Notes under the pieces: generated by a model | What the model saw: only the letters and a program-made list of their open reading frames with translations | What the model was told of the DNA's origin: nothing | The model's database searches: none | Assembly (NCBI GenBank): GCA_016197005.1 | Contig: JACPWO010000001.1 | Span: 410,544 to 474,543, forward strand | Reading direction: 5' to 3' | Origin: Candidatus Anderseniibacteriota bacterium | Lineage (GTDB): Bacteria > Patescibacteriota > Andersenbacteria > UBA10190 | Length of the DNA: 64,000 bases | Translations under genes and position numbers: made by a program | Shown: positions 1-64,000 of the stretch, piece after piece | How positions within the stretch are numbered: position 1 is the stretch's first letter | How the letters are laid out: each line of letters starts with the position of its first letter

Positions 1-366
1 GGTTACGCATACATATATTTAATTTACGGAATGTATAACTGCCTTAATGTTGTTACCGATAAAAAAGATTTTCCGGCAGCAGTACTTATTCGCGGAGCTA
101 TTCCGATAGAAGGATTCAACAATAAAACGCCCCTCAAAGCACTGCTTGCTAAACAAGCTTTACTACTTGGCCCAGGTAAAATGTGTCGAGAAATGCATAT
201 TACGCGCACTCTGAACAAAGAAAATCTTGCAACCAGTACTCAACTATACGTTGCCGATGATGGATTTATAGTTTCTGCAAAAAATATCCAAACTACTCCT
301 CGCATTAATGTAGACTACGCCGGAGAACATGCTCGCCTGCCATGGCGATACGTAGTTTCTATCTAG
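1..366 (+). CDS. mpg: DNA-3-methyladenine glycosylase (Mpg/AAG family), 5'-truncated by the window edge
   Basis: Frame 1 is open from nt 1 (GYAYIYLIYGMYNCLNVVTDKK...). The C-terminal GPGKMCREMHIT motif is typical of the Mpg family. Confidence 0.7.
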   Translation, partial: GYAYIYLIYGMYNCLNVVTDKKDFPAAVLIRGAIPIEGFNNKTPLKALLAKQALLLGPGKMCREMHITRTLNKENLATSTQLYVADDGFIVSAKNIQTTPRINVDYAGEHARLPWRYVVSI

Positions 367-369
367 AAA

Positions 370-2415
370 TTACTCAAAGTGGGTAATGGCGTTCTTCTGC
401 GCCACTTTCTTTTGCAAAATAGGATACTTCGTAAGCTCGGGATCCTTCTTTAATATCTTTTCTGCTTCTCCCCGCGCCATTTTTATCATGTCGTAATCGA
501 GCAGTGAGGCTACTTTCATATCACTAAAACCAGATTGCTGCAGGCCGTACACTTCCCCAGGACCACGAAGTTTTAAATCTTCCTCGGCAATTTTAAATCC
601 ATCAATTGACTGCTCGATAATTTTTAATCGCTTTGATCGAGCTGCTTCCTCAGTCGTAGGAAAAAGATAACAGGTTGAAGGATAGGCACCACGACCGATG
701 CGACCACGAAATTGATGCAATTGCGCTAAGCCAAACCTCTCCGCTCCTTCGATAACCATCATCGTAGCGTTAGGAATATTTACACCGACTTCAACGACGG
801 CCGTCGAAACAAGCAGCTGAATGGCGCCAGCGGCAAAATTACGCATCACTGTTTCTTTTTCTTCTGACTTGAGTTGACCATGAACCAGTCCCACCGCAAT
901 TCCCGGCAGCCATTTCTTCATTTCTTCGTATGTTTGTTTGGCAGATTTTAATTGCAGCTTTTCCGACTCTTCTATTAAAGGAGCGACGACGAATCCTTGG
1001 CGTCCCTGATGGAGTTCTTCTAGAACATGAACGATTGCTTCTTCCCGAGCAGAGGGAGTAATAATTTTGGTGGTAATAGGCTTACGACCTGGTGGTAGCT
1101 CATTCAGCACTGATACATCTAAATCGCCGTACACTGTTAGATTAAGCGTGCGCGGAATAGGCGTCGCAGTCATTGATAGCAAGTGCGGCGCGTCACCATC
1201 GTTTACTTGAGTGAGAGCCTTGCGCTGCGCTACTCCGAACCGATGCTGCTCATCAACAATCACGAGACCAACATTTTGACTACTGACATCTTCTTGCAAC
1301 AGTGCATGAGTGCCAATAATACAGACTACCTCTGTATTTTTTAAAAGCTTCTTAACACTCTGCTTGTCCCGTTCTTTCATCGCGCCAACTAATAGCTTTG
1401 TTTCTACATCCAGTGCCTGAGAGAATGCTTCATACTGCTGCCGAGCTAAGATTTCTGTTGGCGCCAGATACAACACTTTGTGTCCTGCTTTCAAAACCAG
1501 CCGAGCAGCCAGGAGAGCAACTGCGCTTTTGCCAGAACCAACATCTCCCTGCAGTAGTCGATTCATTGGGTGCGGTCGAGACATATCTTTCAAGATTTCC
1601 CGTAAAGCTTCCTTTTGTGCACCCGTGAGCTTAAATGGTAAATCGTGAGCGAGGGATTCCATGTTTTTTGGTATGGGAATTGCCGGAGCATCGGCTTCCT
1701 TTTGTTGCCGGCGCCTAACAAGAGCAGCTAGCTGTAAGAAAAAGAGTTCATCAAATCTTAGTCGTCGCTCAGCTGCCGCTAGCTCTTTCTTATCTTTTGG
1801 AAAATGGACGGCTGATAATGCTTTATGGATACCAATTAATTTGTGGCGTTTAATAATGTCTTTCGGTAAATACTCAGGAACAGCCTGAATGAGGGGAAGA
1901 AGTTGTTTTACTTGATACCGAATAAAACGAGAAGTGACCCCATGTGTCTCGCTATACACCGGAGTAATAGCAGCTGTATGTACTCGATCAGATTCACTAC
2001 CAACAAACTCAAACGCCGGAGACCGCATGGCAATCTTTCCTATTTTATTTATCTCTACCATACCAGCCACATATATTTCCCGTCCGACTGGAAGTTGCTG
2101 GGCTAAAAACCGAAGATTGTACCAGGTCACAAACAACGTACCCGTTGGATCTTCCAGCTCAACAAATACCCGCAAGACGCGCCGTCGACCATAGAACCCA
2201 TAACTATTTTTCACGGACTTCACCTTTGCTTGTACGGTTTGCTGTTTTCCTACTTCCAGTTTGGCAATTGGGGTCGCTTCAGAAAAATCGTCGTATTTAC
2301 GAGGAAAGGTAAATAAAAAGTCGCGAACGTGCGTAATATTGAGCTTGCGAAGTACGCTCGCCTTGGCGTCACCAATACGTGGCAAGTCTGTGACTGGAGA
2401 AGATAAGCGAAGCAT
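370..2415 (-). CDS. recG: ATP-dependent DNA helicase RecG
   Basis: 681 aa. It has the N-terminal wedge region, a Walker A (GDVGSGKS), a DEQH box (VIVDEQHRFG) and the helicase C-terminal motifs (HGQLKSEEKETVMRNF). Confidence 0.9.
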   Translation of the reverse strand: MLRLSSPVTDLPRIGDAKASVLRKLNITHVRDFLFTFPRKYDDFSEATPIAKLEVGKQQTVQAKVKSVKNSYGFYGRRRVLRVFVELEDPTGTLFVTWYNLRFLAQQLPVGREIYVAGMVEINKIGKIAMRSPAFEFVGSESDRVHTAAITPVYSETHGVTSRFIRYQVKQLLPLIQAVPEYLPKDIIKRHKLIGIHKALSAVHFPKDKKELAAAERRLRFDELFFLQLAALVRRRQQKEADAPAIPIPKNMESLAHDLPFKLTGAQKEALREILKDMSRPHPMNRLLQGDVGSGKSAVALLAARLVLKAGHKVLYLAPTEILARQQYEAFSQALDVETKLLVGAMKERDKQSVKKLLKNTEVVCIIGTHALLQEDVSSQNVGLVIVDEQHRFGVAQRKALTQVNDGDAPHLLSMTATPIPRTLNLTVYGDLDVSVLNELPPGRKPITTKIITPSAREEAIVHVLEELHQGRQGFVVAPLIEESEKLQLKSAKQTYEEMKKWLPGIAVGLVHGQLKSEEKETVMRNFAAGAIQLLVSTAVVEVGVNIPNATMMVIEGAERFGLAQLHQFRGRIGRGAYPSTCYLFPTTEEAARSKRLKIIEQSIDGFKIAEEDLKLRGPGEVYGLQQSGFSDMKVASLLDYDMIKMARGEAEKILKKDPELTKYPILQKKVAQKNAITHFE

Positions 2416-2999
2416 CTTTGTAGCGTGCCACGTGTTTTTGAGTAAAAAAAGAGGCTTCCCGTGAGAGAAACCTGATGTCTGGTTACATGGCTGTCTCCCC
2501 GTGGAGACAAAGTCATGCGTAGACTTGTGGGCAGTCGAGGCGTTGGCACCGAGCGGTACCTTACCTACACGAATTTTGTAAAAGAACTACTCTGGAGCCC
2601 CGGCCCCATTACACGCACCCGAAGGAGCAAAGGTGCGTTCCTCCTCCCAATACGGGCCGGGGCTCCTGCCGACGTGCGAAGCCTGATCTCAGATCACGGA
2701 GCCACCTGCTACGAGGTGCCCTACTTCCTGTCTTCGGACCCAGGAAAGATTGATCTGACAAGCTTCACAGGTTGAATGAACATTGATCTCGAGTCCTCTC
2801 GGTCTCTCCGTCATGGCACCGACCAGAGATAACCGAGAGGACTCCCGTAATAAGGGAAAAGTTACCCCGTGAAGTAAACTTTTCTGCTTGCTGTGTTGGA
2901 CAAGCTTCCTTACTACTCCCGTCCCCAACGGATAGGTATCTCGAAATTACTCATCCTATGAGTTTTTGTCAATCCTATCTTAAAGTGACACTTATTTTC
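2416..2999. other. Long ORF-free region with strong hairpin potential; candidate structured ncRNA of unknown class
   Basis: About 580 bp has no ORF longer than 99 aa. A GGAGCCCCGGCCCC / GGGCCGGGGCTCC stem (about 2596-2667) encloses a GCACC...GGTGC hairpin, with GC-rich helices alongside. The region sits next to the tRNA-His/tRNA-Arg cluster. I could not match tmRNA, RNase P or SRP consensus by eye. Confidence 0.3.
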
Positions 3000-3074
3000 T
3001 GGGGCGACTAAAGGGAATCGAACCCTTATCGTCGGGACCACAACCCGATGCTTTACCATTAAGCTATAGCCGCC
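3000..3074 (-). tRNA. tRNA-His (anticodon GTG) with encoded G-1 and CCA
   Basis: Minus strand reads G-GCGGCTA...TTGTGGT anticodon loop...GGGTTCGATTCCC...TAGTCGC-C-CCA. The extra 5' G pairs with the discriminator C, the hallmark of tRNA-His. Confidence 0.85.
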
Positions 3075-3136
3075 ATCTATCTGCTAAAGCAGATGGCTAG
3101 CACTTTACCACATTTTTTGGTACTAACAAGTCACGT

Positions 3137-3209
3137 GCCCCCGTAGCTCAGCGGATAGAGCAAAAGGTTTCTAACCTTTTTGTCGCAGGTTCGATTCCTG
3201 CCGGGGGCT
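3137..3209 (+). tRNA. tRNA-Arg (anticodon TCT)
   Basis: GCCCCCG acceptor, GCTC/GAGC D-stem, AAAGG-TTTCTAA-CCTTT anticodon arm, GCAGG-TTCGATT-CCTGC T-arm and CGGGGGC acceptor; 73 nt, no encoded CCA. Confidence 0.85.
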
Positions 3210-3210
3210 C

Positions 3211-3801
3211 ATGGTTGTAAGAAAAAAAACAACACCGGAATTAAAATCGGAACGAATTCCGATTGATGAATTGCAAGATGTTAAACGTACGCCAATTTCA
3301 GTCATCGCCGATAACATCCGTTCGCTCGATAATGTTGGGCTTTTGTTTCGTCTGTGTGATTTAGCTCGCGTCGAAAAACTGTATCTGACCGGTTACACCG
3401 GCTATCCTAAACAGACAGAAGATAGTCGACCAAAAACAATTAAGGAGCGGCATAGCCGTAGAATTGAAAAAACGGCTGTGTATGCCGTACCAGTTCAACC
3501 CTGGGAGTATACGCTCGATGCAATTTCTTTAGTAAAATCCCTTAAAGAAGCTGGTCAGACAATTATTGCCCTCGAACAAACAGATAAAAGTGTGCCCTAT
3601 CATAAACTAGCTCCTTCTAATTACTTACTCCCTCTTACTATTGTCCTGGGACATGAGCGCCACGGGGTGCGACAAGAACTTTTGGAGTTGGCTGATCATG
3701 TTATTGATATTCCGGTACTGGGATCAGGTAACTCACACAATGTTGCGACTGCCTGCGGAATTGTTTTGTACCACATACTGGAAAAAACAGGACGGATTTA
3801 A
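3211..3801 (+). CDS. SpoU/TrmH-family RNA 2'-O-methyltransferase
   Basis: 196 aa. SpoU methylase motifs are ISVIADNIRSLDNVGLLFRLCD, IVLGHERHGV and IPVLGSGNSHNVATACGIVLY. The ATG lies 2 nt after the tRNA-Arg discriminator base. Confidence 0.8.
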   Translation: MVVRKKTTPELKSERIPIDELQDVKRTPISVIADNIRSLDNVGLLFRLCDLARVEKLYLTGYTGYPKQTEDSRPKTIKERHSRRIEKTAVYAVPVQPWEYTLDAISLVKSLKEAGQTIIALEQTDKSVPYHKLAPSNYLLPLTIVLGHERHGVRQELLELADHVIDIPVLGSGNSHNVATACGIVLYHILEKTGRI

Positions 3802-3804
3802 GGG

Positions 3805-3879
3805 TGCGCCCGGAGGGGATCGAACCCCCGACCTTCTGGTCCGAAGCCAGACGCTCTAATCCGCTGAGCTACGGGCGCG
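3805..3879 (-). tRNA. tRNA-Arg (anticodon TCG)
   Basis: Minus strand reads GCGCCCG-TA-GCTC...TCTGG-CTTCGGA-CCAGA...GGGGG-TTCGATC-CCCTC-CGGGCGC-A; a cloverleaf with one G-U pair in the T-stem. Confidence 0.8.
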
Positions 3880-3917
3880 TAGAGCTCACAATACCATCGC
3901 GCTATGTTTTCGCAACT

Positions 3918-4811
3918 TTACCGCTTGGCTAATGGCAGTTTTATTTCAAATGTCGAACCCGTTGTGTCCTGCCTGTTTTTCCACGTGAGGCTACCTCCGA
4001 ATTCTTCAATAATAAGTCGAGATAGAGTGAGTCCTACTCCAATACCGTCGGGATCAAATTGACTAGCTTTGTCACCTCGAGCAAATGGTTGAAATATCGC
4101 TCCTTCGTCTTTCTCTTTAACACCCACACCACGATCTTGAACAATAATACGTGTCTGCCTCTGTCCTCGTGCTACTGCAATGTTCACTAATCCGGGCTTG
4201 AGACTATACATAATTCCGTTTTCCAGAAGATGCATAAGAGCAATTCGAAAGAGACGTTTATCTACCTTTACCGGCGCATCCTCACAATGAGCACGATAGA
4301 GTAGTTCAGCATTATGAGCAGAAGCGAGCGGTTTTGCTTTCTCAATACTATCCTGAAGGAGCGTACATAAGTCATAGGTCCGTACTTCTTGAGAAATAGC
4401 ACCCTCTTGAGCTCGCAACATTAAAAAGACATCTCGAATGTTTTCGAGCAATATTTTGGATTTCGTCTCCATGTGCTTTATTTTGAGACGCTCTTCAGCT
4501 GGTAGTTTCCGGGCGCGACTGGTGAGATACGCAAAATCTTCCTGAAGAACTTTTAAAGGTGCTTCCAGCTGCCCGGCCACCCGTGATAGACGACGATGCT
4601 CTTTTTTATCTTCTTCTCGTATCTTCTGCTCGGCATACAGAATTAAAATAAGGCCACCGGCGAGAAGACCGCCCGCCAAAAGTGGGAAAAGTGGCAGGAA
4701 ATTCCCCGAAAAAAGAGCGCGAACCAAGAAAAATAAGTCGATCCCAAGTAAGACGGAGGCGCCGCCATATAGGAAGGAATGAAAAATTGATTGCTGCTTT
4801 AATGTAGCCAT
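3918..4811 (-). CDS. Sensor histidine kinase (two N-terminal TM helices, HATPase_c)
   Basis: 297 aa. Hydrophobic N-terminus, coiled-coil/HisKA-like region, and a C-terminal ATPase region DRGVGV...GIGVGLTLSRLIIEEFGGSL. Confidence 0.75.
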   Translation of the reverse strand: MATLKQQSIFHSFLYGGASVLLGIDLFFLVRALFSGNFLPLFPLLAGGLLAGGLILILYAEQKIREEDKKEHRRLSRVAGQLEAPLKVLQEDFAYLTSRARKLPAEERLKIKHMETKSKILLENIRDVFLMLRAQEGAISQEVRTYDLCTLLQDSIEKAKPLASAHNAELLYRAHCEDAPVKVDKRLFRIALMHLLENGIMYSLKPGLVNIAVARGQRQTRIIVQDRGVGVKEKDEGAIFQPFARGDKASQFDPDGIGVGLTLSRLIIEEFGGSLTWKNRQDTTGSTFEIKLPLAKR

Positions 4812-4870
4812 AGCCCCTCTCGGTATGGCCTTTACTGTAGCACAGCCTCACTCAAATCTGGCACTTCTTA

Positions 4871-5704
4871 TTACCGTATCGGTAGACAAATAGTAAACGT
4901 GCTGCCCTTTCCCTCAGCACTGTCTACTGCAATCGTGCCTCCATGCTTTTCAATAATAGTTCGCGAAATATATAACCCGAGCCCAGAACCGCGCGTATGC
5001 ATTGCAATTGCATTCGATGAGCGAAAAAATTTAGAAAAGGCACGATACTGATCTCCCTGCGGAATGCCAATACCAGTATCTAACACTTTAATGCAGACCA
5101 TTTCATCACTTTGCATCGCGGATACGGTGACCTTCCCACCAGGCGGAGTATATTTGATTGCATTATCTACAAGGTTGCCTAGGGCTATGTTGAGCTTTGT
5201 TTTATCAATAGTAATCTTGGGAAGATTGCTATCTACTGATACGTCCAGAGAAATTTTTCGCCTTTCAGCTGCTTCACTAAACTGATCCACTACTCCACGG
5301 ACTAATTCACCAGTATCTGTGCTTTCTTTAAGCAGGCGATATTTCTGATCTTCAATGCGAGCCACATCCAAAAGTTCTCCCACCAGTCCCATCATTGCTT
5401 GAGTGCGATCCAGGCTCCGTTCCAAAATTCTGCGCTGCTCTTCATTTACCACACCAGCCTGGCCTTCAAGTAATGCGTGATGAGCCCACCGTATTCCTGT
5501 CAGTGGTGTCCGAAGTTGATGCGAAGCAAGGGATATAAACTCACTTTTTACACGATCAATTTCTTTCAAGTGTTGGATAGCTTCTCGTAGTGCGGTCGTA
5601 CGTTCGCGTATCTGGCGTAGCCGTACGTATAACAAGAGAAAAAGAACCGCAGATAATAAAAGGGCCGCTAGCGCTAGCACAATCTGCAGCAAATCGCTTG
5701 CCAT
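4871..5704 (-). CDS. Sensor histidine kinase (HisKA + HATPase_c)
   Basis: 277 aa. TM N-terminus, H-box SLASHQLRTPLTGI, N box LGNLVDNAIKYT, G boxes DTGIGIP and GSGLGL. Confidence 0.85.
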   Translation of the reverse strand: MASDLLQIVLALAALLLSAVLFLLLYVRLRQIRERTTALREAIQHLKEIDRVKSEFISLASHQLRTPLTGIRWAHHALLEGQAGVVNEEQRRILERSLDRTQAMMGLVGELLDVARIEDQKYRLLKESTDTGELVRGVVDQFSEAAERRKISLDVSVDSNLPKITIDKTKLNIALGNLVDNAIKYTPPGGKVTVSAMQSDEMVCIKVLDTGIGIPQGDQYRAFSKFFRSSNAIAMHTRGSGLGLYISRTIIEKHGGTIAVDSAEGKGSTFTICLPIR

Positions 5705-5712
5705 ACGTATTA

Positions 5713-6096
5713 TTAGACTGCTTTATTGGTTTGCTCGAGTATATTCGCTACCCGGTCGACGATTTCCTCTGGTGAATAGTTGCCTTTTACCAAAAACTCA
5801 ACCGCTCCCAGACGCTTTCCCTCTTCTATTTCAGTTTCCTGACCTAAATTCGAGAGAATAACAACAGGAACAGCACTCCACTCTTTCGCCGCCTTCATTC
5901 GTTCCAGGAGTTTAAACCCTGACTCATCTGGCAATATGATATCCAGCAACACTAGGTCGGGTGTAGCACTCTTTAGAGCCTTCTCTGCCGCTTTGGTATC
6001 TTGAGCGACGGTGACGGTGTGTCCTTTTTCTTTGAGCTTACTCTCTAAGAAGAGGCTAATGAATGAGTCGTCTTCAACAAGGAGAATCTGGGCCAT
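5713..6096 (-). CDS. Single-domain response regulator (CheY-like receiver)
   Basis: 127 aa. ILLVEDD, LVLLDIILPDESG and the conserved K site (FLVKG); there is no output domain. Confidence 0.85.
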   Translation of the reverse strand: MAQILLVEDDSFISLFLESKLKEKGHTVTVAQDTKAAEKALKSATPDLVLLDIILPDESGFKLLERMKAAKEWSAVPVVILSNLGQETEIEEGKRLGAVEFLVKGNYSPEEIVDRVANILEQTNKAV

Positions 6097-6105
6097 CGCT
6101 GTCTA

Positions 6106-6456
6106 TCATACTGCGGGACGCCGCAAGATAAAAGATACGAAGAGAAGCATTCCTCCTACTAAAACGACATCAGCCACATTAAATGCGAGCGTGCCAACTA
6201 GAAAAACATCGCGTACCTGTCCAAACACCAAGATATCGTAGACGTTGCCTAGCCCGGCCCCTAGAACGAGCGCTAACAAGGGTCCCACCCGGCGGTCACA
6301 CCGCCGGAAATAGCTCGTTATAAGGACACCTATCGCTATTACACGCACGAAAAGGGATAAGCGATCCGTGGCTAGAACTACTGGCAAAAGATACTTAGCT
6401 ACCTGATCAACTACAAAAACAGCGGCTGAGGCTATAAGCCAGCCGCCTGTCTTCAT
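6106..6456 (-). CDS. lspA: Lipoprotein signal peptidase II (short form)
   Basis: 116 aa with four hydrophobic segments and LspA motifs DQVAKYL, GNVYDILVFGQVRDVF and FNVADVVLVGG. Confidence 0.65.
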   Translation of the reverse strand: MKTGGWLIASAAVFVVDQVAKYLLPVVLATDRLSLFVRVIAIGVLITSYFRRCDRRVGPLLALVLGAGLGNVYDILVFGQVRDVFLVGTLAFNVADVVLVGGMLLFVSFILRRPAV

Positions 6457-6779
6457 TTTTTTACTACTAATGTTGTAGCAGCTGGATTAGCACGCAGGCG
6501 ATCTTCGGGGATTATTTCCCCGTCTTCAGTTGTGCCATACGTTTCTTGTTCAATCCGCTCGAGCGCGCTACGTATACTTTCCAAACGTTCCTTGAGGGCG
6601 TTAGTTGTAGCCTTTGAAGATTCAAAGTCGGCTACTTCAGCTGCGTTTTCCTCATCAGTACGTCCATACTCTGGACGATCTAAAGTGGGTAATTCCCCTT
6701 CTAAGGCCTTCTTCTCGGCTACTAGCTTCTCTTTCATCTCGGCGATGAAAGCAGGCGTATGTAAGTTTTTGTGAGTCAT
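6453..6779 (-). CDS. DksA/TraR-like protein lacking the C4 zinc finger
   Basis: Start taken at the internal ATG (MTHKNLHTPAFIAEMKEKL...), which has an AT-rich upstream. A coiled-coil is followed by a YGTTEDGEIIPEDRLRANP tail that resembles the DksA C-terminus but has no cysteines. The longer 158-aa ORF is probably an over-extension. Confidence 0.5.
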   Translation of the reverse strand: MTHKNLHTPAFIAEMKEKLVAEKKALEGELPTLDRPEYGRTDEENAAEVADFESSKATTNALKERLESIRSALERIEQETYGTTEDGEIIPEDRLRANPAATTLVVKK

Positions 6780-6929
6780 GTAATTAAAAGTATATGGAAA
6801 CGCCGTCATGCGGCAAATAAGAAAATAATTGGCCGTGACGGCGTCCGAGCTCGTATAAGCAGACGACTCGGACGGATGATGGGTTACCTCTCCCTTGAGA
6901 GTTAAACCTTCAACCGTCCTAGTCACCAT

Positions 6930-7400
6930 TTTGACTCATAGGAGCTATGTGCATCACCACGCTTCATGCAGTACGTAGTAACCCTTAGCTGCGATTGCGG
7001 ACATACGTCCGCGAGAAAGTACAAAAGTTCATCCGTGTTTAGATGATGTTTGTTTTTATTTATGAGGCCAATGCATGTTGGCACGTCCTCGCATCAAAGG
7101 GGGTGCGTCCGACAAAGGTCAGGAAGCACGCATAGGGAGTATAGGGGGAGATACTCCCTATGCCCGCTTCCCAACAATTGGCAGATTAGGTTGTAAGGTA
7201 CCTTCGGTGTGGCTCTAACTTTGCTGTACACGTTTGTTTCTCGCTAGAGCCCAACTTTGTTTATTTTGCCTTTTTATTTGATAACTAAGCCTTCCTACGC
7301 TTAGTAATGTTGTAAGTATATCATTTTCTGGACAGCGGGTCAAAGTTCAGAGACCACATTTTGTACACATTATGGTCTCATTCTTTTTTAGTTCTTTTTC
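6930..7400. other. ORF-free region with a perfect 13-bp palindrome and an SRP-RNA-like hairpin; candidate ncRNA or regulatory region
   Basis: GCATAGGGAGTAT-aggggga-g-ATACTCCCTATGC at about 7130-7165. Upstream is GUGCGUCCGACAAAGGUCAGGAAGCACGC, which has a GGUC..AGGAAGCA motif reminiscent of the SRP RNA helix-8 apex (GGUCCGGAAGGAAGCAGC). The resemblance is weak and unverified. Confidence 0.25.
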
Positions 7401-7401
7401 A

Positions 7402-8586
7402 TTATTTCTGTATCACTCCGGTACCAGCTTCCGTTGTTCCTACTACCCTGATCCCTCCCCCACCTTCTTTATATGAGTCAGTTGGTATCATAATTGCGAC
7501 ACTTTTTTGATCCAAAATACTTACTTTTTTCAGCAACTCACTGCCCGCTGTTTCAGTCCGACTAACGACTGACCAATTACCATCGGTACACAAAAAAAGT
7601 GAGTGGCTATTTACTCCAGCCGAGCGACAATTAGCTTGCGAAGTTGGAGTGAAGAGCTCAGTAGTGTCAGCCACAGGTACTACTTCAAATCCACGGGTAC
7701 CATCAGGGAGCAAAAAGGGCTGCGTAACTGGATGATGCTTCCCATACTCAGCTGCTAACCATGATTCAAGCACCGCCGCACCATTTGTTCCTCTCATTGC
7801 GAGGGAAAAACTTGAGGAATCATTCTCTCTTATATCTATAGCAAAGGCTTCTGACTGTCTCAGCGACTCTAAAATATCTACTTTACTCGATGTTAAGCCA
7901 ATACCCGCTAATAGGTTAGTTTCAATCTGAGCTTTAATAGTTGGCGCTAATTTATGCAGAAGTGCGCTTGGTATAGAGACGAATAGATCTCCATTTAGCC
8001 CCTCATCGTTTTCCTTATTCATGGACATTTGAGCATCAGCTCCTGGTAACGTTAGTGAGTTTACATAGGAAAAAGAGAGTTCATTTTTAGCTTTCCCAGC
8101 GACAAAAGACAGGGGTTGGGAATTCGCATAAAAGGTATTAGGAGCGGCTGATAGAAGAAGAATGGGATTACCTTCGTAATAACGACGCATTAATATATCT
8201 CCTACCGTCACTACTCCTGCCCATGCTACTTCTTTAACAGAAAAGATGCGTGAATCTTTTAAAGAATGAATTTGTACGAGCCCATTTTGGATTGAAGTTG
8301 GTTGCATTACCAGTTCACGACTGGCACTGCGAGCATATAAAAATCCAGGTGCTTTTGAGATCGTTGCTTGCGCTTGTGAAGTAAGAATGTCTGCCTTTAC
8401 CCTCTCTAAAGGCAGCTGAGAGGGTAAATACTCGCCTTCTTTTACTCCGACGACAATCTCGTAATTATCCGGTGGTAGTAAATGCCAATAAAAAAGCAGG
8501 GATCGCGATAACCCCCAAACAGTAAGCAGTAAGATTATTACGACAGCTCCAATAAGTGCACCTATTCCCCAGTACCAGTAACGCAT
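7402..8586 (-). CDS. Hypothetical membrane-anchored protein (N-terminal TM, large extracytoplasmic domain)
   Basis: 394 aa. One N-terminal TM helix (WYWGIGALIGAVVIILLLTVW), no recognisable catalytic motifs, and a Gly-rich C-terminus. Confidence 0.55.
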   Translation of the reverse strand: MRYWYWGIGALIGAVVIILLLTVWGLSRSLLFYWHLLPPDNYEIVVGVKEGEYLPSQLPLERVKADILTSQAQATISKAPGFLYARSASRELVMQPTSIQNGLVQIHSLKDSRIFSVKEVAWAGVVTVGDILMRRYYEGNPILLLSAAPNTFYANSQPLSFVAGKAKNELSFSYVNSLTLPGADAQMSMNKENDEGLNGDLFVSIPSALLHKLAPTIKAQIETNLLAGIGLTSSKVDILESLRQSEAFAIDIRENDSSSFSLAMRGTNGAAVLESWLAAEYGKHHPVTQPFLLPDGTRGFEVVPVADTTELFTPTSQANCRSAGVNSHSLFLCTDGNWSVVSRTETAGSELLKKVSILDQKSVAIMIPTDSYKEGGGGIRVVGTTEAGTGVIQK

Positions 8587-8588
8587 AA

Positions 8589-10139
8589 TTACAGTGTGAC
8601 CTGTCCGCGCAGGGCTGGTCCAGCGGTAGCTGGCTCAATCGTAGCCCAAAAATTCAGGCCTGAAGCAGTGCTCGTAGGCAATATACTCTGCAAGACAGGA
8701 TTATTTGTCGTACTAAAAAGAGTTGGAGAAACTTGAGCGGCCACAGAGGCACCCGGAATTAGATTCTTCCACGCTGGGCTAGTAATAAATGGCTCAATTT
8801 GGCTCCTTGCAGCTTCTATTATCGAGAATATACTTTCCCGAGAAGTAGTTATCACCAAGGCATCATCAATGAGCGCATAATCGATGGCGACTTGGGACAA
8901 ACGATCAATATTCACATACCGAAGCGGCACCTCAAGGTAAGCACCATCAGAGAAAGTCAGCGCACTAGCCGGAGCTGTAAGGCCACTCATTGTAAGAAGA
9001 GTAGTGGTCGCTTCTTCTAAAACTGGGTCTCCCATTTGTAGAGGCGTAGAAAGAGTTGGTGGAACTTTTATTACTAAGCCGTAGTCAGCCAGGCTATCTG
9101 CTCCGACCCCCTCATAATAGACAAACGGCCCTGTAAGCTCACTTATAAGCTGCTGCTCAGCCGGATTTGTTGCTCGGTCGTGATACTGACTAAAGTTAGA
9201 TCCGATTACTACTTTCGAAGCATCGGGTGGGATATAAGCAAGGAGATCCGAAGCAACATCTTGGGAGGGTAATCCTGCTGGAGCTTGAAAGGCATTTCCA
9301 GAAAAACTAGCGATTGCTCCAGTGGAATCAAAAGAAATACCTAGTATTAAATCCTTACTCGTAACTGCTTGCGCTGCTTCTTCTGATAACTGTCCGGCAT
9401 ACAATTGATCAATCGTCAGTGTAAGGGGTTGAGCAGAAGCCGTCAGTATGTCTGGCCCACTTGAGGCTAGTTGCTGCTCTAAAAGATCAGTGCTAAATGA
9501 ATGCATAATTTTCCATCCGCCAATATCTTTTACCTGTACGTTGCTACGTTGAGCAACTAGCTGGTTCACTTCTTCATTTGCAGGCACCAGTAAGTAGAGG
9601 CGGGGATCGTTTGCTAAAAGTACATAGGCAAACTCTTGGACAGTCGTTTCTTCAAGCAACAACGTTGGATTACCAGCCAGTAACCCTCGCATACTCGGCG
9701 GTTCAATAACGCGGGCTTTCCAAACAGTAAGCATTTGTTGTCGCTCAGTCTCGTTCGCAAATTTATAGTGAGCAACTAATAAACGGCTAGCTGGGATTAC
9801 CTGATCCAGCGTATTCGCAACGGGTGTTGGCGTGGGCTGATTAGTAATAGTTAGATTCTGGGTCAAAAAGTACCAAGCTCCGGCGCCTCCAACTGCTACT
9901 AGAAGCAAAATAACCACGAGAAATGCTATGAGCTTGCCTCCACCCTTCTTTTGGGCAGGAATAGGGGCGCGTAGGGGCACAGCAGGAGAAACTGGTTCTT
10001 TCGTGGACTGAGCAGTAGGTGCAGGAGCAGTCGAAGATGTTTTTGGAGTTGGCGGTACCACCTGAGACTTAGTCGCAGTCAGATCGTCCCGCATTGTATA
10101 TATTTGCGGCGTAGGTTGTTGTGATTGCCCCTCCGGCAT
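8589..10139 (-). CDS. Hypothetical membrane-anchored protein (Pro/Thr-rich cytoplasmic N-terminus, one TM, large extracytoplasmic domain)
   Basis: 516 aa. PT-rich leader, TM helix LIAFLVVILLLVAVGGAGAWYF, and the same overall architecture as the preceding gene, 2 bp downstream of it. Confidence 0.55.
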   Translation of the reverse strand: MPEGQSQQPTPQIYTMRDDLTATKSQVVPPTPKTSSTAPAPTAQSTKEPVSPAVPLRAPIPAQKKGGGKLIAFLVVILLLVAVGGAGAWYFLTQNLTITNQPTPTPVANTLDQVIPASRLLVAHYKFANETERQQMLTVWKARVIEPPSMRGLLAGNPTLLLEETTVQEFAYVLLANDPRLYLLVPANEEVNQLVAQRSNVQVKDIGGWKIMHSFSTDLLEQQLASSGPDILTASAQPLTLTIDQLYAGQLSEEAAQAVTSKDLILGISFDSTGAIASFSGNAFQAPAGLPSQDVASDLLAYIPPDASKVVIGSNFSQYHDRATNPAEQQLISELTGPFVYYEGVGADSLADYGLVIKVPPTLSTPLQMGDPVLEEATTTLLTMSGLTAPASALTFSDGAYLEVPLRYVNIDRLSQVAIDYALIDDALVITTSRESIFSIIEAARSQIEPFITSPAWKNLIPGASVAAQVSPTLFSTTNNPVLQSILPTSTASGLNFWATIEPATAGPALRGQVTL

Positions 10140-10215
10140 GAAGATAAGTATATCACTATGCGAATCTCATACGAAAAACACCCCTGATTGTGAGGGATGT
10201 TTTTTCTTGAATGTA

Positions 10216-12438
10216 TTAGCGAGGAGGTCGTGGACCACTAAACCGATCGGAGTTACCGCCCCGGAACGGTTTTCTATCTCCCCTGCCGCCTCCACTACCA
10301 CGGCGTTCTGTCTTGTAGTCCGCCGGATTAAAAGGTTTGTCGGACTTAGCCGCTTTGTGGGAGAGATTGATACGACCCATGGCATCAATTTCTACCACCA
10401 CAACCGGAATAATATCTCCGACCTTTGCTACCGTATCCACACTTTCGATACGCTCATCGGAGAATTGCGAGATGTGCACCATACCCTCAACTCCTGGTAC
10501 GAGCTCAACGAAGGCACCGAAGTTCATGATTCGGGTCACCTTACCGTCAAAGCGCTCACCAGCAACAATTTCTCGAGTCATATTCTTAACCCAATCAATT
10601 GCTTTCTCCATAGCCAACTTATCGTTCGTAGTGATAGATACCAGGCCGTCGTCATCAATATCAATTTCGACACCAGTCTCTTCAATAATGGCGTTGATGT
10701 GTTTGCCCTTAGGACCAATCAGGTCGCCAATCTTTTCAACTGGGACACGGAGTGTATGAATACGAGGAGCATATGGAGACATTTCTTTATTCGGCTCCGC
10801 AATCGCAGCATTCATTGTTTCCATAATATGCAGCCGACCAGCCTTTGCTTGATCGAGCGCCGCGCTTAAGATTTCGCGGGATAATCCGCCAATCTTAATA
10901 TCCATCTGTATCGCAGTAATACCGTCTTTAGTGCCAGCTACTTTGAAGTCCATATCTCCTTTTTCGTCTTCCATACCGGCAATATCCGTCAGAACTTTGA
11001 ACTTCCCTTTACCATCAGTCATAAGACCCATCGCAACACCAGCACAGGCTTTCTTCAGAGGAACGCCAGCTTGCATCAAGGCCATAGAAGACCCACAAAC
11101 CGATCCCATTGAGGAACTACCGTGAGACTCGAGCACTTCGGACACCAAGAGCATCATGTATGGCCACGCTTCTTTCTCTGGTAGCAGAGGCACTAGCGCG
11201 CGCTCCGCTAAGGCACCATGCCCTACCTCGCGTCGACCCGGGCCACGACTTGGCTTCACTTCACCGACTGAATAGGCAGGAAAATTGTAGTAATGCACGT
11301 AACGCTTCTTTTCTTCCATTTTCATCGTATCCACAATAAGCATGTCAGTTGGACCGCCCAGGGTAACTGTTGTCAGAATCTGGGTGTCACCACGTTGAAA
11401 TAAGGCAGAGCCATGGGTACGAGGCAAAACTCCGACTTCAACATGGAGCGGACGGACTTGATCCAGTTTGCGACCATCGCTTCGCACTTCTTCCTCAAGA
11501 ATTCGCTCTCGAGCAATGCGACCATGGAGTTCGTGAATAACTTCCCGAACGAAATGCTGACTCATCGTTTCTTTTTCTTCTTCCGAAAGTTGCTCTAATA
11601 CTTGGAGGTCGGTTTCTCGTTCAGCTGCCCCAATTGTTTCCTTGTCATGAGCCGCTCCTAACTTTTCGCGCAGGACTGGCTCCGCAAGTCCTTCTACTCG
11701 CTTGATTCCATCTTCATTCCGAGCTTGCAGAGTTGGTTCTTTCTTTGCTTTACCAGCTTCAGCCTGAAGGCGTGACAATAGAGCCACAATTTTACCCATT
11801 GCCTTCTGACCATATTCAATGGCATCAAGCATACCTTCTTCGGTAATTTCGTGAGCTCCTGCTTCTACCATCACCACATCCTTATCGTTACCGGCCAGGA
11901 TCAAGTCGAGCGTACTTTGTTTTTGCTCTTCGGTTGTTGGATTAATAACAAACTTGCCATCAACTTGCCCCACGCGAACGGCGGCTAGCTTACCACTCCA
12001 AGGGATATCTGAAATGGTGAGCGCACCGAAAGCCGCTACCATTGCTGGAATAGCTGGATCATTTTCTCCGTCGTAGGATAGTACGGTTAACACCACCTGA
12101 ACGTCATCAAGCATGCCATCTGGAAAAAGTGGCCGAATGGAGCGATCAATGAGACGAGAAGTTAAAATAGCATCGTCATGAGGACGACCTTCACGTTTTA
12201 CGAAACGGCTGCCTTTAATTTTGCCGGCCGCATAGAACTTTTCTTCGTAATCTACAAGCAGCGGCATGAAGCCCCCTTCATTATTAGGCGCTTTTCGCAT
12301 GGTAGCGGTGCCTAAGACTACCGTTTCGCCGTACTTAACTACGACCGATCCATTCGCTTGCTTCGCGAGTACGCCAGTTTCTAAACACAACTCTTGACCG
12401 CCAATGCGATCAACGCACGTTTTTAAATCATTTTTCAT
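10216..12438 (-). CDS. pnp: Polynucleotide phosphorylase (PNPase) with RGG-rich C-terminal tail
   Basis: 740 aa. Two RNase PH domains, KH and S1 (GKVTRIMNFGAFVEL), then an RRGSGGGRGDRKPFRGGNSDRF tail. Confidence 0.95.
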   Translation of the reverse strand: MKNDLKTCVDRIGGQELCLETGVLAKQANGSVVVKYGETVVLGTATMRKAPNNEGGFMPLLVDYEEKFYAAGKIKGSRFVKREGRPHDDAILTSRLIDRSIRPLFPDGMLDDVQVVLTVLSYDGENDPAIPAMVAAFGALTISDIPWSGKLAAVRVGQVDGKFVINPTTEEQKQSTLDLILAGNDKDVVMVEAGAHEITEEGMLDAIEYGQKAMGKIVALLSRLQAEAGKAKKEPTLQARNEDGIKRVEGLAEPVLREKLGAAHDKETIGAAERETDLQVLEQLSEEEKETMSQHFVREVIHELHGRIARERILEEEVRSDGRKLDQVRPLHVEVGVLPRTHGSALFQRGDTQILTTVTLGGPTDMLIVDTMKMEEKKRYVHYYNFPAYSVGEVKPSRGPGRREVGHGALAERALVPLLPEKEAWPYMMLLVSEVLESHGSSSMGSVCGSSMALMQAGVPLKKACAGVAMGLMTDGKGKFKVLTDIAGMEDEKGDMDFKVAGTKDGITAIQMDIKIGGLSREILSAALDQAKAGRLHIMETMNAAIAEPNKEMSPYAPRIHTLRVPVEKIGDLIGPKGKHINAIIEETGVEIDIDDDGLVSITTNDKLAMEKAIDWVKNMTREIVAGERFDGKVTRIMNFGAFVELVPGVEGMVHISQFSDERIESVDTVAKVGDIIPVVVVEIDAMGRINLSHKAAKSDKPFNPADYKTERRGSGGGRGDRKPFRGGNSDRFSGPRPPR

Positions 12439-12603
12439 AAGTGACTGCCCGCTAACAGAAAAAGGCAGGTAATCTTACGGAAACGAAAGCACAGGGTATT
12501 GTGCGCTCATTTCCAAAGACAACCTTACGCCTTATGGCTTCTGAAAACAGGAAATTAAGAGTGAACAGGTAGTGCCGTTATAAACCGCACCACCTGACAC
12601 GCT

Positions 12604-13149
12604 TTAACGGATTTTTGCTACCCGACGACGGAGACGACCCGCATTAGGCATTAAAAAGCGTTTTTTATCCGAAGACAAGTCAATAAAACTATCTACTGCT
12701 TCAACGAGAAGTTTACTGGTACTTTCGCGAAACGCCAGTACTTCCACCCGTAGGCCATGCTCACGAGCAAATTGCACCAGTGGAACAAAGTCACCATCGC
12801 CGGATACCAACACAGCTGCATCTATTTTTGGCTGCAGGCGCAGCACATCCATAGCGATACCCACATCCCAGTCACCTTTCTTCTGACCACCTATAAATGT
12901 CTGTAGGGGCTTCGTCTTTACTTCAAATCCTTGGGTACCTAAAGCGGTATGAAATTCTTCTTCGTGTGCCTCTTCGGTAGTGATGCCATACGCAAAAGCT
13001 CGCACTAACTGACGGCCAGCTACCGCCGCTTCGAGAACGTTTTTAAAGTTAACTTTTTGATCATAGAGGGCTCGGCCAGAGTAGTACATGTTCTGGATAT
13101 CGACGAATACGCCCACACGTTGCTGGGGAAACTGTCCTGGTGTTCCCAT
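12604..13149 (-). CDS. NYN-domain (LabA-like) predicted RNase
   Basis: 181 aa with a VGVFVDIQNMYYS start and LVSGDGDFVPLV, the NYN/LabA acidic motifs. It lies between rpsO and pnp. Confidence 0.7.
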   Translation of the reverse strand: MGTPGQFPQQRVGVFVDIQNMYYSGRALYDQKVNFKNVLEAAVAGRQLVRAFAYGITTEEAHEEEFHTALGTQGFEVKTKPLQTFIGGQKKGDWDVGIAMDVLRLQPKIDAAVLVSGDGDFVPLVQFAREHGLRVEVLAFRESTSKLLVEAVDSFIDLSSDKKRFLMPNAGRLRRRVAKIR

Positions 13150-13158
13150 GAATCTGCC

Positions 13159-13434
13159 TTAGGCGGCTGTTTTGAGGCCTAATTTCTTGGCAAGCGATTT
13201 GTAGCGCTTTTCGTCTTGGCGACGCAAGTATGCCATGAGGCGGCGGCGTTTGCTGACCATCCCAAGAAGACCACGACGGCTGTGGGTGTCTTTCTTGTTC
13301 TTTTTAAGATGCTTACTAAGTTCTTCGATTTTTTCCGTAAACAGAGCAACCTGCACTTCGGGCGAGCCGGTATCGCTGGTATGAATCTTGTATTTCTTGA
13401 TGATCTTATCTTTGCGCTCTTCTACTTTGGACAT
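13159..13434 (-). CDS. rpsO: 30S ribosomal protein S15
   Basis: Start at the internal ATG ([36 protein letters not shown]...[16 protein letters not shown]...), about 91 aa, the typical S15 length. Confidence 0.9.
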
Positions 13435-13514
13435 AAAAAAAGTATACACGAAAACATTAAATGAGAGTACGCCCCACGGTAGCTGTTTATGTCTTAAAAT
13501 GCAAGACCCTAGAC

Positions 13515-14978
13515 CTAAGGGAGCTTTTCCTGCCAAATCTTATAAATGAATACTCGCTTTTCCCCGTAAATACTTTCAAACACATGTACGCGCTCAAAGG
13601 CATCAGGATAGATATCCATACTGTCCCAGGGAGCCGGATCTGAGTCGCTCAGAAGATATTTAATTTTTTCTTTTCGCATCCAAGAAAGCTCCTGCCGGAC
13701 AATATCGTCATCGGGGTTAATAGAAAGTACGAAGAGGCGATCGGCTGGGATATAAATAGAGACAGGACTTGAAAGCTGCGAATCTCGTAGCCCTACCCGT
13801 CCATGATCATTCCGTAAATATCGAGCCGCATCAATTAAGACTGCTGATTCGTGAGCGTCAGCATTATATTTCTCTACTCGCAACGCCAGATTAGTATGTC
13901 CTTCGATCAGGAAAAGTGCAGAAGCCCCCACTACAACCAGCACTGCAGCTGAGGAACGATATATTGCATATTTCTTACCCTGAACTGCTTGCAGAATGAA
14001 CACGAGAGCCAATGACATAAACGGTAGAAGCGGCAGAAAGTACCTACTCTTAGGGAGAACGAGAGTGATAAGGATTGCCTGTAACAGTGGTACCAGGAGC
14101 ACGGGCAAGGCCTGCCACTTCTGAACGCGAATCCACCACACTATTCCTGCTCCCAATAAGATCAGTGAGATAGTGGTGTTTGCTCGCATTGTCCAGGCGT
14201 CGTTCATAAAGCGAATAGCACGAGCAAGATTTAGGCGGAGAGTGTCTTTCGAAAGAGCCAACGCCAGTCCCTCATCCCCCGCAATATCGGCCGGCGTGCG
14301 AATGCCCGACACCCCTGACCAGAAAAATGAAACAAGCGGTAGAGCAACAATAGCAACCGCTATAAGTGCTGAAGCAATAATGCGCTTCGGTTGCCGGCGA
14401 TACTGCCACCAGGCGACTGGTAAAAGCACAGCCGCTACCAGAATTCCTTCATACCGCGTCAAGGTCGTAAGTGCGACAATAACAGAAAGGACCATAAGCC
14501 AGCGCGGCGAAGATAGCGACTTTAGGTACGCTAATACTGAAGCAACAATACCGGCGGTAAAGAGTGTATTGGCGAGCGCATTGGGAGACTCCCAAATAAA
14601 TTCTGGATTTACAGCTAAAAGGAGTCCGCTGCCGACTGCCAGTGGCCAGGATATGCCAAGTCGTCGCGCCAGAAAAGGCAGCATCGCAACCGTAGCGGCT
14701 GCAGCGAGTACCCCCACCCACCGTGACCACAATAGGGGGTCACTTGTAAAAAGACCCGGGGTGAGCAAAAGCGAAAAGATTGGACCTTTCCGCGGATCGG
14801 CAGCAAATGGATCATCCCCTTGCACCAGGGCTTGAGATTTCGCTAAGTAATTAAAGGCATCTCCTCCAACGACCCCCTCAATATCTCGGGTATAGGGAAT
14901 ACGGATGGCAATACTAAAAACCACGAGCAGAAGAATGGGTAGCAAGGTTTGGAGATATTTTTTTTTCTTCTTTTCCAT
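13515..14978 (-). CDS. GT-C fold membrane glycosyltransferase (GT39/ArnT-like)
   Basis: Start at [13 protein letters not shown]. At least ten TM segments, an N-terminal DxD-like region (GGDAFNY) and a periplasmic-loop architecture like PMT/ArnT. Confidence 0.6.
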
Positions 14979-15015
14979 AGCTGGATGGTAACACATAAGA
15001 AAAAACGCCTCGGGG

Positions 15016-15654
15016 TTACCGAAGCGTGTGATGTGACCGCCAAACAATGGCTACTCCTCGCCATATCATCGTGCCGCCAATAATGGTGGCTACTGCAGTG
15101 TCGAGCCACACTAAGCGAGTAACTGCAATAAATGCTCCCGCGACAGTTACTGCGACCGATGACATGAAATCCCAAAATTCATGCTCTCTCACATCCCCCA
15201 CAAGATGGACATGACTATGCGGAGTCAGGCTCCAGATATTCCACGCGTTTACGATCAGTCCAGCCATTGCGAACCCAAGCATCCACCATCCCTTAACCTC
15301 GTGGCGAGGCCCGAACGTAGATAGCGCATAGGTAAGCACCCCAATTCCCGACAGGAAGATTAGGCCGCCAACAATCTTGCTGCCTCCAGATTCAATATCC
15401 ACTTGCTCGTCGCGCGTAGAAGCTTGCTGACTTCCCCTCATCTTCCGCCAGCCAACAGCACTAGCCAACATGTCGACAGCGAGGTGACCGCTATCCCCTA
15501 AGAGCGCAGCACTTCCTGACAGAAAGAATCCAAGGATTTGAACTATGAGGATGCTGAGCTTTGTCAGAAATGTTAAGCGAAGCACCTTTATTTCAGCACC
15601 TCGATCATGGACGCAGCTTTGGCCGCATCCATCGTCTTCATGATGATGTGACAC
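15016..15654 (-). CDS. Cation diffusion facilitator (CDF) family transporter, short form lacking the usual C-terminal domain
   Basis: 212 aa. His-rich N-terminus (MSHHHEDDGCG), a TM2 metal site SGSAALLGDSGHLAVDMLASAVG, and a second H-x3-D site HLVGD. Confidence 0.6.
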   Translation of the reverse strand: MSHHHEDDGCGQSCVHDRGAEIKVLRLTFLTKLSILIVQILGFFLSGSAALLGDSGHLAVDMLASAVGWRKMRGSQQASTRDEQVDIESGGSKIVGGLIFLSGIGVLTYALSTFGPRHEVKGWWMLGFAMAGLIVNAWNIWSLTPHSHVHLVGDVREHEFWDFMSSVAVTVAGAFIAVTRLVWLDTAVATIIGGTMIWRGVAIVWRSHHTLR

Positions 15655-15716
15655 GGAGGCATCTCCGGTTAGAGAAAAGAGCTAAGGAACAACCTTAGGT
15701 ATAGTATACTTTTCAC

Positions 15717-16622
15717 ATGTCGCACAATATTAAATCCCTTCACTCTGACTTTATCGAGGAACTAGAGATTGGTTTAGGGCGTAGCCCTAAGACAGTTGAG
15801 AACTATGATAGATACTTACGAGCATTTTTTGAGCACGGGAAAATTGCGGAACTAGCAGATATAACCCAAGAGAGCGTCCGTAGCTTTCGGCGACATATTA
15901 GTCAAAATGGAGCGGCGCTGCCTACTCAGAACTATTACCTTATCGCCATCCGACAATTCTTAAAATATTTAATAAAACGGGATATTGAAGTGTTGTCTCC
16001 AGAAAAGATTCAACTGGCAAAATTACCTGACCGAGATATCGATGTGCTCTACCCTGAAGAAGTCGATATGCTTCTCGGGGCTGTAATCCCTGACATTTCT
16101 CGTCTCCAAGCCCTTCGAGACAAAACTCTATTTAACGTTTTGTTTTCTACCGGTATGCGTATTTCTGAGGCAATACGACTCAATCGCGATGACGTCCGCC
16201 CCCACAGCAATGAAATGACCGTGCGCGGTAAAGGCAACAAAGTACGAGTAGTGTTTTTATCCGAAGAAGCGCTCGGGCAAGTCCATGAGTACCTCGAGCG
16301 ACGCACGGACACGGACCCGGCTTTATTTGTTCGTCACCGCAAAAATGTCGGCAATGAAGATGATTTGCGTATTACTCCCCGCACGGTCCAGCGTCTCATT
16401 AAGCGTTACGCAGCCGCAGCCGGCATCACAAAAGATATTACGCCACATACCCTGAGGCATTCATTTGCCACTGATTTACTTTCTAACGGCGCAGACGTCC
16501 GCCAAGTACAGCAGCTTTTAGGCCACTCTTCTATTACTACCACTCAGGTGTATACCCACTTTACTGATGTTCAACTACGCGGCGTTCACGAACGCTTCCA
16601 CCACAAGAAAAAATCTACGTAA
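15717..16622 (+). CDS. xerC: Tyrosine site-specific recombinase XerC/XerD family
   Basis: 301 aa. It has an N-terminal SAM-like domain, and the catalytic residues R...HTLRHSFATDLL...LLGHSSITTTQVYTH are present. Confidence 0.85.
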   Translation: MSHNIKSLHSDFIEELEIGLGRSPKTVENYDRYLRAFFEHGKIAELADITQESVRSFRRHISQNGAALPTQNYYLIAIRQFLKYLIKRDIEVLSPEKIQLAKLPDRDIDVLYPEEVDMLLGAVIPDISRLQALRDKTLFNVLFSTGMRISEAIRLNRDDVRPHSNEMTVRGKGNKVRVVFLSEEALGQVHEYLERRTDTDPALFVRHRKNVGNEDDLRITPRTVQRLIKRYAAAAGITKDITPHTLRHSFATDLLSNGADVRQVQQLLGHSSITTTQVYTHFTDVQLRGVHERFHHKKKST

Positions 16623-17667
16623 TAAGTTCCATGCCACAAGGAAGATCACCACTGCGCTCGAGGCTTAGTAACGTCTCCCCAATGTTTGTCCAACGCACGA
16701 CACTGGCTGGCCCAGAAAATCCTCCCATGCCGCCTCGTACCAAGGCAGGCAGTCCTTCGGCTGCTTCAATTAAGCCGTAGCGCGCTAAGACGTCACGAAT
16801 AAGGAGCTGCTCCATTACAACGGGCAAGGCAGATTCGTGATAGAGGTCAAGTAGTGTTTGTGGCCCATCTTCTCCCGACAATAATCCTGACTGCTCCCAT
16901 AATCCCTGGTATCCATCGAGCAGCGCAAAACTAATATCCGTTGTTGTTTGTACTTGCCCCGCTCTGGTGCCACGAGCCAGATCCCAAATTAACGGCAGGT
17001 ATTCTTGGACAACATCGAGATACTGAGACCAAGCGGAGGCAAATCCACCCCAGCGAACATGGTAGACATCAGCATGCCACAATACATAAAAACGTTGTGG
17101 GTACGGTAGATCATCAAAGCGTTCGTGACGAGATTTTACGACGGTCAATTTTCCTTGGTATACCCGAGTAAGTTTTAGGGTATTCAAAACGAGTCGCAGC
17201 CGTGATAGACGCGGACAACCCCATTCGTGTTCAGGGGTTTCAATAAAATATCCCCGCAGTGATGGTAGCGCAGCGGTGAGACGTGGCAATTCATGAGCCG
17301 CAAAGATTGTTTCCCCTTCCTGCTTTACTAAATCCGCCGGGTGAGCGGCTAGTTCGTCCAGTAGCCCAAGGGCATCACGTAGAGCTGGAGCATCGAGCAC
17401 TTCTTGACTGGTCAGAGGTATCTCTAGTGGATACGAGGCGTGTTCGTGCTGAGAATGCCATGTCTGTGTTATTACTTTTCGCCACTTTTCCTGCAAAATG
17501 CCAGAAATCTGAAATTCATCAGCAAATACTTGGCAGACCGTCTCTGGATCTGGGGCTTTTGCAATAATTTTCACCATGCGGTCGTAAAATTTCTGGCTTG
17601 GAATGCCAGAAAGCTCGAGAAGAGCTTTGATAGCGTACTGATCAGTAGTGGTCGAAGAAGAACTCAT
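16615..17667 (-). CDS. Hypothetical protein
   Basis: 350 aa, no TM and no recognisable motif; locally higher GC. Confidence 0.5.
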   Translation of the reverse strand: MSSSSTTTDQYAIKALLELSGIPSQKFYDRMVKIIAKAPDPETVCQVFADEFQISGILQEKWRKVITQTWHSQHEHASYPLEIPLTSQEVLDAPALRDALGLLDELAAHPADLVKQEGETIFAAHELPRLTAALPSLRGYFIETPEHEWGCPRLSRLRLVLNTLKLTRVYQGKLTVVKSRHERFDDLPYPQRFYVLWHADVYHVRWGGFASAWSQYLDVVQEYLPLIWDLARGTRAGQVQTTTDISFALLDGYQGLWEQSGLLSGEDGPQTLLDLYHESALPVVMEQLLIRDVLARYGLIEAAEGLPALVRGGMGGFSGPASVVRWTNIGETLLSLERSGDLPCGMELIT

Positions 17668-20387
17668 GCAATAGTTACTTGAGCTTCAGTATGTTCTTTT
17701 CCTAATTTCTTGTCCAAAAGGACAAAAATAATATCTTCCCCTTTTAGCTGCGCTTTAATAGAAGATCCCTTCGGGAATTCACCTGACAATAGGGCTGTTG
17801 CTAAAGGATTTTCGAGGCGACGCTGGATTTCACGTCGCAGCGGACGAGCACCAAATGTAGGGTCAAACCCCTCTTGAGAGAGTCGATTGCGCACTTCCTC
17901 ACTAATTTCTAGCTGCAACCCTTGAGCCGCTACTAGACGGCGAACTTCTTCCAGCATAATATCTGCAATTTTCTGCACATGCTTCTTTTCGAGGGGGTGG
18001 AAAACGATCGTTTCATCGACCCGGTTCAAGAACTCTGGCCGAAATACTTCCTTTAGTTTTTGTCCTAACAGCTCTTTGAGGTCTTCCCAGGCTTTCTTAT
18101 CAGTTTGGGCTCGTCGGGCGGCTGTTTGGATCATATCGCTTCCTACATTGCTCGTCATAACAATGAGGGTGTGCCGGAAGTCTACTGTGCGACCCTTGCC
18201 ATCAGTCAGGCGTCCATCTTCAAATACTTGCAGGAGAATATTTAAGACATCAGGATGCGCTTTTTCAATTTCATCGAGCAAAATGACGGAATATGGTCGA
18301 CGACGAACGGCTTCGGTGAGTTGCCCTCCTTCATCGTGACCGACGTAGCCAGGCGGCGAACCAATCATTCGAGAAACCGCATGTTTTTCCATGTATTCCG
18401 ACATATCAAGGCGAATCATGGCGTCTTCTGAACCAAAGAGAGTGAACGCGAGTGCTCGAGTAAGCTCCGTTTTTCCGACACCGGTTGGTCCTAAGAATAG
18501 GAAGGATCCTTGAGGTCGTTTAGGATCTTTTAATCCCGCACGATTGCGACGAATAGCCTCAGAGACTGCCTTTACCGCTTCGTCTTGAGCGATTACTCGT
18601 CGATGTAGTTCAGTTTCCAGAGTGAGGAGACGTTGTCGCTCTGACTGAGTAAGCTGTTCTACCGGTATACCAGTCCAGGCTGAGACGATTGAGGCAATAT
18701 CCTCTGTAGTAACTTCTGCTTGAGAGGTACCTGTCTTTTTCTTCCACGTTTCTTCCTGTGCTTTACTATCTTTTTCCAGTTCTCTTATTTTTTTAGTAAG
18801 TTTTGCCATTTCCATCTTTTTCTTAGCACGTTTTACAGCCGCGAGTTCGCGTTTAGCTATTTTGATTTTCTCTTGGAGGTTTTGTAACGAAGCGGGAGCC
18901 TGAATAGTACGCAGACGGACTTTCGCTGCCGCCTCATCCATAAGATCAATGGCTTTATCCGGCAGGAAACGAGCCCGAATATATTTATCTGACAACGTTA
19001 CCGAGGCAACAATGGCCGCGTCGGAAATAGATATTTTGTGATGAGCCTCATATTTATCTTTGATACCGCGGAGGATATCGATGGCGTCAGGAATTGTAGG
19101 CTCTTCAATAAGGATGGGTTGGAAACGACGCTCCAGTGCCCCATCTTTTTCAATATGTTTTTTATATTCATTTAAGGTAGTAGCACCAATAACTTGTAGT
19201 TCGCCGCGTCCTAAGGCAGGCTTCAAAATATTCGCGGCATCCATGGTACCGCCTTCTCCGCCGGCCCCGGCACCGACGACAGTGTGTAATTCATCGATGA
19301 ACAATATAACTGTTCTTTTTGCCGTTTCTACTTCCTCGATTACTTTCTTGAGACGGTCTTCAAATTCTCCTCGGTATTTCGTACCAGCGACCATACCAGG
19401 TAAATCAAGAGAAAGCACTCGCTTTCCTTTCAGGGCATCCGGTACTTCGCCGTTTATAATTCTAGCCGCTAAACCTTCTGCGATCGCAGTTTTCCCAATA
19501 CCGGGCTCACCAATAAGCACAGGGTTATTTTTCGTCCGTCGCGAGAGAATTTGAATCACTCGCTGCACTTCTTCGGCGCGACCAATGACCGGATCAAGCT
19601 TTCCTTCTTTCGCTAACACTGTTAGATCACGACTGTATTGATCAAGCGTTGGTGTGTTCGATTTTTCTTTGGCCTGACCAGTTTTCTTCCCCGTCTCGCC
19701 GACCGCCGACAGTACTGCCTGGCGCAGTTTGGTAGGCGTTAGGCCATACTTCTTCAACGTCTGTGACGCCAAGCCATCCCCTTCTTCTAAAAGACCGATT
19801 AAGACATGTTCACTACCAACATAGTCATGCTCTAAGTTTCGAGCAGCGTGCCAGGCAAGCTCAAGAGCTTGTTTGGCGCGAGGCGAAAGGTCAGGAAGAG
19901 CGCCTTCCTCGTACTTCTTTTCTTCTTTTGGCATATTTTCCCGCAGATAACCAACGAGTTCTTCTGAATCAATGTCTAAATTATCAAGTATCTTCTTGCT
20001 AACATCTTTCTCTTGAGCAACACCAATAAGGAGATGTTCAGTGTCTAGGGCAGGGGAACCAGCTTTTTGAGCTTCCTCGGCCGCTGCTTGAATAACTTCC
20101 TTAGCGCGATCGGAGAATGCATCAAGAATATTAACTTGTTGAGTGGTCGGAGCTTGTTCTGACATACCTGCATGCCGGTGTTGCCCTCTTCCAAAAAACG
20201 GATCATCAAAAAAACCACTCCCAAAACCAGGAAAACCGGCAAATGGTGAATCGTACGATGAGGAAGTTGATCGAACTCCCAATTCTTCTGCACACGCATT
20301 ACAGAGGTTTAATTCCGCCGTGTGGCCATTCACAGTACGCTGCACTCGCAAGACTGCGGGGCGGCTTTTACAACGCTGACAGTTCAT
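17664..20387 (-). CDS. clpC: ClpC-type Clp ATPase (double AAA+) with N-terminal ClpX-like C4 zinc ribbon
   Basis: Start at [36 protein letters not shown] (C-x2-C-x22-C-x2-C). A Gly/Phe-rich linker is followed by Clp_N repeats and a D1 Walker A (GEPGIGKT). A UVR-like coiled coil sits between D1 and D2. D2 has a Walker A (GPTGVGKT) and a sensor-2. Confidence 0.85.
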
Positions 20388-20521
20388 AGGCTGTAGTATA
20401 CAAAAACATAGGATATCCGCTCGACTATTCCGTATATTACCTCCACTTTCAAGACTTTGAGTAAAAAAATCCGCGTACATCCAATAATTGGACATACGCG
20501 GGAATGAACAGATGGGACCGA

Positions 20522-21466
20522 CTACCAACAATAGTAGAATCGGCCACTGCACGGATCCCAGTACCACTGAACCGGTCGACACGGCCAAGCGTAAGCCGTA
20601 TTCATCGTTTGTGGCGGGAGAGTGCTTGTCGGCAGCGAGATGGTCTCGACCGTCTTCTTGACGGCTGGGCTATCACACGAATGAATCAGCTCCTTGATGA
20701 CACTGACGATGCGCTCGCAGCAGTCATCTTCCGATGAGGGAGGACTTTTTGAAAGCGCCTCATTCACGGAAAGCTGAGCGACCATGCACAACCTTGACGG
20801 GTCCTGCCAGTTGACACCAAACTCCGCTTGCGCTGCCTCTCGGTAGCTTGCGACAGCGTTGGTGAGAGTTTCCACCTTGGATTCGACACGTAAACTACTT
20901 CGCTCGATGCGCTCGAGCCGCTCGACGACGTCTTTCTCGAAGTTGTCTCCAAAATTCGTCGCTGGCGGACTTTTGTCGGATTCGAGAGTCTTCAAGCGGC
21001 TTTCGTGATTTTCGAGCGTCGTCTGTTGCTTTCCCAACTTTTCTTCATGTTCACCAAGCTTTTTCCCGTGCTCGGCCACTTGGGGAAAGAAAAACTCAAA
21101 CGCTTGCCGCGTGAGCTCTTCCTTGCTCGACGTTGGAAGCGCCTGAGCAATCCTTGCGCCTTCTTCGCGCTGCACACGAGCAGCCTCGATGAAGAGATCA
21201 CGGACATCGATTGACTGTGGGACAGTCGCAGCTGCGTTCGTCGCGACGCCCGCGGGAGACGTTGTCGATGGCGCAACCGTTGTCGGAGCGGGGGCGGCGG
21301 GTGCTGGTGATGGAGTTGTCAGAGCCGTTGTCGAAGGGATGGCGGGCTGTGTTGGCCCGGCTTGCTTCGAATCATCAGTGTTGGAAGTGGGCAAAGTTGT
21401 CCAACCAATCGCCATCGCGATTGCAAACACCACTGCGATGACACAAATTCGGAACGACTTCTTCAT
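20522..21466 (-). CDS. Secreted hypothetical protein (signal peptide, Pro/Ala/Thr-rich linker, coiled-coil, Cys-rich C-terminus)
   Basis: 314 aa. Opens with MKKSFRICVIAVVFAIAMA. A PT-rich linker (TTPSPAPAAPAPTTVAPSTTSP) follows. The C-terminus is C/W-rich (WPCRPVQWYWDPCSGRFYYCW). Confidence 0.5.
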   Translation of the reverse strand: MKKSFRICVIAVVFAIAMAIGWTTLPTSNTDDSKQAGPTQPAIPSTTALTTPSPAPAAPAPTTVAPSTTSPAGVATNAAATVPQSIDVRDLFIEAARVQREEGARIAQALPTSSKEELTRQAFEFFFPQVAEHGKKLGEHEEKLGKQQTTLENHESRLKTLESDKSPPATNFGDNFEKDVVERLERIERSSLRVESKVETLTNAVASYREAAQAEFGVNWQDPSRLCMVAQLSVNEALSKSPPSSEDDCCERIVSVIKELIHSCDSPAVKKTVETISLPTSTLPPQTMNTAYAWPCRPVQWYWDPCSGRFYYCW

Positions 21467-21669
21467 TTAAAATCTCCTGACAAAAGGGGTTAGTCCTTGC
21501 CAGCACCGCGCTGGTAAGGAACATAGGGTTTGGCTATATTTAGTTTGCAATATTCATCCCAGAACAGAGCTGTCTATATTTACATAACCTAGGTTCTTTT
21601 GTCAATACTGGCTAAACAAAAAGCCCACGAGTTCTTTGAACATCGTGGGCATGTAAGGGTGCATCGATT

Positions 21670-22404
21670 TTAGGGAACGCCTCCAAAGCTGGGATAGGTC
21701 AGCTCTCCACGCCAGCTATGGTTCGCATGTTTACAATCAAACATATACCGCAGTGTCGGATCAGTTACCAGATACGTTTTACGACGACAGTCGTCGATAT
21801 ACGCCTGCTGGTAGGTACGGACCGACTCTTGCAATCGGCTGCGCTCTGCCCAGTCCTTGAGCTCGAGTTGCTTTCTCAGCTTCTCGTTCTCTGCTGCAGT
21901 AGCAGCAGTCTGCGCAGCCCTATCAGCACTTTGCTGTTGCAGAAGACCAGCGATTTGCTGCTGCAGCGCCACGACATCTGGCGAAGGACCACCTGTCGCC
22001 TGTTTAGGAGCCAGGACAGTAGCCAGTGGAATCAGGAGAGCGGCGTCCGCTTCCTTCTTCATCTGGTACTCCTTGACCGCCGTCATCCGCTCAATCATGC
22101 GATCGGCGGCATCAGGTTGCTGCGGCTGGTTTGAGACACTCGTGCGAGGCCACTCGGCGAGCACTTGTGAATTTCTTCCGTCCAGCTTTCCGTTGATCTC
22201 CCGAAGCAGCCTCGTGGTATTCGTCGCATTACTTTCCAGGGCTTCAAATCGCGGCTTAATGTTTCTGAGGTCGTACTCTGTGAATTTGTCAGAGACTACC
22301 TTGGAAACTTCTTCTTTCGTCGCGTACGACTTTTTTGAATCCCCACATCCGCTTACAACTAAACAGACGCAGACGACCAGAGCAGTGTTGAGGTAACGCT
22401 CCAT
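21670..22404 (-). CDS. Putative lipoprotein, coiled-coil
   Basis: 244 aa. A signal peptide with lipobox-like LVVSGCG, then Q/A/E-rich coiled-coil segments. Confidence 0.5.
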   Translation of the reverse strand: MERYLNTALVVCVCLVVSGCGDSKKSYATKEEVSKVVSDKFTEYDLRNIKPRFEALESNATNTTRLLREINGKLDGRNSQVLAEWPRTSVSNQPQQPDAADRMIERMTAVKEYQMKKEADAALLIPLATVLAPKQATGGPSPDVVALQQQIAGLLQQQSADRAAQTAATAAENEKLRKQLELKDWAERSRLQESVRTYQQAYIDDCRRKTYLVTDPTLRYMFDCKHANHSWRGELTYPSFGGVP

Positions 22405-23753
22405 GGTGAGATTTCTCCTTCGAGTTGAGTGGTGTCAGGTTGAGTAGTGGGCTGGGAGTTGTCTTCACTCGATGAATCTTTGAGCAAGCTCTCACCCACC
22501 GGGGGTAGTTCAATCTTGATCTCGTCTTCGCTTTGAAGCGATGACGAGGACTCAGAACGAAAGTTTGACCAGGTAACTATAGCAACAACGAGCAGAATGC
22601 CCGCAGCCGCAGCAGCTCCCCAGTACCAACGATTCTGGCGTCTTCTCCGCGCAGTGATTTCCAATTGAAGCCTATCGAGATCATTTCGAGTGGCTAGCGG
22701 CACTTCGTTTTTTGCCAAGGCAAGGTCAGCATCATACTTCGTTTTGGAAACTGCAGTAGCAGCTTCCCCAAGCTTGGCCTTAACCTTCTCGACACCCTCC
22801 GGCGTCGTATCTTCGCCAGTAGCATCTTTCCAAGACTGCCGAAGAGGGGTCAACGCCGCACTCACTGCCGCGTCCACCTGATCCTTCGTGAAGTGATCCT
22901 TACGAAGCGTAGTGAGATCGCCTTGTAGACGAGCGCTTTCTTTTAGTGCCTCATCAAGCTTATCGACGAGCAGAGGATCAGTGCCACTTGGCACCGGAGC
23001 AGGGTTTGTATTAGCCACGCGACGCGGATTTGCCACAATCAGTGGCACTGCCCCATCGATAGCTTTGTCCAACTCATCGATCGCATCCGTGCGGTTGCTT
23101 GTTAGATTCCATTCAGGCGGAATGAGAACCAGCGGAACTTTGAATGAGTCCCTGATATGAAGGAGCACGTCACAAAATGTCGTGTATGCTTGCTCATCCG
23201 TATTCCGAGACCGGTGCAGATCGCGGTACTGCTTACTAGACAACGTATGTCCAGCCTTCTTCAACGCTTCCAGCAACTTCTCACGAAGCTGCGCGCGTCG
23301 AATGGTCATCTCGATCTCATCCTTGATTGTGTTCAGCTCGTCCGACCGACTGCTAACATCGCCATCGGCAATGTTTGCCTCTGTCCATCCTTTAGGGTTG
23401 GCCAAAAGCGTGAGACAATGGCCTCGTTCCCCATCCTTTAGGGCCGAAGCATTGGTCACTTTGCGGTCGAGTTGTCGCACAAGATCAACAAGCTCTTTCT
23501 TTTCCATGTTTCTGTTCTCCGTTTTTGGGGTAGGAATGTATCGATGAGGACGTACACTCCTATCGATGGTTAAATTGCCGTTTTCTTGCTCGTCGCGAAG
23601 ACGAGATGTGATAGCACTAGCATGTACATCGAAGCCACGCTCTTTCAGCTTAGCCACAATGTCTTTTGCCAGAAATCCATCGGGGTTTACCTGCTTTACT
23701 GCTTCAAGAACAGCAGGGAAATCCTGCTGCCAAGAGTTTTGAGAACGGTTCAT
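22359..23753 (-). CDS. Hypothetical single-pass membrane protein (cytoplasmic winged-helix-like N-domain, coiled-coil, C-terminal TM and acidic/Ser-rich exterior tail)
   Basis: 464 aa with a TM helix WYWGAAAAAGILLVVAIVTW near residue 390. The N-terminal 70 aa resemble a small helical DNA-binding-like domain; this is a weak impression. Confidence 0.5.
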   Translation of the reverse strand: MNRSQNSWQQDFPAVLEAVKQVNPDGFLAKDIVAKLKERGFDVHASAITSRLRDEQENGNLTIDRSVRPHRYIPTPKTENRNMEKKELVDLVRQLDRKVTNASALKDGERGHCLTLLANPKGWTEANIADGDVSSRSDELNTIKDEIEMTIRRAQLREKLLEALKKAGHTLSSKQYRDLHRSRNTDEQAYTTFCDVLLHIRDSFKVPLVLIPPEWNLTSNRTDAIDELDKAIDGAVPLIVANPRRVANTNPAPVPSGTDPLLVDKLDEALKESARLQGDLTTLRKDHFTKDQVDAAVSAALTPLRQSWKDATGEDTTPEGVEKVKAKLGEAATAVSKTKYDADLALAKNEVPLATRNDLDRLQLEITARRRRQNRWYWGAAAAAGILLVVAIVTWSNFRSESSSSLQSEDEIKIELPPVGESLLKDSSSEDNSQPTTQPDTTQLEGEISPWSVTSTLLWSSASV

Positions 23754-23874
23754 GGTGCACTTCCCATTTAGGGTTTAAATTTCCGAAATAACGGTCAATA
23801 AAAACGTCGGAGAAATATTACATATAAATATACTCTTGTCAAGTTATTCTCCTTATGCTATGGTCCTTTGTTCT

Positions 23875-24918
23875 ATGAAAGTAACTTTTGTTGGACAACT
23901 GAGTGTTTTAGGAACTTCGCCTACAGAAAAACGCATTCGGGCACTCCTTGCGTCTACTCGTAAGCGAGGATACGAAACAATGGCTTTTTCTGCTACCGAA
24001 AAAATAAAAAACATAAACGGAGCAACAATTAAATATCGACCTTCCTTTTCACCACAATCTCGAGGTGGCTGGCTCTATACTATTCTCTCTCTCCTTTCAG
24101 CAACGAGATCTGGAGCAGACACAATTCACTTAACTACCTGGCGCGCAGGTGCTTTAGCGTGGCTAGCAGCTACGCTGCGACCCACTGCTACAATCGTGTG
24201 GACCATCTCAACAATGCCACGTGCTGGGTCTCTCCTCAGTCGCTTCGTGATTTGGCAAGCGGCACGCGCATGTGATGCGATCACCGTGCCAACACGTAGT
24301 CTGCAGTACTTACTGCGGCTACACTTCAATTTACTCGCAGCATATATCCCAGATGGATATGAGGCCCCTATTACTCCAGATATTCCGGCTAAAACATGGA
24401 ATGTACGGAAGGGTCTCTATACTGTCGCTATAACCACTTCTAGTGCAGATCGCAGACGTATTTTGAAAGCATACAAAGCAACTGGAACACATAAGAAGAT
24501 CCTTGTATTTAAAGAAAACGAACTCAGTGAGCGACAACTTTCTTCACTCGTTCGACAAGCCGCCGTAGTAGTTTTGTTCGACTCCGGTACGCGCAGTAGC
24601 GTCCTCCTGCAAGCGATGGATGCTGGGAAGCCAATAGTTGCTGTTAACGAACCCCTGTATGCCGAAGTGTTAGGAACAGCCGGAAAAGTACTACGACGGA
24701 GTGATGCTAAATATCTCAGAGAATTACTTACAGATATTGTAAAAAATCCTTCTATTCAGAAAGAACTAGGTGTTCAAGCTCAGAAGCGGTCTCAAGCGCA
24801 TTTTAGCTGGACACGAATTTCCGATGAGTACGACAAGCTCTATCACTACCCGTTAGTACGCCGCGTACCCGTCGACTCAATCCAGCGCTCGCGTCTAACT
24901 GATCCGGCAGTATACTAA
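23875..24918 (+). CDS. Glycosyltransferase family 1 (GT4-type)
   Basis: Start at MKVTFVGQLS. The C-terminal Rossmann half carries an E-x7-E-like motif (SVLLQAMDAGKPIVAVNEPLYAEVLG). Confidence 0.65.
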   Translation: MKVTFVGQLSVLGTSPTEKRIRALLASTRKRGYETMAFSATEKIKNINGATIKYRPSFSPQSRGGWLYTILSLLSATRSGADTIHLTTWRAGALAWLAATLRPTATIVWTISTMPRAGSLLSRFVIWQAARACDAITVPTRSLQYLLRLHFNLLAAYIPDGYEAPITPDIPAKTWNVRKGLYTVAITTSSADRRRILKAYKATGTHKKILVFKENELSERQLSSLVRQAAVVVLFDSGTRSSVLLQAMDAGKPIVAVNEPLYAEVLGTAGKVLRRSDAKYLRELLTDIVKNPSIQKELGVQAQKRSQAHFSWTRISDEYDKLYHYPLVRRVPVDSIQRSRLTDPAVY

Positions 24919-24924
24919 GACCAC

Positions 24925-25005
24925 GCGGATGTGGCGGAACGGTATACGCGCATGGCTTAGGACCATGTGGGGCAACCCGTGGAGGTTCGAATCCTCTCAT
25001 CCGCA
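24925..25005 (+). tRNA. tRNA-Leu (anticodon TAG), class II with long variable arm
   Basis: GCGGATG...CATGG-CTTAGGA-CCATG...long variable arm...GGAGG-TTCGAAT-CCTCT-CATCCGC-A. Confidence 0.85.
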
Positions 25006-25157
25006 CTAAGGCCTAAAAAGGCATTATATTGCGGTTTTATATACAAAACATTGACTTTTGTTGGTTTTTGATGTAAAAATAATAGTCTCTGTATAGACAT
25101 ATTGGCTGCACGGGACGTACTTCGAAAACACGAAAACCCCTCAACTAGGAGAATCCC

Positions 25158-26285
25158 TTGAACGGTCACCTCAATCCCCAGACAGTGAGCTTGAGCATTA
25201 TTGGAGTATTCATTGGTTTGTGCGTGGCGTTGGCTTCGCTGGCTTCAACCCCAGCAGCCACAACGCTGTGGGCGATCCTGCCCATCCCTATCCTTCTCAT
25301 TGTTGCCTTCGGCTGCATTTATAGCATTCCGACAAATAAAATGGGTGTGATTCGTTTATTAAACGGGCCGCAGGTAGCTGCGTTCGTGAACAGCGACACA
25401 GCTAGGCAGCACGAGGATCATCTAATGGATCCAAATGGAGTTGCTATACATCGTGGGAAAACGATGCTCGAGTGTGGTGCTTCCGAAGGAATCTTCGGAT
25501 TTCCCCTCATCATTATTATCCCGAAGCTTTACACTCTCACGTGGTTTCCAACTTCACCTCAAGAGGTAGACATTGCGGCAACACAAGTTCAAACAAAACC
25601 AATAGGAGAAGACACTGGCAAGATTTCGGGCACGGTAGACTCTACATTCTACCTGACTGTCGGGCCGAACGTGAGTCAACTCTTCCAAGGGGTGCCAGAT
25701 ATTGCCAATTACAACGATCTGGCAGAGAAGTGCAAGATCAAGAATAAAAGTGGAAAAGAGTTCGAGGGCACCCGGTTCGAGAGTCTTCTCCATAGTGCGT
25801 TTGAGGAAACAATTCGAGGAGCAATTCGATCGGCCGTCGCCCTTGAGTTCACCTATCGAGGGAAAAATGATGATCTGGACAAAAATACCGCTAAGCTCGA
25901 AGAAATGGTTTTCGAGAAGCTCCATGAGCCTGGCAGTGTGTTGGTGAAGGGCGGTGTCATCAGCGATGTTTGGCCGAATTATCTCGGTCCGAGCGTTTTG
26001 TCCAATAACTTCGTTGTTGAGACTATTGATTGGCCAGAGGATGTGAAAAAAGCTGAGAACCAACCAATAATCGCGCAGCGAGAGGCTACCGCTGACATTA
26101 TCAAACGGAAAGCAGCTGGTACCGGCGACAAGCAGGCTCTGGAGGAACTCATATCCACCGGAGTATCCAAGGAACAAGCTCTTATGAGCACGACCTTACG
26201 CCAGGTTTCTAATGCCACCGTTATCAATGTTGGCAGTAGTGGGATCCCCATTACCCTCACAACAACTCCACCGAAAACCCCATGA
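25158..26285 (+). CDS. SPFH/band-7 (stomatin/flotillin-like) membrane protein
   Basis: 375 aa. Two N-terminal TM helices, then GVIRLLNGPQ...GFPLIIIIPKLYTL...VDIAATQVQTK...ISGTVDSTFYLTV, which resembles the SPFH core, and a C-terminal coiled-coil tail. Confidence 0.5.
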   Translation: MNGHLNPQTVSLSIIGVFIGLCVALASLASTPAATTLWAILPIPILLIVAFGCIYSIPTNKMGVIRLLNGPQVAAFVNSDTARQHEDHLMDPNGVAIHRGKTMLECGASEGIFGFPLIIIIPKLYTLTWFPTSPQEVDIAATQVQTKPIGEDTGKISGTVDSTFYLTVGPNVSQLFQGVPDIANYNDLAEKCKIKNKSGKEFEGTRFESLLHSAFEETIRGAIRSAVALEFTYRGKNDDLDKNTAKLEEMVFEKLHEPGSVLVKGGVISDVWPNYLGPSVLSNNFVVETIDWPEDVKKAENQPIIAQREATADIIKRKAAGTGDKQALEELISTGVSKEQALMSTTLRQVSNATVINVGSSGIPITLTTTPPKTP

Positions 26286-26297
26286 AGGATAGATAAC

Positions 26298-27308
26298 ATG
26301 ACTGAATTTTTTCGTTCGGAAACAGGAGTAGCAAGTATTCTACTGATTATCTTCAGCGCAATTGCTCTGACGATAATTATAAAGAAGTTTGCGCCCGCCG
26401 TTACCTTCGGATGGATCAAGAAGGTACCAACCTCCCCTGTGTTTTGGGCAATTATCTTCATATTGTTCCTCACGCCTTGGGGCTGGTCACTCACGCGCCA
26501 GATTGCTTCTTTGCCAGTACGCACCCATGGTGACCCCACCATGGTGGCGTACATAACCGGTGAAGATACATCAGAGCAGGAGACGGGAAATGAGGAAATC
26601 ACCTCCCCCTTCACGTTTGAGATGGCCCGACTAGTGTATAGCCGAGAGCCATTCCAAAATGGCGCCACTCCAAATTCTTCCCAGTCGTTTCCCACATACG
26701 AGATCACTACCGAAGGTCAAAACCCAACGGTATTCTCAGGGATCGACTGCACGCTGTGTCAAGGAGGCACAATTGTAACCAGTTGCCCTCAATCTGGGGA
26801 AGGGTTCCGAAAGAGATTACACCTTGGCTCGGAATCAGATTGGATATCTTTGCCACGTACAGAACATGAGTGGTCTATTGATGGGGACGATGAACTGCTC
26901 TATCTCCGGGGAACTGGAAGTGTGGGTAATCGGTTTACTCCGAACCTACAAATCCGTTTGCCCGGAAAAGCCATTGTAACCCGCTCTATTTGGCAGATAT
27001 CTGGTGGGGAATCAGTAAAATGGGGGAAAATTCCTCTTTTGCCGTCAGGCTGGCAGTGGACACTCTCCCTTCGTTTCGTCAGACCCGATGCTGTGTCGTT
27101 TCCTCCAGAAGTGTGGAGTGCTGATCGCGCTGCGTTCATTCTATGGGCAGCAGATGAGTCACACATCCTTCACGAAGAAAAGTTGGCACAAGAAGAAACA
27201 AAGCGTACCAACCAAATCGTGAAGGAGGATGCAGTTCTGGAAATCTTCGCGCCTCACTTGCCGGAGCTCGTCGAAGTACGAGCGACTCTCCGTATTGAGC
27301 CGCTTTGA
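26298..27308 (+). CDS. Hypothetical membrane protein (two N-terminal TM helices, Cys-containing extracytoplasmic domain)
   Basis: 336 aa. It sits 13 bp downstream of the SPFH gene and could be an NfeD-like partner; this is speculative. Confidence 0.45.
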   Translation: MTEFFRSETGVASILLIIFSAIALTIIIKKFAPAVTFGWIKKVPTSPVFWAIIFILFLTPWGWSLTRQIASLPVRTHGDPTMVAYITGEDTSEQETGNEEITSPFTFEMARLVYSREPFQNGATPNSSQSFPTYEITTEGQNPTVFSGIDCTLCQGGTIVTSCPQSGEGFRKRLHLGSESDWISLPRTEHEWSIDGDDELLYLRGTGSVGNRFTPNLQIRLPGKAIVTRSIWQISGGESVKWGKIPLLPSGWQWTLSLRFVRPDAVSFPPEVWSADRAAFILWAADESHILHEEKLAQEETKRTNQIVKEDAVLEIFAPHLPELVEVRATLRIEPL

Positions 27309-27359
27309 TTGTTCTTTAACCTCAACCCCGCCGTTCGGTTTTACCGAGCGGCGGATTTT

Positions 27360-27584
27360 TTATATCCAAGAAATAATAATATTGGCGATCGCGGCGAAAA
27401 AACCAAGCATGACGAGACTGACTAGAAGTTTTAAAAAGGTGTTACGAATTGGAATCTGTTTATCTCCGTCGCCATAGTTCCAATTAAATTGAACAGATGC
27501 ACGGATAATAAGAAGTAAAAGTATTGAGGCGATAAGAAGAAAGACTCCGTTTACTCCAATCGTAATCAAAGCGCGGTCCAGCAT
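27360..27584 (-). CDS. Small two-TM membrane protein (hypothetical)
   Basis: 74 aa with two hydrophobic helices. Confidence 0.3.
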   Translation of the reverse strand: MLDRALITIGVNGVFLLIASILLLLIIRASVQFNWNYGDGDKQIPIRNTFLKLLVSLVMLGFFAAIANIIISWI

Positions 27585-27663
27585 GTTTTTAGTGTACTAA
27601 AAATCCTTATATATAACACAACGAGCAGGGATCCTGCTCGTTGTGAGTCGAAACACTTAACGC

Positions 27664-28011
27664 TTAAGCGCCAGAAATAGCACTAATAACGAAGTTAACG
27701 ATAGCTGCTGATAGACCAATAACGATCAATCCAATTACAGCGTAGAGAATTGTATTCTTCGCTTTTTCAGTAGCATCTTCATCGCCTCGAGAGGTGATGT
27801 ACTGGATGCCTCCAAGAATGAGAACGATGGCAGCAACCAAGCCTGCGAGCAAAAGGAATACGTTGATAATATTCACGATTGCTGTTGGCAGATCGCTATC
27901 TGAAACGCCGAGCCCAGCAGGTGCTCCACCTAATTGAGCCAAGGCAATGCTTGGAGCGGCTGCTGTAGCAACAGCGGCTGCGCGCATAAACCACTTAGAC
28001 ATGGAATTCAT
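27664..28011 (-). CDS. Pilin-like small membrane protein (TrbC/VirB2-like / T4SS-pilin-like two-helix protein), paralog 1
   Basis: Signal-like MNSMSKWFMRAAAVATAAAPSIALA, helix 1, the shared motif GGIQYITSRGDEDATEKAKNTILYAVIGLIVIGLSAAIVNFVI, and helix 2. Confidence 0.55.
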   Translation of the reverse strand: MNSMSKWFMRAAAVATAAAPSIALAQLGGAPAGLGVSDSDLPTAIVNIINVFLLLAGLVAAIVLILGGIQYITSRGDEDATEKAKNTILYAVIGLIVIGLSAAIVNFVISAISGA

Positions 28012-28066
28012 ACACGCCTCACCTCCTCCGGTAGTAGATCTTGTGTCATATCTCTTAATGATAATA

Positions 28067-28462
28067 TCACTCAAAAGCTGTTATCACAAAGTTTACAATT
28101 GCGGCAGCAAGACCGACGACTAATAAACCAATCGCAGCATACATAATAGTATGCTTTGCTGTTTCAACCTGACCCTCATCACCTCGAGAGGTAATATATT
28201 GAACACCAGCAATAATGATCACAATGACAGCAACTAACGCTATAAACCCTAAGAAGACATTAATGACTTTTACAACAATACTTTTTATATCTTCCGCTGA
28301 TTCTCCGTCGGCAATGCCTAAATCAGAACCAGATACGGTATCAAATTTAGCTATTTTAAATCCATCTTCCGCATCGGCAATAAGACCAATGATTGGAAAG
28401 GCACTAACCGACATAATACTGACGGTAAATGAGAAAATAACTGTTGAGAGTAAGCGATTCAT
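28067..28462 (-). CDS. Pilin-like small membrane protein, paralog 2
   Basis: 131 aa with the shared module AGVQYITSRGDEGQVETAKHTIMYAAIGLLVVGLAAAIVNFVI. Confidence 0.55.
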   Translation of the reverse strand: MNRLLSTVIFSFTVSIMSVSAFPIIGLIADAEDGFKIAKFDTVSGSDLGIADGESAEDIKSIVVKVINVFLGFIALVAVIVIIIAGVQYITSRGDEGQVETAKHTIMYAAIGLLVVGLAAAIVNFVITAFE

Positions 28463-28515
28463 GAAGTAACGTTAAGGGTTATTTAAGGAGAGGGTTTGGG
28501 ACAAGAAGACCCATT

Positions 28516-28899
28516 TTACGTTGTTAAGGTAATTGCAAAATTTACTATAATGGCGGCTAGACCAATGAGGACTAGCCCAATTACTGCATAAAGTATTACC
28601 CGCTTGCCATGAGCAGCTTTATCTTCATCCCCGGCTGAGGTGATATACAAAAATCCACCATAAATAACTACCGCTACAGCAACAAGACCAACAATACCCA
28701 AAAAGACATCTACAGCCTTTTTAATAAATTCTACCGGTTCTTGTTCTGATAAACCTGTATCCGCGGCAAGAGAGCCGGCACCACCAAAACCAGACTGTAA
28801 ATCAGCACGAGTAATCGTTGGACTTAGAATAAGTACTAAGCCAATAAGGAATAAGCTGTTTGCTAGTAATCTAGATATTTTTGAGCCGCTAAACATCAT
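28516..28899 (-). CDS. Pilin-like small membrane protein, paralog 3
   Basis: Start at MMFSGSKISRLL. Module GGFLYITSAGDEDKAAHGKRVILYAVIGLVLIGLAAIIVNFAI. Confidence 0.55.
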   Translation of the reverse strand: MMFSGSKISRLLANSLFLIGLVLILSPTITRADLQSGFGGAGSLAADTGLSEQEPVEFIKKAVDVFLGIVGLVAVAVVIYGGFLYITSAGDEDKAAHGKRVILYAVIGLVLIGLAAIIVNFAITLTT

Positions 28900-28901
28900 A
28901 T

Positions 28902-29576
28902 TTAATTGATTCCAAAAATATTTCCAACCAGACGTATGATAACGTAAGCAGTGCCTATCAAAACTAACCCCAACACGGCATACCACATGATATGCTTTCC
29001 TTTTTCGACTCGGCGTTCATCGCCAAGGGAAACAACTACCATAAATGCACCAATAATAAACACTGTCGCAGCAACAATCGCTGCTATCGAAGTGATGTAA
29101 TCGACAATGTTATACGCGAGTGTGTAGCTATCAAGATTAGGCAACTTAGTTCCTTCTTTAATTGTATCTAGACCTATAATGCTTTGAGCTGCATAAGCAA
29201 TTGGGATAGACAACAAAGGTCCTTGAGAAACACCAAATATTTCTGTCGCAATAATGCTAATAATAGTGTAAGCCAGTATAGAAACGACTAATCCAGCAAT
29301 TGACCATTTCACAATACCTTTTGCGCTAGAAAGGCCGTGTTCATCGCCGACCGCTACAATCATGCGAATACCCCCAAATACAACTCCGAGTAAGGCTAGG
29401 ATAGCCACAAGACCAAGGAGCCAATTAGTAAAATTAATCAAAACACTTGTAAAAGTGACATTATCACCTAATGGGTTTTTAATAGCTGGGCCTAGTGCTA
29501 GTACATCTCCAGCTGCAATGATAAAGACTAAGGAAAGACAAATGGCCCCTATCGCAATACTAGAGTAATACTTCAT
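28902..29576 (-). CDS. Tandem-duplicated (two-module) pilin-like membrane protein, paralog 4
   Basis: 224 aa containing two copies of the module: GGIRMIVAVGDEHGLSSAKGIVKWSIAGLVVSIL and GAFMVVVSLGDERRVEKGKHIMWYAVLGLVLIG. Confidence 0.55.
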   Translation of the reverse strand: MKYYSSIAIGAICLSLVFIIAAGDVLALGPAIKNPLGDNVTFTSVLINFTNWLLGLVAILALLGVVFGGIRMIVAVGDEHGLSSAKGIVKWSIAGLVVSILAYTIISIIATEIFGVSQGPLLSIPIAYAAQSIIGLDTIKEGTKLPNLDSYTLAYNIVDYITSIAAIVAATVFIIGAFMVVVSLGDERRVEKGKHIMWYAVLGLVLIGTAYVIIRLVGNIFGIN

Positions 29577-30868
29577 AACTCTTCCTTACTTATCCGTTCA
29601 AGCTTATCTTTCGCCTCCTCAAGAGCATCCGGAATACTTTGTATGCCCTTAACGACATTTTCAATCATGGTGTTAAATATAGCATCGGTTGCCACGATAT
29701 CTGAACGTGGCCAGCTGGCAGCAATAAGAGCTTGGTCAGCAAAGACGCCTAGGGTTGGATCAGACTGAACAAGCGGAATGGTATCACGTCGAGCAGGTGG
29801 AGCCACTTGAGCTTCGTTAATTACTTGTGAAGCCGATGCTCCTGTCAAAAAGCGTATTAGTTGCCAGGACAAATCGGGACTGCGCGAGCTGATTGAAACG
29901 GCAAATGGCCAGTAACTCGCAAATGTGACTGGTTTTGAGTTATCAGGAATTTGGGGAACCGGAGCAATACCAAACCGTAGACGTGAATTCTTCGCTCTAA
30001 TAGTGGGTATGTGATAGGAATAGTTAATCATCATTGCGGTCTTGCCTTCTGAAAAAGCATCAATTGAATACGTTTGTGAAGAATCCCAGGTATACACCTT
30101 CTTAGATTTGTTTGCGAAATCGTAATAAAAAATAAGAGCTTTTTCACCAATTTCCCCCTCAGTAATATCTGATCGGCCGTCCTCCTTTAGAATGCTTAAC
30201 CCCTGCTGCATCATCAGCATCTGTAAAACATCGCTCGCCCGGTTAATATTGCTGGCCGTACCCATAGCCGCACCGCTTCCCCCGTCTTGGATAATGCCCA
30301 GCCGGCTTACCTTCGTCAGTTTTTCAACTGCTCGTTGAAAGTCAGTCCAAGTCCGAGGCGCATTCGCAATACCAGCAGCGGCCAGCAAGTCTTGGTTATA
30401 GTACAACGCCAACGTGTCTACTGAAGTCGGCAGGGCATATACGAAGTTATCTCGAATAAGGTCATCAAGAACAACCGGAACAAATTCTTCTTGGGCTTGG
30501 CGAAGCGTAATAATCTCCGGTGGAGCTGGACTCATAATTCCCCGCTTACTTTCAACCCAGGTGTGATGAATAACGAATACATCAGGACCACGACCTTCTG
30601 CTAACGCTGTTAGGAGCTCTTGCTCGTAGCTGGCAACATTCCCCATATTCTTGTATTCAACGGCGATTCCCGTTTGAGCCTTGAATTGTTCGAGGAGTGG
30701 GTCGATCCAGGCACTTTCTTGCCACAAGCCCCACACAACCAATGGATCGCCAGTAATACCCTTGTCTCCTACCCCAGTCGGCGTCCGACAACCAAATCCG
30801 GTAAGAGCGAGAATACTTATGACAACAAGAGCAAGGAGAGGTAATTTTGTTCGAAAAGAGGTATTCAT
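29573..30868 (-). CDS. Extracellular solute-binding protein family 1 (ABC-type sugar-binding protein-like), probable lipoprotein
   Basis: 431 aa. Signal peptide with Cys (LALTGFGC), then a periplasmic binding fold (VVWGLWQE...DVFVIHHTWV...ALPTSVDTLALYYNQDLL). No permease or ATPase partner is in the window. It overlaps the next gene by 4 nt. Confidence 0.75.
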   Translation of the reverse strand: MNTSFRTKLPLLALVVISILALTGFGCRTPTGVGDKGITGDPLVVWGLWQESAWIDPLLEQFKAQTGIAVEYKNMGNVASYEQELLTALAEGRGPDVFVIHHTWVESKRGIMSPAPPEIITLRQAQEEFVPVVLDDLIRDNFVYALPTSVDTLALYYNQDLLAAAGIANAPRTWTDFQRAVEKLTKVSRLGIIQDGGSGAAMGTASNINRASDVLQMLMMQQGLSILKEDGRSDITEGEIGEKALIFYYDFANKSKKVYTWDSSQTYSIDAFSEGKTAMMINYSYHIPTIRAKNSRLRFGIAPVPQIPDNSKPVTFASYWPFAVSISSRSPDLSWQLIRFLTGASASQVINEAQVAPPARRDTIPLVQSDPTLGVFADQALIAASWPRSDIVATDAIFNTMIENVVKGIQSIPDALEEAKDKLERISKEEL

Positions 30869-31404
30869 CAGGACTTTTTCAATATGAGGCCGTAATGGTA
30901 AGGACTTGGCTTAAATTCTTTTTCGACAGAAAGGTTAGCGTTTTGGGCAAATTGAATAACGTCATTCTTTGGTCGACGAGCCTCGGACGGCGGCCCAAAA
31001 GGTGTGGCGCCTGTATCCCACTCAACCACAACAACACGACCACTGGTTGATACAATACGAGCAGCTTCCTGAAATATTTTCTCAGGATCAGATTGATGCA
31101 AGATGTTGGCAGTAAGCACCCAATCAATATCGTTATCAGGCAACCCACTGCCCCCTACTTGCTCAAGATTGGCCCGCTTCGTAGAGACGATATCTTCCAA
31201 GTTTTCTCGTTTGGCCTTGTTTTCTACCTCAGCCAGCATGTCCGGCAAGATATCAAAGCCGTACGCCTTTCCCTTTGCGCCGACAATATGGGCTGCTGGC
31301 AATAAATAAAACCCAGCACCGCAGCCTAAGTGCACTACTTTTTGCTGAGCGCGAAGACCTAAGTTGCGCCAAAACGCGTCGGGACGAATGAAGGAGTCAT
31401 TCAT
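30868..31404 (-). CDS. Class I SAM-dependent methyltransferase
   Basis: 178 aa with motif I VVHLGCGAGFY and a short Rossmann fold. Confidence 0.75.
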   Translation of the reverse strand: MNDSFIRPDAFWRNLGLRAQQKVVHLGCGAGFYLLPAAHIVGAKGKAYGFDILPDMLAEVENKAKRENLEDIVSTKRANLEQVGGSGLPDNDIDWVLTANILHQSDPEKIFQEAARIVSTSGRVVVVEWDTGATPFGPPSEARRPKNDVIQFAQNANLSVEKEFKPSPYHYGLILKKS

Positions 31405-31478
31405 AGATATCTAATACAACGCCATCATACCACACCCACTTACGGCAACGAAAAAACAGATTGTAGTCTTATTGCGCC

Positions 31479-33968
31479 TTAGTCTTCCTCGCTCTGCCAA
31501 CTGGTAAAGGTAGCTACTTTTCCGCTTTTATCAGTAGGACGCATAATACGAACACCTTGAGTTGATCGGCCTTGAATGGTAGCTGATTTGCTTGGCACGC
31601 GAATAACTTGGCCCCGCTCGGAAATAACAAGCAGGTCGGTTGTACTAACGGATTCGCTGTCAACGAGGGCTGAATTCACAATAACTCCAGTCTTAGGCGT
31701 GAGTTTGGCTGTTTTAATACCAGAGCCACCTCTTCCTTGGACACGATAGTCCTTGATTGGGGTTCGTTTGCCAAACCCTTCGGTCGTTATAACCAACACT
31801 TCATGACCATCTAATTTTCCATTGGCAATAACGTGCATACCAGCTACTTCATCACCACCTTTGAGGTTAATCCCGCGTACGCCTGCAGCCGGCCGCCCCA
31901 TAGCCCGAACATCCTTTTCAGAGAAATGAATGGCTTGTCCCTTACGGGTTACTAAAATGATATGGTCTTTGCCCGAGGAGGCGGCAACCCATTCCAGAGC
32001 ATCTCCATCATTAAGACCAATAGCTTTAAGACCAGAGCGACGGATGTTTTCAAACTCAGTACGGGATGTTTTTTTGATAAGACCGCGGCGAGTCGCCATG
32101 ACTAAGTACTCCCCCACATCTTCCGCGGCTGGGAGAACTTGCATAGCTGTTACCTTTTCATCTGGCCCTAATTCTAAGAAGTTTTGGACGGCCTGACCCT
32201 TAGCCTGACGGGCAGTCGCCGGAATCTCGTAGGCGCGGGTAGAGAATACTCGTCCTTTATTTGTGAAAAAGAGTAATTGTTTATGAGTGGTAGTGGCTAA
32301 GAAAATATCCACCACATCTTCTTCCTTGGTTGTCATTCCTTTTACGCCCTTACCGCCTCGTCGCTGAACATGATAGGCGCTCGTAGGAATACGCTTGATA
32401 TATCCACCACGAGTAATAGTGACAACCCCTGGTTCATCGGGAACTAAATCTTCCTGAGAGAAATCACCGACTGCTTGAACGAAGATGCGAGTTCGACGGT
32501 CATCGCCATACTTCTTAGACATTTCTACATAGTCGTTTTTAACAATCAGCAAAACCTTTTTTGGATCTTTTAAGATGCCGGTCAGTTCGGCAATGAGTTT
32601 CCTCTTCTCTGCCAGTTCATCTTCTACTTTTTGACGTTCAAGGCCGGCAAGTGTTTGTAGACGCATTTCCAAAATGGCGGTGGCCTGAGGATCAGACAGT
32701 GCAAAACTCTTACGCAAGTTTACATGAGCCAGTTCTTTTGTTTTGCTCTTCTTAATAGTGGCAATGATTTGATCGATGTGATCAAGAGCCTTTTTTAAGC
32801 CTTCTAAGATGTGAGCCCGTTCTTTCGCACGATCAAGATCATACTGCGTACGCTTGGTAACGACGTCCCGTCGGTGATTAATGTGCTCTTGGAGAGTGTC
32901 TTTAAGGGTAAGAACACGAGGCTGACGACCACCATCGACCAAGGCAAGCATGTTTACGTGGAAAGATTTCTGGAGATCAGTGCTAGCAAATAACTGATTC
33001 AACACTTTTCGAGGAAAGGCGTCTTTTTTAAGTTCAATAACAATACGAATACCATCTTTGTCAGATTCATCGCGAAGATCCCGAATACCTTCAAGGCGTC
33101 CTGCCTTTACGCCATCGGCAATGCGAGTAATTAAAGCTGCCTTGTTTACAAGGTATGGAATTTCTCGAACAATAATTTTATGTGCTCCTTTAGCGTCTTC
33201 TTCAATATCGGCAATAGCTCGCATCACGATACTGCCTTTGCCAGTAGCATATGCTTGAATGATTTCCCGACGGTTATATATTGAAGCACCTGTTGGAAAA
33301 TCGGGGCCTTTCACGAACTTCATTAAGTCCTCTACGGTTGCATCTGGATTATCGGCAAGGTAGCGAGCAGCATCACACACTTCTCGCAGGTTGTGAGGTG
33401 GAACGTTAGTAGCCATCCCGACAGCAATACCAATAGTGCCGTTTATTAAGAACTGCGGGATTTTACTGGGCAGAACTGTTGGTTCTTTACGAGTAGCATC
33501 ATAGTTACTAGCAAACCGAACCGTTTCCTTTTCAATATCAAAAAGCATTTCATCAGCAATGGTTTCTAGTCGCGCTTCTGTATAACGAGGAGCAGCAGGG
33601 TTATCGCCGTCAATGCTACCCCAGTTACCTTGGCCATCTACTAAGGGGTAACGAAGAGAGAAATCTTGGGTGAGACGAGCGAGCGCATCATAAATCGCCA
33701 TATCTCCATGCGGGTGAAACTGTGCCATAACCGTACCGACTACGTTGGCAGCTTTGCGGAACTTTGCGGATGAGCGAAGTCCTTGTCGCCACATGGTATA
33801 GAGGATACGACGATTAACCGGCTTGAGACCGTCACGAACATCAGGAAGGGCGCGGGAAACAATAACGCTCATTGCGTAGTCAAGATAACTACGCTGAATT
33901 TCACTCGATAACTCTTGGTCTATAAGTTTCCCAACAGCTTCATCAAATTGTTTTTTTACTTCAGCCAT
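31479..33968 (-). CDS. gyrA: DNA gyrase subunit A
   Basis: 829 aa. An N-terminal YAMSVIVSRALPDVRDGLKPVNRR with the active-site Tyr region, and C-terminal beta-pinwheel repeats. Confidence 0.95.
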   Translation of the reverse strand: MAEVKKQFDEAVGKLIDQELSSEIQRSYLDYAMSVIVSRALPDVRDGLKPVNRRILYTMWRQGLRSSAKFRKAANVVGTVMAQFHPHGDMAIYDALARLTQDFSLRYPLVDGQGNWGSIDGDNPAAPRYTEARLETIADEMLFDIEKETVRFASNYDATRKEPTVLPSKIPQFLINGTIGIAVGMATNVPPHNLREVCDAARYLADNPDATVEDLMKFVKGPDFPTGASIYNRREIIQAYATGKGSIVMRAIADIEEDAKGAHKIIVREIPYLVNKAALITRIADGVKAGRLEGIRDLRDESDKDGIRIVIELKKDAFPRKVLNQLFASTDLQKSFHVNMLALVDGGRQPRVLTLKDTLQEHINHRRDVVTKRTQYDLDRAKERAHILEGLKKALDHIDQIIATIKKSKTKELAHVNLRKSFALSDPQATAILEMRLQTLAGLERQKVEDELAEKRKLIAELTGILKDPKKVLLIVKNDYVEMSKKYGDDRRTRIFVQAVGDFSQEDLVPDEPGVVTITRGGYIKRIPTSAYHVQRRGGKGVKGMTTKEEDVVDIFLATTTHKQLLFFTNKGRVFSTRAYEIPATARQAKGQAVQNFLELGPDEKVTAMQVLPAAEDVGEYLVMATRRGLIKKTSRTEFENIRRSGLKAIGLNDGDALEWVAASSGKDHIILVTRKGQAIHFSEKDVRAMGRPAAGVRGINLKGGDEVAGMHVIANGKLDGHEVLVITTEGFGKRTPIKDYRVQGRGGSGIKTAKLTPKTGVIVNSALVDSESVSTTDLLVISERGQVIRVPSKSATIQGRSTQGVRIMRPTDKSGKVATFTSWQSEED

Positions 33969-33971
33969 ATA

Positions 33972-34214
33972 TTAAGGAAAGTAAGGAGAAATAGAAGGGG
34001 AAACACTCACTGATGGAGTGGGGTCAACTGTGCCCTGAACACGAGGCTCCGCATCATCTCGACCTACAGCAAGTTGAAGGGGGAGTAAGACTACCAGCCA
34101 CAATACAATCATCGTTGCACCACCACCCCACGTAAGAAGCGTGGCGATCCGCAGACGTTCTGCTTCCGGGCGCTGCTGCCAGCTGGTAATCTTTTTCTGA
34201 ATTATCTTCTTCAT
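33972..34214 (-). CDS. Small membrane protein (hypothetical)
   Basis: 80 aa with one TM helix; it sits in a tight operon context upstream of gyrA. Confidence 0.4.
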   Translation of the reverse strand: MKKIIQKKITSWQQRPEAERLRIATLLTWGGGATMIVLWLVVLLPLQLAVGRDDAEPRVQGTVDPTPSVSVSPSISPYFP

Positions 34215-34225
34215 AGTGGCGTCAC

Positions 34226-34855
34226 TTATGGTTTTAGAATGACAGTTTCAACATCCTCATCCGGAAGACGACTAGGACGAAGGACAAGTTTCTTCTCGAC
34301 CTTAGATGCACTTACGCCCATCTCTTTCGCGAACACATCAACTGGATCAAGTTTTTCTTTCCATTTTGGTAGCGCAAAGTGTATTGGGATAATCATGCGC
34401 GGCTCAACATGTGAGATCATCTCAGCTGCTTGCTTACTAGTAAGTGACTCACCACCACCAACGGGGACAATAAGAACATCAATATCCGTCTTAGTAATTT
34501 CTCCTAATTCCTTTTCATCAACTACTCGTGGTAGCGCTCCTAGATATAAAATCACTATTCCTTCTATATGCCAACGAAATATTGAGTACTCGTGCCCATC
34601 TTCTCCCCGAAGACCAAGGCCCTGAAGAGTAAATCCGCGTAGAGTATATTCACCAGGTGAGTCGATGACTTGAGGTTCACCACTGATACCCTTCAGATGA
34701 CTCATGTTCGACTGTGTCGGGTGGGACAGTGCTACTACATCAGCTTTTGCTCGAAAAGGAGTAGGTGAAAGTTCTGGTGCATAAGGGTCCATCACCAGAA
34801 CTGTTTCTTTCGATACTATTTTAATGGTATATCCGCCGTGCCAGCTTATTTGCAT
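34226..34855 (-). CDS. MBL-fold metal-dependent hydrolase (UPF0173-like)
   Basis: 209 aa with ADVVALSHPTQSNMSH and PVGGGE...IPIHF metallo-beta-lactamase-fold signatures. Confidence 0.65.
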   Translation of the reverse strand: MQISWHGGYTIKIVSKETVLVMDPYAPELSPTPFRAKADVVALSHPTQSNMSHLKGISGEPQVIDSPGEYTLRGFTLQGLGLRGEDGHEYSIFRWHIEGIVILYLGALPRVVDEKELGEITKTDIDVLIVPVGGGESLTSKQAAEMISHVEPRMIIPIHFALPKWKEKLDPVDVFAKEMGVSASKVEKKLVLRPSRLPDEDVETVILKP

Positions 34856-34908
34856 AGATTTCAGTGTAGAGCCTGATCGACTATTTGAAAATAGTAATAA
34901 GGTATGTC

Positions 34909-36144
34909 ATGATGCCCGCTATACATATGGATACCGAGACCCCAAAATCCGCAATGGAGCAACTCCTGGCCGAACACGAGGAACTTTCGTCTGTACCCGC
35001 CGTAGGTGACACCATTAATGGAGTAGTAATGGAGAAAACTGGTAACGCTTTATACATCGATATTGGTGCTGTCGGTGTCGGCACTATTTATGGCAAAGAA
35101 CTCTTTGATGATTTAAACACATTTGAAGGAGCCAAGATTGGGCAGCAAGTGCAGGCTACTATCCTGACACTCGATAACGAAGAAGGGTATGTCGAACTAT
35201 CACTGCGCACTGCGACGATGGAGCGCAGCTGGGAAGAGCTACGACGTAAGTACAGCGATACTGTTTCCTTCCCGACTGAGATTATTGACGCCAACAAAGG
35301 TGGTCTCATTATCCGCGTCAGTGGCGTCACTGGCTTCTTACCTGTATCGCAACTAGCACCTGATCATTATCCTCGAGTGGAAGGTGGAGATAAGAACAAA
35401 ATTTTTGATCGTCTGAAAAGTTATGTTGGACAACAGTTTACCGTGAAGATTATTGGTCTTGATCAGGACGAAGAGAAGCTTATTGTCTCAGAAAAGAGTG
35501 CTGTTAGTGACGTTATTAGTTCTACGCTGGAGCAGCTAGGTGAAGGGAAGGTAGTAGAAGGAACTGTAAGTGGTGTCGTCGACTTTGGAATCTTCGTAAA
35601 ATTTACTGAAGGGGGCCAGGAGCTTGAAGGACTCGTTCATATCTCTGAACTTGCTTGGCAGCGTATTGATAGCCCGGCAGATATTGTCAGTCTGGGAGAA
35701 AAAGTAAAAGCAAAAGTTATTGGCATTGATGACGGACTACGTATTTCTCTTTCCATGAAGCAACTTGAAGAAGATCCTTGGACAAAGGTTGGAGATAAAT
35801 ACAAAGTTGGGGACACAGTAAAAGGCGAGATCCTTAAAGTGACTCCATTCGGTGGCTTCATAAAACTCGATGACGCTATCCATGGACTCATCCACGTTTC
35901 AGAGCTTCCTGAAGAAGCAAAGGGTGATCCTACTTCTGTTCTAAAGGCTGGCGAGACAATGAATCTTACTATTATTTCTCTTGATCCAAAGGAGCATCGA
36001 CTTGGTCTGAGTCTACGTGCCACGACCGACAAGAAAGAAAAAAAGACGGAGAGAGCAGAGCCAACCAAAAAGTCAAAAGCTGAAAAGAAACCTGCTACTA
36101 AGAAGAAGACCACAAAAAAGAAAGAAGCTAAAAAGGAAGATTAA
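34909..36144 (+). CDS. rpsA: 30S ribosomal protein S1 (short, 4 S1 domains) with Lys-rich tail
   Basis: Repeated S1 motifs (GVVMEKTGNALYIDIG, VKIIGLD, GTVSGVVDFGIFVKF, GEILKVTPFGGFIKL) followed by a KKxK-rich C-terminus. Start chosen at the ATG with an upstream AAGG. Confidence 0.8.
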   Translation: MMPAIHMDTETPKSAMEQLLAEHEELSSVPAVGDTINGVVMEKTGNALYIDIGAVGVGTIYGKELFDDLNTFEGAKIGQQVQATILTLDNEEGYVELSLRTATMERSWEELRRKYSDTVSFPTEIIDANKGGLIIRVSGVTGFLPVSQLAPDHYPRVEGGDKNKIFDRLKSYVGQQFTVKIIGLDQDEEKLIVSEKSAVSDVISSTLEQLGEGKVVEGTVSGVVDFGIFVKFTEGGQELEGLVHISELAWQRIDSPADIVSLGEKVKAKVIGIDDGLRISLSMKQLEEDPWTKVGDKYKVGDTVKGEILKVTPFGGFIKLDDAIHGLIHVSELPEEAKGDPTSVLKAGETMNLTIISLDPKEHRLGLSLRATTDKKEKKTERAEPTKKSKAEKKPATKKKTTKKKEAKKED

Positions 36145-36147
36145 AAA

Positions 36148-36172
36148 AACCACTCACCAGGGTGGTTTTTAA
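36148..36172 (+). terminator. Rho-independent terminator after rpsA
   Basis: AACCAC-tcaccagg-GTGGTT followed by TTTTT. Confidence 0.6.
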
Positions 36173-36235
36173 AATTCAATCTGCAGAGGGGAAAATTATC
36201 AAGACACTGTAACTAATTATCTTCGATAACCAAAA

Positions 36236-36311
36236 TGGTGGACCCAAGCGGTCTCGAACCGCTGACCTCATCCATGCCATGGATGCGCTCTGCCAACTGA
36301 GCTATGGGCCC
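36236..36311 (-). tRNA. tRNA-Ala (anticodon GGC) with G3:U70 and encoded CCA
   Basis: Minus strand reads GGGCCCA...CATCC-ATGGCAT-GGATG...AGCGG-TTCGAGA-CCGCT-TGGGTCC-A-CCA. The G3-U70 wobble is the alanine identity element. Confidence 0.85.
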
Positions 36312-36343
36312 ATGTGCGATAGCGACCATGATACTATAGGCGC

Positions 36344-37363
36344 ATGTCAGTGACAACAAAAGCAATACTTCCCGCTCTGACTTATATTCTTATTTTTCTT
36401 CGTCCTCTTTGTACCGTATGCAACGCGCCAAGTGTGCCGGAACTCATGTTTGTTTTGTTGGTATTGCTGCCAGCTGCATTTGTATATAAAAAATTTCTGA
36501 ACTCATTTTCCGTACTCGCACTTGTTGCTGTTTTGTCTCTTCATGCACAATGGGGAATCCTACAATTTGCTGTTCAGCAAGATTTTAACCTGTACCTTTT
36601 AGGAGAATCTCCTCTCTCATCCAGATTACCTGGAATCGCAAAGTTTTCTCTTGGCTCAGAGAAAGTTCTACGTGGATATGGTCCATATTCCCATGCCAAT
36701 GTTTTTGGAGGAGCAATGTTAGTAGGTTTAATTTTAGTGAACACACTCCCTCGGAATCGATCTACTTTCCTTATAGGCTCGTTTTTCCTCCTCGCCCTCC
36801 TTCTTTCTTTCTCACGAACAGCCTATGCCGGCTATATTCTCTATGTTTTACTAGGAGCTTTTCGTTCCCACCGATCTTATTTTAAGAAGCTCCTTATACC
36901 GGTTCTGATATGTATAGTCGTAGCTCCTCTCGTATGGCTCCGCGGAACAGACACAGCAAGCAGGGCTTTTTCTGAGCGCTGGCACGGCTATGCCTGGAGT
37001 TTTGCTATTATGCAACAGCAATCATTAGTACGAGGTGCGAGTTTCGGAAATTATAAGGATATTGTGAAACACTACCTTGAACAAAATAATGTCCCACACG
37101 AAATGTGGGAGATCGCCCCGGTTCATTCTGTTCCACTATTACTTGCGATCGAGGTAGGAATTATTCCAACGATTATTCTCATACTTTTGTTTATAACAGG
37201 AATAGGCCTAACGAATATCACCATTCTTTTTGCCCTGGTTCCACCCTTACTGTTTGACCACTACTTTGTGACAGAACTTTCATCACTGTTTCTCCTGGTT
37301 GTGTTGTATACTGCCTCTCATGGAGGAGGGATATCGTCAAAGCACCACGCAGATATTGCGTGA
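36344..37363 (+). CDS. Polytopic membrane protein, O-antigen ligase/Wzy_C-like
   Basis: 339 aa with at least nine TM segments and a LLLSFSRTAYAGYIL motif resembling the Wzy_C/RfaL loop. Confidence 0.45.
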   Translation: MSVTTKAILPALTYILIFLRPLCTVCNAPSVPELMFVLLVLLPAAFVYKKFLNSFSVLALVAVLSLHAQWGILQFAVQQDFNLYLLGESPLSSRLPGIAKFSLGSEKVLRGYGPYSHANVFGGAMLVGLILVNTLPRNRSTFLIGSFFLLALLLSFSRTAYAGYILYVLLGAFRSHRSYFKKLLIPVLICIVVAPLVWLRGTDTASRAFSERWHGYAWSFAIMQQQSLVRGASFGNYKDIVKHYLEQNNVPHEMWEIAPVHSVPLLLAIEVGIIPTIILILLFITGIGLTNITILFALVPPLLFDHYFVTELSSLFLLVVLYTASHGGGISSKHHADIA

Positions 37364-39947
37364 ACTTCGTGTACAGGCAGAGACTGGCCTGAGCAGTAGA
37401 GAGGCTACCCGTCGTTTAGAAAAATATGGTGGAAATGAATTGCCCCGACCTCGCAGACTTCGCCTACTTAAACTTTTCCTTGATCGTTTTCGTGACGTCT
37501 TAGTTGTTATTTTGATAGCGGCCGGAATCACTTCTATCTTATTAGGTCATGTTGAAGACGCCATTATTATTGCAGTCGCTATCTTTCTCGACAGTGCTTT
37601 AAGTTTCTTACAAGTGTGGCGTACCGAGCGGACTCTCGCCCAAATGCGTGGCACAATCGAGGATACAATTCCAGTTATCCGAGACGGACAGAAACGGATT
37701 ATCCCTGTAAAAAATTTAGTAATAGGGGATATTCTGTTGCTTCGAGCAGGGGAGCATGTGCCAGCTGATGCCAGACTTCTCGTTGTGAGTGGTTTACGGA
37801 CCCAAGAAGCGCCATTAACTGGTGAAGCAGGTGATATCGCCAAACATACACACGTCCTAAGCCGAGCTACACTCGTTGCCGATCAACGTAATATGGTGTT
37901 TGCCGGCACCTCAGTCGTAGCTGGCAGTGGCACCGCCGTGGTGGTTGCTACCGCCAGTCGAACTCAGTTCGGCAAGATCGCACAGATGCTGCGGGATCAA
38001 CCCGCGATCTCGAGCCCCTTACGGAAAAAACTCCAACGTTTAGGAATACAGATTGGATGGATTATCATGGCAGCCGTTGTGACACTTCTATTGATTGGGC
38101 TCTGGCAAGGACATGGAATAGAAAATACATTCCGAACGGCTATTACCTTAATTGTAAGTGCAATTCCGGAAGACCTGACAATGATCCTTACTATTGCTCT
38201 TACCGTGGGAGTTAGCCGAATTTTACGTAAAGGCGGCGTTGTTCGAAAATTGAGCTCCGGAGAAACATTGGGAGCAGCAACAGTTATATGCACGGATAAA
38301 ACAGGAACGTTAACGGAAGGCAACATGCGAGCAACCGCTTTTCATGGTTTGCAAGGGGACGTTATTGATGCTTTGCAGCCACCCAATCATCATTTGTATG
38401 AACTGGCCTACACCGGATTAATTACGGCGAACGGTGCTACTAAAGTGGGTAGCGGTGCTGATTCTTATGTGGGATCAGCCACCGAACGCACGGCCATGTC
38501 ATTCGCTGAGGGTGCCGGCCTTGATACAAAGAAAATACGAGAATCTTGGCGCATACGCGACACAATTGCTTTTAGTACCAAGTGGAAATTTAGGGCCGCT
38601 TTGACTGATCATCCCACGCAAGCTTCCCAGACGCTGTTTATTATGGGTGCTCCCGATGTTCTCCTAGAAAAAAGTTCTCAGGCCTTAGACGGACAAAGAC
38701 AATCACACGCTCTTACCTCGAGCAAGCGGGCGGAGTTGACCGCTCGGATCGAAAGTTTGGCGGCGGAAGGAAAGCGACTGGTCGCAGTAGCAATTAGACG
38801 GAATATGCGCCAGGTAGATCTCACCCACAACGATATTAACGATTTGCTGTTCTTAGGTGTCCTCACTATTACTGATCCAATTAGACCAGAGGTAGCCGCT
38901 GCCCTGAGTGAAACTATTGCGGCCGGGGTTGCCGTAAAACTTATTACCGGTGATCATGCTGCCACCGCTCGGGCTATTGCCAGTCACATTGGACTCGCGA
39001 GTAATACCGATAGCCTCATTACGGGACAACAATTGCAGGCTCTGAGTGATAAAGAGCTTACGGAGGTAATTGATCGGCTTACTATTTTTGCGCGGATGGA
39101 GCCACTCGATAAACAGCGGATTATCCGCTTACTACAAAAGAAGGGACACGTAGTGGCTATGACCGGGGATGGCATTAATGATGCCGTGGCGCTTAAAAGT
39201 GCAGATATTGGCGTCGCTATGCAGGGAGGATCAGATGTAGCACGCGAGGCGGCTGACTTAGTACTGCTTAATAACAGCTTCAGCACAATTGTGGCGGCTA
39301 TTAAGGAAGGAAGGGTGCTCCGTGACAATATCCGAAAGGTTATTGCTTTCTTATTTGCTACCAATGCCGCTGAAGTTGCTATCTTTTTCGTAAGCGTTTT
39401 AGCGGGCCTGCCTTTGCCTCTTTTGCCCGCTCAAATTTTATGGATCAATCTAGTGACAGACGGTACGTCAGATATTGCCTTGTCTTTGGAACCAGCTGAA
39501 GACGATGTAATGCGTCGTAGGCCGGAAGATCCTAGCGCTCCGCTCTTACATCGTCTTCACAACAAACATATTCTTTTTAGTGGATTCGTAATGACCCTCT
39601 CTACAATGAGTGTCTTTTGGTATCTGATAGATAGTGGCGCAGATCTAGCCTACGCCCGTACCATTGCGTTTACCCTCCTCGCAACATCTTCTCTGCTATC
39701 TGTGTGGAGTTTTCGCTCCTTACATGAAACGATTTGGAAACGTGGTTTTATTAAAAATCCCTGGGTTCTTGTTTCGGCCGCTTTTTCTTTTCTCTTACAC
39801 CTTTGCGCTATCTATATCCCAGAGGTTCGTTCATTCTTTGGGACCGTACCGCTGGCTGCTGCTGACTGGCTTTTAATTCTCGGTATTGCAGTTACAACGG
39901 TGATTGTTGTGGATTTACGAAAGAAAATACCTTTTCTTCGAAACTAG
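37320..39947 (+). CDS. Cation-transporting P-type ATPase (type II, Ca2+/Mg2+-like)
   Basis: ICTDKTGTLTEGNM (DKTGT phosphorylation site), TGDHAATARAIA, MTGDGINDAVALKSADIGVAM, and ten TM segments. Start taken at MEEGYRQSTTQIL. Confidence 0.9.
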   Translation: MEEGYRQSTTQILRELRVQAETGLSSREATRRLEKYGGNELPRPRRLRLLKLFLDRFRDVLVVILIAAGITSILLGHVEDAIIIAVAIFLDSALSFLQVWRTERTLAQMRGTIEDTIPVIRDGQKRIIPVKNLVIGDILLLRAGEHVPADARLLVVSGLRTQEAPLTGEAGDIAKHTHVLSRATLVADQRNMVFAGTSVVAGSGTAVVVATASRTQFGKIAQMLRDQPAISSPLRKKLQRLGIQIGWIIMAAVVTLLLIGLWQGHGIENTFRTAITLIVSAIPEDLTMILTIALTVGVSRILRKGGVVRKLSSGETLGAATVICTDKTGTLTEGNMRATAFHGLQGDVIDALQPPNHHLYELAYTGLITANGATKVGSGADSYVGSATERTAMSFAEGAGLDTKKIRESWRIRDTIAFSTKWKFRAALTDHPTQASQTLFIMGAPDVLLEKSSQALDGQRQSHALTSSKRAELTARIESLAAEGKRLVAVAIRRNMRQVDLTHNDINDLLFLGVLTITDPIRPEVAAALSETIAAGVAVKLITGDHAATARAIASHIGLASNTDSLITGQQLQALSDKELTEVIDRLTIFARMEPLDKQRIIRLLQKKGHVVAMTGDGINDAVALKSADIGVAMQGGSDVAREAADLVLLNNSFSTIVAAIKEGRVLRDNIRKVIAFLFATNAAEVAIFFVSVLAGLPLPLLPAQILWINLVTDGTSDIALSLEPAEDDVMRRRPEDPSAPLLHRLHNKHILFSGFVMTLSTMSVFWYLIDSGADLAYARTIAFTLLATSSLLSVWSFRSLHETIWKRGFIKNPWVLVSAAFSFLLHLCAIYIPEVRSFFGTVPLAAADWLLILGIAVTTVIVVDLRKKIPFLRN

Positions 39948-39970
39948 TAAGTTACTAGAGGATTTCTCAC

Positions 39971-40006
39971 AAAAGAAAACCCCCTAGAGGTTGGCCTAAG
40001 GGGGGT
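39971..40006 (-). terminator. Rho-independent terminator after the AAA ATPase gene (stem CCCCCTA / TAAGGGGGG)
   Basis: GC-rich hairpin with a T-run on the minus strand (AAAAGAAAA on plus). Confidence 0.55.
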
Positions 40007-40012
40007 ACATCG

Positions 40013-40594
40013 TTATAGCGTGCGAATGAGAGCTAGTGTTTCATGAACTAATTCAGAAATACTGAGAGTCCCGGGAAGAAATTTCCAATTCGGGTGTCCT
40101 TCCCAGGCAAGTCGCGTCTGGTGGTCAAGCCGTTGGGCTTGCTCTAGCTTTTCATAGCGCAATCTGTTGCCAGCGCGGCTAAAACGCTCCGGAAAAGCAA
40201 TGGCCTGCGACTCCAAATGTATCACGAGATGATAGCGACTATGCCCAAAACGAGTCGTGTGAGTCCCTACCTGCTCACGAACAGCCTGCTGACCCATAGG
40301 ATACGCACAACCATCGAACAATCCGCGATCACAAATTCTTAGTCGGCAACCGATTCGCTGAGCTTTCCAGGATGCTCTCGCCTCACAGGAAATCTGGTGA
40401 ATAGCAATTTTTTGCTGGAGCTCGAACCATTGGCCATCTGTCCAATCGTCCGTTGGCAGTGGATGCTTTTTGAATATCGAGGTAGCAGCTTCTTCAACAA
40501 AAATTGCTTCGCGTCCCAAGTGGTTTCGTAACGCCTTCAACACACTCGTTTTGCCCGCACAGGGGCCACCGGTCAGCACGATTGTGGTGATCAT
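40013..40594 (-). CDS. AAA-family ATPase / predicted nucleoside kinase-like (AAA_28-like)
   Basis: Start at MITTIVLTGGPCAGKTSVLKAL (P-loop); about 193 aa. Confidence 0.6.
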   Translation of the reverse strand: MITTIVLTGGPCAGKTSVLKALRNHLGREAIFVEEAATSIFKKHPLPTDDWTDGQWFELQQKIAIHQISCEARASWKAQRIGCRLRICDRGLFDGCAYPMGQQAVREQVGTHTTRFGHSRYHLVIHLESQAIAFPERFSRAGNRLRYEKLEQAQRLDHQTRLAWEGHPNWKFLPGTLSISELVHETLALIRTL

Positions 40595-40795
40595 GAGCGG
40601 TCCCTTTGGGGTCGAGGAACTAAGATTTCTAATGAACAACGCCCCTATTCTAGACAGAAATTCCATTTCTGCCTAGAGAGGTGTCAGGGTCTGGTAGTTG
40701 ACAGATAAACTCCGGAAATGCTACAAAAAAGCTATCAGAAAGCCGCGGAAACGCGGCTTTCATACTAAACACTTAATCTTAATTCCAAGATACCT

Positions 40796-42064
40796 ATGGC
40801 AGACGAGACCCCCTCATTCGGAATGGCGATTGACCAAATCGTAGCCGAAAAAGGCATTAGTAAGGAAAAGGTTTTAGAAACAATTGAGGCAGCCCTGGCC
40901 GCTGCTTACCGCAAAGACTTTGGAGAGCGCGATCAAGATATTCGGGCTGAATTTAACGAAGTCGATGGCAGTGCTCGTTTGTATAAGGTGATAACAGTTG
41001 TCGCTGATAAAAATGAAGAAGGGGAAGAGGCAGAGATTAACGAAATGGCCCAACTTCGATTATCCGACGCTAAAAAAGATGATCCAGAAGCTGAGGTGGG
41101 AAAAGAATATGTTGAAGACGTAACTCCAACCGATCCTCATTACGGTCGTGTTGCTGCCCAGACTGCTAAACAAGTCATTATTCAACGTCTGCGAGAAGCT
41201 GAGCGCGAAGCAACGTTTGATGAATACAAGGGTAAGGAAGGGGAGATTATCTCCGGTATTGTCCAACGCATGGATGGAGACATTGTTTTCGTAGATATCG
41301 GCCGAACAGCGGGTATTCTCTTTCCGAGCGAGCAAGTACGGGGTGAGCGTTACCGCTTAGGCCAACGTATCCGTGTCTATGTCGTAAAAGTAGAGTTGGG
41401 GAGCCGGGGTCCAGAAATTGTCTTATCCCGTAGCCACCCAGGAATGCTGCGCCGTATGTTTGAACTTGAAGTACCAGAAATATTTGCCGGGAGCGTACAA
41501 ATTAAAGGTATTGCCCGCGAAGCTGGTCAGCGCTCTAAAATTTCTGTGTGGTCAGAAGAAGAGGGTGTAGATCCAGTTGGTGCTTGTATTGGCCAGCGCG
41601 GTACTCGTATCCAAACTATTATTGCCGAACTATCTGGCGAAAAGATTGACGTTATTGAATGGGATGCAGACCAGGCTCACTACATTGCGAATGCCTTATC
41701 GCCCGCTCGCGTTATTGCCGTAGACATTTTTGATGAAGAAAAGCGAGCACTAGCTCACGTCGATGAAGACCAACTATCACTGGCTATTGGCAAGCGTGGT
41801 CAGAACGTGCGTCTGGCGGCTAAACTAACTGGTTGGAGAATAGATATTGCTCGCACTGGTGAAGAAAAAGAGGTAGAAGGCGGAGCAGAGCCAACAACCG
41901 AAGCCGATCCCGCTGAAGAAAAAGCAAAAGCGATGGCTGACGACACGGTCAAGACTGATAATCAGCCAGGCGTCAGCGAAGGTACTGAAGAGGCGGCAAT
42001 GGATCCAGCAATAAAGGAATCTCACAAAGAGGAAGCCGTTGAGGAAAAGAAAGACAAAGAATAA
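40796..42064 (+). CDS. nusA: Transcription termination/antitermination factor NusA with acidic C-terminal tail
   Basis: N-terminal domain, S1 (GEIISGIVQRMDGDIVFVDIG), two KH domains (GACIGQRGTRIQ, IGKRGQNVRLAAKLTGWRIDI), then an E/K-rich tail. Confidence 0.9.
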   Translation: MADETPSFGMAIDQIVAEKGISKEKVLETIEAALAAAYRKDFGERDQDIRAEFNEVDGSARLYKVITVVADKNEEGEEAEINEMAQLRLSDAKKDDPEAEVGKEYVEDVTPTDPHYGRVAAQTAKQVIIQRLREAEREATFDEYKGKEGEIISGIVQRMDGDIVFVDIGRTAGILFPSEQVRGERYRLGQRIRVYVVKVELGSRGPEIVLSRSHPGMLRRMFELEVPEIFAGSVQIKGIAREAGQRSKISVWSEEEGVDPVGACIGQRGTRIQTIIAELSGEKIDVIEWDADQAHYIANALSPARVIAVDIFDEEKRALAHVDEDQLSLAIGKRGQNVRLAAKLTGWRIDIARTGEEKEVEGGAEPTTEADPAEEKAKAMADDTVKTDNQPGVSEGTEEAAMDPAIKESHKEEAVEEKKDKE

Positions 42065-42084
42065 TTTTAACTTCTTATACTACT

Positions 42085-44046
42085 ATGCAGTTTGAATATC
42101 TCGTCGGGGGAGCAGCAATTATTGGTCTGGCCTATTCATTCTGGAAAGCGCGTGAGGTTGCAAGTCAAACGGTAACGTCACAGAAAGCTCAAGAAATTTC
42201 TACTGCTATTCGCGTCGGGGCGATGGCTTTCTTAAATCGTGAATACCGGGTACTGTCCATCTTCATTCTTATCGCCGCTATTGCGTTGTGGCTTTTAATT
42301 GGCGCAAAAGCAGTTCTTCCTTTTGTCGCTGGGGCTTTTTTATCGGCCGTGGCCGGAAACATCGGCATGCGAATTGCTACGATTGCAAACGTTCGTACCG
42401 CGGAAGCGGTTCAAAAAAGTTTAGGCAGGGGACTAACTACCGCATTTGCAGCTGGCTCAGTTGTTGGTATGGCTATTGTCAGTTTGGGTCTGCTCGGAAT
42501 TATTATCCTATTTAAAATATACGGTAACCCGGAAGCGCTCTTTAGTTTTGGTTTTGGCGCTTCTGTTGTTGCCTTATTTGCTCGCGTTGGTGGCGGTATT
42601 TACACCAAAGCTGCTGATGTTGGCGCCGATCTCGTCGGTAAAATAGAACAAGGAATTCCTGAAGATGATCCTCGTAATCCAGCAACGATTGCGGATAACG
42701 TTGGAGATAACGTGGGAGATGTGGCCGGCATGGGAGCTGATTTATTCGATAGCTATATTGCCGCTCTGCTTGCCGCCACCGCCTTAGGTTTTGAAGCTTC
42801 AGCCCTCTATGGCACAGCCGGTATTACCTATCCCTTTGTCATCGCTGCCATTGGTATTATTGCCAGCATTGTTGGTGTTTTCTTTGTGAAAACCGAAGAC
42901 AAAAACAAGATCGGCGCTGTTATGAATCGTGGAATTTTTGCTGCCGGTGCAATTATTATTGTCGGCACCTGGTTTGCAACTGACGCTATGTTTGCTGACG
43001 CTAAACTATTCTGGGTAGTTGTTATTGGTTTAGTAGCTGGCATCTTGATCGGTCTTTCCGCTGAATTCTTTACTAGTAGCAGCCGGAAACCGGCTCAGAG
43101 AGTTGCTGCCGCCGCCCGAACCGGTGCAGCCACTAATATTATTTCCGGTCTGGCACTCGGTATGTTCTCAACTGGTTTTCCCATCCTTATTATGGCGGCA
43201 ACAATTTTAATCACGCACGAGTTAGCCGGTTTCTACGGAATTGCTATCGCCGTGGTTGGGATGCTTTCAACGCTTGGCATCACGCTTGCCTCAGATACGT
43301 ATGGCCCCGTTGCCGATAACGCCGCTGGTATTGCCGAGATGGCTGGCTTAGGAAAAGAGACTCGCGAACGAGCCGAAGCTCTCGATGCGGTTGGTAACAC
43401 CACTGCTGCTATTGGGAAGGGATTTGCTACTGGTTCCGCTGCTTTAACTGCAATCGCCCTCTTTATTAGCTATGTAACACTGGCTGGTATTAAGGGTATT
43501 GATATTACCCAGCCGTACGTCATGGCCGGCCTACTCGTCGGTGGGATGGTGCCATTTATCTTCTCGGCGCTCGCCATGAAGGCTGTCGGACAAGCGGCTA
43601 TGGGAATGGTTGAAGAAGTACGACGTCAGTTCCGAGAAATTCCAGGACTCCTGGCTGGTACGGGCAAACCTGACTATAGCCGAGCAGTAGATATTGCGAC
43701 TCAATCGGCTCTGCGAGAAATGATGCTCCCAACTATTCTCGGGGTACTTGCTCCCGTTGTTATTGGTTTTGTATTTGGCGCTGAGGCCCTTGGAGGTATG
43801 GTCGCGGGAACAATTGTTGTTGGCTTCCTTCTCTCTATATCACAGGCAAACTCAGGCGGGGCTTGGGATAACGCTAAGAAATACATTGAAGCAGGAAATC
43901 TAGGCGGCAAAGGATCTGATATTCACAAAGCAGCTGTCGTTGGCGATACCGTTGGCGATCCGTTCAAAGACACATCCGGTCCTTCTCTTAATATTCTCAT
44001 CAAGCTGGTGAGTATGGTATCGCTCATTATTGCTCCACTGCTCTAA
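42085..44046 (+). CDS. hppA: Membrane-bound proton/sodium-translocating pyrophosphatase
   Basis: 653 aa with [18 protein letters not shown] and [22 protein letters not shown] signature motifs. Confidence 0.9.
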
Positions 44047-44056
44047 GACCGATTGT

Positions 44057-45343
44057 ATGCAAGTAACTGTCCAGAATAAACCCGAGCAATCTCAGGTAGA
44101 GCTCACCATTGCTGTAACACCAGACGAGCTCAAGCCTTTTATTACCAAGGCAGCCGAAAAGATTTCCAAGGATCACCCTATAAAAGGATTTCGTCCAGGC
44201 AAAGTGCCGGTAAAAGTAGTGGCCGAGAAATTTGGGCAGGAGCCACTTCTGCATGAAGCTCTCGACCGCGCCGTACCGCATTTCTTCGTCGAGGCTATCT
44301 TGGAAGAATCTATTGATGCTGTCACGCGTCCTGCTATCGCCATTAAAAAATCTTCCTTTGATGGCCCTCTCGAATTCATTGCCACCGTTGACGTGTTACC
44401 ACAAGTAAAGCTCGGGGACCCGAAAAAAATTAAGGCGGAAAAGAAAGCAATTGAGGTATCTGATGAACATATAGATAAAGAGTTGGAATACTTAGCGAAG
44501 GGGCGCGCTACTGTTTTGGATGTTGCTCGTCCTGCTCAAGTAGGAGACACGGTGACGATAGATTTCAATATTTCTATTGACGGCGAAACAATTGAGGGCG
44601 GTGAAAGTAAGGAGCATCCTGTTCCACTGGGCGAAGGACATTTTTTACCTGATTTTGAAAAAGGGCTTACTGGTATCTCAGCTGGAGATACTCGAGCATT
44701 CGATCTCTCTTTCCCGACTGACTATCCGAAAGAAACTCTTCGCGGCCAGAAGGCACAGGCACGCGTAAAAGCTCACCGCGTCCAACAGCGAGTGCTCCCA
44801 AAGATAGATGATGCTTTTGCCAAAGGACTCGGCAAATTTGATAACCTGCAGCAACTGAAAGATAAACTTAAGGAAAATATGAAGGAGGAAAAACATCATC
44901 GTGAGAAGGAAAGACACTTAAGTGAAATTGCCGAGAAATATTCAGAATTAACGACGATTGGCCTGATTCCCAAAGCTCTCATTGATCGAGATATTGATAG
45001 TCGCCTGCAAGAGTTAGCCCAAATGCTATCTATTCAAGGCAAGACTATCCAAGACTATCTCATCCGCCAGAGGAAGAGCTTAGATCAAGTACGGGAAGAT
45101 ATGCGAGAGACGGCCGAAAAGAATGTTCGAGTTGGACTTACCCTACGTCAATTTGCGAAAGAAAATGCAGTGGAAGTTAGTGACGAAGAGGTAGAGGAGG
45201 AAGTAGTGAAACAAGTGCAACAGTTTGGTTCACCGGAAAAAGCTGAGAAAGAGATAGATATGGAGCACCTAAAAGAACACATCACGGCCACTCTTCGCAA
45301 CCGCAAAGTCCTAGAAAAACTAGCAGAGTTAGCAGCACAGTAG
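44057..45343 (+). CDS. tig: Trigger factor
   Basis: Start at MQVTVQNKPEQSQVELT. Ribosome-binding motif GFRPGKVP, then an FKBP-like domain and a C-terminal domain. Confidence 0.85.
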   Translation: MQVTVQNKPEQSQVELTIAVTPDELKPFITKAAEKISKDHPIKGFRPGKVPVKVVAEKFGQEPLLHEALDRAVPHFFVEAILEESIDAVTRPAIAIKKSSFDGPLEFIATVDVLPQVKLGDPKKIKAEKKAIEVSDEHIDKELEYLAKGRATVLDVARPAQVGDTVTIDFNISIDGETIEGGESKEHPVPLGEGHFLPDFEKGLTGISAGDTRAFDLSFPTDYPKETLRGQKAQARVKAHRVQQRVLPKIDDAFAKGLGKFDNLQQLKDKLKENMKEEKHHREKERHLSEIAEKYSELTTIGLIPKALIDRDIDSRLQELAQMLSIQGKTIQDYLIRQRKSLDQVREDMRETAEKNVRVGLTLRQFAKENAVEVSDEEVEEEVVKQVQQFGSPEKAEKEIDMEHLKEHITATLRNRKVLEKLAELAAQ

Positions 45344-45431
45344 ACAGCTTAAGTTTCCGGCGCTATATTTTCCGTGCGTTGCCACTGTGGCTACGCTTGT
45401 TCTCAACTATTCCCTTCTCATGGAGATCTCC

Positions 45432-46028
45432 ATGGATGCGAACTTGAGCAGAAAAATCGCAGACATACTGCAAAACGATGGCTACGGGCGAATAAAGGTA
45501 CAAGCTCGAGCGGCACGAATAATTCCCGCCTCAAGTGCTACTCACTCGTGGCCGCTTGAAATTCATCTCCCACGTGGACGTACACTGCAAACACGAGAGA
45601 AAGAAGGATTCCCCATTGAGCAATTCCCTGAAGCGAATTGCCCGCTGTTTCAGTCCACACTAAACCCAAGAGACCCCTATGCACTGCCGCACTTTTTTCG
45701 AGCGTGGTTTGACCACCTTGACTCTATCTTGGTCAAAAAGGAATTTTCACTCATCGTTCGCAGTCTGGCGGCAGCGATCGAAATTGACCTGGAGAAAGTA
45801 CAAGAAAATGATGCTGATGGAATAGTTAAGGGAGTGGGGAGTTGCATAGTGAGAACGGAGCTTCACTTACGACACACTCAACAAAAATTTGGCATAGGAA
45901 ACGCTGTTCCATTCGGAGAGCTGTTCTCGACTGACGAGTGGGGGAAAATCAGTAACAAAATTAGAGCAACGGTGCCCCCACCTCCGCCTAGAAACTCCGG
46001 GATATTTGGATCCTCCTATCTTGGATAA
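45432..46028 (+). CDS. Hypothetical protein inserted between tig and clpP
   Basis: About 199 aa from the ATG preceded by GGAGA. No recognisable motif, and the C-terminus is PPPPPR. A terminator lies downstream. Confidence 0.45.
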   Translation: MDANLSRKIADILQNDGYGRIKVQARAARIIPASSATHSWPLEIHLPRGRTLQTREKEGFPIEQFPEANCPLFQSTLNPRDPYALPHFFRAWFDHLDSILVKKEFSLIVRSLAAAIEIDLEKVQENDADGIVKGVGSCIVRTELHLRHTQQKFGIGNAVPFGELFSTDEWGKISNKIRATVPPPPPRNSGIFGSSYLG

Positions 46029-46035
46029 ACAAATA

Positions 46036-46062
46036 AAGCCAGTTGGTTACCTGGCTTTTTTT
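46036..46062 (+). terminator. Rho-independent terminator
   Basis: AAGCCAG-ttggttac-CTGGCTT followed by TTTTTT. Confidence 0.65.
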
Positions 46063-46139
46063 CTACTCAAAAGCGATGTTCTTTCGCCCCCTTTCCGGCT
46101 GCGGTATAGTAAGAATGTTCTAACTTCTAGCAATTATTT

Positions 46140-46724
46140 ATGTCTTATTTAGTCCCAACTGTTTTAGAAAAATCTCAAGGTGGCGAACGCGCCTATGATT
46201 TATATTCTCGTCTCCTGAAAGAACGTATTATCTTCTTGGGCGGACAGGTGAATGATGACATTGCTAATCTCATCATCGCCCAACTTATTTTCCTCGAGCA
46301 CGAAGACGCCAAGAAAGATATCAAGCTGTATATCAACTCACCGGGGGGCGTCGTAACAGCTGGCATGGCAATTTACGACACCATGCAGTTTATTAAGCCA
46401 GACGTGCAGACTATCTGTATGGGGATGGCAGCGAGCATGGGAGCGGTATTGCTCGCAGGCGGAGCTAAAGGCAAGCGTATGGCCTTAACCCACGCTGATA
46501 TTATGATTCATCAGGTTATGGGAGGCGCCGAGGGACAAGCCACCGATATTGAAATCTCAGCTCGTCACATTTTAAAGATTAAAGACCGTCTTAATGACGT
46601 TTTGGCTCATCACACCGGGCAACCTTTAAAAAAGGTGGCCAAAGACACAGAGAGGGATTACTATATGACCGCAGAGGAAGCTAAAGAATACGGTCTTATC
46701 GACAAAGTCATCGAAAAAGCGTAA
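46140..46724 (+). CDS. clpP: ATP-dependent Clp protease proteolytic subunit
   Basis: 194 aa with the catalytic triad context ([11 protein letters not shown]), 100-residue-class identity. Confidence 0.95.
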
Positions 46725-46878
46725 ATTTGGCTCACCTTAGCAAAATATTTGCAATTTAGCGTATAACTCTTAACCTAGCTCTCCTTTTCTGACTTTTTTG
46801 TAGCCGTCTCTCACGATCTTGGACTTCTTGACAACTCGCACCCGCAAAACTCAGTAAAAGAAGGGCTTCTAACGCCCT

Positions 46879-48411
46879 ATGGCAGTAACTACTACCGTTA
46901 TCGCGGCTGCAGCAGCAGCCGTCGCCGGTATTGTTGGCGGATATTTTACCCGCCGCATGCTCGGTGAAAACAAAGACAAACATGCTGAAGAAAAAATTGA
47001 GCAGAAAATTGCCTCCGCTAAGGAAAAATTAGGAAAATTAAAACTCGAAGCAGAGGCAGCAGCCCGCGGCGAGCGAGCAAAGGTAGAAAATGAACTCGAT
47101 GAACGTCGCCATCAAATTATTGAACTTGAAAAGCGAGTCGCTCAACGTGAAGCGAAGCTGGACTCGAAACTAGAAGCAACCGAAGAGAAAGAAGCGGCTC
47201 TTAAACATGACCGCGAAGAACTCAAGACTCAGAAAGAAGAGCTGATAAAGCTTCAAGACGAGGAACAAAAGCGTCTGGAAGAGACGGCTGGTCTCACCGG
47301 TGAGCAGGCCGCTGAACGAATCATGCAATTAACCGAGGAACGCACTAAAGAGGATATTGTTCGTCGAGTTCGTCGTCTGCAAAAAGAAGGGGAGCGAGAA
47401 CTGGAAGAAAAAGCTCGAGATATTCTCTCAACTGTTATTCAACGATACGCCTCTTCGCACGTAGCTGAGCACTCCACTTCCTACGTAGATGTGCCCGATG
47501 AAGGCATGATTGGACGCATTATTGGTCGTGAAGGCCGTAACATTCAACATATTGAGCGCGTTACTGGCTGCGAAGTAGTCATTGATAGCGAAAATTCTGG
47601 CTCGATCATGATTTCTGGGTTTTCTCCTGTCCGTCGTCAGGTAGCTAAGCGTGCTTTAGAACAGCTATTAAAAGACGGTCGTATTCATCCCGGTCGAATT
47701 GAAGAAGTCGTAGAAGAAGCCAAGAAAAAGATAAACGACGATATTCGAGAAGCCGGTGAAGCAGTGGTATATGACTTGGGTATTGTTGATTTCCCACCTA
47801 AACTCGTTCACCTCGTTGGTCGCATGAAGTACCGCACTAGTTACGGCCAAAATATTCTCCGTCATAGCTGGGAAGCAGCTCGCATCGCCATGATGCTCGC
47901 GGAAGAACTAGGAGCCGACGTAACGATTGCCAAGAAAGCCACCCTACTCCATGACATCGGTAAAGCAATTGATCATGAAGTTGAAGGAAATCATGTCGAA
48001 ATTGGTGAAAAGATTATGCGAAAATTCGGCATTAGTGAAGAAATTGTTAAAGCCGCTGCTGCTCATCACGAAGACTATCCTTTTGATACTCGCGAAGCGA
48101 TCATTGTTCAGGTATCCGACGCCATTTCCGCTGCTCGCCCTGGTGCTCGTCGGGAAGGCACTGATCAATATATCAAACGCATGGAAGACTTAGAGCAAAT
48201 TGCCGCCAGCTACGAAGGCGTGCAGAAAGCCTACGCCATTTATGCAGGACGTGAGATTCGAGTCTTCGTAGAACCAAAGAAAATTGATGATTTGCAGGCA
48301 ATTAAATTAGCACAAGATATTGCCAAACAAATTGAGCAAGAACTCACCTATCCTGGTGACGTTAAAATAAACGTTATTCGCGAAACTCGCAGTGACGCCT
48401 TAGCACGCTAA
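46879..48411 (+). CDS. rny: Ribonuclease Y
   Basis: N-terminal TM helix, a long coiled-coil, KH (IGRIIGREGRNIQHIE), and an HD domain (LLHDIGKAIDHE). Confidence 0.9.
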   Translation: MAVTTTVIAAAAAAVAGIVGGYFTRRMLGENKDKHAEEKIEQKIASAKEKLGKLKLEAEAAARGERAKVENELDERRHQIIELEKRVAQREAKLDSKLEATEEKEAALKHDREELKTQKEELIKLQDEEQKRLEETAGLTGEQAAERIMQLTEERTKEDIVRRVRRLQKEGERELEEKARDILSTVIQRYASSHVAEHSTSYVDVPDEGMIGRIIGREGRNIQHIERVTGCEVVIDSENSGSIMISGFSPVRRQVAKRALEQLLKDGRIHPGRIEEVVEEAKKKINDDIREAGEAVVYDLGIVDFPPKLVHLVGRMKYRTSYGQNILRHSWEAARIAMMLAEELGADVTIAKKATLLHDIGKAIDHEVEGNHVEIGEKIMRKFGISEEIVKAAAAHHEDYPFDTREAIIVQVSDAISAARPGARREGTDQYIKRMEDLEQIAASYEGVQKAYAIYAGREIRVFVEPKKIDDLQAIKLAQDIAKQIEQELTYPGDVKINVIRETRSDALAR

Positions 48412-48431
48412 ATAAATTAACTAGTACAAAG

Positions 48432-48454
48432 AACCGGCAATAGCCGGTTTTTTG
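48432..48454. terminator. Rho-independent terminator between convergent rny and the downstream minus-strand gene
   Basis: AACCGGC-aata-GCCGGTT followed by TTTTGTT. Confidence 0.65.
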
Positions 48455-50242
48455 TTACTCGACGCTTTTATTGGCTACTCCTTGCCAGTTGGCAATGAGA
48501 GAAATGAGTGACTGGGCAGTTTCGAGGGCTTGCTGACCTAGTGATTTAAGTGCTGACACGAATGGAGACACAGACGTAACTTCTGGAGGATTGCTAGTCA
48601 CCGTATTTACCTCTGGGACAGAAACAATGCCATATTCAGGAGGAAGACTTGTTGTAGGTGGGGCAATACTGGACGTAACGGGGAGTTGCACCACTTTTGC
48701 AGGGGAAGCTGTAGATAGGACGGGGGTAGGTTTAGGACTAGGAGTGGCAGTATTTCCCGTAAAGAAATTTGCTATCCGCCGAACAACTGATGGTTTCTGT
48801 TCTGGGAGCGGAGAAGGAGACATCACAATTGTATTCTCCAAATTTCCCTCGATGGGCTTTTGTAGAGCTACAGCAGTTGTGGTCGGTGCGGAAATATTCA
48901 CCATTGGAGTAGGGGTAACGACGCTTGCGCCGGTAAAGAATTCCGTTACTCGTTGAATTACTGAGGGTGTTTCTGTAGTTACAACACTGCTCACGGAAGA
49001 GGCGCCGGGCGTATCACACATTGGGATTCTGATTTTTTCTTGGGGACTGCCTCCCAGGTAGCGTGGGAACTGGTACGTAGCGAGAAATGGAACCTCTAAT
49101 GTTCCAACACCAGGTGCGGGCACAACAACTCTAACAACGTATTGAGTATATCGAGCAACTTTATCAGTGATCCAGTGTAGCTTATTACCCGCAAGTTGTT
49201 GGTAAGTAGTAGGCACCGCACTCTCAACACGACCAGCCGGAAGGGTAATTTGGGCAGTCATTGGAGTCCCTACCATTTGGGAGGGAGTAACTATCCCAAA
49301 TATAACTGAGAACGGTTGGTCAGGTGTATAGCATTGAGGTATTGCTCCAGCCGTAACTATGGGCAATTCTGACACGACTGGTATGGTCGGAGCAGGCACG
49401 GCGCGGAAATCGAAATATTCAGTTGGCGGTGATACTGGTTTAGAAGGCGTTGGGCTAGGTGTTGAAGAAGAAATTGAGGTTCCAACCGGAGCTTGAGTGG
49501 GTCGAGGGGCTACAGTTGGTTGAGAGGTTGGAGCGGCTGTCGGCTTGGGAGTAATAGTAAACGTGGGAGAGGGTTGAGGCGGCGCCCAATTTGCAGAAAC
49601 GTCAACTGGATCTTGGATTCCCAATTCTTTTGGTTGTTCATTATCCAGACATGTTCTTGCTATTCCCCATTTTGAGTCGAAAAATGGTAAATCTTTATAG
49701 CGAATAATAAAGAGATAAGATTGACTTAACCCATCGTTATTCTGAGGCGTAAGTGCTATTTGGGGGTGAATATCTACTGCATATGTGACGGCTTTAGATA
49801 GAAGATCAGATCGAGAAATAGCTTTTGGAATTGTTATTGGTCCCCATTCGACACCACTATCAAATTTATGAGTAATATTTTGTAGATACGGCTCAGAAGA
49901 AACATCAACTGCTTTTAATGTTTTAGCCCAGACTGGAGAGTTCGCCTTTGGGTTATTAAACTTCGAATTATAGTACAAGCGGACAGTCATTGTACGATCT
50001 GCAGCCGTAGGATTTATAACTTGCAGTTTCGGTGTCACAAACTTTCCTGTATTGGGGTAATGGACACACGAAAGTGGTTGATACAAACCGACTGGTTTTA
50101 CATCGTTACCCGAAAGAACAGCTGTTCTCCCGAGTGATAAGAAACCATAATAGTCAGCCACCCCAGCTACTATTGCCAGGGCAGTGATTCCCACTCCTAT
50201 TACGACCATCAGCCGGAGCGTCATTTGTCTATCGTAACACAA
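48455..50242 (-). CDS. Secreted/membrane-anchored hypothetical protein with Pro/Thr/Ser-rich regions
   Basis: 595 aa. An N-terminal TM/signal (LMVVIGVGITALAIVAG) and extended PT-rich low-complexity segments. The start may be the internal MTLRLMVV. Confidence 0.5.
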   Translation of the reverse strand: MCYDRQMTLRLMVVIGVGITALAIVAGVADYYGFLSLGRTAVLSGNDVKPVGLYQPLSCVHYPNTGKFVTPKLQVINPTAADRTMTVRLYYNSKFNNPKANSPVWAKTLKAVDVSSEPYLQNITHKFDSGVEWGPITIPKAISRSDLLSKAVTYAVDIHPQIALTPQNNDGLSQSYLFIIRYKDLPFFDSKWGIARTCLDNEQPKELGIQDPVDVSANWAPPQPSPTFTITPKPTAAPTSQPTVAPRPTQAPVGTSISSSTPSPTPSKPVSPPTEYFDFRAVPAPTIPVVSELPIVTAGAIPQCYTPDQPFSVIFGIVTPSQMVGTPMTAQITLPAGRVESAVPTTYQQLAGNKLHWITDKVARYTQYVVRVVVPAPGVGTLEVPFLATYQFPRYLGGSPQEKIRIPMCDTPGASSVSSVVTTETPSVIQRVTEFFTGASVVTPTPMVNISAPTTTAVALQKPIEGNLENTIVMSPSPLPEQKPSVVRRIANFFTGNTATPSPKPTPVLSTASPAKVVQLPVTSSIAPPTTSLPPEYGIVSVPEVNTVTSNPPEVTSVSPFVSALKSLGQQALETAQSLISLIANWQGVANKSVE

Positions 50243-50314
50243 AGACTACACTTGGATCATCTCTAGCCCAGCGCTGCGTTACTTATCACGTTTTAGCTGC
50301 AAAAAGATAAACGG

Positions 50315-51850
50315 ATGTCAAAGAAAATACTGCTAAATACAAAACGTATCATGCATCACGTAAGTAAAGAGCTACTCGCTCATCAATTTGAAGTTGGGAT
50401 ATGGCTTATAATAAGTGCGTTCTATATTGTAAATGTCATTCCTCTCGCCCTACACGGCCCGTTTAACGCCGACGAGGGTTGGTATCTATACAACGCCTGG
50501 CAAACATGGGAAGGACGAGTGCCATATCTAGACTTTGCCTTTCCCCAGCCACCGGCCACACTCATTATTCATGGTTTCTTTCAGGAGTTCTTCGGACCTG
50601 GTTTCTACTTAGGTCGACTCATTAACGCTGGCCTTAGTTTTTTGGCTATAGCCGCCTTTGCCAGTGCGAGTCGACGTCTATGGGGAGTGTTAGCCGGAGT
50701 ATGTACCGGACTTATCCTCGTCGCTTCGCCGCTATGGTTACTTCATAGCGTCTCAGTATCAACATATGCCACCGCTGCTCTATTCTTGGGACTAGAGTTG
50801 TTAGCCATTGCGTACAAGCGACCTTGGTTAGTGGGCTTCTTGGCCGTGAGTGCTATGAGCGCCCGTCTCACGATTGCTCCCACCGCTCTTTTGCTCTTCA
50901 TACCAATCTTTTTCACTTCATTTCGACTTAAAACACTTTTCCAAATTGTGGCAGGTTGCATTTGTGCTCTCACAATCATTGTTGCCCCACTGGCTATTAT
51001 CGCCCCACAAAAGGCATGGATAAACATTATCGGTTATCACACCTACATGCGCGCTGGCCTCGCAACCAGTAGCATAGAACGTCACGTCGAAGTGATTATG
51101 CCATTCTTACAAGAACAGTATCTGCCGGTATACCAGTGGTTTTGGATTGCTGCCTTAGTAGGAGTCATTCTGGCCGTGCGAAGAGATCGCACGAGTGGCG
51201 TTGTATCCGCTGCAATCCTTACGACAGTCTTTATAAACGCTCTTTTGCATGCGACCGCTATAAACGCTACGTACGATGTTCCTCTTATTCCACTTCTTGT
51301 CGTGGCTGCGAGCAGCGGCATCGGGTTTAGCATTTCATCATTGACGTCTAGCTGGCAGCGACGAGCGGCGTTCACCGTTGTCGCAGTAGTATGTATTGGC
51401 ATACTCACATACTCACAAGCATTCTTGGCATTAGGAGAAGGAGAGCGTGAAGAAGGTCATACAAATATTCACCGCCTGGCACAGTATATCCAGTCTCATA
51501 CGACACCAGACGAATACATTTTTACCCCGGAATTATATGTGGCAGTCGAAGCACAGCGACGCTCCCTACCAGGAAGCGAATTGGGACGATTCTTCTATTT
51601 TCCCGAACTAACGGACGCGGAAGCCCAGAAGCGAGGAGTAGTAAACGACGATCTTTTTACTCAGATGGTTACCTCGCGTCACGCAAAGTATATTGTCGTG
51701 AGCATGGCTCAGTTCTGGAATAACGTTACTGATCATGAGCATCAGCATCAATTGATGAGCGTTTTTGATAAAGCGGGTTATGTTCCCGTGCTTGAACTCC
51801 AGAAAGAGCATCCCGCTATTGAAGCAACCCGACTATATGAGCGCCAATAA
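50315..51850 (+). CDS. GT-C fold membrane glycosyltransferase-like protein (ArnT/PMT-like)
   Basis: 511 aa, about twelve TM segments, and an N-terminal acidic loop motif (FNADEGWY). Confidence 0.5.
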   Translation: MSKKILLNTKRIMHHVSKELLAHQFEVGIWLIISAFYIVNVIPLALHGPFNADEGWYLYNAWQTWEGRVPYLDFAFPQPPATLIIHGFFQEFFGPGFYLGRLINAGLSFLAIAAFASASRRLWGVLAGVCTGLILVASPLWLLHSVSVSTYATAALFLGLELLAIAYKRPWLVGFLAVSAMSARLTIAPTALLLFIPIFFTSFRLKTLFQIVAGCICALTIIVAPLAIIAPQKAWINIIGYHTYMRAGLATSSIERHVEVIMPFLQEQYLPVYQWFWIAALVGVILAVRRDRTSGVVSAAILTTVFINALLHATAINATYDVPLIPLLVVAASSGIGFSISSLTSSWQRRAAFTVVAVVCIGILTYSQAFLALGEGEREEGHTNIHRLAQYIQSHTTPDEYIFTPELYVAVEAQRRSLPGSELGRFFYFPELTDAEAQKRGVVNDDLFTQMVTSRHAKYIVVSMAQFWNNVTDHEHQHQLMSVFDKAGYVPVLELQKEHPAIEATRLYERQ

Positions 51851-52430
51851 CTCTTTATTACTCATATGTGGGTTCGTGGTATTTACCACAAGCGCGGTAC
51901 TACTTGCTCGCTTTCAATTTTTCGAACTTTTCACAATTTCTGCCAACGAGTCGTATACTCTGCCGGCAGGTAGCAACATGCAACAACGCGTAAAAATAGT
52001 GTCGGAATCACGTGAAGTACGATTATTTTTTCCTCAAGCAATGAGTAGTCGATTAGTGAAAGTTATAGTGCAACAAGACAACGATGACGCGCCAGGCGAG
52101 GATATTTCGACAAAGATAGTACAGCCACACCGAGAATCTTCTCGCAGTAGTTTACGAATAAAAATCCCCAGAACACCTGCGGAGCATATCTGGATCTCCA
52201 TTGCATCCGCCGACGGGGAGCCAATCGAAGTTTTTCGCGAAATTGATAGTACAAAGTACTCCGAAGGAAGACTGATGCTAAATAATAAGAAAATTGCCGG
52301 TGTCCTTGGTTTCAGCCTGGTTGAGCGAACACGCTTTCCCCTTCATCCCCGGTTAACTGCCATAGTATTTGGCTTGTTGCTCATAGTATGGATTTCAGTT
52401 GCTCCAAGTATTTCAAAACGAGTAGTCTAA
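51837..52430 (+). CDS. Hypothetical protein with N-terminal TM anchor
   Basis: Start at MSANNSLLLICGFVVFT, overlapping the upstream stop by 14 nt. Confidence 0.4.
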   Translation: MSANNSLLLICGFVVFTTSAVLLARFQFFELFTISANESYTLPAGSNMQQRVKIVSESREVRLFFPQAMSSRLVKVIVQQDNDDAPGEDISTKIVQPHRESSRSSLRIKIPRTPAEHIWISIASADGEPIEVFREIDSTKYSEGRLMLNNKKIAGVLGFSLVERTRFPLHPRLTAIVFGLLLIVWISVAPSISKRVV

Positions 52431-52434
52431 TACT

Positions 52435-53310
52435 ATGACTTCGGGACAACGCATAGGATTACACGTTTCAGCCGCAGGAGGCCTGGAGAATGCTCCCCTG
52501 AGAGCAAAAGAGGATTTTGACGCGGAATGCTTCCAGTTCTTCTCTCGCAGTCCCCGGGGGGGCGGTACACCTCCCATTAGTGAAGAGACAGCGCGCATGT
52601 TTCGAGAAAATGCAGAAAAATTCGGCTTTGAGAGTTATATCCATACCCCATACTACATAAACTTCGCTTCGAAAAATAAGCGGGTGTTTTATGGCTCAGC
52701 AGCAGCCGTACGACAGGAATTAGAACGAGGTAGCACCCTTGGCGTGAAATACGTCGTCACCCACATGGGCAGTGCAAAAGAGTGGGTAGAAGACCCAAAG
52801 GCTACGGCTACTCCCGCAAAAGCGCTGGAGCAGGCTATTAAAGGCCTTAAAGCTATTTACGAGGACAGCTCGAAGTTTTCCGCACGACTTTTGCTGGAAA
52901 TTTCTGCGGGAGCCGGCTCAGTTGTGGGCGATACGTTTGAAGAGTTAGGGCATCTTTTATCTGGCCTCGGTCGCAGCGATGTCCACGTGTGTTTAGATAC
53001 TGCTCACCTCTTCGCATCAGGGTACGACGTACGTACAAAGAAAGCGTGGGACGAGACACTACAGAGCCTAGACAAGCATGTTGGCCTCGATAACCTCAAA
53101 CTCATCCATGTAAATGACTCTAAGATCGACTTAGGAGGCCGAGTTGATCGACATGAACATATTGGTAAAGGATATATTGGCAAGGATGGATTTAAGGCCA
53201 TGCTCGCTCATAAGGACCTGAAAAAAGTTAACTTCATCCTTGAGACGAAGCACGATGCGCTGATATATGAAGATATTGCCTTCTTAAAGAAAAATCGTAA
53301 GAAATCATGA
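52435..53310 (+). CDS. nfo: Endonuclease IV (AP endonuclease family 2)
   Basis: 291 aa with IGLHVSAAGG, YIHTPYYINFAS and HVCLDTAHLFASGYD metal-site motifs. Confidence 0.85.
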   Translation: MTSGQRIGLHVSAAGGLENAPLRAKEDFDAECFQFFSRSPRGGGTPPISEETARMFRENAEKFGFESYIHTPYYINFASKNKRVFYGSAAAVRQELERGSTLGVKYVVTHMGSAKEWVEDPKATATPAKALEQAIKGLKAIYEDSSKFSARLLLEISAGAGSVVGDTFEELGHLLSGLGRSDVHVCLDTAHLFASGYDVRTKKAWDETLQSLDKHVGLDNLKLIHVNDSKIDLGGRVDRHEHIGKGYIGKDGFKAMLAHKDLKKVNFILETKHDALIYEDIAFLKKNRKKS

Positions 53311-53960
53311 CTGTACAAGATAAACAAAAAGCGCTCAAAGTACTCAACAATAAATTAGCGATGGATACGTCATTACCACTGAAAGCAACGGCTACGAACG
53401 ATGTTCCGGGAGAAGGTAGCCCAGAAGCAGAAATCTTATTTGTTGGTGAGGCACCAGGCGCCCGTGAAGACGCTCTGGGACGACCGTTTGTGGGAGCAGC
53501 AGGAAAGTTTCTGGATGAGCTTATTGCTTCGATTGGTCTGAAGCGAGCTGATATATTTATTGCCAACCTCATTAAACACCGGCCACCAGGTAATCGCGAC
53601 CCGCTTCCCGAAGAGATAGAGGCGTATGCGCCGTATCTTGAAAAACAAATGAGTATTATTGAACCCAAGATCATTGTGACCTTAGGTCGTCATTCCATGC
53701 AGTACTTTTTAGGGGAGGGACTATCGATCTCAAAAATTCACGGACAACCAAAAAGGCGCAACGGCCGCATTGTTATGCCGATGTACCACCCCGCAGCGGC
53801 TTTATACAGTGGCAACCTACGGCCGGTATTAAAAGCTGACTTTGCGAAACTTCCCAAGGTTATAAAACTCTTAGAAAAAGGAGAGGATCTGCAATTAGTC
53901 GAGACACCAGCAGTTAGTGAGAAGCAAAAAGCAGCGGAAAGTCAGCAATCGTTGCTCTAA
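53307..53960 (+). CDS. Uracil-DNA glycosylase family 4
   Basis: 217 aa with ILFVGEAPGAREDALGRPFVGAAGKFLD (the family-4 GEAPG motif) and HPAA at the C-terminus. It overlaps nfo by 4 nt. Confidence 0.85.
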   Translation: MTVQDKQKALKVLNNKLAMDTSLPLKATATNDVPGEGSPEAEILFVGEAPGAREDALGRPFVGAAGKFLDELIASIGLKRADIFIANLIKHRPPGNRDPLPEEIEAYAPYLEKQMSIIEPKIIVTLGRHSMQYFLGEGLSISKIHGQPKRRNGRIVMPMYHPAAALYSGNLRPVLKADFAKLPKVIKLLEKGEDLQLVETPAVSEKQKAAESQQSLL

Positions 53961-53989
53961 TAGCTAATTCCCGCTATTCTCGGTATCAC

Positions 53990-54072
53990 GCGGACGTGGC
54001 GAAACGGTAGACGCACTACCTTGAGGTGGTAGCGCTCGCAAGGGCATGGAGGTTCAACTCCTCTCGTCCGCA
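53990..54072 (+). tRNA. tRNA-Leu (anticodon GAG), class II
   Basis: GCGGACG...CTACC-TTGAGGT-GGTAG...long variable arm...GGAGG-TTCAACT-CCTCT-CGTCCGC-A. Confidence 0.85.
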
Positions 54073-54325
54073 CTAAAATACTCTTGATCTCGAAGAAAAA
54101 TTCTATATTGTGTACGGATCGATTGTTGCATCGAGCGACAACGATTTGTACGCCTTGCATCACAAGGGTAGAAGTATGCGAGACACACTCAGCAGGGGAA
54201 AAACTTTGAGGAAACGTAACCGTATCTTGCACAAGTTTGAGTTGCTCATTCTTAGGGCAAGAGGAGCGTGGTGGCGCTGGAGAAACCGCAAACGACCAGA
54301 TTTTGATCTCCTCGACTAGCACTAA

Positions 54326-54357
54326 ATGCCAGCCCTCCAGCTGGCATTTTCTTTTAT
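54326..54357 (+). terminator. Rho-independent terminator
   Basis: ATGCCAGC-cctcca-GCTGGCAT followed by TTTTCTTTTATT. Confidence 0.65.
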
Positions 54358-54455
54358 TGCATCTTATCTTCACATGATGTCATCAGACCGCGACGGAGCG
54401 GATTTGAAAAGACATTACCTGTCCTTTGCAACCAGTACCGAGAGGAGACATTACA

Positions 54456-55100
54456 ATGATGTCAGAAACAGACGTCCTACAACTACTACACAAAGTGGGA
54501 GCGGTCATTACTGACAGCCACATCGTGTATACCTCTAACAAGCACGGCAGCGCGTACGTCAATAAAGATGCTGTGTATCCACATACTCGTCTGACCTCAA
54601 AACTGTGCCTTGCGATTGCTCAGGACGCTCTCGCACACGGACCGGTCATTCAGGCGGTAATTGCACCAGCTGTTGGCGGGATTATTCTCTCGCAGTGGAC
54701 GGCCTACCACCTCACTGACCTTAGTGATCGCGAGGTGATTGGTGTCTATGCGGAAAAAGCACCAGAAAGCGATGAGTTTGTTATCAAGCGAGGCTACGAT
54801 AAGCTCCTCCAACACAAAAATGTGCTGGTGGTGGAGGACATTCTCAACACTGGCGGCTCTGTAAAAAAGGTTGTGGAAGCTGTTCGTCATATCAGTGGCA
54901 ATGTCGTGGCAGTGGCCGCTCTTTGCAACCGCGGCAACGTAAGTAAAGAAGATATTGGCAATCCGCCATATTTCTTTACGCTTGCCAATGTGAATATGGA
55001 TGCGTGGGATGAAGCGGAGTGTCCACTTTGTATTCAGAAAGTCCCCATCAACACCGAAGTAGGTAAGGGACGAGAATTCCTAGCACGAAGACACCCGTGA
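54456..55100 (+). CDS. Type I phosphoribosyltransferase (orotate/purine PRTase-like)
   Basis: Start at MMSETD, preceded by GGAGA. PRPP-binding motif VLVVEDILNTGGS. Confidence 0.65.
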   Translation: MMSETDVLQLLHKVGAVITDSHIVYTSNKHGSAYVNKDAVYPHTRLTSKLCLAIAQDALAHGPVIQAVIAPAVGGIILSQWTAYHLTDLSDREVIGVYAEKAPESDEFVIKRGYDKLLQHKNVLVVEDILNTGGSVKKVVEAVRHISGNVVAVAALCNRGNVSKEDIGNPPYFFTLANVNMDAWDEAECPLCIQKVPINTEVGKGREFLARRHP

Positions 55101-55176
55101 AACGCTTTCCAAAACGACTCTGCCGACTCTCTCAAGGGGTCGGTTTTTTCTTACAGAATTTATTAACTAGTTAGTT

Positions 55177-55251
55177 TGGTGGGCGATGAGGGATTCGAAC
55201 CCCCGACCTTTTCGGTGTAAACGAACTGCTCTACCGCTGAGCTAATCGCCC
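55177..55251 (-). tRNA. tRNA-Val (anticodon TAC) with encoded CCA
   Basis: Minus strand reads GGGCGAT...GTTCG-TTTACAC-CGAAA...GGGGG-TTCGAAT-CCCTC-ATCGCCC-A-CCA. Confidence 0.8.
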
Positions 55252-55255
55252 TCTG

Positions 55256-55327
55256 TGCCGCGGGGGTGAATCGAACACCCGACGCCAGCCTCTTCAGGGC
55301 TGCGCTCTACCTCTGAGCTACCGCGGC
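55256..55327 (-). tRNA. tRNA-Phe (anticodon GAA)
   Basis: Minus strand reads GCCGCGG...CAGCC-CTGAAGA-GGCTG...GGGTG-TTCGATT-CACCC-CCGCGGC-A. Confidence 0.85.
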
Positions 55328-55407
55328 ATTTCAGCTATTGAATTGTGGTACGAGCATAGCTAAAACTTGCTCAAATCTCAACTTTTGGTACAAATACATA
55401 CACGCAT

Positions 55408-55478
55408 GCGGGTATGGTATAGAGGTATTACATTACCTTGCCAAGGTAAAGATACGGGTTCGATTCCCGTTACCCGCT
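55408..55478 (+). tRNA. tRNA-Gly (anticodon GCC)
   Basis: GCGGGTA...TTACC-TTGCCAA-GGTAA...ACGGG-TTCGATT-CCCGT-TACCCGC-T. Confidence 0.8.
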
Positions 55479-55495
55479 CACGACAGATAACGTTT

Positions 55496-55678
55496 TCAGT
55501 GATACCACCGTTCGGCAATGAATTTGAGCAGTACACCGAAGAGAATAATCGGCGAGATAGTCATACCAATAAAGCCAAGCACGAGCCCCCAGCCGCCCAG
55601 TTGTAGTGAGGGATTATATATGTGCAGCAGAATCGGCAGACTTAGAAGAAGTAAGAGTATTAAAAGTGATTTATTCAT
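55496..55678 (-). CDS. Small two-TM membrane protein (hypothetical)
   Basis: 60 aa, Leu-rich; weak support. Confidence 0.25.
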   Translation of the reverse strand: MNKSLLILLLLLSLPILLHIYNPSLQLGGWGLVLGFIGMTISPIILFGVLLKFIAERWYH

Positions 55679-55733
55679 GCCTCTAATTTATCACACCTTG
55701 CGCATGCTTCTCATCTATCGGTAGGCTTAGAGT

Positions 55734-56351
55734 ATGAGTAAAGACCTATCAGCCATTGTTAATTTCCTCTTTGAAGTAGGGATGCTGGCTAAGACCCCGC
55801 GGAGCGGTTTTCACTTTTTAACTAACCACAAACAGTCAGTCGCTGAACATATCAATCGGACGGCATATATTGGCTACGTTTTGGCAATGATGGAAGATGA
55901 CGACAAAGTAGACCCGGCTACCGTTATGAAAATGTGTTTACTCCATGATTTAGCAGAAGCGAGAACCAGTGATTTAAATTGGATGAATCAAAAGTACGTG
56001 ACCGCACATGAAGAAAAGGCAGTCCATGATCTGGTACAAAACCTTCCATTTGGTGAGGACATTAAAAAAACGATTGATACCTACGAAGAGCGTACCTCCT
56101 TAGAATCTAAACTTGCCAAAGACGCGGATATTCTTGAGCTCCTCCTTGTTCTGAAAGAAATGATTGATGTAGGACATAAGAAAGCAAAAACGTGGATTCC
56201 ACCAATGCACAAGCGCCTTCAAACAAAGAGTGGTCGTAAACTCGCTAAGGTGATTATGAAAACTGATTCAGATAATTGGTGGTATGGAAATAAAAAAGAT
56301 ACGTGGTGGATTAATCGCAATGGGAAAGATAAATTATCATCTAAGAAATGA
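55734..56351 (+). CDS. HD-domain phosphohydrolase (YfbR-like)
   Basis: 205 aa with H...HD (LLHDLAE) ... D (AKDADILE) metal-ligand motifs. Confidence 0.75.
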   Translation: MSKDLSAIVNFLFEVGMLAKTPRSGFHFLTNHKQSVAEHINRTAYIGYVLAMMEDDDKVDPATVMKMCLLHDLAEARTSDLNWMNQKYVTAHEEKAVHDLVQNLPFGEDIKKTIDTYEERTSLESKLAKDADILELLLVLKEMIDVGHKKAKTWIPPMHKRLQTKSGRKLAKVIMKTDSDNWWYGNKKDTWWINRNGKDKLSSKK

Positions 56352-56692
56352 GCAACCTCTCGGAAAAGAAATGTAAGCCTTGTGAAGGTGGTATCCCGCC
56401 CTTAACAGGCCAGGAGCTTACCCCGTGGCTAAAGCAAATTGATCAAGCTTGGAAATTAACTGAGGGCGAAACAAAAATTCGTCGGGAATTCACGTTCAAA
56501 GATTTCGTTCAGACTATGGCTTTCGCGAATAAGGTGGCTGAGGTAGCGGAAAAGGAAGGGCACCATCCCGATCTTCACATTTCCTATGGAAAGCTCACCA
56601 TTGAGCTCTGGACGCACAAAATTAGTGGCCTATTTGATAACGACTTTATTCTAGCGGCAAAAATCGACGAACTTTATTCGGCGTCTAGTTGA
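56348..56692 (+). CDS. Pterin-4a-carbinolamine dehydratase (PCD/DCoH)
   Basis: 114 aa with the motif EGHHPDLHISYGKLTIELWTH. It overlaps the HD gene by 4 nt. Confidence 0.8.
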   Translation: MSNLSEKKCKPCEGGIPPLTGQELTPWLKQIDQAWKLTEGETKIRREFTFKDFVQTMAFANKVAEVAEKEGHHPDLHISYGKLTIELWTHKISGLFDNDFILAAKIDELYSASS

Positions 56693-57540
56693 CTGCGAAT
56701 CTCCGCTCGGCGCTCTTCCATTCTTTTACGTGTAGCATCAAGACGGTCTTTTACTGCTTGGGAGCGCTCCTCAATTAACTTCTCCCGATTTTTTTGTTGC
56801 TGCTCAATGCGGGCTTTAGCATCTCCTTTTCGTCCTGCCGTCGTTTCCTTGGTCGCTTCTCGACGTTCTAATATTTCCTTTTTTAATTCCTCTCGGCGTA
56901 CTTTCAGCTGTTCCTGTTGCTCTATCTGTTTGGCTTTTGCTTCCGCGCGACGTTTTTCAAACTGCTCTCTAAATTTTTTCTGTTCTTCTTCGTTCTCCGT
57001 GCGCTTTTCTGTTATTTCTTGACGAAGCTCTTCACGACGCTCTCGCCACTCTTCAAAATTACCCTGAATGTTTCCTAGTACCTCTTTCTTTCGCTCTAGC
57101 TGCTTTTGCGTATTCGCTTCGACCTTAGCAATCATCTTTTCAATACGCTCCTCACAATCCGCATCCGCTAAATCCGTACAAATGACTAATTTCCGGTCCA
57201 GCGCATCCAGGCGCTTCTGATCAAGCTGTACTTTCCGTTCAGCTTGAAAGGTGAAGGCACGACGAACGTGAAAGAAAGCGTTCTCAACTCCAAACAAAAA
57301 TCTTTCAAATGGCAATGTTTCTGTTTCGAGAGCGAAGGTAAAATTTTCGTCAGCCAGCTGTTGATCCACCAGAATATCTACATTGGCGTTATTGTCGCTG
57401 GATACCGTGACTTCATTCGTCACGTTGGTTGAAGATTCTACTGAAACATTATTGGAAGACTCGACAGATACTTCATCTGCGAGTGCCGGAAGGGCAACGA
57501 AAGCGGTAACAACGAGCGCTATGAGAGTATTTTTGGCCAT
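56674..57540 (-). CDS. Secreted highly charged coiled-coil protein (hypothetical)
   Basis: Start at MAKNTLIALVVTAFVALPALA (signal peptide), followed by roughly 200 aa of K/E/R-rich heptad-like sequence. Confidence 0.5.
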   Translation of the reverse strand: MAKNTLIALVVTAFVALPALADEVSVESSNNVSVESSTNVTNEVTVSSDNNANVDILVDQQLADENFTFALETETLPFERFLFGVENAFFHVRRAFTFQAERKVQLDQKRLDALDRKLVICTDLADADCEERIEKMIAKVEANTQKQLERKKEVLGNIQGNFEEWRERREELRQEITEKRTENEEEQKKFREQFEKRRAEAKAKQIEQQEQLKVRREELKKEILERREATKETTAGRKGDAKARIEQQQKNREKLIEERSQAVKDRLDATRKRMEERRAEIRSQLDAE

Positions 57541-57714
57541 AAACGAAGGAAATAAGAGGGTATGCCACATAGTATACCTCCACCTTTGAATTTGCGCTGT
57601 ATTTCTCTATTAAGTGGCCTCATTTGGTCTATCTCCGCATTATATGCCCTTCTCTTGACAAAAATGGTAATATATATTGACAAAATATAATACCTGTGCT
57701 ATGGTAGCCCGTTC

Positions 57715-57746
57715 GCCTAACAGTCTACTCTGTTAGGCTTTTTTGT
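57715..57746 (+). terminator. Rho-independent terminator hairpin immediately downstream of TTGACA/TATAAT-like promoter elements
   Basis: GCCTAACAG-tctact-CTGTTAGGC followed by TTTTTTGTT. Tandem TTGACA boxes lie at 57655 and 57677, and TATAAT at 57686. Confidence 0.5.
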
Positions 57747-57795
57747 TGGCCGGATTTGGTCAATCCCTTAATCGGGTTTACTCGTAAGCTCTCCT

Positions 57796-58440
57796 ATGCA
57801 ATTACGCAAAGATGAGCATACAAACACTCGTAAACCGAAAAACGCTTTCGCGATTCTCCCCCTCGTTGTCTTTACGGTTATTTCTACGATTCCTCACAAC
57901 GCCCTAGCGTTTGAAACACAACTTGCTACATCACCAAGTCAGGTACTCTATGCCCCGATTCGTTTAGCTGATAAACCTACGTCTCCAGAAACACGGATTG
58001 CGGCCGTACCAGTTTCGCATAACCCGATAACTGTTATTGCCGAAGTTCCCAAACCAAAACCAGTGGTAGTAGCACAAAGTGCTCCCGTGCAAAGAATTTT
58101 TCCGACACTTGAACAGCCAGTTGTCCTAGAAGGAGAAGCTTCATACTACAGTCGCGCCGGCTGTCTAGGTTGTGACTCAATGATGATTATGGCAAATGGC
58201 CAACCACTCGATGACAATGCTCTTACTATGGCTATTGGTGCTGACAAGAAACATTTAGTTGGCTACCGTGCCAAGGTAACGAGTCTTGCGACGGGACAGT
58301 CTGTCGTTGTTAAGATCACAGATACCGGCGGATTCTACCAAGCGAAGTACGGATACCGTGTCGCTGATCTCAGCGTTGCTACCAAACAAGCAATTGGTAT
58401 GCGCGGTGGCGTCGGACAAGTTCGCGTCGAAGTTTACTAA
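57796..58440 (+). CDS. Secreted 3D-domain (MltA/YabE-like) protein
   Basis: 214 aa. Signal peptide, then EGEASYYS...MANGQPLDD...VVVKITDTGGF, the three conserved Asp residues of the 3D domain. Confidence 0.55.
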   Translation: MQLRKDEHTNTRKPKNAFAILPLVVFTVISTIPHNALAFETQLATSPSQVLYAPIRLADKPTSPETRIAAVPVSHNPITVIAEVPKPKPVVVAQSAPVQRIFPTLEQPVVLEGEASYYSRAGCLGCDSMMIMANGQPLDDNALTMAIGADKKHLVGYRAKVTSLATGQSVVVKITDTGGFYQAKYGYRVADLSVATKQAIGMRGGVGQVRVEVY

Positions 58441-58446
58441 CCACCA

Positions 58447-58478
58447 ACACCCCTGTCTGTCAGGGGTGTTGTATTATT
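58447..58478 (+). terminator. Rho-independent terminator
   Basis: ACACCCCTG-tctgt-CAGGGGTGT followed by TGTATTATT. Confidence 0.5.
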
Positions 58479-58483
58479 GCGCC

Positions 58484-59125
58484 ATGAAGATCCTCTACGA
58501 AGACAACCATCTTATTGCCATCGAAAAACGTCCTGGTCAGCTCACACAGGGAGATGCCACCGGTGATATTTCGGCGCTCGATGAGGTACGAGCATATATA
58601 AAGGAGCGAGATAAAAAGCCAGGTAATGTTTTTGTTGGTCTCCTTCATCGTCTGGATCGGCCCGTAGGTGGAGTTCTCCTGTTCGCGAAGACCAGTAAGG
58701 GTGCCAGCCGAATTTCTGAACAAATTCGAGAGCGGCAGGTAGAAAAAATATATGAAGCGTTAGTTGAAGGTCAACCACCAAAACACGGCTATATTTCCCA
58801 ATGGCTTAAAAAAGACCCTAATCGCAATTTCGTACGGGCATACGACAGACAGATCCATGGCTCACTATATGCCGAACTGGAGTATCGTCGTGTGTCAGCC
58901 GGGGAAGTTTCTCAAGTTGAAATCCACCCCATAACCGGCCGACCTCACCAAATACGGGTGGCGATGGCGAGTCTAAAAACCCCAATTGTCGGAGATAAGA
59001 AATATGGCGCGAAACAGAAGTGGGACGGACAACTTGCATTGTGGGCCACATCATTTACTTTTGCTCATCCTATTTCCCGGGAAGTCATTTCGGTACAATC
59101 TCAGCCTGCCTGGAAAATTGACTAA
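58484..59125 (+). CDS. RluA-family pseudouridine synthase
   Basis: Start at MKILYEDNHLIAIEKRPG; catalytic-Asp motif LLHRLDRPVGGVLLFAKT; HQIRV near the C-terminus. Confidence 0.85.
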   Translation: MKILYEDNHLIAIEKRPGQLTQGDATGDISALDEVRAYIKERDKKPGNVFVGLLHRLDRPVGGVLLFAKTSKGASRISEQIRERQVEKIYEALVEGQPPKHGYISQWLKKDPNRNFVRAYDRQIHGSLYAELEYRRVSAGEVSQVEIHPITGRPHQIRVAMASLKTPIVGDKKYGAKQKWDGQLALWATSFTFAHPISREVISVQSQPAWKID

Positions 59126-59205
59126 GAGGTGAAAAAGTGATACTATGAGAAAGTATCGATCCTTCTATCGAAAACACACAAACAAACATTGTTTCCGCCT
59201 TACAA

Positions 59206-59649
59206 ATGCTGCCTGTAGCAGCCTTTATTGCTATCTCCAGCTTCCCAGGACAAGCGTTAGCGTTTACTCAGACGATAGAAGACACCCACAAGATGACCTT
59301 TCCTTCTGGTCAGATTATTTCTGGCCAACTTTCTCCAGCGTCTTACTTATTTGAGGAAGGTTCAATTTTAGGGGTGTCAGTATCCGCCTATTCTTCTACT
59401 AAAGATCAAACAGACGGCAATCCATTTGTTACCGCCTCTGGAACGATGGTTCGTGAAGGAGTGGCAGCGGCTAATTTTCTTCCGATTGGAACAACAGTTA
59501 CTATTTTTGGTCGTATCTACACAATTGAGGATCGGATGAATGCCCGTTACAACGACCGCTACACAATAGATGTTTGGATGGCTTCTCGTGAAGAAGCACT
59601 GGATTTCGGCTCTCGCCGCACCCTCCTAGAAGTAGTGAATCTTCCCTAA
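59206..59649 (+). CDS. Secreted 3D-domain protein (YuiC-like)
   Basis: 147 aa. Signal peptide, then AYSSTKDQTDGNPFVTASGTMVREGVAAANFLPIGTTV...IEDRMNARYNDRYTIDVWMASREEALDFG. Confidence 0.6.
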   Translation: MLPVAAFIAISSFPGQALAFTQTIEDTHKMTFPSGQIISGQLSPASYLFEEGSILGVSVSAYSSTKDQTDGNPFVTASGTMVREGVAAANFLPIGTTVTIFGRIYTIEDRMNARYNDRYTIDVWMASREEALDFGSRRTLLEVVNLP

Positions 59650-59709
59650 GTCTTTTTCTTCTTAGAGGTAAAACTAGACAATTTTCCGTAAATCCATATA
59701 CTACCTGGC

Positions 59710-60222
59710 ATGGATTTGCTGCGAGAATTTGAACTCGAACAAGTGAAAAGTATTGAGCGCCCACGGCTCAAACCGGGTGATATTGTTCAGGTTGAAACGA
59801 AAGTAAAAGAAGGCGAAAAAACTCGTCTCCAGATGTTTGAAGGAACAATTATTGGAGTACGAGGAAGCGGACCTTCCGTTACTTTTACTGTTCGTCGCGA
59901 GAGCGGCAAATTTGGAGTCGAACGTATTTTCCCGTTATACAGCCCACTCATTACCAGTATTGAAATCATAAAGCGCCAAAAAGTGCGCCGAGCAAAATTG
60001 AATTATCTTCGAGAAGAAGGACGTCGCCGCGTGAAGGAAGATGAACTCTCCATGCAACGCTATGTAAAAGAAGAGTCAGATAAAAAACGTCTGACTGAAG
60101 AGGCGAAGAAACGAGCTGATGAGGAAGCGGCCCAGGCGGAAAGAGACAAAAAGAAGCAAGAAGAAACCCCGAAAGCTGAGACCGAAAAAAAGACTGAGGA
60201 ACCTAAGACAGAAAAGAAATAA
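59710..60222 (+). CDS. rplS: 50S ribosomal protein L19 with Lys/Glu-rich C-terminal extension
   Basis: The N-terminal 115 aa are a typical L19 (RPRLKPGDIVQV...FEGTIIGVRGSG...FPLYSPLI), followed by about 55 aa of KE-rich tail. Confidence 0.9.
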   Translation: MDLLREFELEQVKSIERPRLKPGDIVQVETKVKEGEKTRLQMFEGTIIGVRGSGPSVTFTVRRESGKFGVERIFPLYSPLITSIEIIKRQKVRRAKLNYLREEGRRRVKEDELSMQRYVKEESDKKRLTEEAKKRADEEAAQAERDKKKQEETPKAETEKKTEEPKTEKK

Positions 60223-60227
60223 CAAAG

Positions 60228-60252
60228 AACCGCTCGACCCGCGGTTTTTTGT
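60228..60252 (+). terminator. Rho-independent terminator after rplS
   Basis: AACCGC-tcgaccc-GCGGTT followed by TTTTTTG. Confidence 0.65.
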
Positions 60253-60287
60253 TTGCTAATATTGCAGTATATATCCTATCCACTTGC

Positions 60288-61013
60288 ATGGGAGTTAAAT
60301 ACAGCATCAACGAAAAATTCTTTAGTAAATGGAGCTCTGATATGGCGTATATTCTTGGTTTTTTATACGCTGATGGGAGTCTAGAAAACGCTCCTTTAAT
60401 GCGAGGGAAATATGTTCGTGTCTCTAGTACAGATAAATACATCCTTGATGCTATAAAAGAGCATTTAGATTCTGACCATACTATCGCTCTTACTACCTAT
60501 ACCAAAAAACCCAGATATTTATTGCGGATCGGAAGTCATATACTTTATGACTCTCTGGTTTCTTTAGGCTTAAAGCCTCAGAAGTCTTTAACAATGACTT
60601 TTCCTACTATTCCTACGCGTTACCTCGGCGACTTTTTAAGGGGGTATTTAGACGGTGATGGGTGTGTTCAATGCGAACAAAGTCTTAATGAACATGGAGA
60701 AAAAATATTAAAAAGGCTATCTATTTACTTTACAAGTGGGAGTGAAGAATTTTTGCGTGAAATGACTAGGCTCCTGGCAAAAACGTATGGGTTGTCCCCT
60801 CAGAAAACTCATCCTAGTAAAAGAGCATTTCAAGTACGCTACTCAACTGGCGATAGTATAACTTTATTCAAGCATCTATACGGAAAACGAATGAATAACC
60901 TGTATTTTCCAAGAAAATTTGCACGCTTTCAGAAATACTTTAACCTTAGACCGCAGCGCATTGATAAAGAAGTTGCTAAGATCTTAGATATGGCCACGTG
61001 GCGAAGTAGTTAA
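60288..61013 (+). CDS. Free-standing double-motif LAGLIDADG homing endonuclease
   Basis: Two LAGLIDADG motifs about 100 aa apart (ILGFLYADGSL and LRGYLDGDGCV). The gene is AT-rich relative to the window. Its 3' end and stop codon lie inside the tRNA-Cys gene. Confidence 0.7.
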   Translation: MGVKYSINEKFFSKWSSDMAYILGFLYADGSLENAPLMRGKYVRVSSTDKYILDAIKEHLDSDHTIALTTYTKKPRYLLRIGSHILYDSLVSLGLKPQKSLTMTFPTIPTRYLGDFLRGYLDGDGCVQCEQSLNEHGEKILKRLSIYFTSGSEEFLREMTRLLAKTYGLSPQKTHPSKRAFQVRYSTGDSITLFKHLYGKRMNNLYFPRKFARFQKYFNLRPQRIDKEVAKILDMATWRSS

Positions 61014-61064
61014 CGCGGCGGTCTGCAAAACCGCTATTCGCCGGTGCGATTCCGGCCGTGGCCT
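60992..61064 (+). tRNA. tRNA-Cys (anticodon GCA)
   Basis: GGCCACG...GCGGT-CTGCAAA-ACCGC...GCCGG-TGCGATT-CCGGC-CGTGGCC-T. Confidence 0.85.
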
Positions 61065-61082
61065 CAAAGTTCTTTTAAATGA

Positions 61083-61168
61083 GCCGGGATGGCGGAATGG
61101 TATACGCGCAGCACTTAAAATGCTGTGGCCGTAAGGCCTTGTGGGTTCGAGTCCCACTCTCGGCACCA
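61083..61168 (+). tRNA. tRNA-Leu (anticodon TAA), class II, encoded CCA
   Basis: GCCGGGA...CAGCA-CTTAAAA-TGCTG...variable arm GGCCGTAAGGCC...GTGGG-TTCGAGT-CCCAC-TCTCGGC-A-CCA. Confidence 0.85.
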
Positions 61169-61187
61169 AAAATGGTACAATATCTTT

Positions 61188-61649
61188 ATGCTATCTCTTG
61201 GAAGACTGGAAACATATATAACTGTATTTTTTATAGCAATGTTTGTGATAACTCTGCCCTCCTATGTTTCTATCCCATACTTTCTTGATGACAACGGAGG
61301 GAACCTACATTTTGACCCCAATCCTTCAATCCCTGTTTGGCTCCGCCCACTTCACAATGCCACTAGGGATGCATTAACCTTTCCGACTGTATATACACCC
61401 TTCCCTGTATATTTCTCTATATGGCTTCGCAGCTACCCTGCACCCGCACTTGAACCTACTTTCCCGTTTTCTCTATTAACAACTGTTGTCTTTGAACGCC
61501 TCATAATACTTTTAATATTCTTGTGGGCTATAAGAAAAGTAGCAACTTCCTACTGGGCAAGAGGAGTAATAGGCTTCATTATTTTATTTGATGTTGTTCC
61601 AGTGCTAATTGGTATGGGTGTAATGATGATATTTATGTTTTCTTCCTAG
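61188..61649 (+). CDS. Hypothetical polytopic membrane protein
   Basis: Start at MLSLGRLETY, just after tRNA-Leu. Several hydrophobic helices. Confidence 0.4.
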   Translation: MLSLGRLETYITVFFIAMFVITLPSYVSIPYFLDDNGGNLHFDPNPSIPVWLRPLHNATRDALTFPTVYTPFPVYFSIWLRSYPAPALEPTFPFSLLTTVVFERLIILLIFLWAIRKVATSYWARGVIGFIILFDVVPVLIGMGVMMIFMFSS

Positions 61650-61671
61650 GGGGTAGAAAACCTATCCTGTT

Positions 61672-62160
61672 TTACTCTACGTCTACCGGGAACTGAAGTG
61701 TGAAAATTGTTTTATCACCCTCTCGGTAGGCAGAGACTGCACCAATATACTTGTAATCAGGGTCTGTAGGGTTCGTGATGGTTATTTTATGTATCACATC
61801 AGCTGTAATATTTGACCCCTCCCGTGGAGCCGTTTCTTCAGGAGTAATCTGATAGTTACCATTAGTGTTACGGAAATAATTAACGTAAAAATTCATCACG
61901 TTAGCAGGCGTATCAGGCGTGCTAAAACGATACGTCTGCAATACCTTTGATACACTTTCACCTCTGGCACCAGGATAGATCGGTACTCCCGTGGGCAACT
62001 CTACGTTTTCTTCATTTTCCTGCGGTACATCTTGCGCTAATTCCTTGAATTCTCTCTTAAATTCAAGAGATATTAAGGTGCTCCACACGATAACAAAACC
62101 AACAGAGACCAACAGTGCTATGCCAAATCGCTTCAATACGATCTTAGTTACGTTGTTCAT
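61672..62160 (-). CDS. Hypothetical protein with N-terminal TM anchor
   Basis: 162 aa with a signal/anchor helix. Confidence 0.4.
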   Translation of the reverse strand: MNNVTKIVLKRFGIALLVSVGFVIVWSTLISLEFKREFKELAQDVPQENEENVELPTGVPIYPGARGESVSKVLQTYRFSTPDTPANVMNFYVNYFRNTNGNYQITPEETAPREGSNITADVIHKITITNPTDPDYKYIGAVSAYREGDKTIFTLQFPVDVE

Positions 62161-62163
62161 ACA

Positions 62164-62520
62164 CTAGGTGTAAACCGAATAAGCGACTAAACCCATAAAC
62201 ACCACATTCAGCCCCACTAGAATGAGAGCTGTGGTAAGCAAGCTTTTTGCAAACACAGGTTTGGAGTTTTTAGTTCTGCGATAGCCGTAACCAATCACGG
62301 CTAAAAAAAGTAGAACGAACGGAGCTGAATAGTAGAGGTAAAAATCTAATGTTAGCCGTTCACCTACCGCACCGCCTAGGAGCGAACCGCTGCGGCCAGG
62401 GACAAACAGAAACGTGAAGGGGATTACAAAGAAAATGAGTAATAAAAATGGGAGACAGCTAATTGTAATACCTTCGATAATCTGTCCCGCTTTTTGTTTT
62501 TCCTGTGGCGTAGCTTCCAT
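62164..62520 (-). CDS. Hypothetical membrane protein (3 TM)
   Basis: 118 aa. Confidence 0.4.
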   Translation of the reverse strand: MEATPQEKQKAGQIIEGITISCLPFLLLIFFVIPFTFLFVPGRSGSLLGGAVGERLTLDFYLYYSAPFVLLFLAVIGYGYRRTKNSKPVFAKSLLTTALILVGLNVVFMGLVAYSVYT

Positions 62521-62665
62521 AAAAAATATGATACAACAAATGAGCTTCAGTGAGTAAATCTAATGAACTAAAACCAGCAATTCTTACACCTGCGCCAATA
62601 AAACCTGCGGTGCAGTTATTTTGTCTGACCACTTGAAAGTTCTAATCGCGTCCCATTTCGCGCAC

Positions 62666-62947
62666 TTATAAATCAAGTTTTCGATTTTCAGAAAGTGCGG
62701 TTTCAACTGTGTGTCTCAAGAATGTACGGTGAGACTGTTTTTCGTTATGTATCCGTACAATCTTAATTTCTGTAGGGGTCCACTTTTCCCATAACTCCAC
62801 TCCTTTTTCAGCTGATTCCCTCGGAAATACATCCAACAGACGATCATCTCGCTCAACTAACGAGAATCCATCAGAAATAAGCTTTCGGCGAGAAAGGGGC
62901 ATGGGCATAGTAGGAGAAGAGGTGAAATTCCTTGATAGATGAGTCAT
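62666..62947 (-). CDS. Hypothetical small protein
   Basis: 93 aa, no motif recognised. Confidence 0.3.
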   Translation of the reverse strand: MTHLSRNFTSSPTMPMPLSRRKLISDGFSLVERDDRLLDVFPRESAEKGVELWEKWTPTEIKIVRIHNEKQSHRTFLRHTVETALSENRKLDL

Positions 62948-62955
62948 AGATAGGT

Positions 62956-63468
62956 ATGGTGAGACGTTCTATGAATATTACCCCTTCAATCTCTACAATC
63001 CGAATTATTCCTGCTGTACTCGCTCTAGGAGTAGCTTTGGCCGCTGTAACAATCCCGAGTACAGCGATAGCTCAAGTTGGGTACGTCGGCCCAGCTGGTA
63101 TTCCAGTTTTCTTTACTCCCAGCGCCAACCCAGCTAATGCATTTAATTACACTCAGCCGGCTCCAACTGGTTATGTCGGCCCGTCTGGTATTCCCGTGTA
63201 TTCTGGCTTTACTCCACCTACCCAGACTCCTACTAACCCGACACAACCTTCCTATTATTTCAGCCCAGCTGGTATACCTGTCTACTTTCCTCGACCAGCA
63301 CAACCGTCGTTGCCATGTCACTGCATACTGCTCTATGGGGTGCCTTGCCAGTGCCCACAGCAACCTATAATCCATCCACGTTTTATAGCTAATCCCGACA
63401 ACCCTCTCCCGCCAACTGAGTACCCGTCGTATTACTACAGTCCTGCTGGCATTCCGGTATATCCCTAA
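62956..63468 (+). CDS. Secreted repeat protein with Y-x-G-P-x-G-I-P-V-Y repeats and a Cys-rich module
   Basis: 170 aa. Signal peptide, four degenerate repeats (YVGPAGIPVF, YVGPSGIPVY, FSPAGIPVYF, YSPAGIPVYP), a PCHCILLYGVPCQCP module, and Pro/Thr/Gln-rich spacers. Confidence 0.5.
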   Translation: MVRRSMNITPSISTIRIIPAVLALGVALAAVTIPSTAIAQVGYVGPAGIPVFFTPSANPANAFNYTQPAPTGYVGPSGIPVYSGFTPPTQTPTNPTQPSYYFSPAGIPVYFPRPAQPSLPCHCILLYGVPCQCPQQPIIHPRFIANPDNPLPPTEYPSYYYSPAGIPVYP

Positions 63469-63472
63469 ACGT

Positions 63473-64000
63473 ATGATCAAAAATACTTTTAACTTACTCG
63501 CCGTACTTTTTGGGATAGCTGCTGTCCTCGTCTCATCGACGCCAGTTGTCCAAGCCCAAGTAACCTACGTGGGTCCATCCGGAATTCCGGTGTATGGTAC
63601 TGCTCCAGCACCAACTACAAACCTGCAACCAAATACCCCAGCGTATGTCGGACCTGCTGGCATTCCTGTCTACACTCCTTTTGTAACACCGGTTCCCATA
63701 CCGCAACCTGTTCAAAATCCACCATCATACTATTACGGCCCATCAGGAATTCCGGTATATTTTGCTCCTAATACAACTCCAACTCAGTACTGTCCTGGAT
63801 TCCTTGGTATTCCGTGGCCGTGCCGAACTAATCCACCCCTACCAACTCCACCCGTTCCGTGTTATTGCCCTTTAATTGTAGGTGGGCCACCGTGTTCTTG
63901 TAACCCAAATCCACGACCGCCATATTACCCAACACCCACGCCTTACCCAGTAGTGCCTCGTCCAACACCTACTGTTTTCCCAACAATCCCACAGCCAACT
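63473..64000 (+). CDS. Paralogous secreted Y-x-G-P-x-G-I-P-V-Y repeat protein, 3'-truncated by the window edge
   Basis: Not in the supplied ORF track because it has no stop in the window. ATG at 63473, signal peptide MIKNTFNLLAVLFGIAAVLVSSTPVVQA, repeats YVGPSGIPVY, YVGPAGIPVY and YGPSGIPVYF, and Cys-rich PCRTNPP..PCYCPLIVGGPPCSCNP. Confidence 0.5.
   Translation, partial: MIKNTFNLLAVLFGIAAVLVSSTPVVQAQVTYVGPSGIPVYGTAPAPTTNLQPNTPAYVGPAGIPVYTPFVTPVPIPQPVQNPPSYYYGPSGIPVYFAPNTTPTQYCPGFLGIPWPCRTNPPLPTPPVPCYCPLIVGGPPCSCNPNPRPPYYPTPTPYPVVPRPTPTVFPTIPQPT

Follow-up and report, generated by a model that had tools for sequence, protein, structure and literature searches.

A zinc-ribbon Hsp100 ATPase of the ClpC branch in Candidatus Andersenbacteria lacks the ClpP-docking loop and is probably a ClpP-independent unfoldase

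The stretch of Andersenbacteria DNA analysed here, a window of 64 kb, carries a gene (17664..20387, minus strand, 907 codons and a stop) for a ClpC-like Hsp100 ATPase that has a zinc ribbon at its N-terminus and no ClpP-docking loop in its second AAA+ module. The protein is probably a ClpG-like, ClpP-independent unfoldase or disaggregase in a variant specific to the CPR (Patescibacteria), which most likely works alone. Its ribbon is related to those of McsA, ClpE and ClpG, and it is not the ribbon of ClpX.

The original prediction placed a Clp ATPase with an N-terminal C-x2-C-x22-C-x2-C ribbon at 17664-20387, and this open reading frame is real; it runs on the minus strand from an ATG at 20387 to 17664, and the ribbon is C3-x2-C6-x22-C29-x2-C32. 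NCBI has the identical 907-aa protein as MBI1833235.1 ("AAA family ATPase", Candidatus Andersenbacteria) and MBI3250659.1, and its gene call has the same length and the same start. A true start at a downstream Met, which would leave out the ribbon, goes against this call and against the starts of the homologs, 100 out of 120 of which begin with M-x-C-x-x-C (the remaining 20 are N-truncated gene calls). A terminator-like hairpin of 14 pairs with a T-run (20471..20501, minus strand) ends the upstream gene. Read from the sequence, it sets the transcription unit of the ATPase apart and rules out longer ORF starts, and a gene call of 938 aa is disfavoured since its start would fall within the hairpin. 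A promoter-like site, TTGAAA-17-AATAGT (20424..20452, minus strand), which is a match to the consensus only, lies 36 nt 5' of the ATG, and no heat-shock operator was found.

The ribbon occupies residues 1-36 (20280..20387, minus strand, as for all domains below), as delimited by hhalign and AF2/Foldseek, with C3, C6, C29 and C32 as the predicted Zn ligands. A Gly/Phe-rich linker follows (residues 37-88; 20124..20279), a motif that is kept across the CPR family and is similar to the stretch that follows the ribbon in ClpK (SPLEALFGSRSGLFEDFLGSDFF) and in ClpE. That this linker leads into Clp_N repeats, D1 and D2 had been proposed from the translation, and the Pfam matches bear it out with two Clp_N stretches, AAA, AAA_lid_9, AAA_2 and ClpB_D2-small. 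The two Clp_N repeats form the N2 domain (residues ~89-235; 19683..20123), which is assigned by Pfam and by its identity to the N-domain of ClpC, 43% as against 18% to that of ClpB. By Pfam and alignment, D1 covers residues ~245-500 (18888..19655) and D2 residues ~566-800 (17988..18692). The ATPase motifs are intact, with Walker A GEPGIGKT, Walker B ILFIDELH and the pore loop KYRGEFE in D1, and Walker A GPTGVGKT and the pore loop GYVGH in D2. Between them is a short M-domain coiled coil, placed by spacing at residues ~501-565 (18693..18887). It has the length of that of ClpC: the distance from FLPDKAID to WTGIP is 96 residues in the ATPase, the same as in Firmicutes ClpC, and 157 in ClpB, so that ClpB exceeds it by 61 residues and the second wing is missing. 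Its description as a UVR coiled coil does not hold, as PF02151 gave no match at E<=10, whereas the M-domain of B. subtilis ClpC, used as a control, matches it with 33.4 bits and E 3e-8. The D2-small domain (residues ~801-885; 17733..17987; Pfam) contains the sensor-2 motif GARPLRR and is followed by a short basic tail of ~20 residues. This tail is unconserved, and no C-terminal docking motif is conserved in either the loop-less or the IGF-type ribbon ATPases.

Chance does not explain the ribbon pattern, since C3, C6, C29 and C32 are invariant in all 60 aligned sequences; it is likewise invariant in about 100 CPR homologs. In its spacing and flanking residues it had been thought to match the zinc-binding domain of ClpX. 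The fetched loci hold 37 distinct ClpX sequences, which we used to define the ClpX pattern (including LIAGP) and in which the ribbon reads CSFCGK, a spacer of x18-20 and YICDEC; that of the ATPase has a spacer of x22, as in McsA and ClpE, and lacks these signature residues. The alignment to zf-C4_ClpX that had been proposed as a check gave no match at E<=10, with either the N-terminal 42 or the N-terminal 100 residues, and the sole Pfam matches of the N-terminus at this threshold were DUF7685 (weak, E 0.0012), DnaJ_CXXCXGXG and zf_Tbcl_Rhp7. An hhalign comparison with 27 ClpX zinc-binding domains gave a probability of 3.4% and needed two gaps, whereas the N1 ribbons of McsA, ClpE and ClpK aligned at 98.6% (E 6.7e-16) over 40 gapless columns. 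The NCBIfam McsA model NF053706 matches positions 1-41 (E 8.6e-8), and by sequence the ribbon finds the PDB entries of McsA (8wtb, E 2e-4) and ClpE (29hb, E 6e-4), the latter match continuing through the linker. When its profile was searched against 1.84 billion cluster representatives, it retrieved mostly McsA-like proteins of ~180 aa.

The predicted structure points the same way. The AF2 model of the ribbon (pLDDT 84) is a hairpin with strands at 13-19 and 22-28 and a helix at 30-36, and its top Foldseek match in the PDB is the NMR structure of the ClpG N1 domain, 8p66 (TM 0.63, rmsd 1.8 A, 37 columns). At 0.028 the E-value of this match is modest, owing to the small size of the domain, and the top 50 PDB matches include no ClpX zinc-binding domain. 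On these profile and model comparisons the ribbon is of the McsA/ClpE/ClpG-N1 type and not of the ClpX type. A ClpX/ClpC chimera is therefore rejected, with the x22 spacing, the missing zf-C4_ClpX match, the low hhalign probability and the missing ClpX fold match all against it. Ribbons of the N1 type on Hsp100 proteins are already known from ClpE and ClpG/ClpK, and the N1 domain of ClpG is homologous to the N-terminal domains of ClpE and McsA (PMC10641755). In ClpG, N1 binds Zn through C6, C9, C31 and H34 and targets aggregates through V17 and L21 (PMC10641755). In the alignment the places of ClpG V17 and L21 are taken by two hydrophobic residues on strand 1 of our ribbon, V15 and V19, and by analogy the ribbon is predicted to bind both Zn and aggregates.

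The site where ClpC, ClpA and ClpX carry the ClpP-docking tripeptide is a surface loop of D2, at residues 748-770 in the ATPase by alignment (18078..18146). A check for an IGF/LGF loop at this site had been suggested and turned out negative, with NKYVGF of ClpC standing opposite a 3-residue gap and AAR. Among the 87 closest homologs (>=60% identity) none has a tripeptide of the form [ILVMF]G[FLIM] in the loop, while VGF or LGF is present in all 27 Firmicutes ClpC sequences that we retrieved, and IGF, LGF or FGF is retained in more distant ribbon-bearing relatives from the CPR. The loop is also variable, and in some close homologs nearly all of it is deleted (21-30 residues from MTSN to FRPEF), so it is not under selection for docking. 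By the standard sequence criterion the ATPase would be unable to dock on ClpP. The suggestion that a single chimeric unfoldase serves the ClpP system is thus not supported for this protein, which has no docking tripeptide and whose ribbon is not of the ClpX type.

All trees are by neighbour-joining only. They place the ribbon proteins of the CPR in one clade (88% bootstrap) that adjoins Firmicutes ClpC, and the loop-less clade of the ATPase has 100% support. ClpK/ClpG is placed outside the ClpC-plus-CPR group, where ClpK and a homolog from Shinella form a clade of their own, and ClpB lies further out (97-98% bootstrap in both trees). The ATPase is a member of a large, CPR-specific (Patescibacteria) family, in which some lineages have IGF, LGF or FGF and many, the Andersenbacteria clade included, do not. 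The members that have it are presumably partners of ClpP. Such IGF-type proteins, for example P0089 (GCA_965230955.1) and P0149 (GCA_046350855.1), share with the ATPase the ribbon, the linker, the N-domain and the body (55-59% identity) and fall in the same 88%-supported clade, but they differ in having a longer D2 loop with IGF, LGF, FGF or VGF. Their genes are found behind PrsW and HSP20 genes and not, as those of the loop-less type, beside rpsO-pnp. It is plausible that the IGF-type ribbon ClpC are the partners of ClpP in the CPR, and that a ribbon-bearing ClpC serves ClpP instead of ClpX in the lineages with such orthologs.

For the loop-less protein we propose the following. It would be an Hsp100 unfoldase of the ClpC/ClpG branch that forms a double-ring hexamer. 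With V15 and V19, its Zn-stabilised beta-hairpin ribbons would bind hydrophobic or beta-strand segments that misfolded and aggregated proteins expose, six ribbons per ring giving avidity. ATP hydrolysis would then pull the bound polypeptides through the pores of D1 and D2, and after release they would refold. Since the docking tripeptide is absent from D2, we propose that the ATPase does not feed ClpP, and with an M-domain only half as long as that of ClpB, a ClpB-like dependence on DnaK is unlikely. The disaggregase activity, like the autonomy from both ClpP and DnaK, is what we infer from these features, the independence of ClpP being deduced from the absent loop.

Autonomy should nevertheless not be assumed, because ClpC, which has the nearest AAA body, is a tightly repressed and adaptor-dependent enzyme. 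It is conceivable, albeit rather unlikely, that the ATPase is a ClpC-like unfoldase that is independent of ClpP but not autonomous, with a repressed resting state and a need for an adaptor or activator. ClpC is the nearest match to both its AAA body and its N2 domain, and its M-domain has the ClpC length, which fits such a view. One candidate for the adaptor is the product of a conserved gene for a hypothetical protein of 350 aa (16615..17667, minus strand), which overlaps the stop codon of the ATPase by 4 bp and is the next gene after that of the loop-less ATPase in 9 of the 12 informative loci. Another would be phospho-arginine-type tagging read by the ClpC-like N-domain: inspection by eye shows TEH/SEH motifs in both Clp_N repeats (DTEH and GSEH), which correspond to the phospho-arginine pockets of ClpC and count in favour of an adaptor. 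The 350-aa protein has no family match, however, and no McsB- or MecA-like gene is present in the window. The pairing may also be plain synteny, as the 350-aa gene occurs without the ATPase, with xerC-NYN-pnp as neighbours, in three metagenome loci, and the ATPase occurs without the gene in the P0078 subclade.

The question of ClpP itself brings in the second locus of interest. The order that had been given for it, tig, a hypothetical ORF with its own terminator, clpP and rny, is confirmed by the coordinates: tig (trigger factor) at 44057..45343, the hypothetical ORF at 45387..46028 (no Pfam or NCBIfam match), a terminator-like hairpin at 46035-46058, clpP at 46140..46724 and rny (RNase Y) at 46879..48411, all four genes on the plus strand. 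As had also been noted, clpX is missing here, and rny comes next after clpP, in the place where clpX sits in most other bacteria. We found no clpX in the 64-kb window by tblastn with eight ClpX proteins, nor within 10 kb of clpP in the window or in 11 other CPR genomes. That ClpX was lost on the CPR stem is known from published work (Coleman et al.), and for that reason the absence is probably genome-wide, though not new. The ClpP is a bona fide one that passes the TIGR00493 equivalog cutoff, with the catalytic Ser, His and Asp and most residues of the docking pocket conserved, and with 77-88% identity within the clade. It is encoded on the same contig as the loop-less ATPase in at least six contigs, including at least five further genomes, and the IGF-type and loop-less forms do not occur together in the near-complete genomes compared. 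With ClpX reported lost and a conserved ClpP found together with a loop-less ATPase, no ATPase partner of ClpP could be identified, and the two may yet be linked, a point against the independence that we propose.

All this could be taken to mean that the ATPase still serves ClpP, with a non-canonical contact doing the work of the IGF-type loop in docking, which we consider quite improbable. The D2 loop is variable and sometimes almost fully deleted, the C-terminal tails are unconserved, and another partner may exist beyond the window that was searched. To our knowledge, none of the characterised loop-less Hsp100 proteins (ClpB, ClpG and ClpL) binds ClpP, which counts against it as well. In the Andersenbacteria-type clade the sole Clp ATPase found is the loop-less one, and one may ask if ClpP persists there without any AAA+ partner that bears a canonical IGF-type loop, an idea we hold to be unlikely. 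If it were true, the loop-less ribbon ATPase could drive ClpP by docking in a new way, an unrecognised partner could do so, perhaps with the conserved 350-aa neighbour as a bridge, or ClpP could act alone as an ATP-independent peptidase.

That the ATPase is a ClpB-type, DnaK-dependent disaggregase with an extra ribbon at its N-terminus is very improbable: ClpB has the highest summed NCBIfam score (1044 bits), ClpB also gives the best alignment for the D2 loop region and a related gene of Saccharibacteria TM7x may be the one annotated as clpB, but the ClpB match is split into two stretches and stays under the TIGR03346 cutoff of 1232 bits, and the short M-domain without a second wing, the dissimilar N-domain and the position of ClpB outside the ClpC/ClpG/CPR group all speak against it.

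Among the known systems, the ClpP-independent unfoldase that we favour has the same domain order as ClpG and ClpK, the stand-alone heat-resistance disaggregases of Pseudomonas, Klebsiella and the TLPQC/LHR islands, that is, an N1 ribbon, a hydrophobic linker, Clp_N, D1, a short M-domain and a D2 without the ClpP loop. The NCBIfam ClpG model gives one collinear match of 955 bits (residues 3-878 to model 6-873) and the ClpK model 948 bits, and ClpK is the best match among annotated plasmid proteins, in one unbroken alignment that spans residues 2-888 (48.6% identity). A ClpG ortholog is nevertheless rejected. Both scores are about half of the cutoff of 1900 for NF033607 and NF033606, the match stops at position 873 of 932 in the model, so that the C-terminal extension of ClpG is absent, and the AAA body is nearer to ClpC (57% identity) than to ClpK (52%). 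The ATPase also groups with ClpC and the CPR proteins and not with ClpK, its fourth Zn ligand is a Cys, as in McsA and ClpE, where ClpG and ClpK have a His, and its host is a CPR bacterium and not a proteobacterium. No sHSP gene lies beside it, although hsp20 does adjoin clpK and the IGF-type relatives in the CPR; like the missing heat-shock operator, this counts against the reading that we favour.

ClpC (B. subtilis, S. aureus, and ClpC1 of M. tuberculosis) is the best full-length match in the PDB, with 923 bits and 57% identity over residues 89-885, and it shares the type of N-domain and the identical M-domain length, but it has no ribbon and has both a V/LGF docking loop and a UVR-positive M-domain, the reverse of the ATPase on all three counts. 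ClpE of Firmicutes has the same ribbon spacing, C-x2-C-x22-C-x2-C, and the alignment reaches into the Gly/Phe linker. In ClpE the ribbon stands directly before D1, there is no Clp_N domain and a ClpP-docking loop is present, contrary to the two Clp_N repeats and the missing loop of the ATPase. With ClpX the ATPase has in common that a C4 zinc ribbon forms the N-terminus of a Clp ATPase. The closest relative of its N-terminus in sequence is the first zinc ribbon of McsA, which activates the protein-arginine kinase McsB. McsA is a small adaptor that stands alone and also has a second zinc finger and a UVR-like tail, whereas in the ATPase the ribbon is fused to the unfoldase.

The zinc-ribbon ATPase is encoded on the minus strand by an ORF of 907 aa that runs from ATG 20387 to the stop codon at 17664-17666, and its product is identical to the NCBI entries MBI1833235.1 and MBI3250659.1, annotated as "AAA family ATPase [Candidatus Andersenbacteria bacterium]", which makes the organism a member of the candidate phyla radiation (CPR; Patescibacteria). 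After the ribbon and a Gly/Phe-rich stretch, Pfam finds two Clp_N repeats, AAA, AAA_lid_9, AAA_2 and ClpB_D2-small, in that order. The proposed start codon, which includes the ribbon, is well supported by the homologs: the M-x-C-x-x-C start and the C-x2-C-x22-C-x2-C spacing are found in 100 of the 120 best ones listed (53-77% identical), the remaining 20 being N-truncated gene calls, and the four cysteines are invariant in an alignment of 60 sequences. A 14-bp terminator hairpin that closes the preceding gene lies 5' of the ATPase gene together with a promoter-like site, and the longer starts at TTG 20588 and ATG 20480 can be ruled out, since both run into the upstream gene and its terminator and the homologs do not share them. 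The Logan call for the same gene (938 aa) is 31 codons too long (window 20388-20480) and begins inside this hairpin. About one in six database entries of the family begin inside or past the ribbon (P0004, P0013, P0031, P0044, P0055-57, P0072 and others); for P0149, which NCBI calls without a ribbon, it was recovered in frame just upstream (the miscalled 5' region is L094:9787-10000).

Contrary to the original prediction, the ribbon is not of the ClpX type. The Pfam model zf-C4_ClpX does not match the N-terminus of the ATPase even at E<=10, and CSFCGK-(x18-20)-YICDEC is the reading in each of the 37 distinct ClpX proteins gathered from the neighbourhood of clpP. In profile-profile comparison the ribbon of the CPR proteins reached a probability of 3.4% against ClpX zinc-binding domains, with gaps needed, versus 98.6% (E 6.7e-16) for a gapless alignment of 40 columns with McsA, ClpE, ClpK and a Shinella ClpG-like protein. 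The McsA model of NCBIfam aligns to positions 1-41, and both McsA (PDB 8wtb) and ClpE (29hb) match the ribbon in sequence, the ClpE alignment extending through the Gly/Phe linker. AlphaFold predicts a beta-hairpin and a helix (pLDDT 84), and the best PDB match of this fold is 8p66, the NMR structure of ClpG N1. That domain is homologous to the N-terminal domains of ClpE and McsA, binds zinc through C6/C9/C31/H34 and targets aggregates through V17 and L21 (Katikaridis et al., PMC10641755); the counterparts in the window protein are C3/C6/C29/C32, the predicted zinc ligands, and V15/V19. A scan of 1.84 billion cluster representatives with the ribbon profile gave 4,777 proteins at E<=1e-3, with McsA-like proteins (about 180 aa), small proteins of several ribbons and fragments of CPR Clp ATPases at the top. 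Three proteins from this search (P0311, P0313 and P0323, 110-272 aa) contain only two to four tandem N1-type zinc ribbons.

The D2 loop that docks ClpP in other Hsp100 proteins, between MTSN and FRPEF, is also missing its motif. Where ClpC has NKYVGF, the window ATPase has a three-residue gap and AAR, and in the multiple alignment its loop falls with those of loop-less ClpK, ClpG-like proteins and ClpB; the same alignment shows VGF/LGF in Firmicutes ClpC, IGL in ClpA and IGF/LGF in some CPR relatives. [ILVMF]G[FLIM] is absent from this loop in all 87 of the nearest homologs (>=60% identity, among the matches listed), and in several of them the loop is almost fully deleted. The C-terminal tails, basic and unconserved in both forms, were rejected as the site of another docking motif. 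Remoter ribbon-bearing CPR proteins (about 55% identical) carry IGF, LGF, FGF or VGF within a longer loop, and the family thus has two forms, with and without the docking loop, which, by contig-length fingerprints, never coincide among the near-complete genomes listed. Two proteins inside the clade of this IGF type, P0131 and P0134, have a full-length loop without the tripeptide (...GGKKGAW... and ...GGGKDMAW...), which suggests that CPR lineages lost ClpP docking independently and more than once; for the loop in the family as a whole, repeated loss is probable. The tempting reading of a ClpX/ClpC chimera, a single unfoldase serving ClpP, thus fails on both the ribbon and the docking loop, and the window ATPase is not such a chimera.

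The best-supported reading, which we consider fairly likely, is that the protein acts independently of ClpP as an unfoldase or disaggregase, in the manner of ClpG. Its N1-type ribbon would recognise misfolded or aggregated proteins.

A repressed, adaptor-dependent enzyme resembling ClpC is a doubtful alternative. Directly 3' of the ATPase gene lies a conserved hypothetical gene (16615-17667, minus strand, 350 aa) without Pfam or NCBIfam match, whose product could be an adaptor or merely syntenic. In relatives (L093:12731-13789, L095:8752-9831, L096:8547-9542 and L097-L106) it encodes 331-359 aa, is 30-40% identical between genomes and shares the motifs APDPET, WHxDxYH and LPC. In 9 of 12 informative loci it stands immediately after the loop-less ATPase gene, and it is always 5' of xerC-rpsO-NYN-pnp. 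Its overlap with the stop codon of the ATPase gene is 4 bp both in the window and in L096; in three metagenome loci it retains its xerC-NYN-pnp neighbours and the ATPase is absent. Single-sequence AlphaFold gave an unusable model of it (pLDDT 39). The UVR profile does not match the M-domain of the ATPase, although it matches the ClpC control, and the heat-shock operators CIRCE and CtsR box were not found in the window. An upstream ORF of 314 aa was rejected as a conserved partner, having no BLAST similarity between genomes. T4SS-pilin-like genes (28902-29576, minus strand) lie a few kb away from the ATPase locus, and in relatives up to seven of them stand in an array (L091:1-3153; L093:1088-3095), an association that seems to recur in these CPR genomes. 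Elsewhere, a LAGLIDADG-type homing-endonuclease ORF (60249-61013, plus strand) stands just after rplS, its 3' end overlapping the start of tRNA-Cys (60992-61065), and two adjacent histidine-kinase-like genes (3918-4811 and 4871-5704, minus strand), with a HisKA domain only in the second, have no response regulator among the window ORFs scanned.

That the ATPase serves ClpP through some unknown contact is less probable still, even if contig-length fingerprints put ClpP and the loop-less form on one contig in five or more other genomes. The window ClpP scores above the TIGR00493 equivalog cutoff, and among the matches listed its catalytic triad and most of what we take, from the E. coli literature, to be the hydrophobic-pocket residues are kept in 119 relatives. 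The order tig, hypothetical ORF with terminator, clpP, rny was confirmed as predicted, and clpX is indeed missing, both after clpP and within the 64-kb window; the window ClpP also occurs in assembly GCA_016178385.1, with its gene order unchanged. The ORF between tig and clpP (45387-46028, plus strand) has no family match; outside the window it was found in L002 and L003, both of the same species, but not beside clpP in the other 11 CPR loci. A search with ClpP gave 80 loci, and clpX stands immediately 3' of clpP in about 45 non-CPR ones but within 10 kb of it in none of the 11 from CPR bacteria; nusA, tig, rny and tyrS are the genes conserved near clpP in the CPR. Four CPR loci have a gene of about 400 aa directly 3' of clpP, which is no clpX substitute but tyrosyl-tRNA synthetase (HLGH, KMSKS). 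In the literature on ClpX and Clp in Patescibacteria, CPR and Saccharibacteria we found only the statement by Coleman et al. that ClpX was lost on the CPR stem, and the absence, already reported there, is therefore probably genome-wide; transcriptome papers on TM7x name only clpB and clpP for it. Since ClpX is reported lost, the loop-bearing form is a natural candidate for sole ClpP partner in some CPR lineages, and it is reasonable to keep the idea of reliance on a ribbon-bearing ClpC for the IGF-type lineages. With the loop-less form, a conserved ClpP has no known motor, which bears on minimal proteostasis in ultra-small bacteria.

Of the predicted ClpC body the Clp_N repeats, D1 and D2 stood, and the UVR coiled-coil did not. 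Among PDB entries, B. subtilis ClpC is the best match over the full length (923 bits), and over residues 89-885 the identity is 57% to ClpC, 52-54% to ClpK and the ClpG-like protein, 49% to ClpB and 41% to ClpA; both rings have intact Walker A and B motifs, pore loops and sensor-2. The M-domain runs collinear with that of ClpC, with 96 residues from FLPDKAID to WTGIP in both versus 157 in ClpB, and a DnaK-dependent, ClpB-like role is very improbable. In neighbour-joining trees (Kimura distances, about 790 columns, 100-200 bootstraps) the CPR ribbon proteins form one clade (88%) adjoining Firmicutes ClpC, with ClpK/ClpG outside that pair and ClpB further out. The loop-less clade of the window has 100% bootstrap, and the IGF-type clade (82%), including members that lost the tripeptide, is nested among loop-less CPR clades.

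A large family annotated generically ("AAA family ATPase", "ClpC") can now be placed beside the ribbon-bearing Hsp100 machines ClpG, ClpK and ClpE. IGF-type relatives have a PrsW-HSP20-ClpC arrangement (HSP20 at L092:7963-8415 and L094:9190-9654), the same order of small heat-shock protein and ATPase as clpK on Klebsiella plasmids, with hsp20 upstream (L085:2305-2871); no such gene lies near the loop-less window ATPase. The window protein falls below the NCBIfam cutoffs for ClpG and ClpK and is without their C-terminal extension. By sequence comparison it has a ClpG-like architecture and yet is no ClpG ortholog, because ClpK/ClpG falls outside the pair of CPR proteins and ClpC in the tree. If it is an autonomous disaggregase, stand-alone disaggregation of the ClpG type would extend well past the heat-resistance islands of proteobacteria.

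Follow-up and report, generated by a model that had tools for sequence, protein, structure and literature searches.

A MalE-like solute-binding protein gene heads a tandem array of VirB2/TrbC-type pilin genes in Candidatus Andersenbacteria

Why should a series of pilin genes be coupled to the gene of a MalE-like solute-binding protein, with neither a type IV secretion system (T4SS) nor an ABC importer encoded around them? The question was raised by the window analysed here, a stretch of 64,000 nucleotides from a metagenome-assembled genome (MAG) of Candidatus Andersenbacteria (Patescibacteria/CPR), in which four minus-strand genes (P1 to P4, 27664–29576) carry five VirB2/TrbC-type pilin modules and are translationally coupled to the genes of a MalE-like family-1 solute-binding protein (SBP), a probable lipoprotein, and of a class I SAM methyltransferase (MT). 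All the open reading frames of a preliminary description of this DNA were present at the coordinates given there, two of the calls (P1 and P3) being over-extended. The overlaps that it had claimed along the MT, SBP, and pilin genes, with gyrA upstream on the same strand, were borne out by the junction sequences: the MT stop shares 1 nt with the SBP start (TGATG), the SBP stop shares 4 nt with the P4 start (ATGA), P4 and P3 are separated by 2 nt, and gyrA lies 74 nt upstream of MT.

Table 1. Features of the cassette and its borders (positions within the window).
Feature	Position	Strand	Basis
gyrA–MT intergenic gap, 74 nt	31405..31478	-	sequence read
MT, class I SAM-dependent methyltransferase, 178 aa, no signal peptide	30868..31404	-	Pfam Methyltransf_31/11/25, E 1e-14 to 7e-12
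SBP, MalE-like family-1, 431 aa	29573..30868	-	SBP_bac_1 E 4e-34; SBP_bac_8 E 2e-27
P4, fused double pilin, 224 aa	28902..29576	-	PF18895 E 1e-16, two stretches
P3, pilin, 127 aa	28516..28899	-	PF18895 E 3e-15; TrbC 26.4 bits, just under 27.9 cut-off
P2, pilin, 131 aa	28067..28462	-	PF18895 E 1e-10; TrbC 31.0 bits vs cut-off 27.9
P1, pilin, 115 aa	27664..28011	-	ATG at 28011; PF18895 E 1e-13; TrbC 32.1 bits vs cut-off 27.9
13-bp stem-loop directly 3' of the P1 stop	27617..27645	-	terminator-like scan
Leaderless two-helix hairpin, 74 aa	27360..27584	-	module HMM E 9e-4, nearly full length
Perfect 12-bp GC-rich palindrome followed by a T-run	27328..27354	.	terminator-like scan and sequence

Regarding signals for expression, the promoter scan of the gyrA–MT gap reported nothing; inspection of its sequence revealed an extended -10-like element (TGgTATGAT), so the cassette may have a promoter of its own. 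The palindrome at the opposite end is likely a bidirectional terminator that ends the operon as well as the convergent gene (26298–27308). The stem-loop behind P1 could be an attenuator or a terminator ahead of the small terminal ORF, and it is only suggestive, as the total of terminator-like sites in the region was not above the shuffle expectation.

The identification of the tandem genes as TrbC/VirB2-type pilins, proposed initially from the sequence pattern, agreed with the Pfam profiles: all four proteins passed the gathering score of PF18895, and P1 and P2 also passed the cut-off of PF04956 (TrbC), with P3 and P4 under it. In addition, P2 reached 42.6 bits against NCBIfam NF045849 (the Mbov_0395 pilin-like family, cut-off 40), for which P1 and P3 scored just under the cut-off. 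Weak sub-threshold similarity to DctQ was also seen in P1 and P3. The count of five modules in four genes was equally supported by the two stretches matched by PF18895 in P4 and by a module HMM that found each of the five (E 1e-31 to 1e-34), with two domains in P4 (1e-30 and 2e-33). The start of P1 is most likely the ATG at 28011, just preceded by the Shine-Dalgarno sequence GGAGGAGG, and that of P3 the ATG at 28899, the original call having extended to 28986.

In the modules, a leader precedes two helices, the first of them hydrophobic, that are joined by a short charged loop. A leader on every module, as first described, was found in four of them; in the second module of P4, its place is taken by a short linker (IPIAYAAQS), apparently a relic leader. 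P4 thus comprises, in order, a leader, the hairpin of module 1 (nt 29232–29456), this linker, and the hairpin of module 2 (nt 28908–29132), and the identical protein was found on 4 independent contigs. Similarly, the shared motifs YITSxGDE and LYAVIGL..GL.A.IVNF held for P1 to P3, with only G-D-E common to all five modules. Identity among paralogs, estimated before at 44–70%, was lower when measured: 45–50% over the full length of P1 to P3 (around 60% for their hairpin cores when aligned locally with BLAST), and 21–32% for each P4 module against the other modules and against one another. The AF2 model of P1 (pLDDT 84.8) shows a leader helix at residues 2–25 and a hairpin at 41–73 and 78–113. 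The fold search with this pilin model was non-specific, any helical hairpin being matched, ATP synthase subunit c included, and neither VirB2 nor TraA structures were among the fold matches listed.

Analysis of the small ORF at the end of the array showed it to be a divergent, leaderless sixth pilin-like module. No Pfam match was obtained for it alone; it scored E 9e-4 with the module HMM, compared with 1.4 for the next best ORF of the window, and it grouped with the pilin family in BLAST clustering. The terminal slot of the array is filled by similar small ORFs in Andersenbacteria relatives, and an alignment of 20 ORFs of up to 90 aa, the majority of them terminal ORFs of the relatives, showed conserved motifs.

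At the head of the array, the claims of a family-1 solute-binding lipoprotein and a SAM methyltransferase were corroborated by the profiles of Table 1 and, for the former, by a MalE-like fold. The SBP signal peptide terminates in G-F-G-C27, from which the protein is probably a membrane-tethered lipoprotein; Cys27 is invariant across 23 homologs, and LspA is encoded within the window. Among the more remote homologs, about half have an apparent N-terminal membrane anchor in place of the lipobox Cys, so the mode of tethering is not conserved. With the AF2 model of the SBP (pLDDT 80.6), the top Foldseek matches were the beta-1,2-glucooligosaccharide-binding protein 5ysf and the MalE proteins 3uor and 6dtu (E ~1e-23). 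The closest solved chains to MT were the uncharacterised methyltransferases 3i9f and 3dh0. In most loci, the MT family immediately precedes the SBP, and it occurs in 37 of 48 clustered sources (the window and two same-species contigs counted in), even at loci L036 and L048, which lack gyrA; its position is taken by LspA or GalU at some others.

The possibility that the linkage of SBP and pilins was incidental had been raised from the beginning, and a survey of related genomes showed it to be conserved. The species-level loci counted were those with an SBP homolog (30–68% identity) followed by 500 nt of sequence or more, and in all of them (41/41) same-strand pilin modules followed directly after the SBP, within 1.5 kb, with upstream modules in 0/40 loci. 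Altogether, 204 modules were found, all downstream of the SBP, whereas the 330 kb of upstream flank contained none. The cassette was intact despite wholly different flanks at nine loci (L036, L038–L041, L043, L045, L046, and L048), and the order of SBP then pilins spans Andersenbacteria and several other lineages of Patescibacteria.

Searches of the window detected no VirB4, VirD4, type IV pilus ATPase, or ABC permease or ATPase, in agreement with the preliminary description, and none of these genes was found within 10 kb past either of its edges. No T4SS component was detected in the ~84 kb around the cassette, nor up to 10 kb away from 46 related cassettes, and a motif scan with positive control found no ABC permease or ATPase within 10 kb of any scanned cassette. 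Dependence on a T4SS is consequently assumed from homology and not from linkage. On the other hand, the three Andersenbacteria MAGs holding cassettes L016, L029, and L030 do have VirB4 according to a published table (PMC12102498 Table S1), so a window free of T4SS genes does not mean the lack of a T4SS. Neither did the view of the locus as one of unusual composition, rather than a canonical T4SS, hold for the array itself, as tandem arrays of 2–11 VirB2-like pilin genes are already known as a hallmark of Patescibacteria (PMC12102498; PMC10633639), the same pilin family is located inside T4SS clusters of Saccharimonadia, and that of the Southlakia T4SS cluster is essential (PMC10633639). The apparently new element is the SBP partner, whose pairing with a pilin array seems to be undescribed.

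With moderate confidence, we infer that the pilins are assembled by a distal T4SS and that the tethered SBP supplies carbohydrate recognition. The pilins would be inserted through Sec and, after leader removal, would form a membrane pool of hairpins with both ends outside, from which a distally encoded monoderm-type T4SS (VirB4, VirB6/TrbL, PrgI, TraC-like) would polymerise a pilus or an envelope-spanning conduit, with the variable pre-hairpin segments facing outside. Made together with the pilins and tethered to the outer side of the membrane, the SBP would be the carbohydrate-recognition part of this structure, serving either for recognition of host or environmental glycans (attachment or triggering) or for the capture of oligosaccharides for uptake. 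Of the subunits, the conserved pilin in first position and the leaderless hairpin at the end would be specialised minor ones, and the middle paralogs the bulk or variable ones. Such a pairing hints at host sensing or feeding by the ultrasmall Patescibacteria.

The conserved adjacency could also be the consequence of mere co-regulation, the SBP being an ordinary component of a sugar ABC importer with its permease elsewhere, and both products abundant envelope proteins of the host interface with no physical or mechanistic partnership. The profile and fold of the SBP are typical of the MalE-like proteins of ABC importers, no SBP–pilin fusion protein was found, and orphan SBPs using distant permeases have a precedent in PrgZ of pCF10, which uses the chromosomal Opp permease. 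However, we consider this explanation unlikely, as order and strand are invariant in the 41 loci while the other neighbours are entirely different, an overlap such as the ATGA shared with the first pilin gene exceeds what co-regulation usually preserves, and no importer gene lies within 10 kb of any scanned cassette.

Still less probable, in our opinion, is a T4SS-independent membrane device, a ring or pore of hairpins in the style of the ATP-synthase c-ring or the small TRAP subunit, that would partner the SBP within the membrane, as a new system for uptake or signalling that depends on the binding protein. It would fit a cassette that never adjoins T4SS genes, an SBP without a classical partner nearby, the existence of fused proteins of 2–4 modules, and the similarities to DctQ and to ATP synthase subunit c, the latter being among the best fold matches here and the ECOD match given for one pilin in the Southlakia supplement. 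Nevertheless, both similarities are non-significant and expected of any hydrophobic hairpin, the modules pass curated thresholds for VirB2/TrbC-type pilins and share 45–55% core identity with pilins within bona fide T4SS clusters, and the cassette has no linked energy-coupling component.

As for the paralogs, their divergence had been taken as a sign of antigenic diversification, which was not well supported. In 22 of 24 loci, the first-position module was nearer to orthologs from other species than to its paralogs in the same genome; module 1 of P4, too, has orthologs in the first position in other species. Recent duplicates make up about 27% of the middle modules. The positional orthologs of the first module and of the terminal hairpin point to differentiated subunits. 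An antigenic or host-range variation device, an idea put forward for such arrays elsewhere (PMC12102498), with interchangeable major pilins under host pressure and an irrelevant SBP, is improbable: low paralog identity (21–50% over the full length), an exposed segment more variable than the core (25% against 46% identity in first-position pilins), and the recent duplicates would favour it, but leaderless hairpins keep their terminal position, each gene has its own start and, except for the terminal hairpin, its own leader, and the invariant SBP is left unexplained.

Compared with known systems, the closest relatives of the array are those of Southlakia epibionticum (SEML1_0014-0019) and TM7x (PMC10633639, PMC12102498), from the same phylum and pilin family (PF18895, with or without PF04956), likewise tandem and multi-paralog with low inter-paralog identity. 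There, the pilin genes run in line with or divergently from those of VirB4, TraC-like, PrgI, and TrbL/VirB6, HSP20 lies at the flank, and an SBP is absent, whereas the cassette described here has MT and SBP at its head, no T4SS gene within ~10 kb or more, a fused double pilin, and a leaderless hairpin at its end. The TrbC/VirB2 pilins of Gram-negative bacteria (PF04956) also combine a leader with two hydrophobic helices and a short polar loop, although here the host is monoderm and no VirB operon is adjacent. The pilin-like protein of Mycoplasma ICEs (Mbov_0395/MMCAP2_0565) is another small two-helix protein from a monoderm, in this case wall-less and with an MPF-FATA-type T4SS, but it is single-copy in a mobile element, whereas here several paralogs and an SBP gene form a chromosomal array free of ICE genes. 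The SBP shares sequence profile and fold (TM 0.69–0.84) with the ABC-importer proteins 5ysf, 3uor, and 6dtu, being only 19–23% identical to them; unlike theirs, none of its scanned loci has linked MalFGK-type genes, and pilins are always next. PrgZ/TraC of enterococcal conjugative plasmids are also orphan lipoprotein SBPs, found beside Gram-positive T4SS functions and with no permease of their own, although they are regulatory family-5 (OppA-like) peptide binders not known to adjoin pilin genes, and not family-1 proteins. Finally, the functional surface display of sugar-binding proteins by the Sulfolobus bindosome (Bas; PMC3047682) is reported to need a pilus-type assembly machine and small pilin-like proteins. 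Its SBPs carry class III (type IV pilin-like) signal peptides and its ATPase is of the type IV pilus type, in contrast to the lipoprotein-type SBP leader and VirB2-type pilins found here, so that, by analogy and not by homology, it offers a precedent for the association of a carbohydrate SBP with a pilin-like scaffold.

The ORFs that the preliminary description had read in the pilin-like, solute-binding protein (SBP) and methyltransferase (MT) region were all present in the window, and their coordinates are collected in the table. Start-codon inspection showed that the mechanical calls for the pilin-like genes P1 and P3 were too long at the start: the ATG at 28011, with an upstream Shine-Dalgarno sequence (GGAGGAGG), is the most likely start of P1, and the ATG at 28899, two bases past the P4 stop, that of P3. 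The SBP start overlaps the MT stop by one base (TGATG) and the P4 start overlaps the SBP stop by four (ATGA), with gaps of 2 nt between P4 and P3, 53 nt between P3 and P2, and 55 nt between P2 and P1. A 13-bp hairpin that may act as an attenuator lies between the P1 stop and a small leaderless hairpin ORF, and a perfect 12-bp GC-rich palindrome followed by a T-run, between this ORF and the convergent gene, is probably the bidirectional terminator closing the locus. Promoter and terminator scans gave site counts not above shuffle expectation, and the two strong hairpins are thus to be read as suggestive only. The two convergent genes had no Pfam match. The family of the 375-aa one comes after the pilin array in 17 sources, and its neighbour is hypervariable (~320–410 aa), falling into several unrelated gene-family clusters (f13, f21, f41, f46).

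Coordinates of the cassette and of other features of the window
Feature	Position	Strand	Description
Two-component genes	3918-6096	minus	two histidine-kinase-type genes and a response regulator
LspA	6106-6456	minus	Peptidase_A8
ORFs without a Pfam family, part 1	7402-8586, 8589-10139, 16615-17667, 20522-21466, 21670-22404		
ClpB-like ORF	17664-20588	minus	974 aa from a TTG start
ORFs without a Pfam family, part 2	22359-23753, 48455-50242, 50315-51850, 51765-52430, 56674-57570		
Convergent gene	25158-26285	plus	375 aa
Convergent gene	26298-27308	plus	336 aa
Palindrome	27328-27354		probable bidirectional terminator
Small ORF	27360-27584	minus	leaderless hairpin, 74 aa
Hairpin	27617-27645		possible attenuator
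P1	27664-28011	minus	pilin-like, 115 aa
P2	28067-28462	minus	pilin-like, 131 aa
P3	28516-28899	minus	pilin-like, 127 aa
P4	28902-29576	minus	pilin-like, 224 aa, two modules
SBP	29573-30868	minus	solute-binding protein, 431 aa
MT	30868-31404	minus	methyltransferase, 178 aa
gyrA	31479-33968	minus	DNA gyrase subunit A

All four pilin-like proteins exceeded the gathering score of PF18895 T4SS_pilin (26.6 bits), with 51.5 bits for P1, 42.0 for P2, 56.4 for P3, and 61.0 for P4 in two stretches, in support of the pilin identity first guessed from the sequence. The suggested TrbC/VirB2 family (PF04956, gathering score 27.9 bits) held for P1 (32.1) and P2 (31.0) and not for P3, slightly below at 26.4, or P4, which gave no match. 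In NCBIfam, P2 also exceeded the cut-off of the “Mbov_0395 pilin-like conjugal transfer protein” of a Mycoplasma ICE. A profile HMM of the five hairpin cores found every module, P4 giving two domains, at E-values from 1e-31 to 1e-34 and matched the small ORF across almost its full length at 9e-4, the next best of the 734 six-frame ORFs of the window reaching 1.4; this small ORF had no Pfam match. Hydropathy profiles, alignment and an AF2 model of P1 showed a leader and two hydrophobic helices with a short polar loop, the layout of VirB2-type pilins. The P1 model (60 sequences, pLDDT 84.8) has a leader helix at residues 2–25 and a long alpha-hairpin at 41–73 and 78–113, and candidate leader cleavage sites, judged by eye, are ALA-Q, ADA-E and TRA-D. 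As fold comparison is non-discriminating for so simple a fold, it is the profile matches and the architecture that support the pilin assignment. A PDB sequence search with the pilin profile returned chance-level MacB transmembrane matches only, and weak matches to DctQ, tetraspanin and cytochrome bd, far under their cut-offs, were taken as hydrophobic noise.

Full-length identity among P1–P3 was 45–50%, with hairpin cores at about 60% (BLAST local alignments), and the two P4 modules were 21–32% identical to all others, the full-length values being lower than had been estimated. As for the loop motif originally proposed, its G-D-E part is common to all five modules and the rest is not.

The SBP matched PF01547 SBP_bac_1 with 119.6 bits (cut-off 26), and its AF2 model (pLDDT 80.6) gave its best superpositions on a beta-1,2-glucooligosaccharide-binding protein and several MalE proteins (E ~1e-23), with a Foldseek probability of 1.00 and TM-scores of 0.69–0.84 to MalE-like chains. 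It is a family-1, MalE-like protein with the two-lobe periplasmic-binding-protein fold. Its sequence is 100% identical to a protein listed by NCBI under a Candidatus Andersenbacteria MAG, the window matching assembly GCA_016178385.1. Its close homologs share many invariant Trp and Tyr residues, a pattern that fits carbohydrate binding. The leader ends in G-F-G-C27, compared with the canonical lipobox L-[AS]-[GA]-C; with this Cys unchanged across 23 close homologs and an LspA gene present in the window, the SBP is probably a membrane-tethered lipoprotein. About half of the more distant homologs have no such Cys and show an apparent uncleaved N-terminal anchor instead. LspA lies beside the SBP in a Doudnabacteria-like group, which was rejected as lipoprotein support because those SBPs have no Cys. 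In the window, LspA has as neighbours the genes of a compact two-component system, the genome being a reduced one. MT scored 54.9, 50.1 and 46.3 bits against Methyltransf_11, Methyltransf_25 and Methyltransf_31, all above threshold; every NCBIfam equivalog was far under its cut-off. MT is a generic class I SAM-dependent methyltransferase, and no informative relative was found. A comparable case of a lone, important SBP in the phylum is SEML1_0634 of Southlakia epibionticum, an orphan family-5 peptide-binding SBP beside SecG, essential by Tn-seq (PMC10633639 supplement).

A search for the SBP family, with one genome per species, yielded 45 loci at 30–65% identity, assigned by their record titles to Andersenbacteria, Paceibacterota, Spechtbacteria, Doudnabacteria, Minisyncoccia and unclassified Patescibacteria. 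Wherever 500 nt or more of sequence was available beyond the SBP (41 loci), the module HMM located same-strand pilin modules within 1.5 kb downstream, the first hairpin core lying a median of 173 nt away; the SBP–pilin arrangement does extend to related genomes. No module was detected within 1.5 kb upstream in any of 40 loci, and the totals were 204 modules downstream of the SBP and none in 330 kb of upstream flank. Gene-family clustering showed a syntenic block in Andersenbacteria consisting of S1, an MBL-fold protein, gyrA, MT, SBP, pilins and the leaderless hairpin, followed by two convergent unknown genes and a GT4 glycosyltransferase; since synteny extends over the entire block, the adjacency could be inherited in this group. 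In distant lineages, the same clustering found that all other neighbours differ and the SBP-then-pilins unit is intact, with FtsK, RecA, a DinG-like helicase, a DksA-like protein and LspA upstream and FtsH and RNase III downstream in some loci, and GalU upstream of the cassette in others. MT is found directly 5' of the SBP in most loci, including the gyrA-less loci L036 and L048, and is replaced elsewhere. Many records among loci L005–L046 with clear Andersenbacteria synteny are labelled “uncultured Candidatus Saccharibacteria”, “Gammaproteobacteria” or “Bdellovibrionales”; such titles seem to be placeholders, on which no taxonomy should be based.

A less likely explanation of this linkage is pure co-regulation, with the SBP serving a distant ABC importer. 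Among the window ORFs, no Pfam match to BPD_transp or ABC_tran was obtained, and neither EAA nor Walker A plus LSGGQ motifs occurred in 8,788 six-frame ORFs from the window and 46 loci, in a scan whose positive control worked; the SBP had indeed been described as having no permease or ATPase partner in the window. The pairing with pilins recurs over several classes in constant order and never with a transporter. The reading that we consider most likely is that a distal type IV secretion system (T4SS) assembles the pilins and the tethered SBP supplies carbohydrate recognition.

With respect to this machinery, eight pilin arrays on long contigs were examined, starting from pilin homologs. Seven were embedded in or marked by a Saccharimonadia-type cluster (VirB4/DUF87, TraC-like, PrgI and TrbL_3 beside the pilins, plus an HSP20 gene), none of them with an SBP, and the remaining one consisted of MT, SBP and four pilins without T4SS genes, which reveals two arrangements. 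Saccharimonadia T4SS proteins used as phmmer queries found no match in the window or in 46 SBP cassettes with 10-kb flanks, no T4SS genes were found in the 10 kb beyond either window edge or beside recG, and no T2SSE-type ATPase was found in the window. Thus, Pfam and phmmer searches agreed with the earlier statement that the window encodes no T4SS or type IV pilus ATPase. For ten window ORFs (221–595 aa), Pfam gave no family at E ≤ 0.001, as is typical of CPR dark matter, and none of them resembled the Saccharimonadia T4SS proteins by phmmer. The ClpB-like ORF, in which Clp_N begins near residue 248, either is extended to an unusual length at its N-terminus or has been called from a start too far upstream. 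In the accessible part of Table S1 of a 2025 survey (PMC12102498), VirB4 is listed as present in the three Andersenbacteria MAGs holding loci L016, L029 and L030, and in five of the eight Andersenbacteria MAGs among those listed. On this evidence the lineage has the machinery, at a site away from the cassette.

The family memberships, the coupling of the genes, their conserved linkage and the lack of transporter or T4SS genes nearby were shown directly; the assembly route and any SBP–pilin contact are inferred. The pilins would be Sec-inserted and then polymerised by a distal monoderm-type T4SS, and the co-translated, membrane-tethered SBP would give the pilin structure its carbohydrate recognition, as a host-glycan receptor or a substrate catcher. 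A less likely rival is that the partner of the SBP is a hairpin ring formed independently of a T4SS. Under assembly by a distal T4SS, the pilin in first position and the leaderless hairpin at the end of the array would be specialised subunits.

The internal structure of the arrays distinguishes these positions. Module 1, the first after the SBP, found its best matches in first-position modules of other species (44–49%), its best same-genome paralog reaching 29%. Across Andersenbacteria, first-position modules were nearer orthologs than paralogs in 22 of 24 loci, and in 307 of 552 locus pairs their best match in the other locus likewise held the first position. On the other hand, 25 of 94 middle modules were nearest a same-genome paralog, which points to ongoing duplication; in the window, these are P2 and P1, with 61% core identity. 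The terminal position in most Andersenbacteria arrays is a small leaderless hairpin of 72–86 aa. The segment ahead of the hairpin varies much more, with 25% identity against 46% in the hairpin itself. A further, less likely rival is simple antigenic variation by the pilin array; the variable segments and duplicated middle modules speak for it, and the first-position modules that keep their orthologs across species speak against it.

Fusions of two to four modules are recurrent in other genomes, and the P4 fusion is not an assembly artefact, since it is identical on four independent contigs; such tandem fusion would be topologically permitted, each hairpin starting and ending outside the membrane. 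Four fused hairpin modules were observed in L016 (11726-12877), L020 (12518-13744), L022 (13111-14259) and L028 (a 368-aa ORF). Very large N-terminal ectodomains occur in pilin-family proteins of L045 (11360-13360) and L040 (12201-13616), examples being a Cys-rich protein of 666 aa and another protein of 471 aa, each with a single hairpin at its end. Longer ectodomains in first-position pilins were rejected as a general feature, being a weak trend in distant lineages only (median 73 versus 47 aa) and none in Andersenbacteria. Finally, L016, L019 and L028 (e.g., L028 13789-16933) carry a glycosyltransferase–methyltransferase fusion of 400–680 aa inside or just past the array, as well as an inserted polytopic membrane protein of ~385 aa; these insertions may hint at glycosylation of the envelope or the pilins.

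A more ambitious proposal, which we regard as rather improbable, is that the cassette represents an unrecognised surface organelle of non-Saccharimonadia Patescibacteria: a T4SS-pilin filament or conduit with an oligosaccharide-binding lipoprotein receptor docked on the first-position pilin, which would choose hosts by their cell-wall glycans or feed sugars into the T4SS channel. If this were true and sugars entered the channel, the essential Patescibacteria T4SS would be a nutrient importer, not an exporter. T4SS and pilin arrays of Patescibacteria are essential for the epibiotic lifestyle in the single system tested, and a carbohydrate-binding protein tied to the array offers a tangible and testable way into the question of what is transported or recognised by them.

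Tandem VirB2-like pilins are known from Patescibacteria, with 441 arrays of 2–11 genes in 383 assemblies and ~25% mean identity (PMC12102498), and the six-gene array of Southlakia epibionticum, inside a T4SS cluster, is essential for epibiotic growth (PMC10633639) and is also covered by a later review (PMC12857230). The composition called unusual in the preliminary description is therefore, as regards the pilin array itself, already published (PMC12102498, PMC10633639). A VirB2 array is defined as 2–11 pilin genes in tandem or one non-pilin gene apart, with low paralog identity (PMC12102498), and the four tandem pilin genes and small hairpin described here, at 21–50% pairwise identity, fall within it. 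What appears new, and undescribed, is the conserved SBP-headed cassette detached from T4SS genes: no report of an SBP–pilin pairing was found in the open literature on Patescibacteria/CPR or T4SS pilins (subscription journals lying outside this coverage), and neither “solute” nor “SBP_bac_1” occurs in the accessible parts of the text and supplements of the 2025 survey (PMC12102498). Many arrays scored there as not near virB4 may be SBP-headed cassettes, not scattered genes (PMC12102498).

The nearest functional analogy is the bindosome of Sulfolobus, in which surface display of sugar-binding proteins needs pilin-like proteins (PMC3047682). The archaeal system (Bas) combines a class III, type IV pilin-like signal peptide on the SBP with T4P-type assembly genes, whereas the SBP studied here has a Sec/lipoprotein-type leader and no T2SSE-type ATPase accompanies it in the window. 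As both the leader type and the pilin type differ, the cassette is not a bindosome; the organelle proposed, if real, would be its bacterial, VirB2-type counterpart.

Follow-up and report, generated by a model that had tools for sequence, protein, structure and literature searches.

Why does a gene for a LAGLIDADG protein end inside a tRNA gene of a bacterial chromosome, and is it there as a selfish element, as a relic, or as part of the host's own tRNA operon? The question is raised by a 64,000-nt stretch of a Candidatus Anderseniibacteriota genome (contig JACPWO010000001.1; hereafter the window, meaning this whole stretch), which had previously been read from its letters and ORF translations, without database searches. 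That sequence-only reading described a LAGLIDADG ORF next to a tRNA-Cys/tRNA-Leu(UAA) pair, and took it to be either a free-standing homing endonuclease or the leftover of an intron that used to interrupt tRNA-Leu(UAA).

The endonuclease ORF and its tRNA neighbours

The 241 aa ORF is present as had been described, with the two LAGLIDADG motifs ILGFLYADG and LRGYLDGDG, and its limits have been corrected (Table 1). The start first given for it, 60253, belongs to a short ORF in a different frame, and the end, 61168, is the end of tRNA-Leu; the endonuclease itself runs from an ATG at 60288 to a TAA at 61011-61013, and a TTG-extended version begins at 60249. Its upstream neighbour is rplS (59710-60222), followed by the hairpin and T-run that had rightly been taken for the rplS terminator; the terminator scan put this hairpin on the - strand, and the + strand T-run was read by eye. 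Leftwards, the inserted element extends as far as this terminator. The description of the gene as AT-rich also held, the ORF having a GC content of 0.371 where the window averages 0.466 (sd 0.029), which makes it the lowest-GC segment of the 64 kb, with no other 704-nt segment as low.

Table 1. Features at the endonuclease-tRNA locus, in window coordinates
Feature	Position	Strand	Basis or detail
rplS intrinsic terminator, hairpin AACCGC-TCGACCC-GCGGTT then T-run	60228-60250	+	Sequence read; terminator scan
Putative weak "type B" promoter of the endonuclease-tRNA unit	60234-60262	+	Inferred from type-B relatives
Conserved non-coding element TTGCAGTAT-N8-TATCCACTTGC	60262-60287	+	Directly 5' of the start codon
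Predicted LAGLIDADG endonuclease ORF	60288-61013	+	ORF list, Pfam, AF2, Foldseek, residue conservation
Motif 1, ILGFLYADG	60351-60377	+	Catalytic Asp29 = 60372-60374
Motif 2, LRGYLDGDG	60636-60662	+	Catalytic Asp124 = 60657-60659
22-nt ORF/tRNA-Cys overlap	60992-61013	+	tRNA positions 1-22: acceptor stem, D stem, D loop
tRNA-Cys(GCA), intact	60992-61065	+	ARAGORN; Rfam tRNA 63.5 bits
tRNA-Leu(UAA), intact, intron-free	61083-61168	+	ARAGORN; Rfam 60 bits

Both tRNAs, judged intact from the outset, are full length at the Rfam scores of Table 1. The tRNA-Cys has U73, does not encode CCA and, per the alignment, carries an unusual A18 in the D loop and G55 in the T loop; tRNA-Leu(UAA) is its conserved downstream partner at sites with the endonuclease gene (occupied) and at sites without it (empty) alike. 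The 3' end of the ORF does lie in the acceptor stem, D stem and D loop of tRNA-Cys, as had been claimed, but the extent of the overlap, put at eight codons plus the stop, comes down to six sense codons (ATWRSS), preceded by the third base of the Met235 codon and followed by the TAA, which occupies tRNA positions 20-22. A permissive Rfam scan of 59000-62500 (Intron_gpI, E up to 10) gave neither a group I intron nor rRNA, and a scan of the whole window at gathering threshold gave none either, in line with the earlier impression that neither was evident; the ORF is in no intron or intein, and neither of the tRNAs is interrupted.

The LAGLIDADG assignment was retained in a profile search, with a match to Pfam PF14528 (LAGLIDADG_3) at 50.2 bits against a curated cut-off of 22.5 (E 3e-13); this match spans the C-terminal domain, the N-terminal domain being recognised by motif and fold only. 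The AF2 model of the 241 aa protein (pLDDT 93.5, pTM 0.91) has two alpha-beta-beta-alpha-beta-beta-alpha domains with their secondary-structure elements in the expected order. Its best fold matches in the PDB, per Foldseek, are LAGLIDADG meganucleases, all of them, headed by I-Tsp061I at E 1.7e-11 and including I-PanMI, I-AniI, I-OnuI and I-SceI. Sequence and model together predict a two-domain (pseudo-dimeric) LAGLIDADG enzyme with nuclease activity.

A family tied to the 5' ends of particular tRNA genes

A genome scan with the single protein returned no matches, and relatives were recovered by an alignment-based scan. They lie at the same tRNA-Cys 5' junction in many classes of Patescibacteria and in Omnitrophota, so that the tRNA-Cys-site element is found in two phyla, including a single-cell genome of Omnitrophota (L050). 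When the stop codons of the 54 full-length tRNA-Cys-adjacent relatives were placed relative to the tRNA, 36 fell 7-23 nt inside it and 18 fell 0-12 nt before it, with none further away. In about two thirds of the family, window included, the frame continues into the tRNA as far as a UAA or UAG stop codon of the D loop. With every one of the 54 full-length relatives showing this junction, the overlap in the window is not a matter of chance. Sister clades adjoin tRNA-Asp, tRNA-Leu or tRNA-Val in the same manner, giving site-specific clades for tRNA-Cys, tRNA-Asp, tRNA-Leu(UAA), tRNA-Leu(GAG) and tRNA-Val; the sequences found at E 1e-30 or better fall into 65 clusters at 50% identity. These tRNA-5'-end LAGLIDADG genes of Patescibacteria and Omnitrophota are a so far undescribed family whose members each keep to one particular tRNA, and our search of the literature found no description of tRNA-flanking endonucleases of such a kind. 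Automated annotation labels the genes "hypothetical" or "intein-related".

The catalytic residues are conserved throughout, Asp29 in 56 of the 57 tRNA-Cys-adjacent members, Asp124 and Lys99 in all 57, and all three residues in 30/30 members of the clades at other tRNAs. In five unsaturated pairs dN/dS was 0.08-0.14, and at a ratio of about 0.1 the intact copies are under strong purifying selection. The nearest non-self relative of the window protein is 57% identical to it. No pair of near-identical endonucleases was found in different hosts. The endonuclease clades mostly track host taxonomy, and much of the history of the family looks vertical, with losses. Endonuclease identity and tRNA identity are weakly correlated (rho ~0.25), which is uninformative on vertical versus horizontal descent because the tRNAs are short.

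This family context bears on the possibility that the ORF was once encoded within a group I intron, in tRNA-Leu(UAA), another tRNA or rRNA, whose ribozyme has been lost. Such an origin would suit the LAGLIDADG genes of Patescibacteria reported so far, which lie in rRNA introns (PMC7143001, PMC11809585), as well as the fact that the closest solved structure, I-Tsp061I, is an archaeal rRNA-intron enzyme. Nevertheless, even permissive thresholds gave no intron core within the ORF or near it, tRNA-Cys and tRNA-Leu are both intact, the ORF lies outside the tRNA and at its 5' end in 54/54 full-length tRNA-Cys-adjacent relatives and outside the intron in the tRNA-Asp clade too, and no endonuclease-bearing locus has a tRNA-Cys intron. 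The explanation already largely fails, and we regard it as very improbable. Its specific form in the sequence-only reading, a relic of a tRNA-Leu(UAA) intron, was rejected, as tRNA-Leu is intact, no intron core is present and the association is, family-wide, with the tRNA-Cys 5' end and not with the tRNA-Leu anticodon loop. The sole tRNA-Cys intron call came from an empty-site locus (L132) and looks spurious.

Occupied sites, empty sites and the promoter

To describe the distribution of the element, 87 tRNA-Cys loci were sampled independently, via the tRNA sequence alone. The element occupies 4 of them, as 2 intact and 2 degenerate copies (L179, with an internal deletion, and L109, with the C-terminal half only), and about 95% of the loci are empty; truncated or frameshifted copies were seen in L109, L115 and L048. 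Syntenic occupied and empty loci (L002/L013 against L085, L003 against L152, and L008/L018 against L139) differ by a clean insertion of one gene between the upstream gene and the tRNA. A comparison with empty loci, which had been suggested as the way to define the homing site, thus yielded the one-gene insertion before the tRNA but not its exact boundaries, which are unreadable base by base because the closest empty-site flanks of the window are only 65-79% identical in nucleotide sequence. In the population of the window itself, the contigs with an identical RplS (3 shown, 2 informative) are all occupied and gave no empty site. The free-standing reading had been one of the two offered initially, and it is supported by the lack of an intron, the recurrence of the tRNA-Cys 5' junction in relatives, the predominance of empty loci, the degenerate copies and the sister clades.

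The same comparisons speak to the idea that the gene belongs to something larger, a prophage or island, say, that has integrated at a tRNA gene. Two facts would fit, namely that integration at tRNA genes is common and that GC in the window is lowest in this ORF; however, what is inserted in the syntenic comparisons is only the promoter and the ORF (~0.75 kb), and it sits at the 5' end and not the 3' end of the tRNA. tRNA-targeting integrative elements have an integrase gene and insert at the 3' end of the tRNA with duplication of the attachment site; here a single gene is inserted at the 5' end, and no integrase was seen among the neighbours (rplS and small membrane-like ORFs). Viral collections hold more distant relatives, at most 37% identical and without tRNA linkage (1 of 80 near any tRNA). 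Of all the explanations considered here, we give this one the least credence.

A further possibility is suggested by eight tRNA-Asp-type relatives (L062-L077), in which the ORF stands beside a tRNA-Asp that contains, at U35/C36, a 196-240-nt ORF-less group I intron, and outside that intron. In collaborative (trans) homing, a free-standing endonuclease is paired with a group I intron that has no ORF (PMC3984707), and were the family to work in such a manner, its target would lie inside the tRNA body, for instance in the anticodon arm, donors would be protected by the intron or by variants, and the gene would be merely adjacent. The pathway has been described for phages, which lends the idea some plausibility, but no intron is present in the tRNA-Cys of the window or of any tRNA-Cys-adjacent relative, and the anticodon arm of the intronless, endonuclease-bearing L078 does not differ from that of the spliced L073. 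Furthermore, the tRNA-Cys genes of occupied and empty syntenic partners are nearly identical, with 3-4 scattered differences and no consistent protective change. We consider intron-linked homing quite unlikely. From the near identity of these tRNAs it follows, therefore, that the difference between the alleles lies upstream of +1. The sequence just upstream of empty tRNA-Cys genes shows no conservation between lineages, so half of the target proposed below would have to be degenerate.

Upstream of the ORF, the 5' element listed in Table 1 recurs in more than 30 relatives, and in 19 of the relatives and one remnant it takes the form TTGCAG-N17-TATAAT-N6-9-(A/G)TG, a layout from which a leaderless mRNA is predicted. 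This promoter element is absent upstream of tRNA-Cys at every empty site examined and travels with the ORF. The window seems to have a weaker, rearranged, short-leader version, with a -35 of TCGACC (60234-60239), a 17-nt spacer and a -10 of TAATAT (60257-60262); it matches 8/12 consensus positions, which is below the threshold of the promoter scan, and its assignment comes from better-matching hexamers at the same place in type-B relatives such as L005, L007, L008 and L011. No Shine-Dalgarno sequence precedes the endonuclease start codon in the window. The 5' element was also considered as a mimic of the tRNA-Cys 5' region, and hence a possible operator, but the two have in common no more than GTGG/CTGCAA words, differently spaced, and the element does not co-vary with the tRNA (L001 retains ACCAC where its tRNA has GTAGCC). 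Over the 80 nt before tRNA-Cys, promoter-likeness averages 8.0 of 12 at occupied and 8.1 at empty sites (p = 0.35); as it is equal at the two, we can therefore only infer that the tRNA depends on the endonuclease promoter and is co-transcribed with the gene.

An alternative is that the gene has been domesticated, i.e., that a LAGLIDADG protein and its promoter have become a mutualistic leader gene within the tRNA-Cys/tRNA-Leu operon. The gene might supply the promoter of the tRNA, its translation up to the tRNA start guarding the transcript from premature termination, or the protein might serve the host, for example by binding DNA or in regulation, instead of homing. Several of the observations fit: the strong purifying selection implied by the dN/dS values, the deep divergence mostly along host lineages with no near-identical copies across hosts, the retention of the conserved 5' non-coding element also at loci where it does not form a promoter any more (type-B loci, including the window), and a frame that, in each full-length copy and also in the remnant L179 despite its internal deletion, stays open as far as the tRNA or beyond its start. 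On the other hand, some 95% of the sampled tRNA-Cys loci lack the element and are served by ordinary promoters of their own, some copies are truncated or frameshifted, the conserved residues are those needed for catalysis and not merely for folding, and the existence of sister clades at other tRNAs agrees with the retargeting of a mobile nuclease. In either of its variants, we judge domestication unlikely, though it deserves more weight than the other alternatives.

The explanation that we favour, and hold to be probable, is that the window gene, coding for a LAGLIDADG homing endonuclease, is selfish and free-standing and has settled at the 5' boundary of tRNA-Cys. The mobile unit would be a small cassette, consisting of the ORF and its own promoter, inserted flush with tRNA nucleotide +1. 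The enzyme would cleave endonuclease-less alleles at or near the junction of the tRNA-Cys leader and the tRNA, recognising its target mainly through the conserved 5' part of the tRNA and tolerating variation upstream, and the cassette would be copied in from an occupied allele by recombinational repair. Occupied alleles, we propose, would be immune because the insertion itself splits the target, and the insertion would do no harm, since the tRNA would go on being transcribed, either behind the endonuclease gene or through it, and RNase P would then release it. RNase P would here take the role that splicing has for endonucleases borne by introns or inteins. Its cleavage would also leave the endonuclease mRNA with no stop codon, and the amount of enzyme may be held down as a result.

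Significance and comparison with known systems

In cellular genomes, homing endonuclease genes are believed to survive hidden in self-splicing introns or inteins, and free-standing ones are known mainly from phages. The present family points to a third such refuge, on bacterial chromosomes and immediately outside the mature tRNA, where the usual 5' processing of the tRNA would take the gene off the RNA, and to a second class of selfish DNA for Patescibacteria besides rRNA insertions. Carrying this further, the tRNA 5' leader might be a previously unrecognised "safe harbour" in which RNase P replaces RNA or protein splicing, the element driving an essential tRNA from its leaderless promoter and limiting itself through the removal of its stop codon by RNase P, which would leave a non-stop mRNA, and the tRNA-Asp clade being a cellular LAGLIDADG snapshot from before intron entry; we put this wider picture forward tentatively, and would not be surprised to see it fail. 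The tRNA-Asp relatives beside ORF-less group I introns offer a cellular case for the proposed route of mobile-intron formation. The family also comprises natural, diverged LAGLIDADG enzymes, presumably specific for different tRNA gene sequences, which are raw material for meganuclease engineering.

Among characterised enzymes, the window protein is most like the monomeric double-motif LAGLIDADG endonucleases (I-Tsp061I, I-DmoI, I-SceI, I-AniI and I-OnuI), with which it shares two motifs that each have a conserved acidic residue, a predicted pseudo-dimer fold (Foldseek probability 1.0 for many) and a size of ~240 aa, although its sequence is only 11-22% identical to any of the solved structures. 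The genes of the characterised enzymes lie within group I introns, archaeal introns or inteins, whereas the window gene is free-standing, has a putative promoter of its own and abuts a tRNA gene. LAGLIDADG genes have been reported to be common in 16S and 23S rRNA insertions of Patescibacteria (PMC7143001, PMC11809585), the same host group and the same enzyme superfamily; unlike these, the window gene has no rRNA or intron around it, and the element lies outside the mature RNA without interrupting it.

The layout of the eight tRNA-Asp-clade relatives is that of collaborative homing as in cyanophage F-CphI/psbA and T4 mobE/I-TevIII. The window differs in that its tRNA-Cys has no intron, and the comparison of L078 with L073 argues against targeting of the intron site within the tRNA-Asp clade. 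With the intronless Seg/Mob type of phage T4 (GIY-YIG or HNH), the gene has in common apparent expression signals of its own and a position outside any intron or intein, beside a conserved host gene; this likeness is functional and not by descent. A precedent is SegB of phage T4, a free-standing endonuclease encoded in a cluster of tRNA genes, which recognises a conserved tRNA motif together with degenerate flanks and drags neighbouring tRNA genes along (PMC2330249). Like the window gene, segB is free-standing, has tRNA genes around it and is found in some relatives but not in others, and its target is the kind of asymmetric target that we propose for the window enzyme. In contrast, SegB is a phage GIY-YIG enzyme of unrelated fold, encoded between tRNA genes without a fixed junction, whereas the window system is found in a cellular chromosome, has a LAGLIDADG fold, and places its ORF flush with, and usually reading into, the 5' end of the tRNA.

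The ORF abutting tRNA-Cys

The 241-aa ORF with two LAGLIDADG motifs that the sequence-only reading had noticed was recovered (see table), and its assignment held in a profile search, with a match to Pfam LAGLIDADG_3 at 50.2 bits (cut-off 22.5). It lies where that reading had placed it, between rplS with its hairpin and T-run and the tRNA-Cys/tRNA-Leu pair, although the span then given began at 60253, which is not the start codon. Since the ORF ends at 61013 and the tRNA begins at 60992, the two overlap by 22 nt. The shared stretch takes in the last base of codon 235 and six sense codons (ATWRSS), and ends with the stop codon in the D loop. The ORF does therefore end within the 5' part of tRNA-Cys, but with a slightly shorter overlap than first read. 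Its AT-richness was borne out as well: at a GC of 0.371, when the window averages 0.466 (sd 0.029), the ORF is the GC minimum, and no other 704-nt segment of the 64 kb is equally low.

Coordinates of the features in the window and at the L-numbered loci collected from other genomes and metagenomes
Feature	Locus	Position	Strand	Remark
rplS	window	59710-60222		upstream of the ORF; Ribosomal_L19, E 4e-35
Hairpin + T-run	window	60228-60250		between rplS and the ORF; sequence/terminator scan
-35 TCGACC, weak	window	60234-60239		candidate
-10-like hexamer TAATAT	window	60257-60262		candidate
Endonuclease ORF, 241 aa	window	ATG 60288 to TAA 61011-61013	+	ORF listing
LAGLIDADG motif 1, ILGFLYADG	window	60351-60377	+	ORF sequence
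LAGLIDADG motif 2, LRGYLDGDG	window	60636-60662	+	ORF sequence
tRNA-Cys(GCA), intact	window	60992-61065		ARAGORN + Rfam
tRNA-Leu(UAA), intact	window	61083-61168		ARAGORN + Rfam
Internally deleted copy	L179	8392-8694
C-terminal remnant	L109	10842-11180
Frameshifted copy	L115	4415-5177
Interrupted tRNA-Asp(GUC)	L062	3645-3959		LAGLIDADG ORF directly before
Interrupted tRNA-Asp(GUC)	L063	2015-2305		LAGLIDADG ORF directly before
Interrupted tRNA-Asp(GUC)	L068	3640-3929		LAGLIDADG ORF directly before
Interrupted tRNA-Asp(GUC)	L072	3703-3973		LAGLIDADG ORF directly before
Interrupted tRNA-Asp(GUC)	L073	3653-3942		LAGLIDADG ORF directly before
Interrupted tRNA-Asp(GUC)	L075	3645-3930		LAGLIDADG ORF directly before
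Interrupted tRNA-Asp(GUC)	L076	758-1046		LAGLIDADG ORF directly before
Interrupted tRNA-Asp(GUC)	L077	3662-3971		LAGLIDADG ORF directly before
Intron-containing tRNA-Met	L068	5153-5474		Rfam, 62 bits
Predicted intron-containing tRNA	L018	509-815
Predicted intron-containing tRNA	L078	697-1001	-
Predicted intron-containing tRNA	L078	5921-6196
Predicted intron-containing tRNA	L105	9892-10197	-

Both tRNA genes proved intact, as had been claimed, and Rfam detected neither a group I intron nor rRNA, whether in a permissive scan of 59000-62500 or at the gathering threshold over the entire window. The earlier suggestion of an intron remnant from tRNA-Leu is therefore rejected, as is a relic of an rRNA intron: these scans show no intron or rRNA, the tRNAs are intact, and the junction is fixed family-wide at the tRNA-Cys 5' end.

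An AlphaFold2 model built with 32 homologues (pLDDT 93.5, pTM 0.91) has two alpha-beta-beta-alpha-beta-beta-alpha domains. Its top Foldseek matches in the PDB are exclusively LAGLIDADG meganucleases, namely I-Tsp061I (E 1.7e-11; also picked by a sequence search of the PDB), intein endonuclease domains, I-PanMI, I-AniI, I-OnuI and I-SceI. Across 57 tRNA-Cys-adjoining relatives and 30 sister-clade members, Asp124 and Lys99 are invariant (87/87) and Asp29 is substituted once, by Asn; dN/dS is 0.08-0.14 in five pairs with unsaturated synonymous sites. The window protein is a bona fide LAGLIDADG enzyme and probably active.

Several observations concern the neighbouring genes. RplS has 170 aa, with the L19 domain at residues 3-107 and a Lys/Glu-rich C-terminal extension of ~55 aa beyond it. 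A gene for an RluA-like pseudouridine synthase, a 147-aa ORF without Pfam match and rplS form a block (58286-60222) that adjoins the tRNA pair in several lineages; in the loci compared (L162, L115, L117, L105) it lies on the other side of the pair and on the opposite strand, so either the pair or the block appears to have been inverted in the lineage of the window and of L012. Downstream, a listed 174-aa ORF (61125-61649) starts within tRNA-Leu, where gene callers on Logan contigs give instead a 153-aa product with its ATG at about 61188; the protein is hydrophobic and has no Pfam match. In the tRNA-Cys alignment (L001-L057 and the window gene), A18 in the D loop (GTAG) is always paired with G55 in the T loop (GGTGCRA), and G18 (GTGG), among L001-L057, with U55 (GGTTCRA); the two positions of the G18-Psi55 tertiary pair covary cleanly. 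In the window's tRNA-Cys, as in many Patescibacteria, G takes the place of the nearly universal U55, and the same pattern is present in three tRNA-Leu(UAA) genes (L038, L046, L055).

Junctions with tRNA genes across the family

A protein database search returned 299 relatives at E below 1e-3, of ~240 aa and 45-57% identity to the query, the named ones all from Patescibacteria; many of the aligned C-termini read G-x-V-x-K, which is the tRNA 5' end in translation. At least 502 relatives were found by an alignment-based scan with one genome per species, and 80 loci were kept. The hosts belong to numerous classes of Patescibacteria and, in several cases, to Omnitrophota, with a single-cell genome among the latter. 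With every ORF read from the start codon as far as its first stop, 36 of the 54 full-length tRNA-Cys-adjoining ORFs ended 7-23 nt within the tRNA (20 of them at -18, with a UAG stop at tRNA positions 16-18) and 18 ended 0-12 nt before it, while none ended more than 12 nt before it. The next gene downstream of tRNA-Cys is nearly always tRNA-Leu(UAA). Remoter relatives (33-40% identity) likewise abut the 5' end of tRNA-Asp(GUC), tRNA-Leu(UAA), tRNA-Leu(GAG) or tRNA-Val, and in a neighbour-joining tree the proteins cluster by insertion site. A few members lie immediately 3' of tRNA-Cys or tRNA-Leu instead. By contrast, among 80 viral relatives, with identities of 37% at most, only one is near any tRNA. 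Two clusters (L038, L051) hold two different LAGLIDADG genes, before tRNA-Cys and before tRNA-Leu(UAA).

Eight loci of the tRNA-Asp type initially gave no downstream tRNA in ARAGORN. In all of them the ORF lies against a tRNA-Asp(GUC) with an ORF-less sequence of 196-240 nt that interrupts the anticodon between U35 and C36; Rfam called a group I intron in five of the eight, two above the gathering score (L068, 59 bits; L072, 50.6 bits), and ARAGORN with its intron option restored all eight tRNAs. The introns are Azoarcus-like, and tRNA-Asp was not found in a review of bacterial group I introns (PMC3984707). Such loci suggest that the target might lie within the tRNA body, with an intron or variants protecting the donors, but tRNA-Cys is intron-free and unchanged, and we consider this reading distinctly improbable. 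Even in the tRNA-Asp clade the intron does not obviously appear protective, since the anticodon arm is the same in spliced L073 and in L078, an intronless locus with the endonuclease. Predicted intron-containing tRNA genes at Patescibacteria loci also include tRNA-Met, tRNA-Phe, tRNA-Leu(CAA) and tRNA-Thr, and group I introns in tRNA genes may be widespread in the phylum.

Occupied and empty sites

One metagenome scan with a tRNA-Cys pattern gave an endonuclease-independent sample of 117 loci, 87 with at least 800 nt upstream of the tRNA. The family is present before tRNA-Cys in four of these 87: two copies are intact (L171, L195), one has an in-frame internal deletion that leaves ~90 codons, still runs into the tRNA and keeps its promoter (L179), and one retains the C-terminal half alone (L109). 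In another seven loci a related gene, frameshifted in one case, occupies a different position in the Cys-Leu cluster; the cluster is a hot spot, with at least one LAGLIDADG gene in about 10% of sampled loci. The decayed copies include L115, which is frameshifted, and L048, with a premature stop after codon 91. Six metagenome loci (L093, L137, L150, L168, L176, L177) have an unusually wide gap of 420-1040 nt between tRNA-Cys and tRNA-Leu(UAA) with no LAGLIDADG match, and therefore an insertion of something else.

Comparison with loci lacking the insertion, which had been proposed earlier, showed that syntenic occupied and empty sites differ by the insertion of one gene, placed between the tRNA and the gene upstream of it (occupied L002/L013 versus L085, L003/L035 versus L152, L008/L018/L031 versus L139, and L039 versus L166/L118). 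A larger integrated element is hard to reconcile with these single-gene differences, and we give it almost no credence. The tRNA-Cys genes of the partners differ at 3-4 scattered positions only, and those of L008 and L139 are identical over their first 30 nt.

This pattern of presence and decay is in line with a selfish element going through invasion, decay and loss, and is at odds with a universal host gene. Domestication of the gene as an operon leader or regulator would agree with strong purifying selection, with clades that mostly follow host relationships, and with the lack of near-identical copies in different hosts; the ~95% of sites that are empty, the decayed copies and the conserved catalytic residues nevertheless make it unlikely.

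A proposed promoter-ORF cassette and its known counterparts

Occupied loci have in common a non-coding element directly upstream of the start codon. At 19 loci and the L179 remnant it takes the form TTGCAG-N17-TATAAT, with a spacer ending in TTACCACT and an ATG/GTG start 6-9 nt past the -10 hexamer, a geometry that, given the usual transcription-start spacing, predicts a leaderless mRNA. About 16 loci, including the window, keep a TTGCAGTAT...CCACYT block, but 2-4 nt from the ATG and with a -10-like hexamer immediately 5' of it; there the block itself no longer forms a promoter. The element was not found upstream of tRNA-Cys at any empty site; the tRNA there is preceded, at 8-12 nt, by an ordinary promoter (e.g., TTGATA-17-TATAGT in L085). 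Promoter-like matches within the 80 nt ahead of tRNA-Cys nevertheless scored alike at occupied and empty sites (means 8.0 and 8.1 of 12, p = 0.35). The element's conservation, while synonymous sites of the ORF are saturated between most family members, implies function. In the window, rplS too may be leaderless: a promoter-like TAGACA-16-TATACT ends 7 nt before its ATG, and no Shine-Dalgarno sequence is visible in 59675-59712.

The simplest account, and one we hold to be fairly probable, is a free-standing homing endonuclease cassette at the leader/tRNA boundary, with promoter plus ORF as the mobile unit. That the junction is flush in all clades points to the tRNA 5' end as the probable site of the cut and hence of insertion. 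Insertion would then split the enzyme's own target, which would explain immunity of occupied alleles without any change in the tRNA. Recognition would come mostly from the conserved 5' half of the tRNA, the upstream half being degenerate. The position would be phenotypically safe because RNase P strips everything 5' of the tRNA; with the stop codon inside the tRNA, the same cleavage would leave a non-stop mRNA and might be self-limiting.

In full-text literature searches, the LAGLIDADG genes reported from Patescibacteria were all located within rRNA insertions, and the descriptions of free-standing endonucleases in tRNA clusters all concerned phages and organelles. The enzyme class and general life-style are already known; what is new is the combination of a cellular LAGLIDADG lineage, apparently specific for tRNA 5' boundaries, with its own promoter and a reading frame that runs into the tRNA. 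The tRNA-Asp-type loci, with an ORF beside an ORF-less intron, have the layout of the collaborative homing described for phages (PMC3984707). The recognition proposed for the tRNA-Cys endonuclease resembles that of T4 SegB, whose 27-bp site contains an 11-bp motif of the tRNA T arm that the enzyme recognises (PMC2330249).
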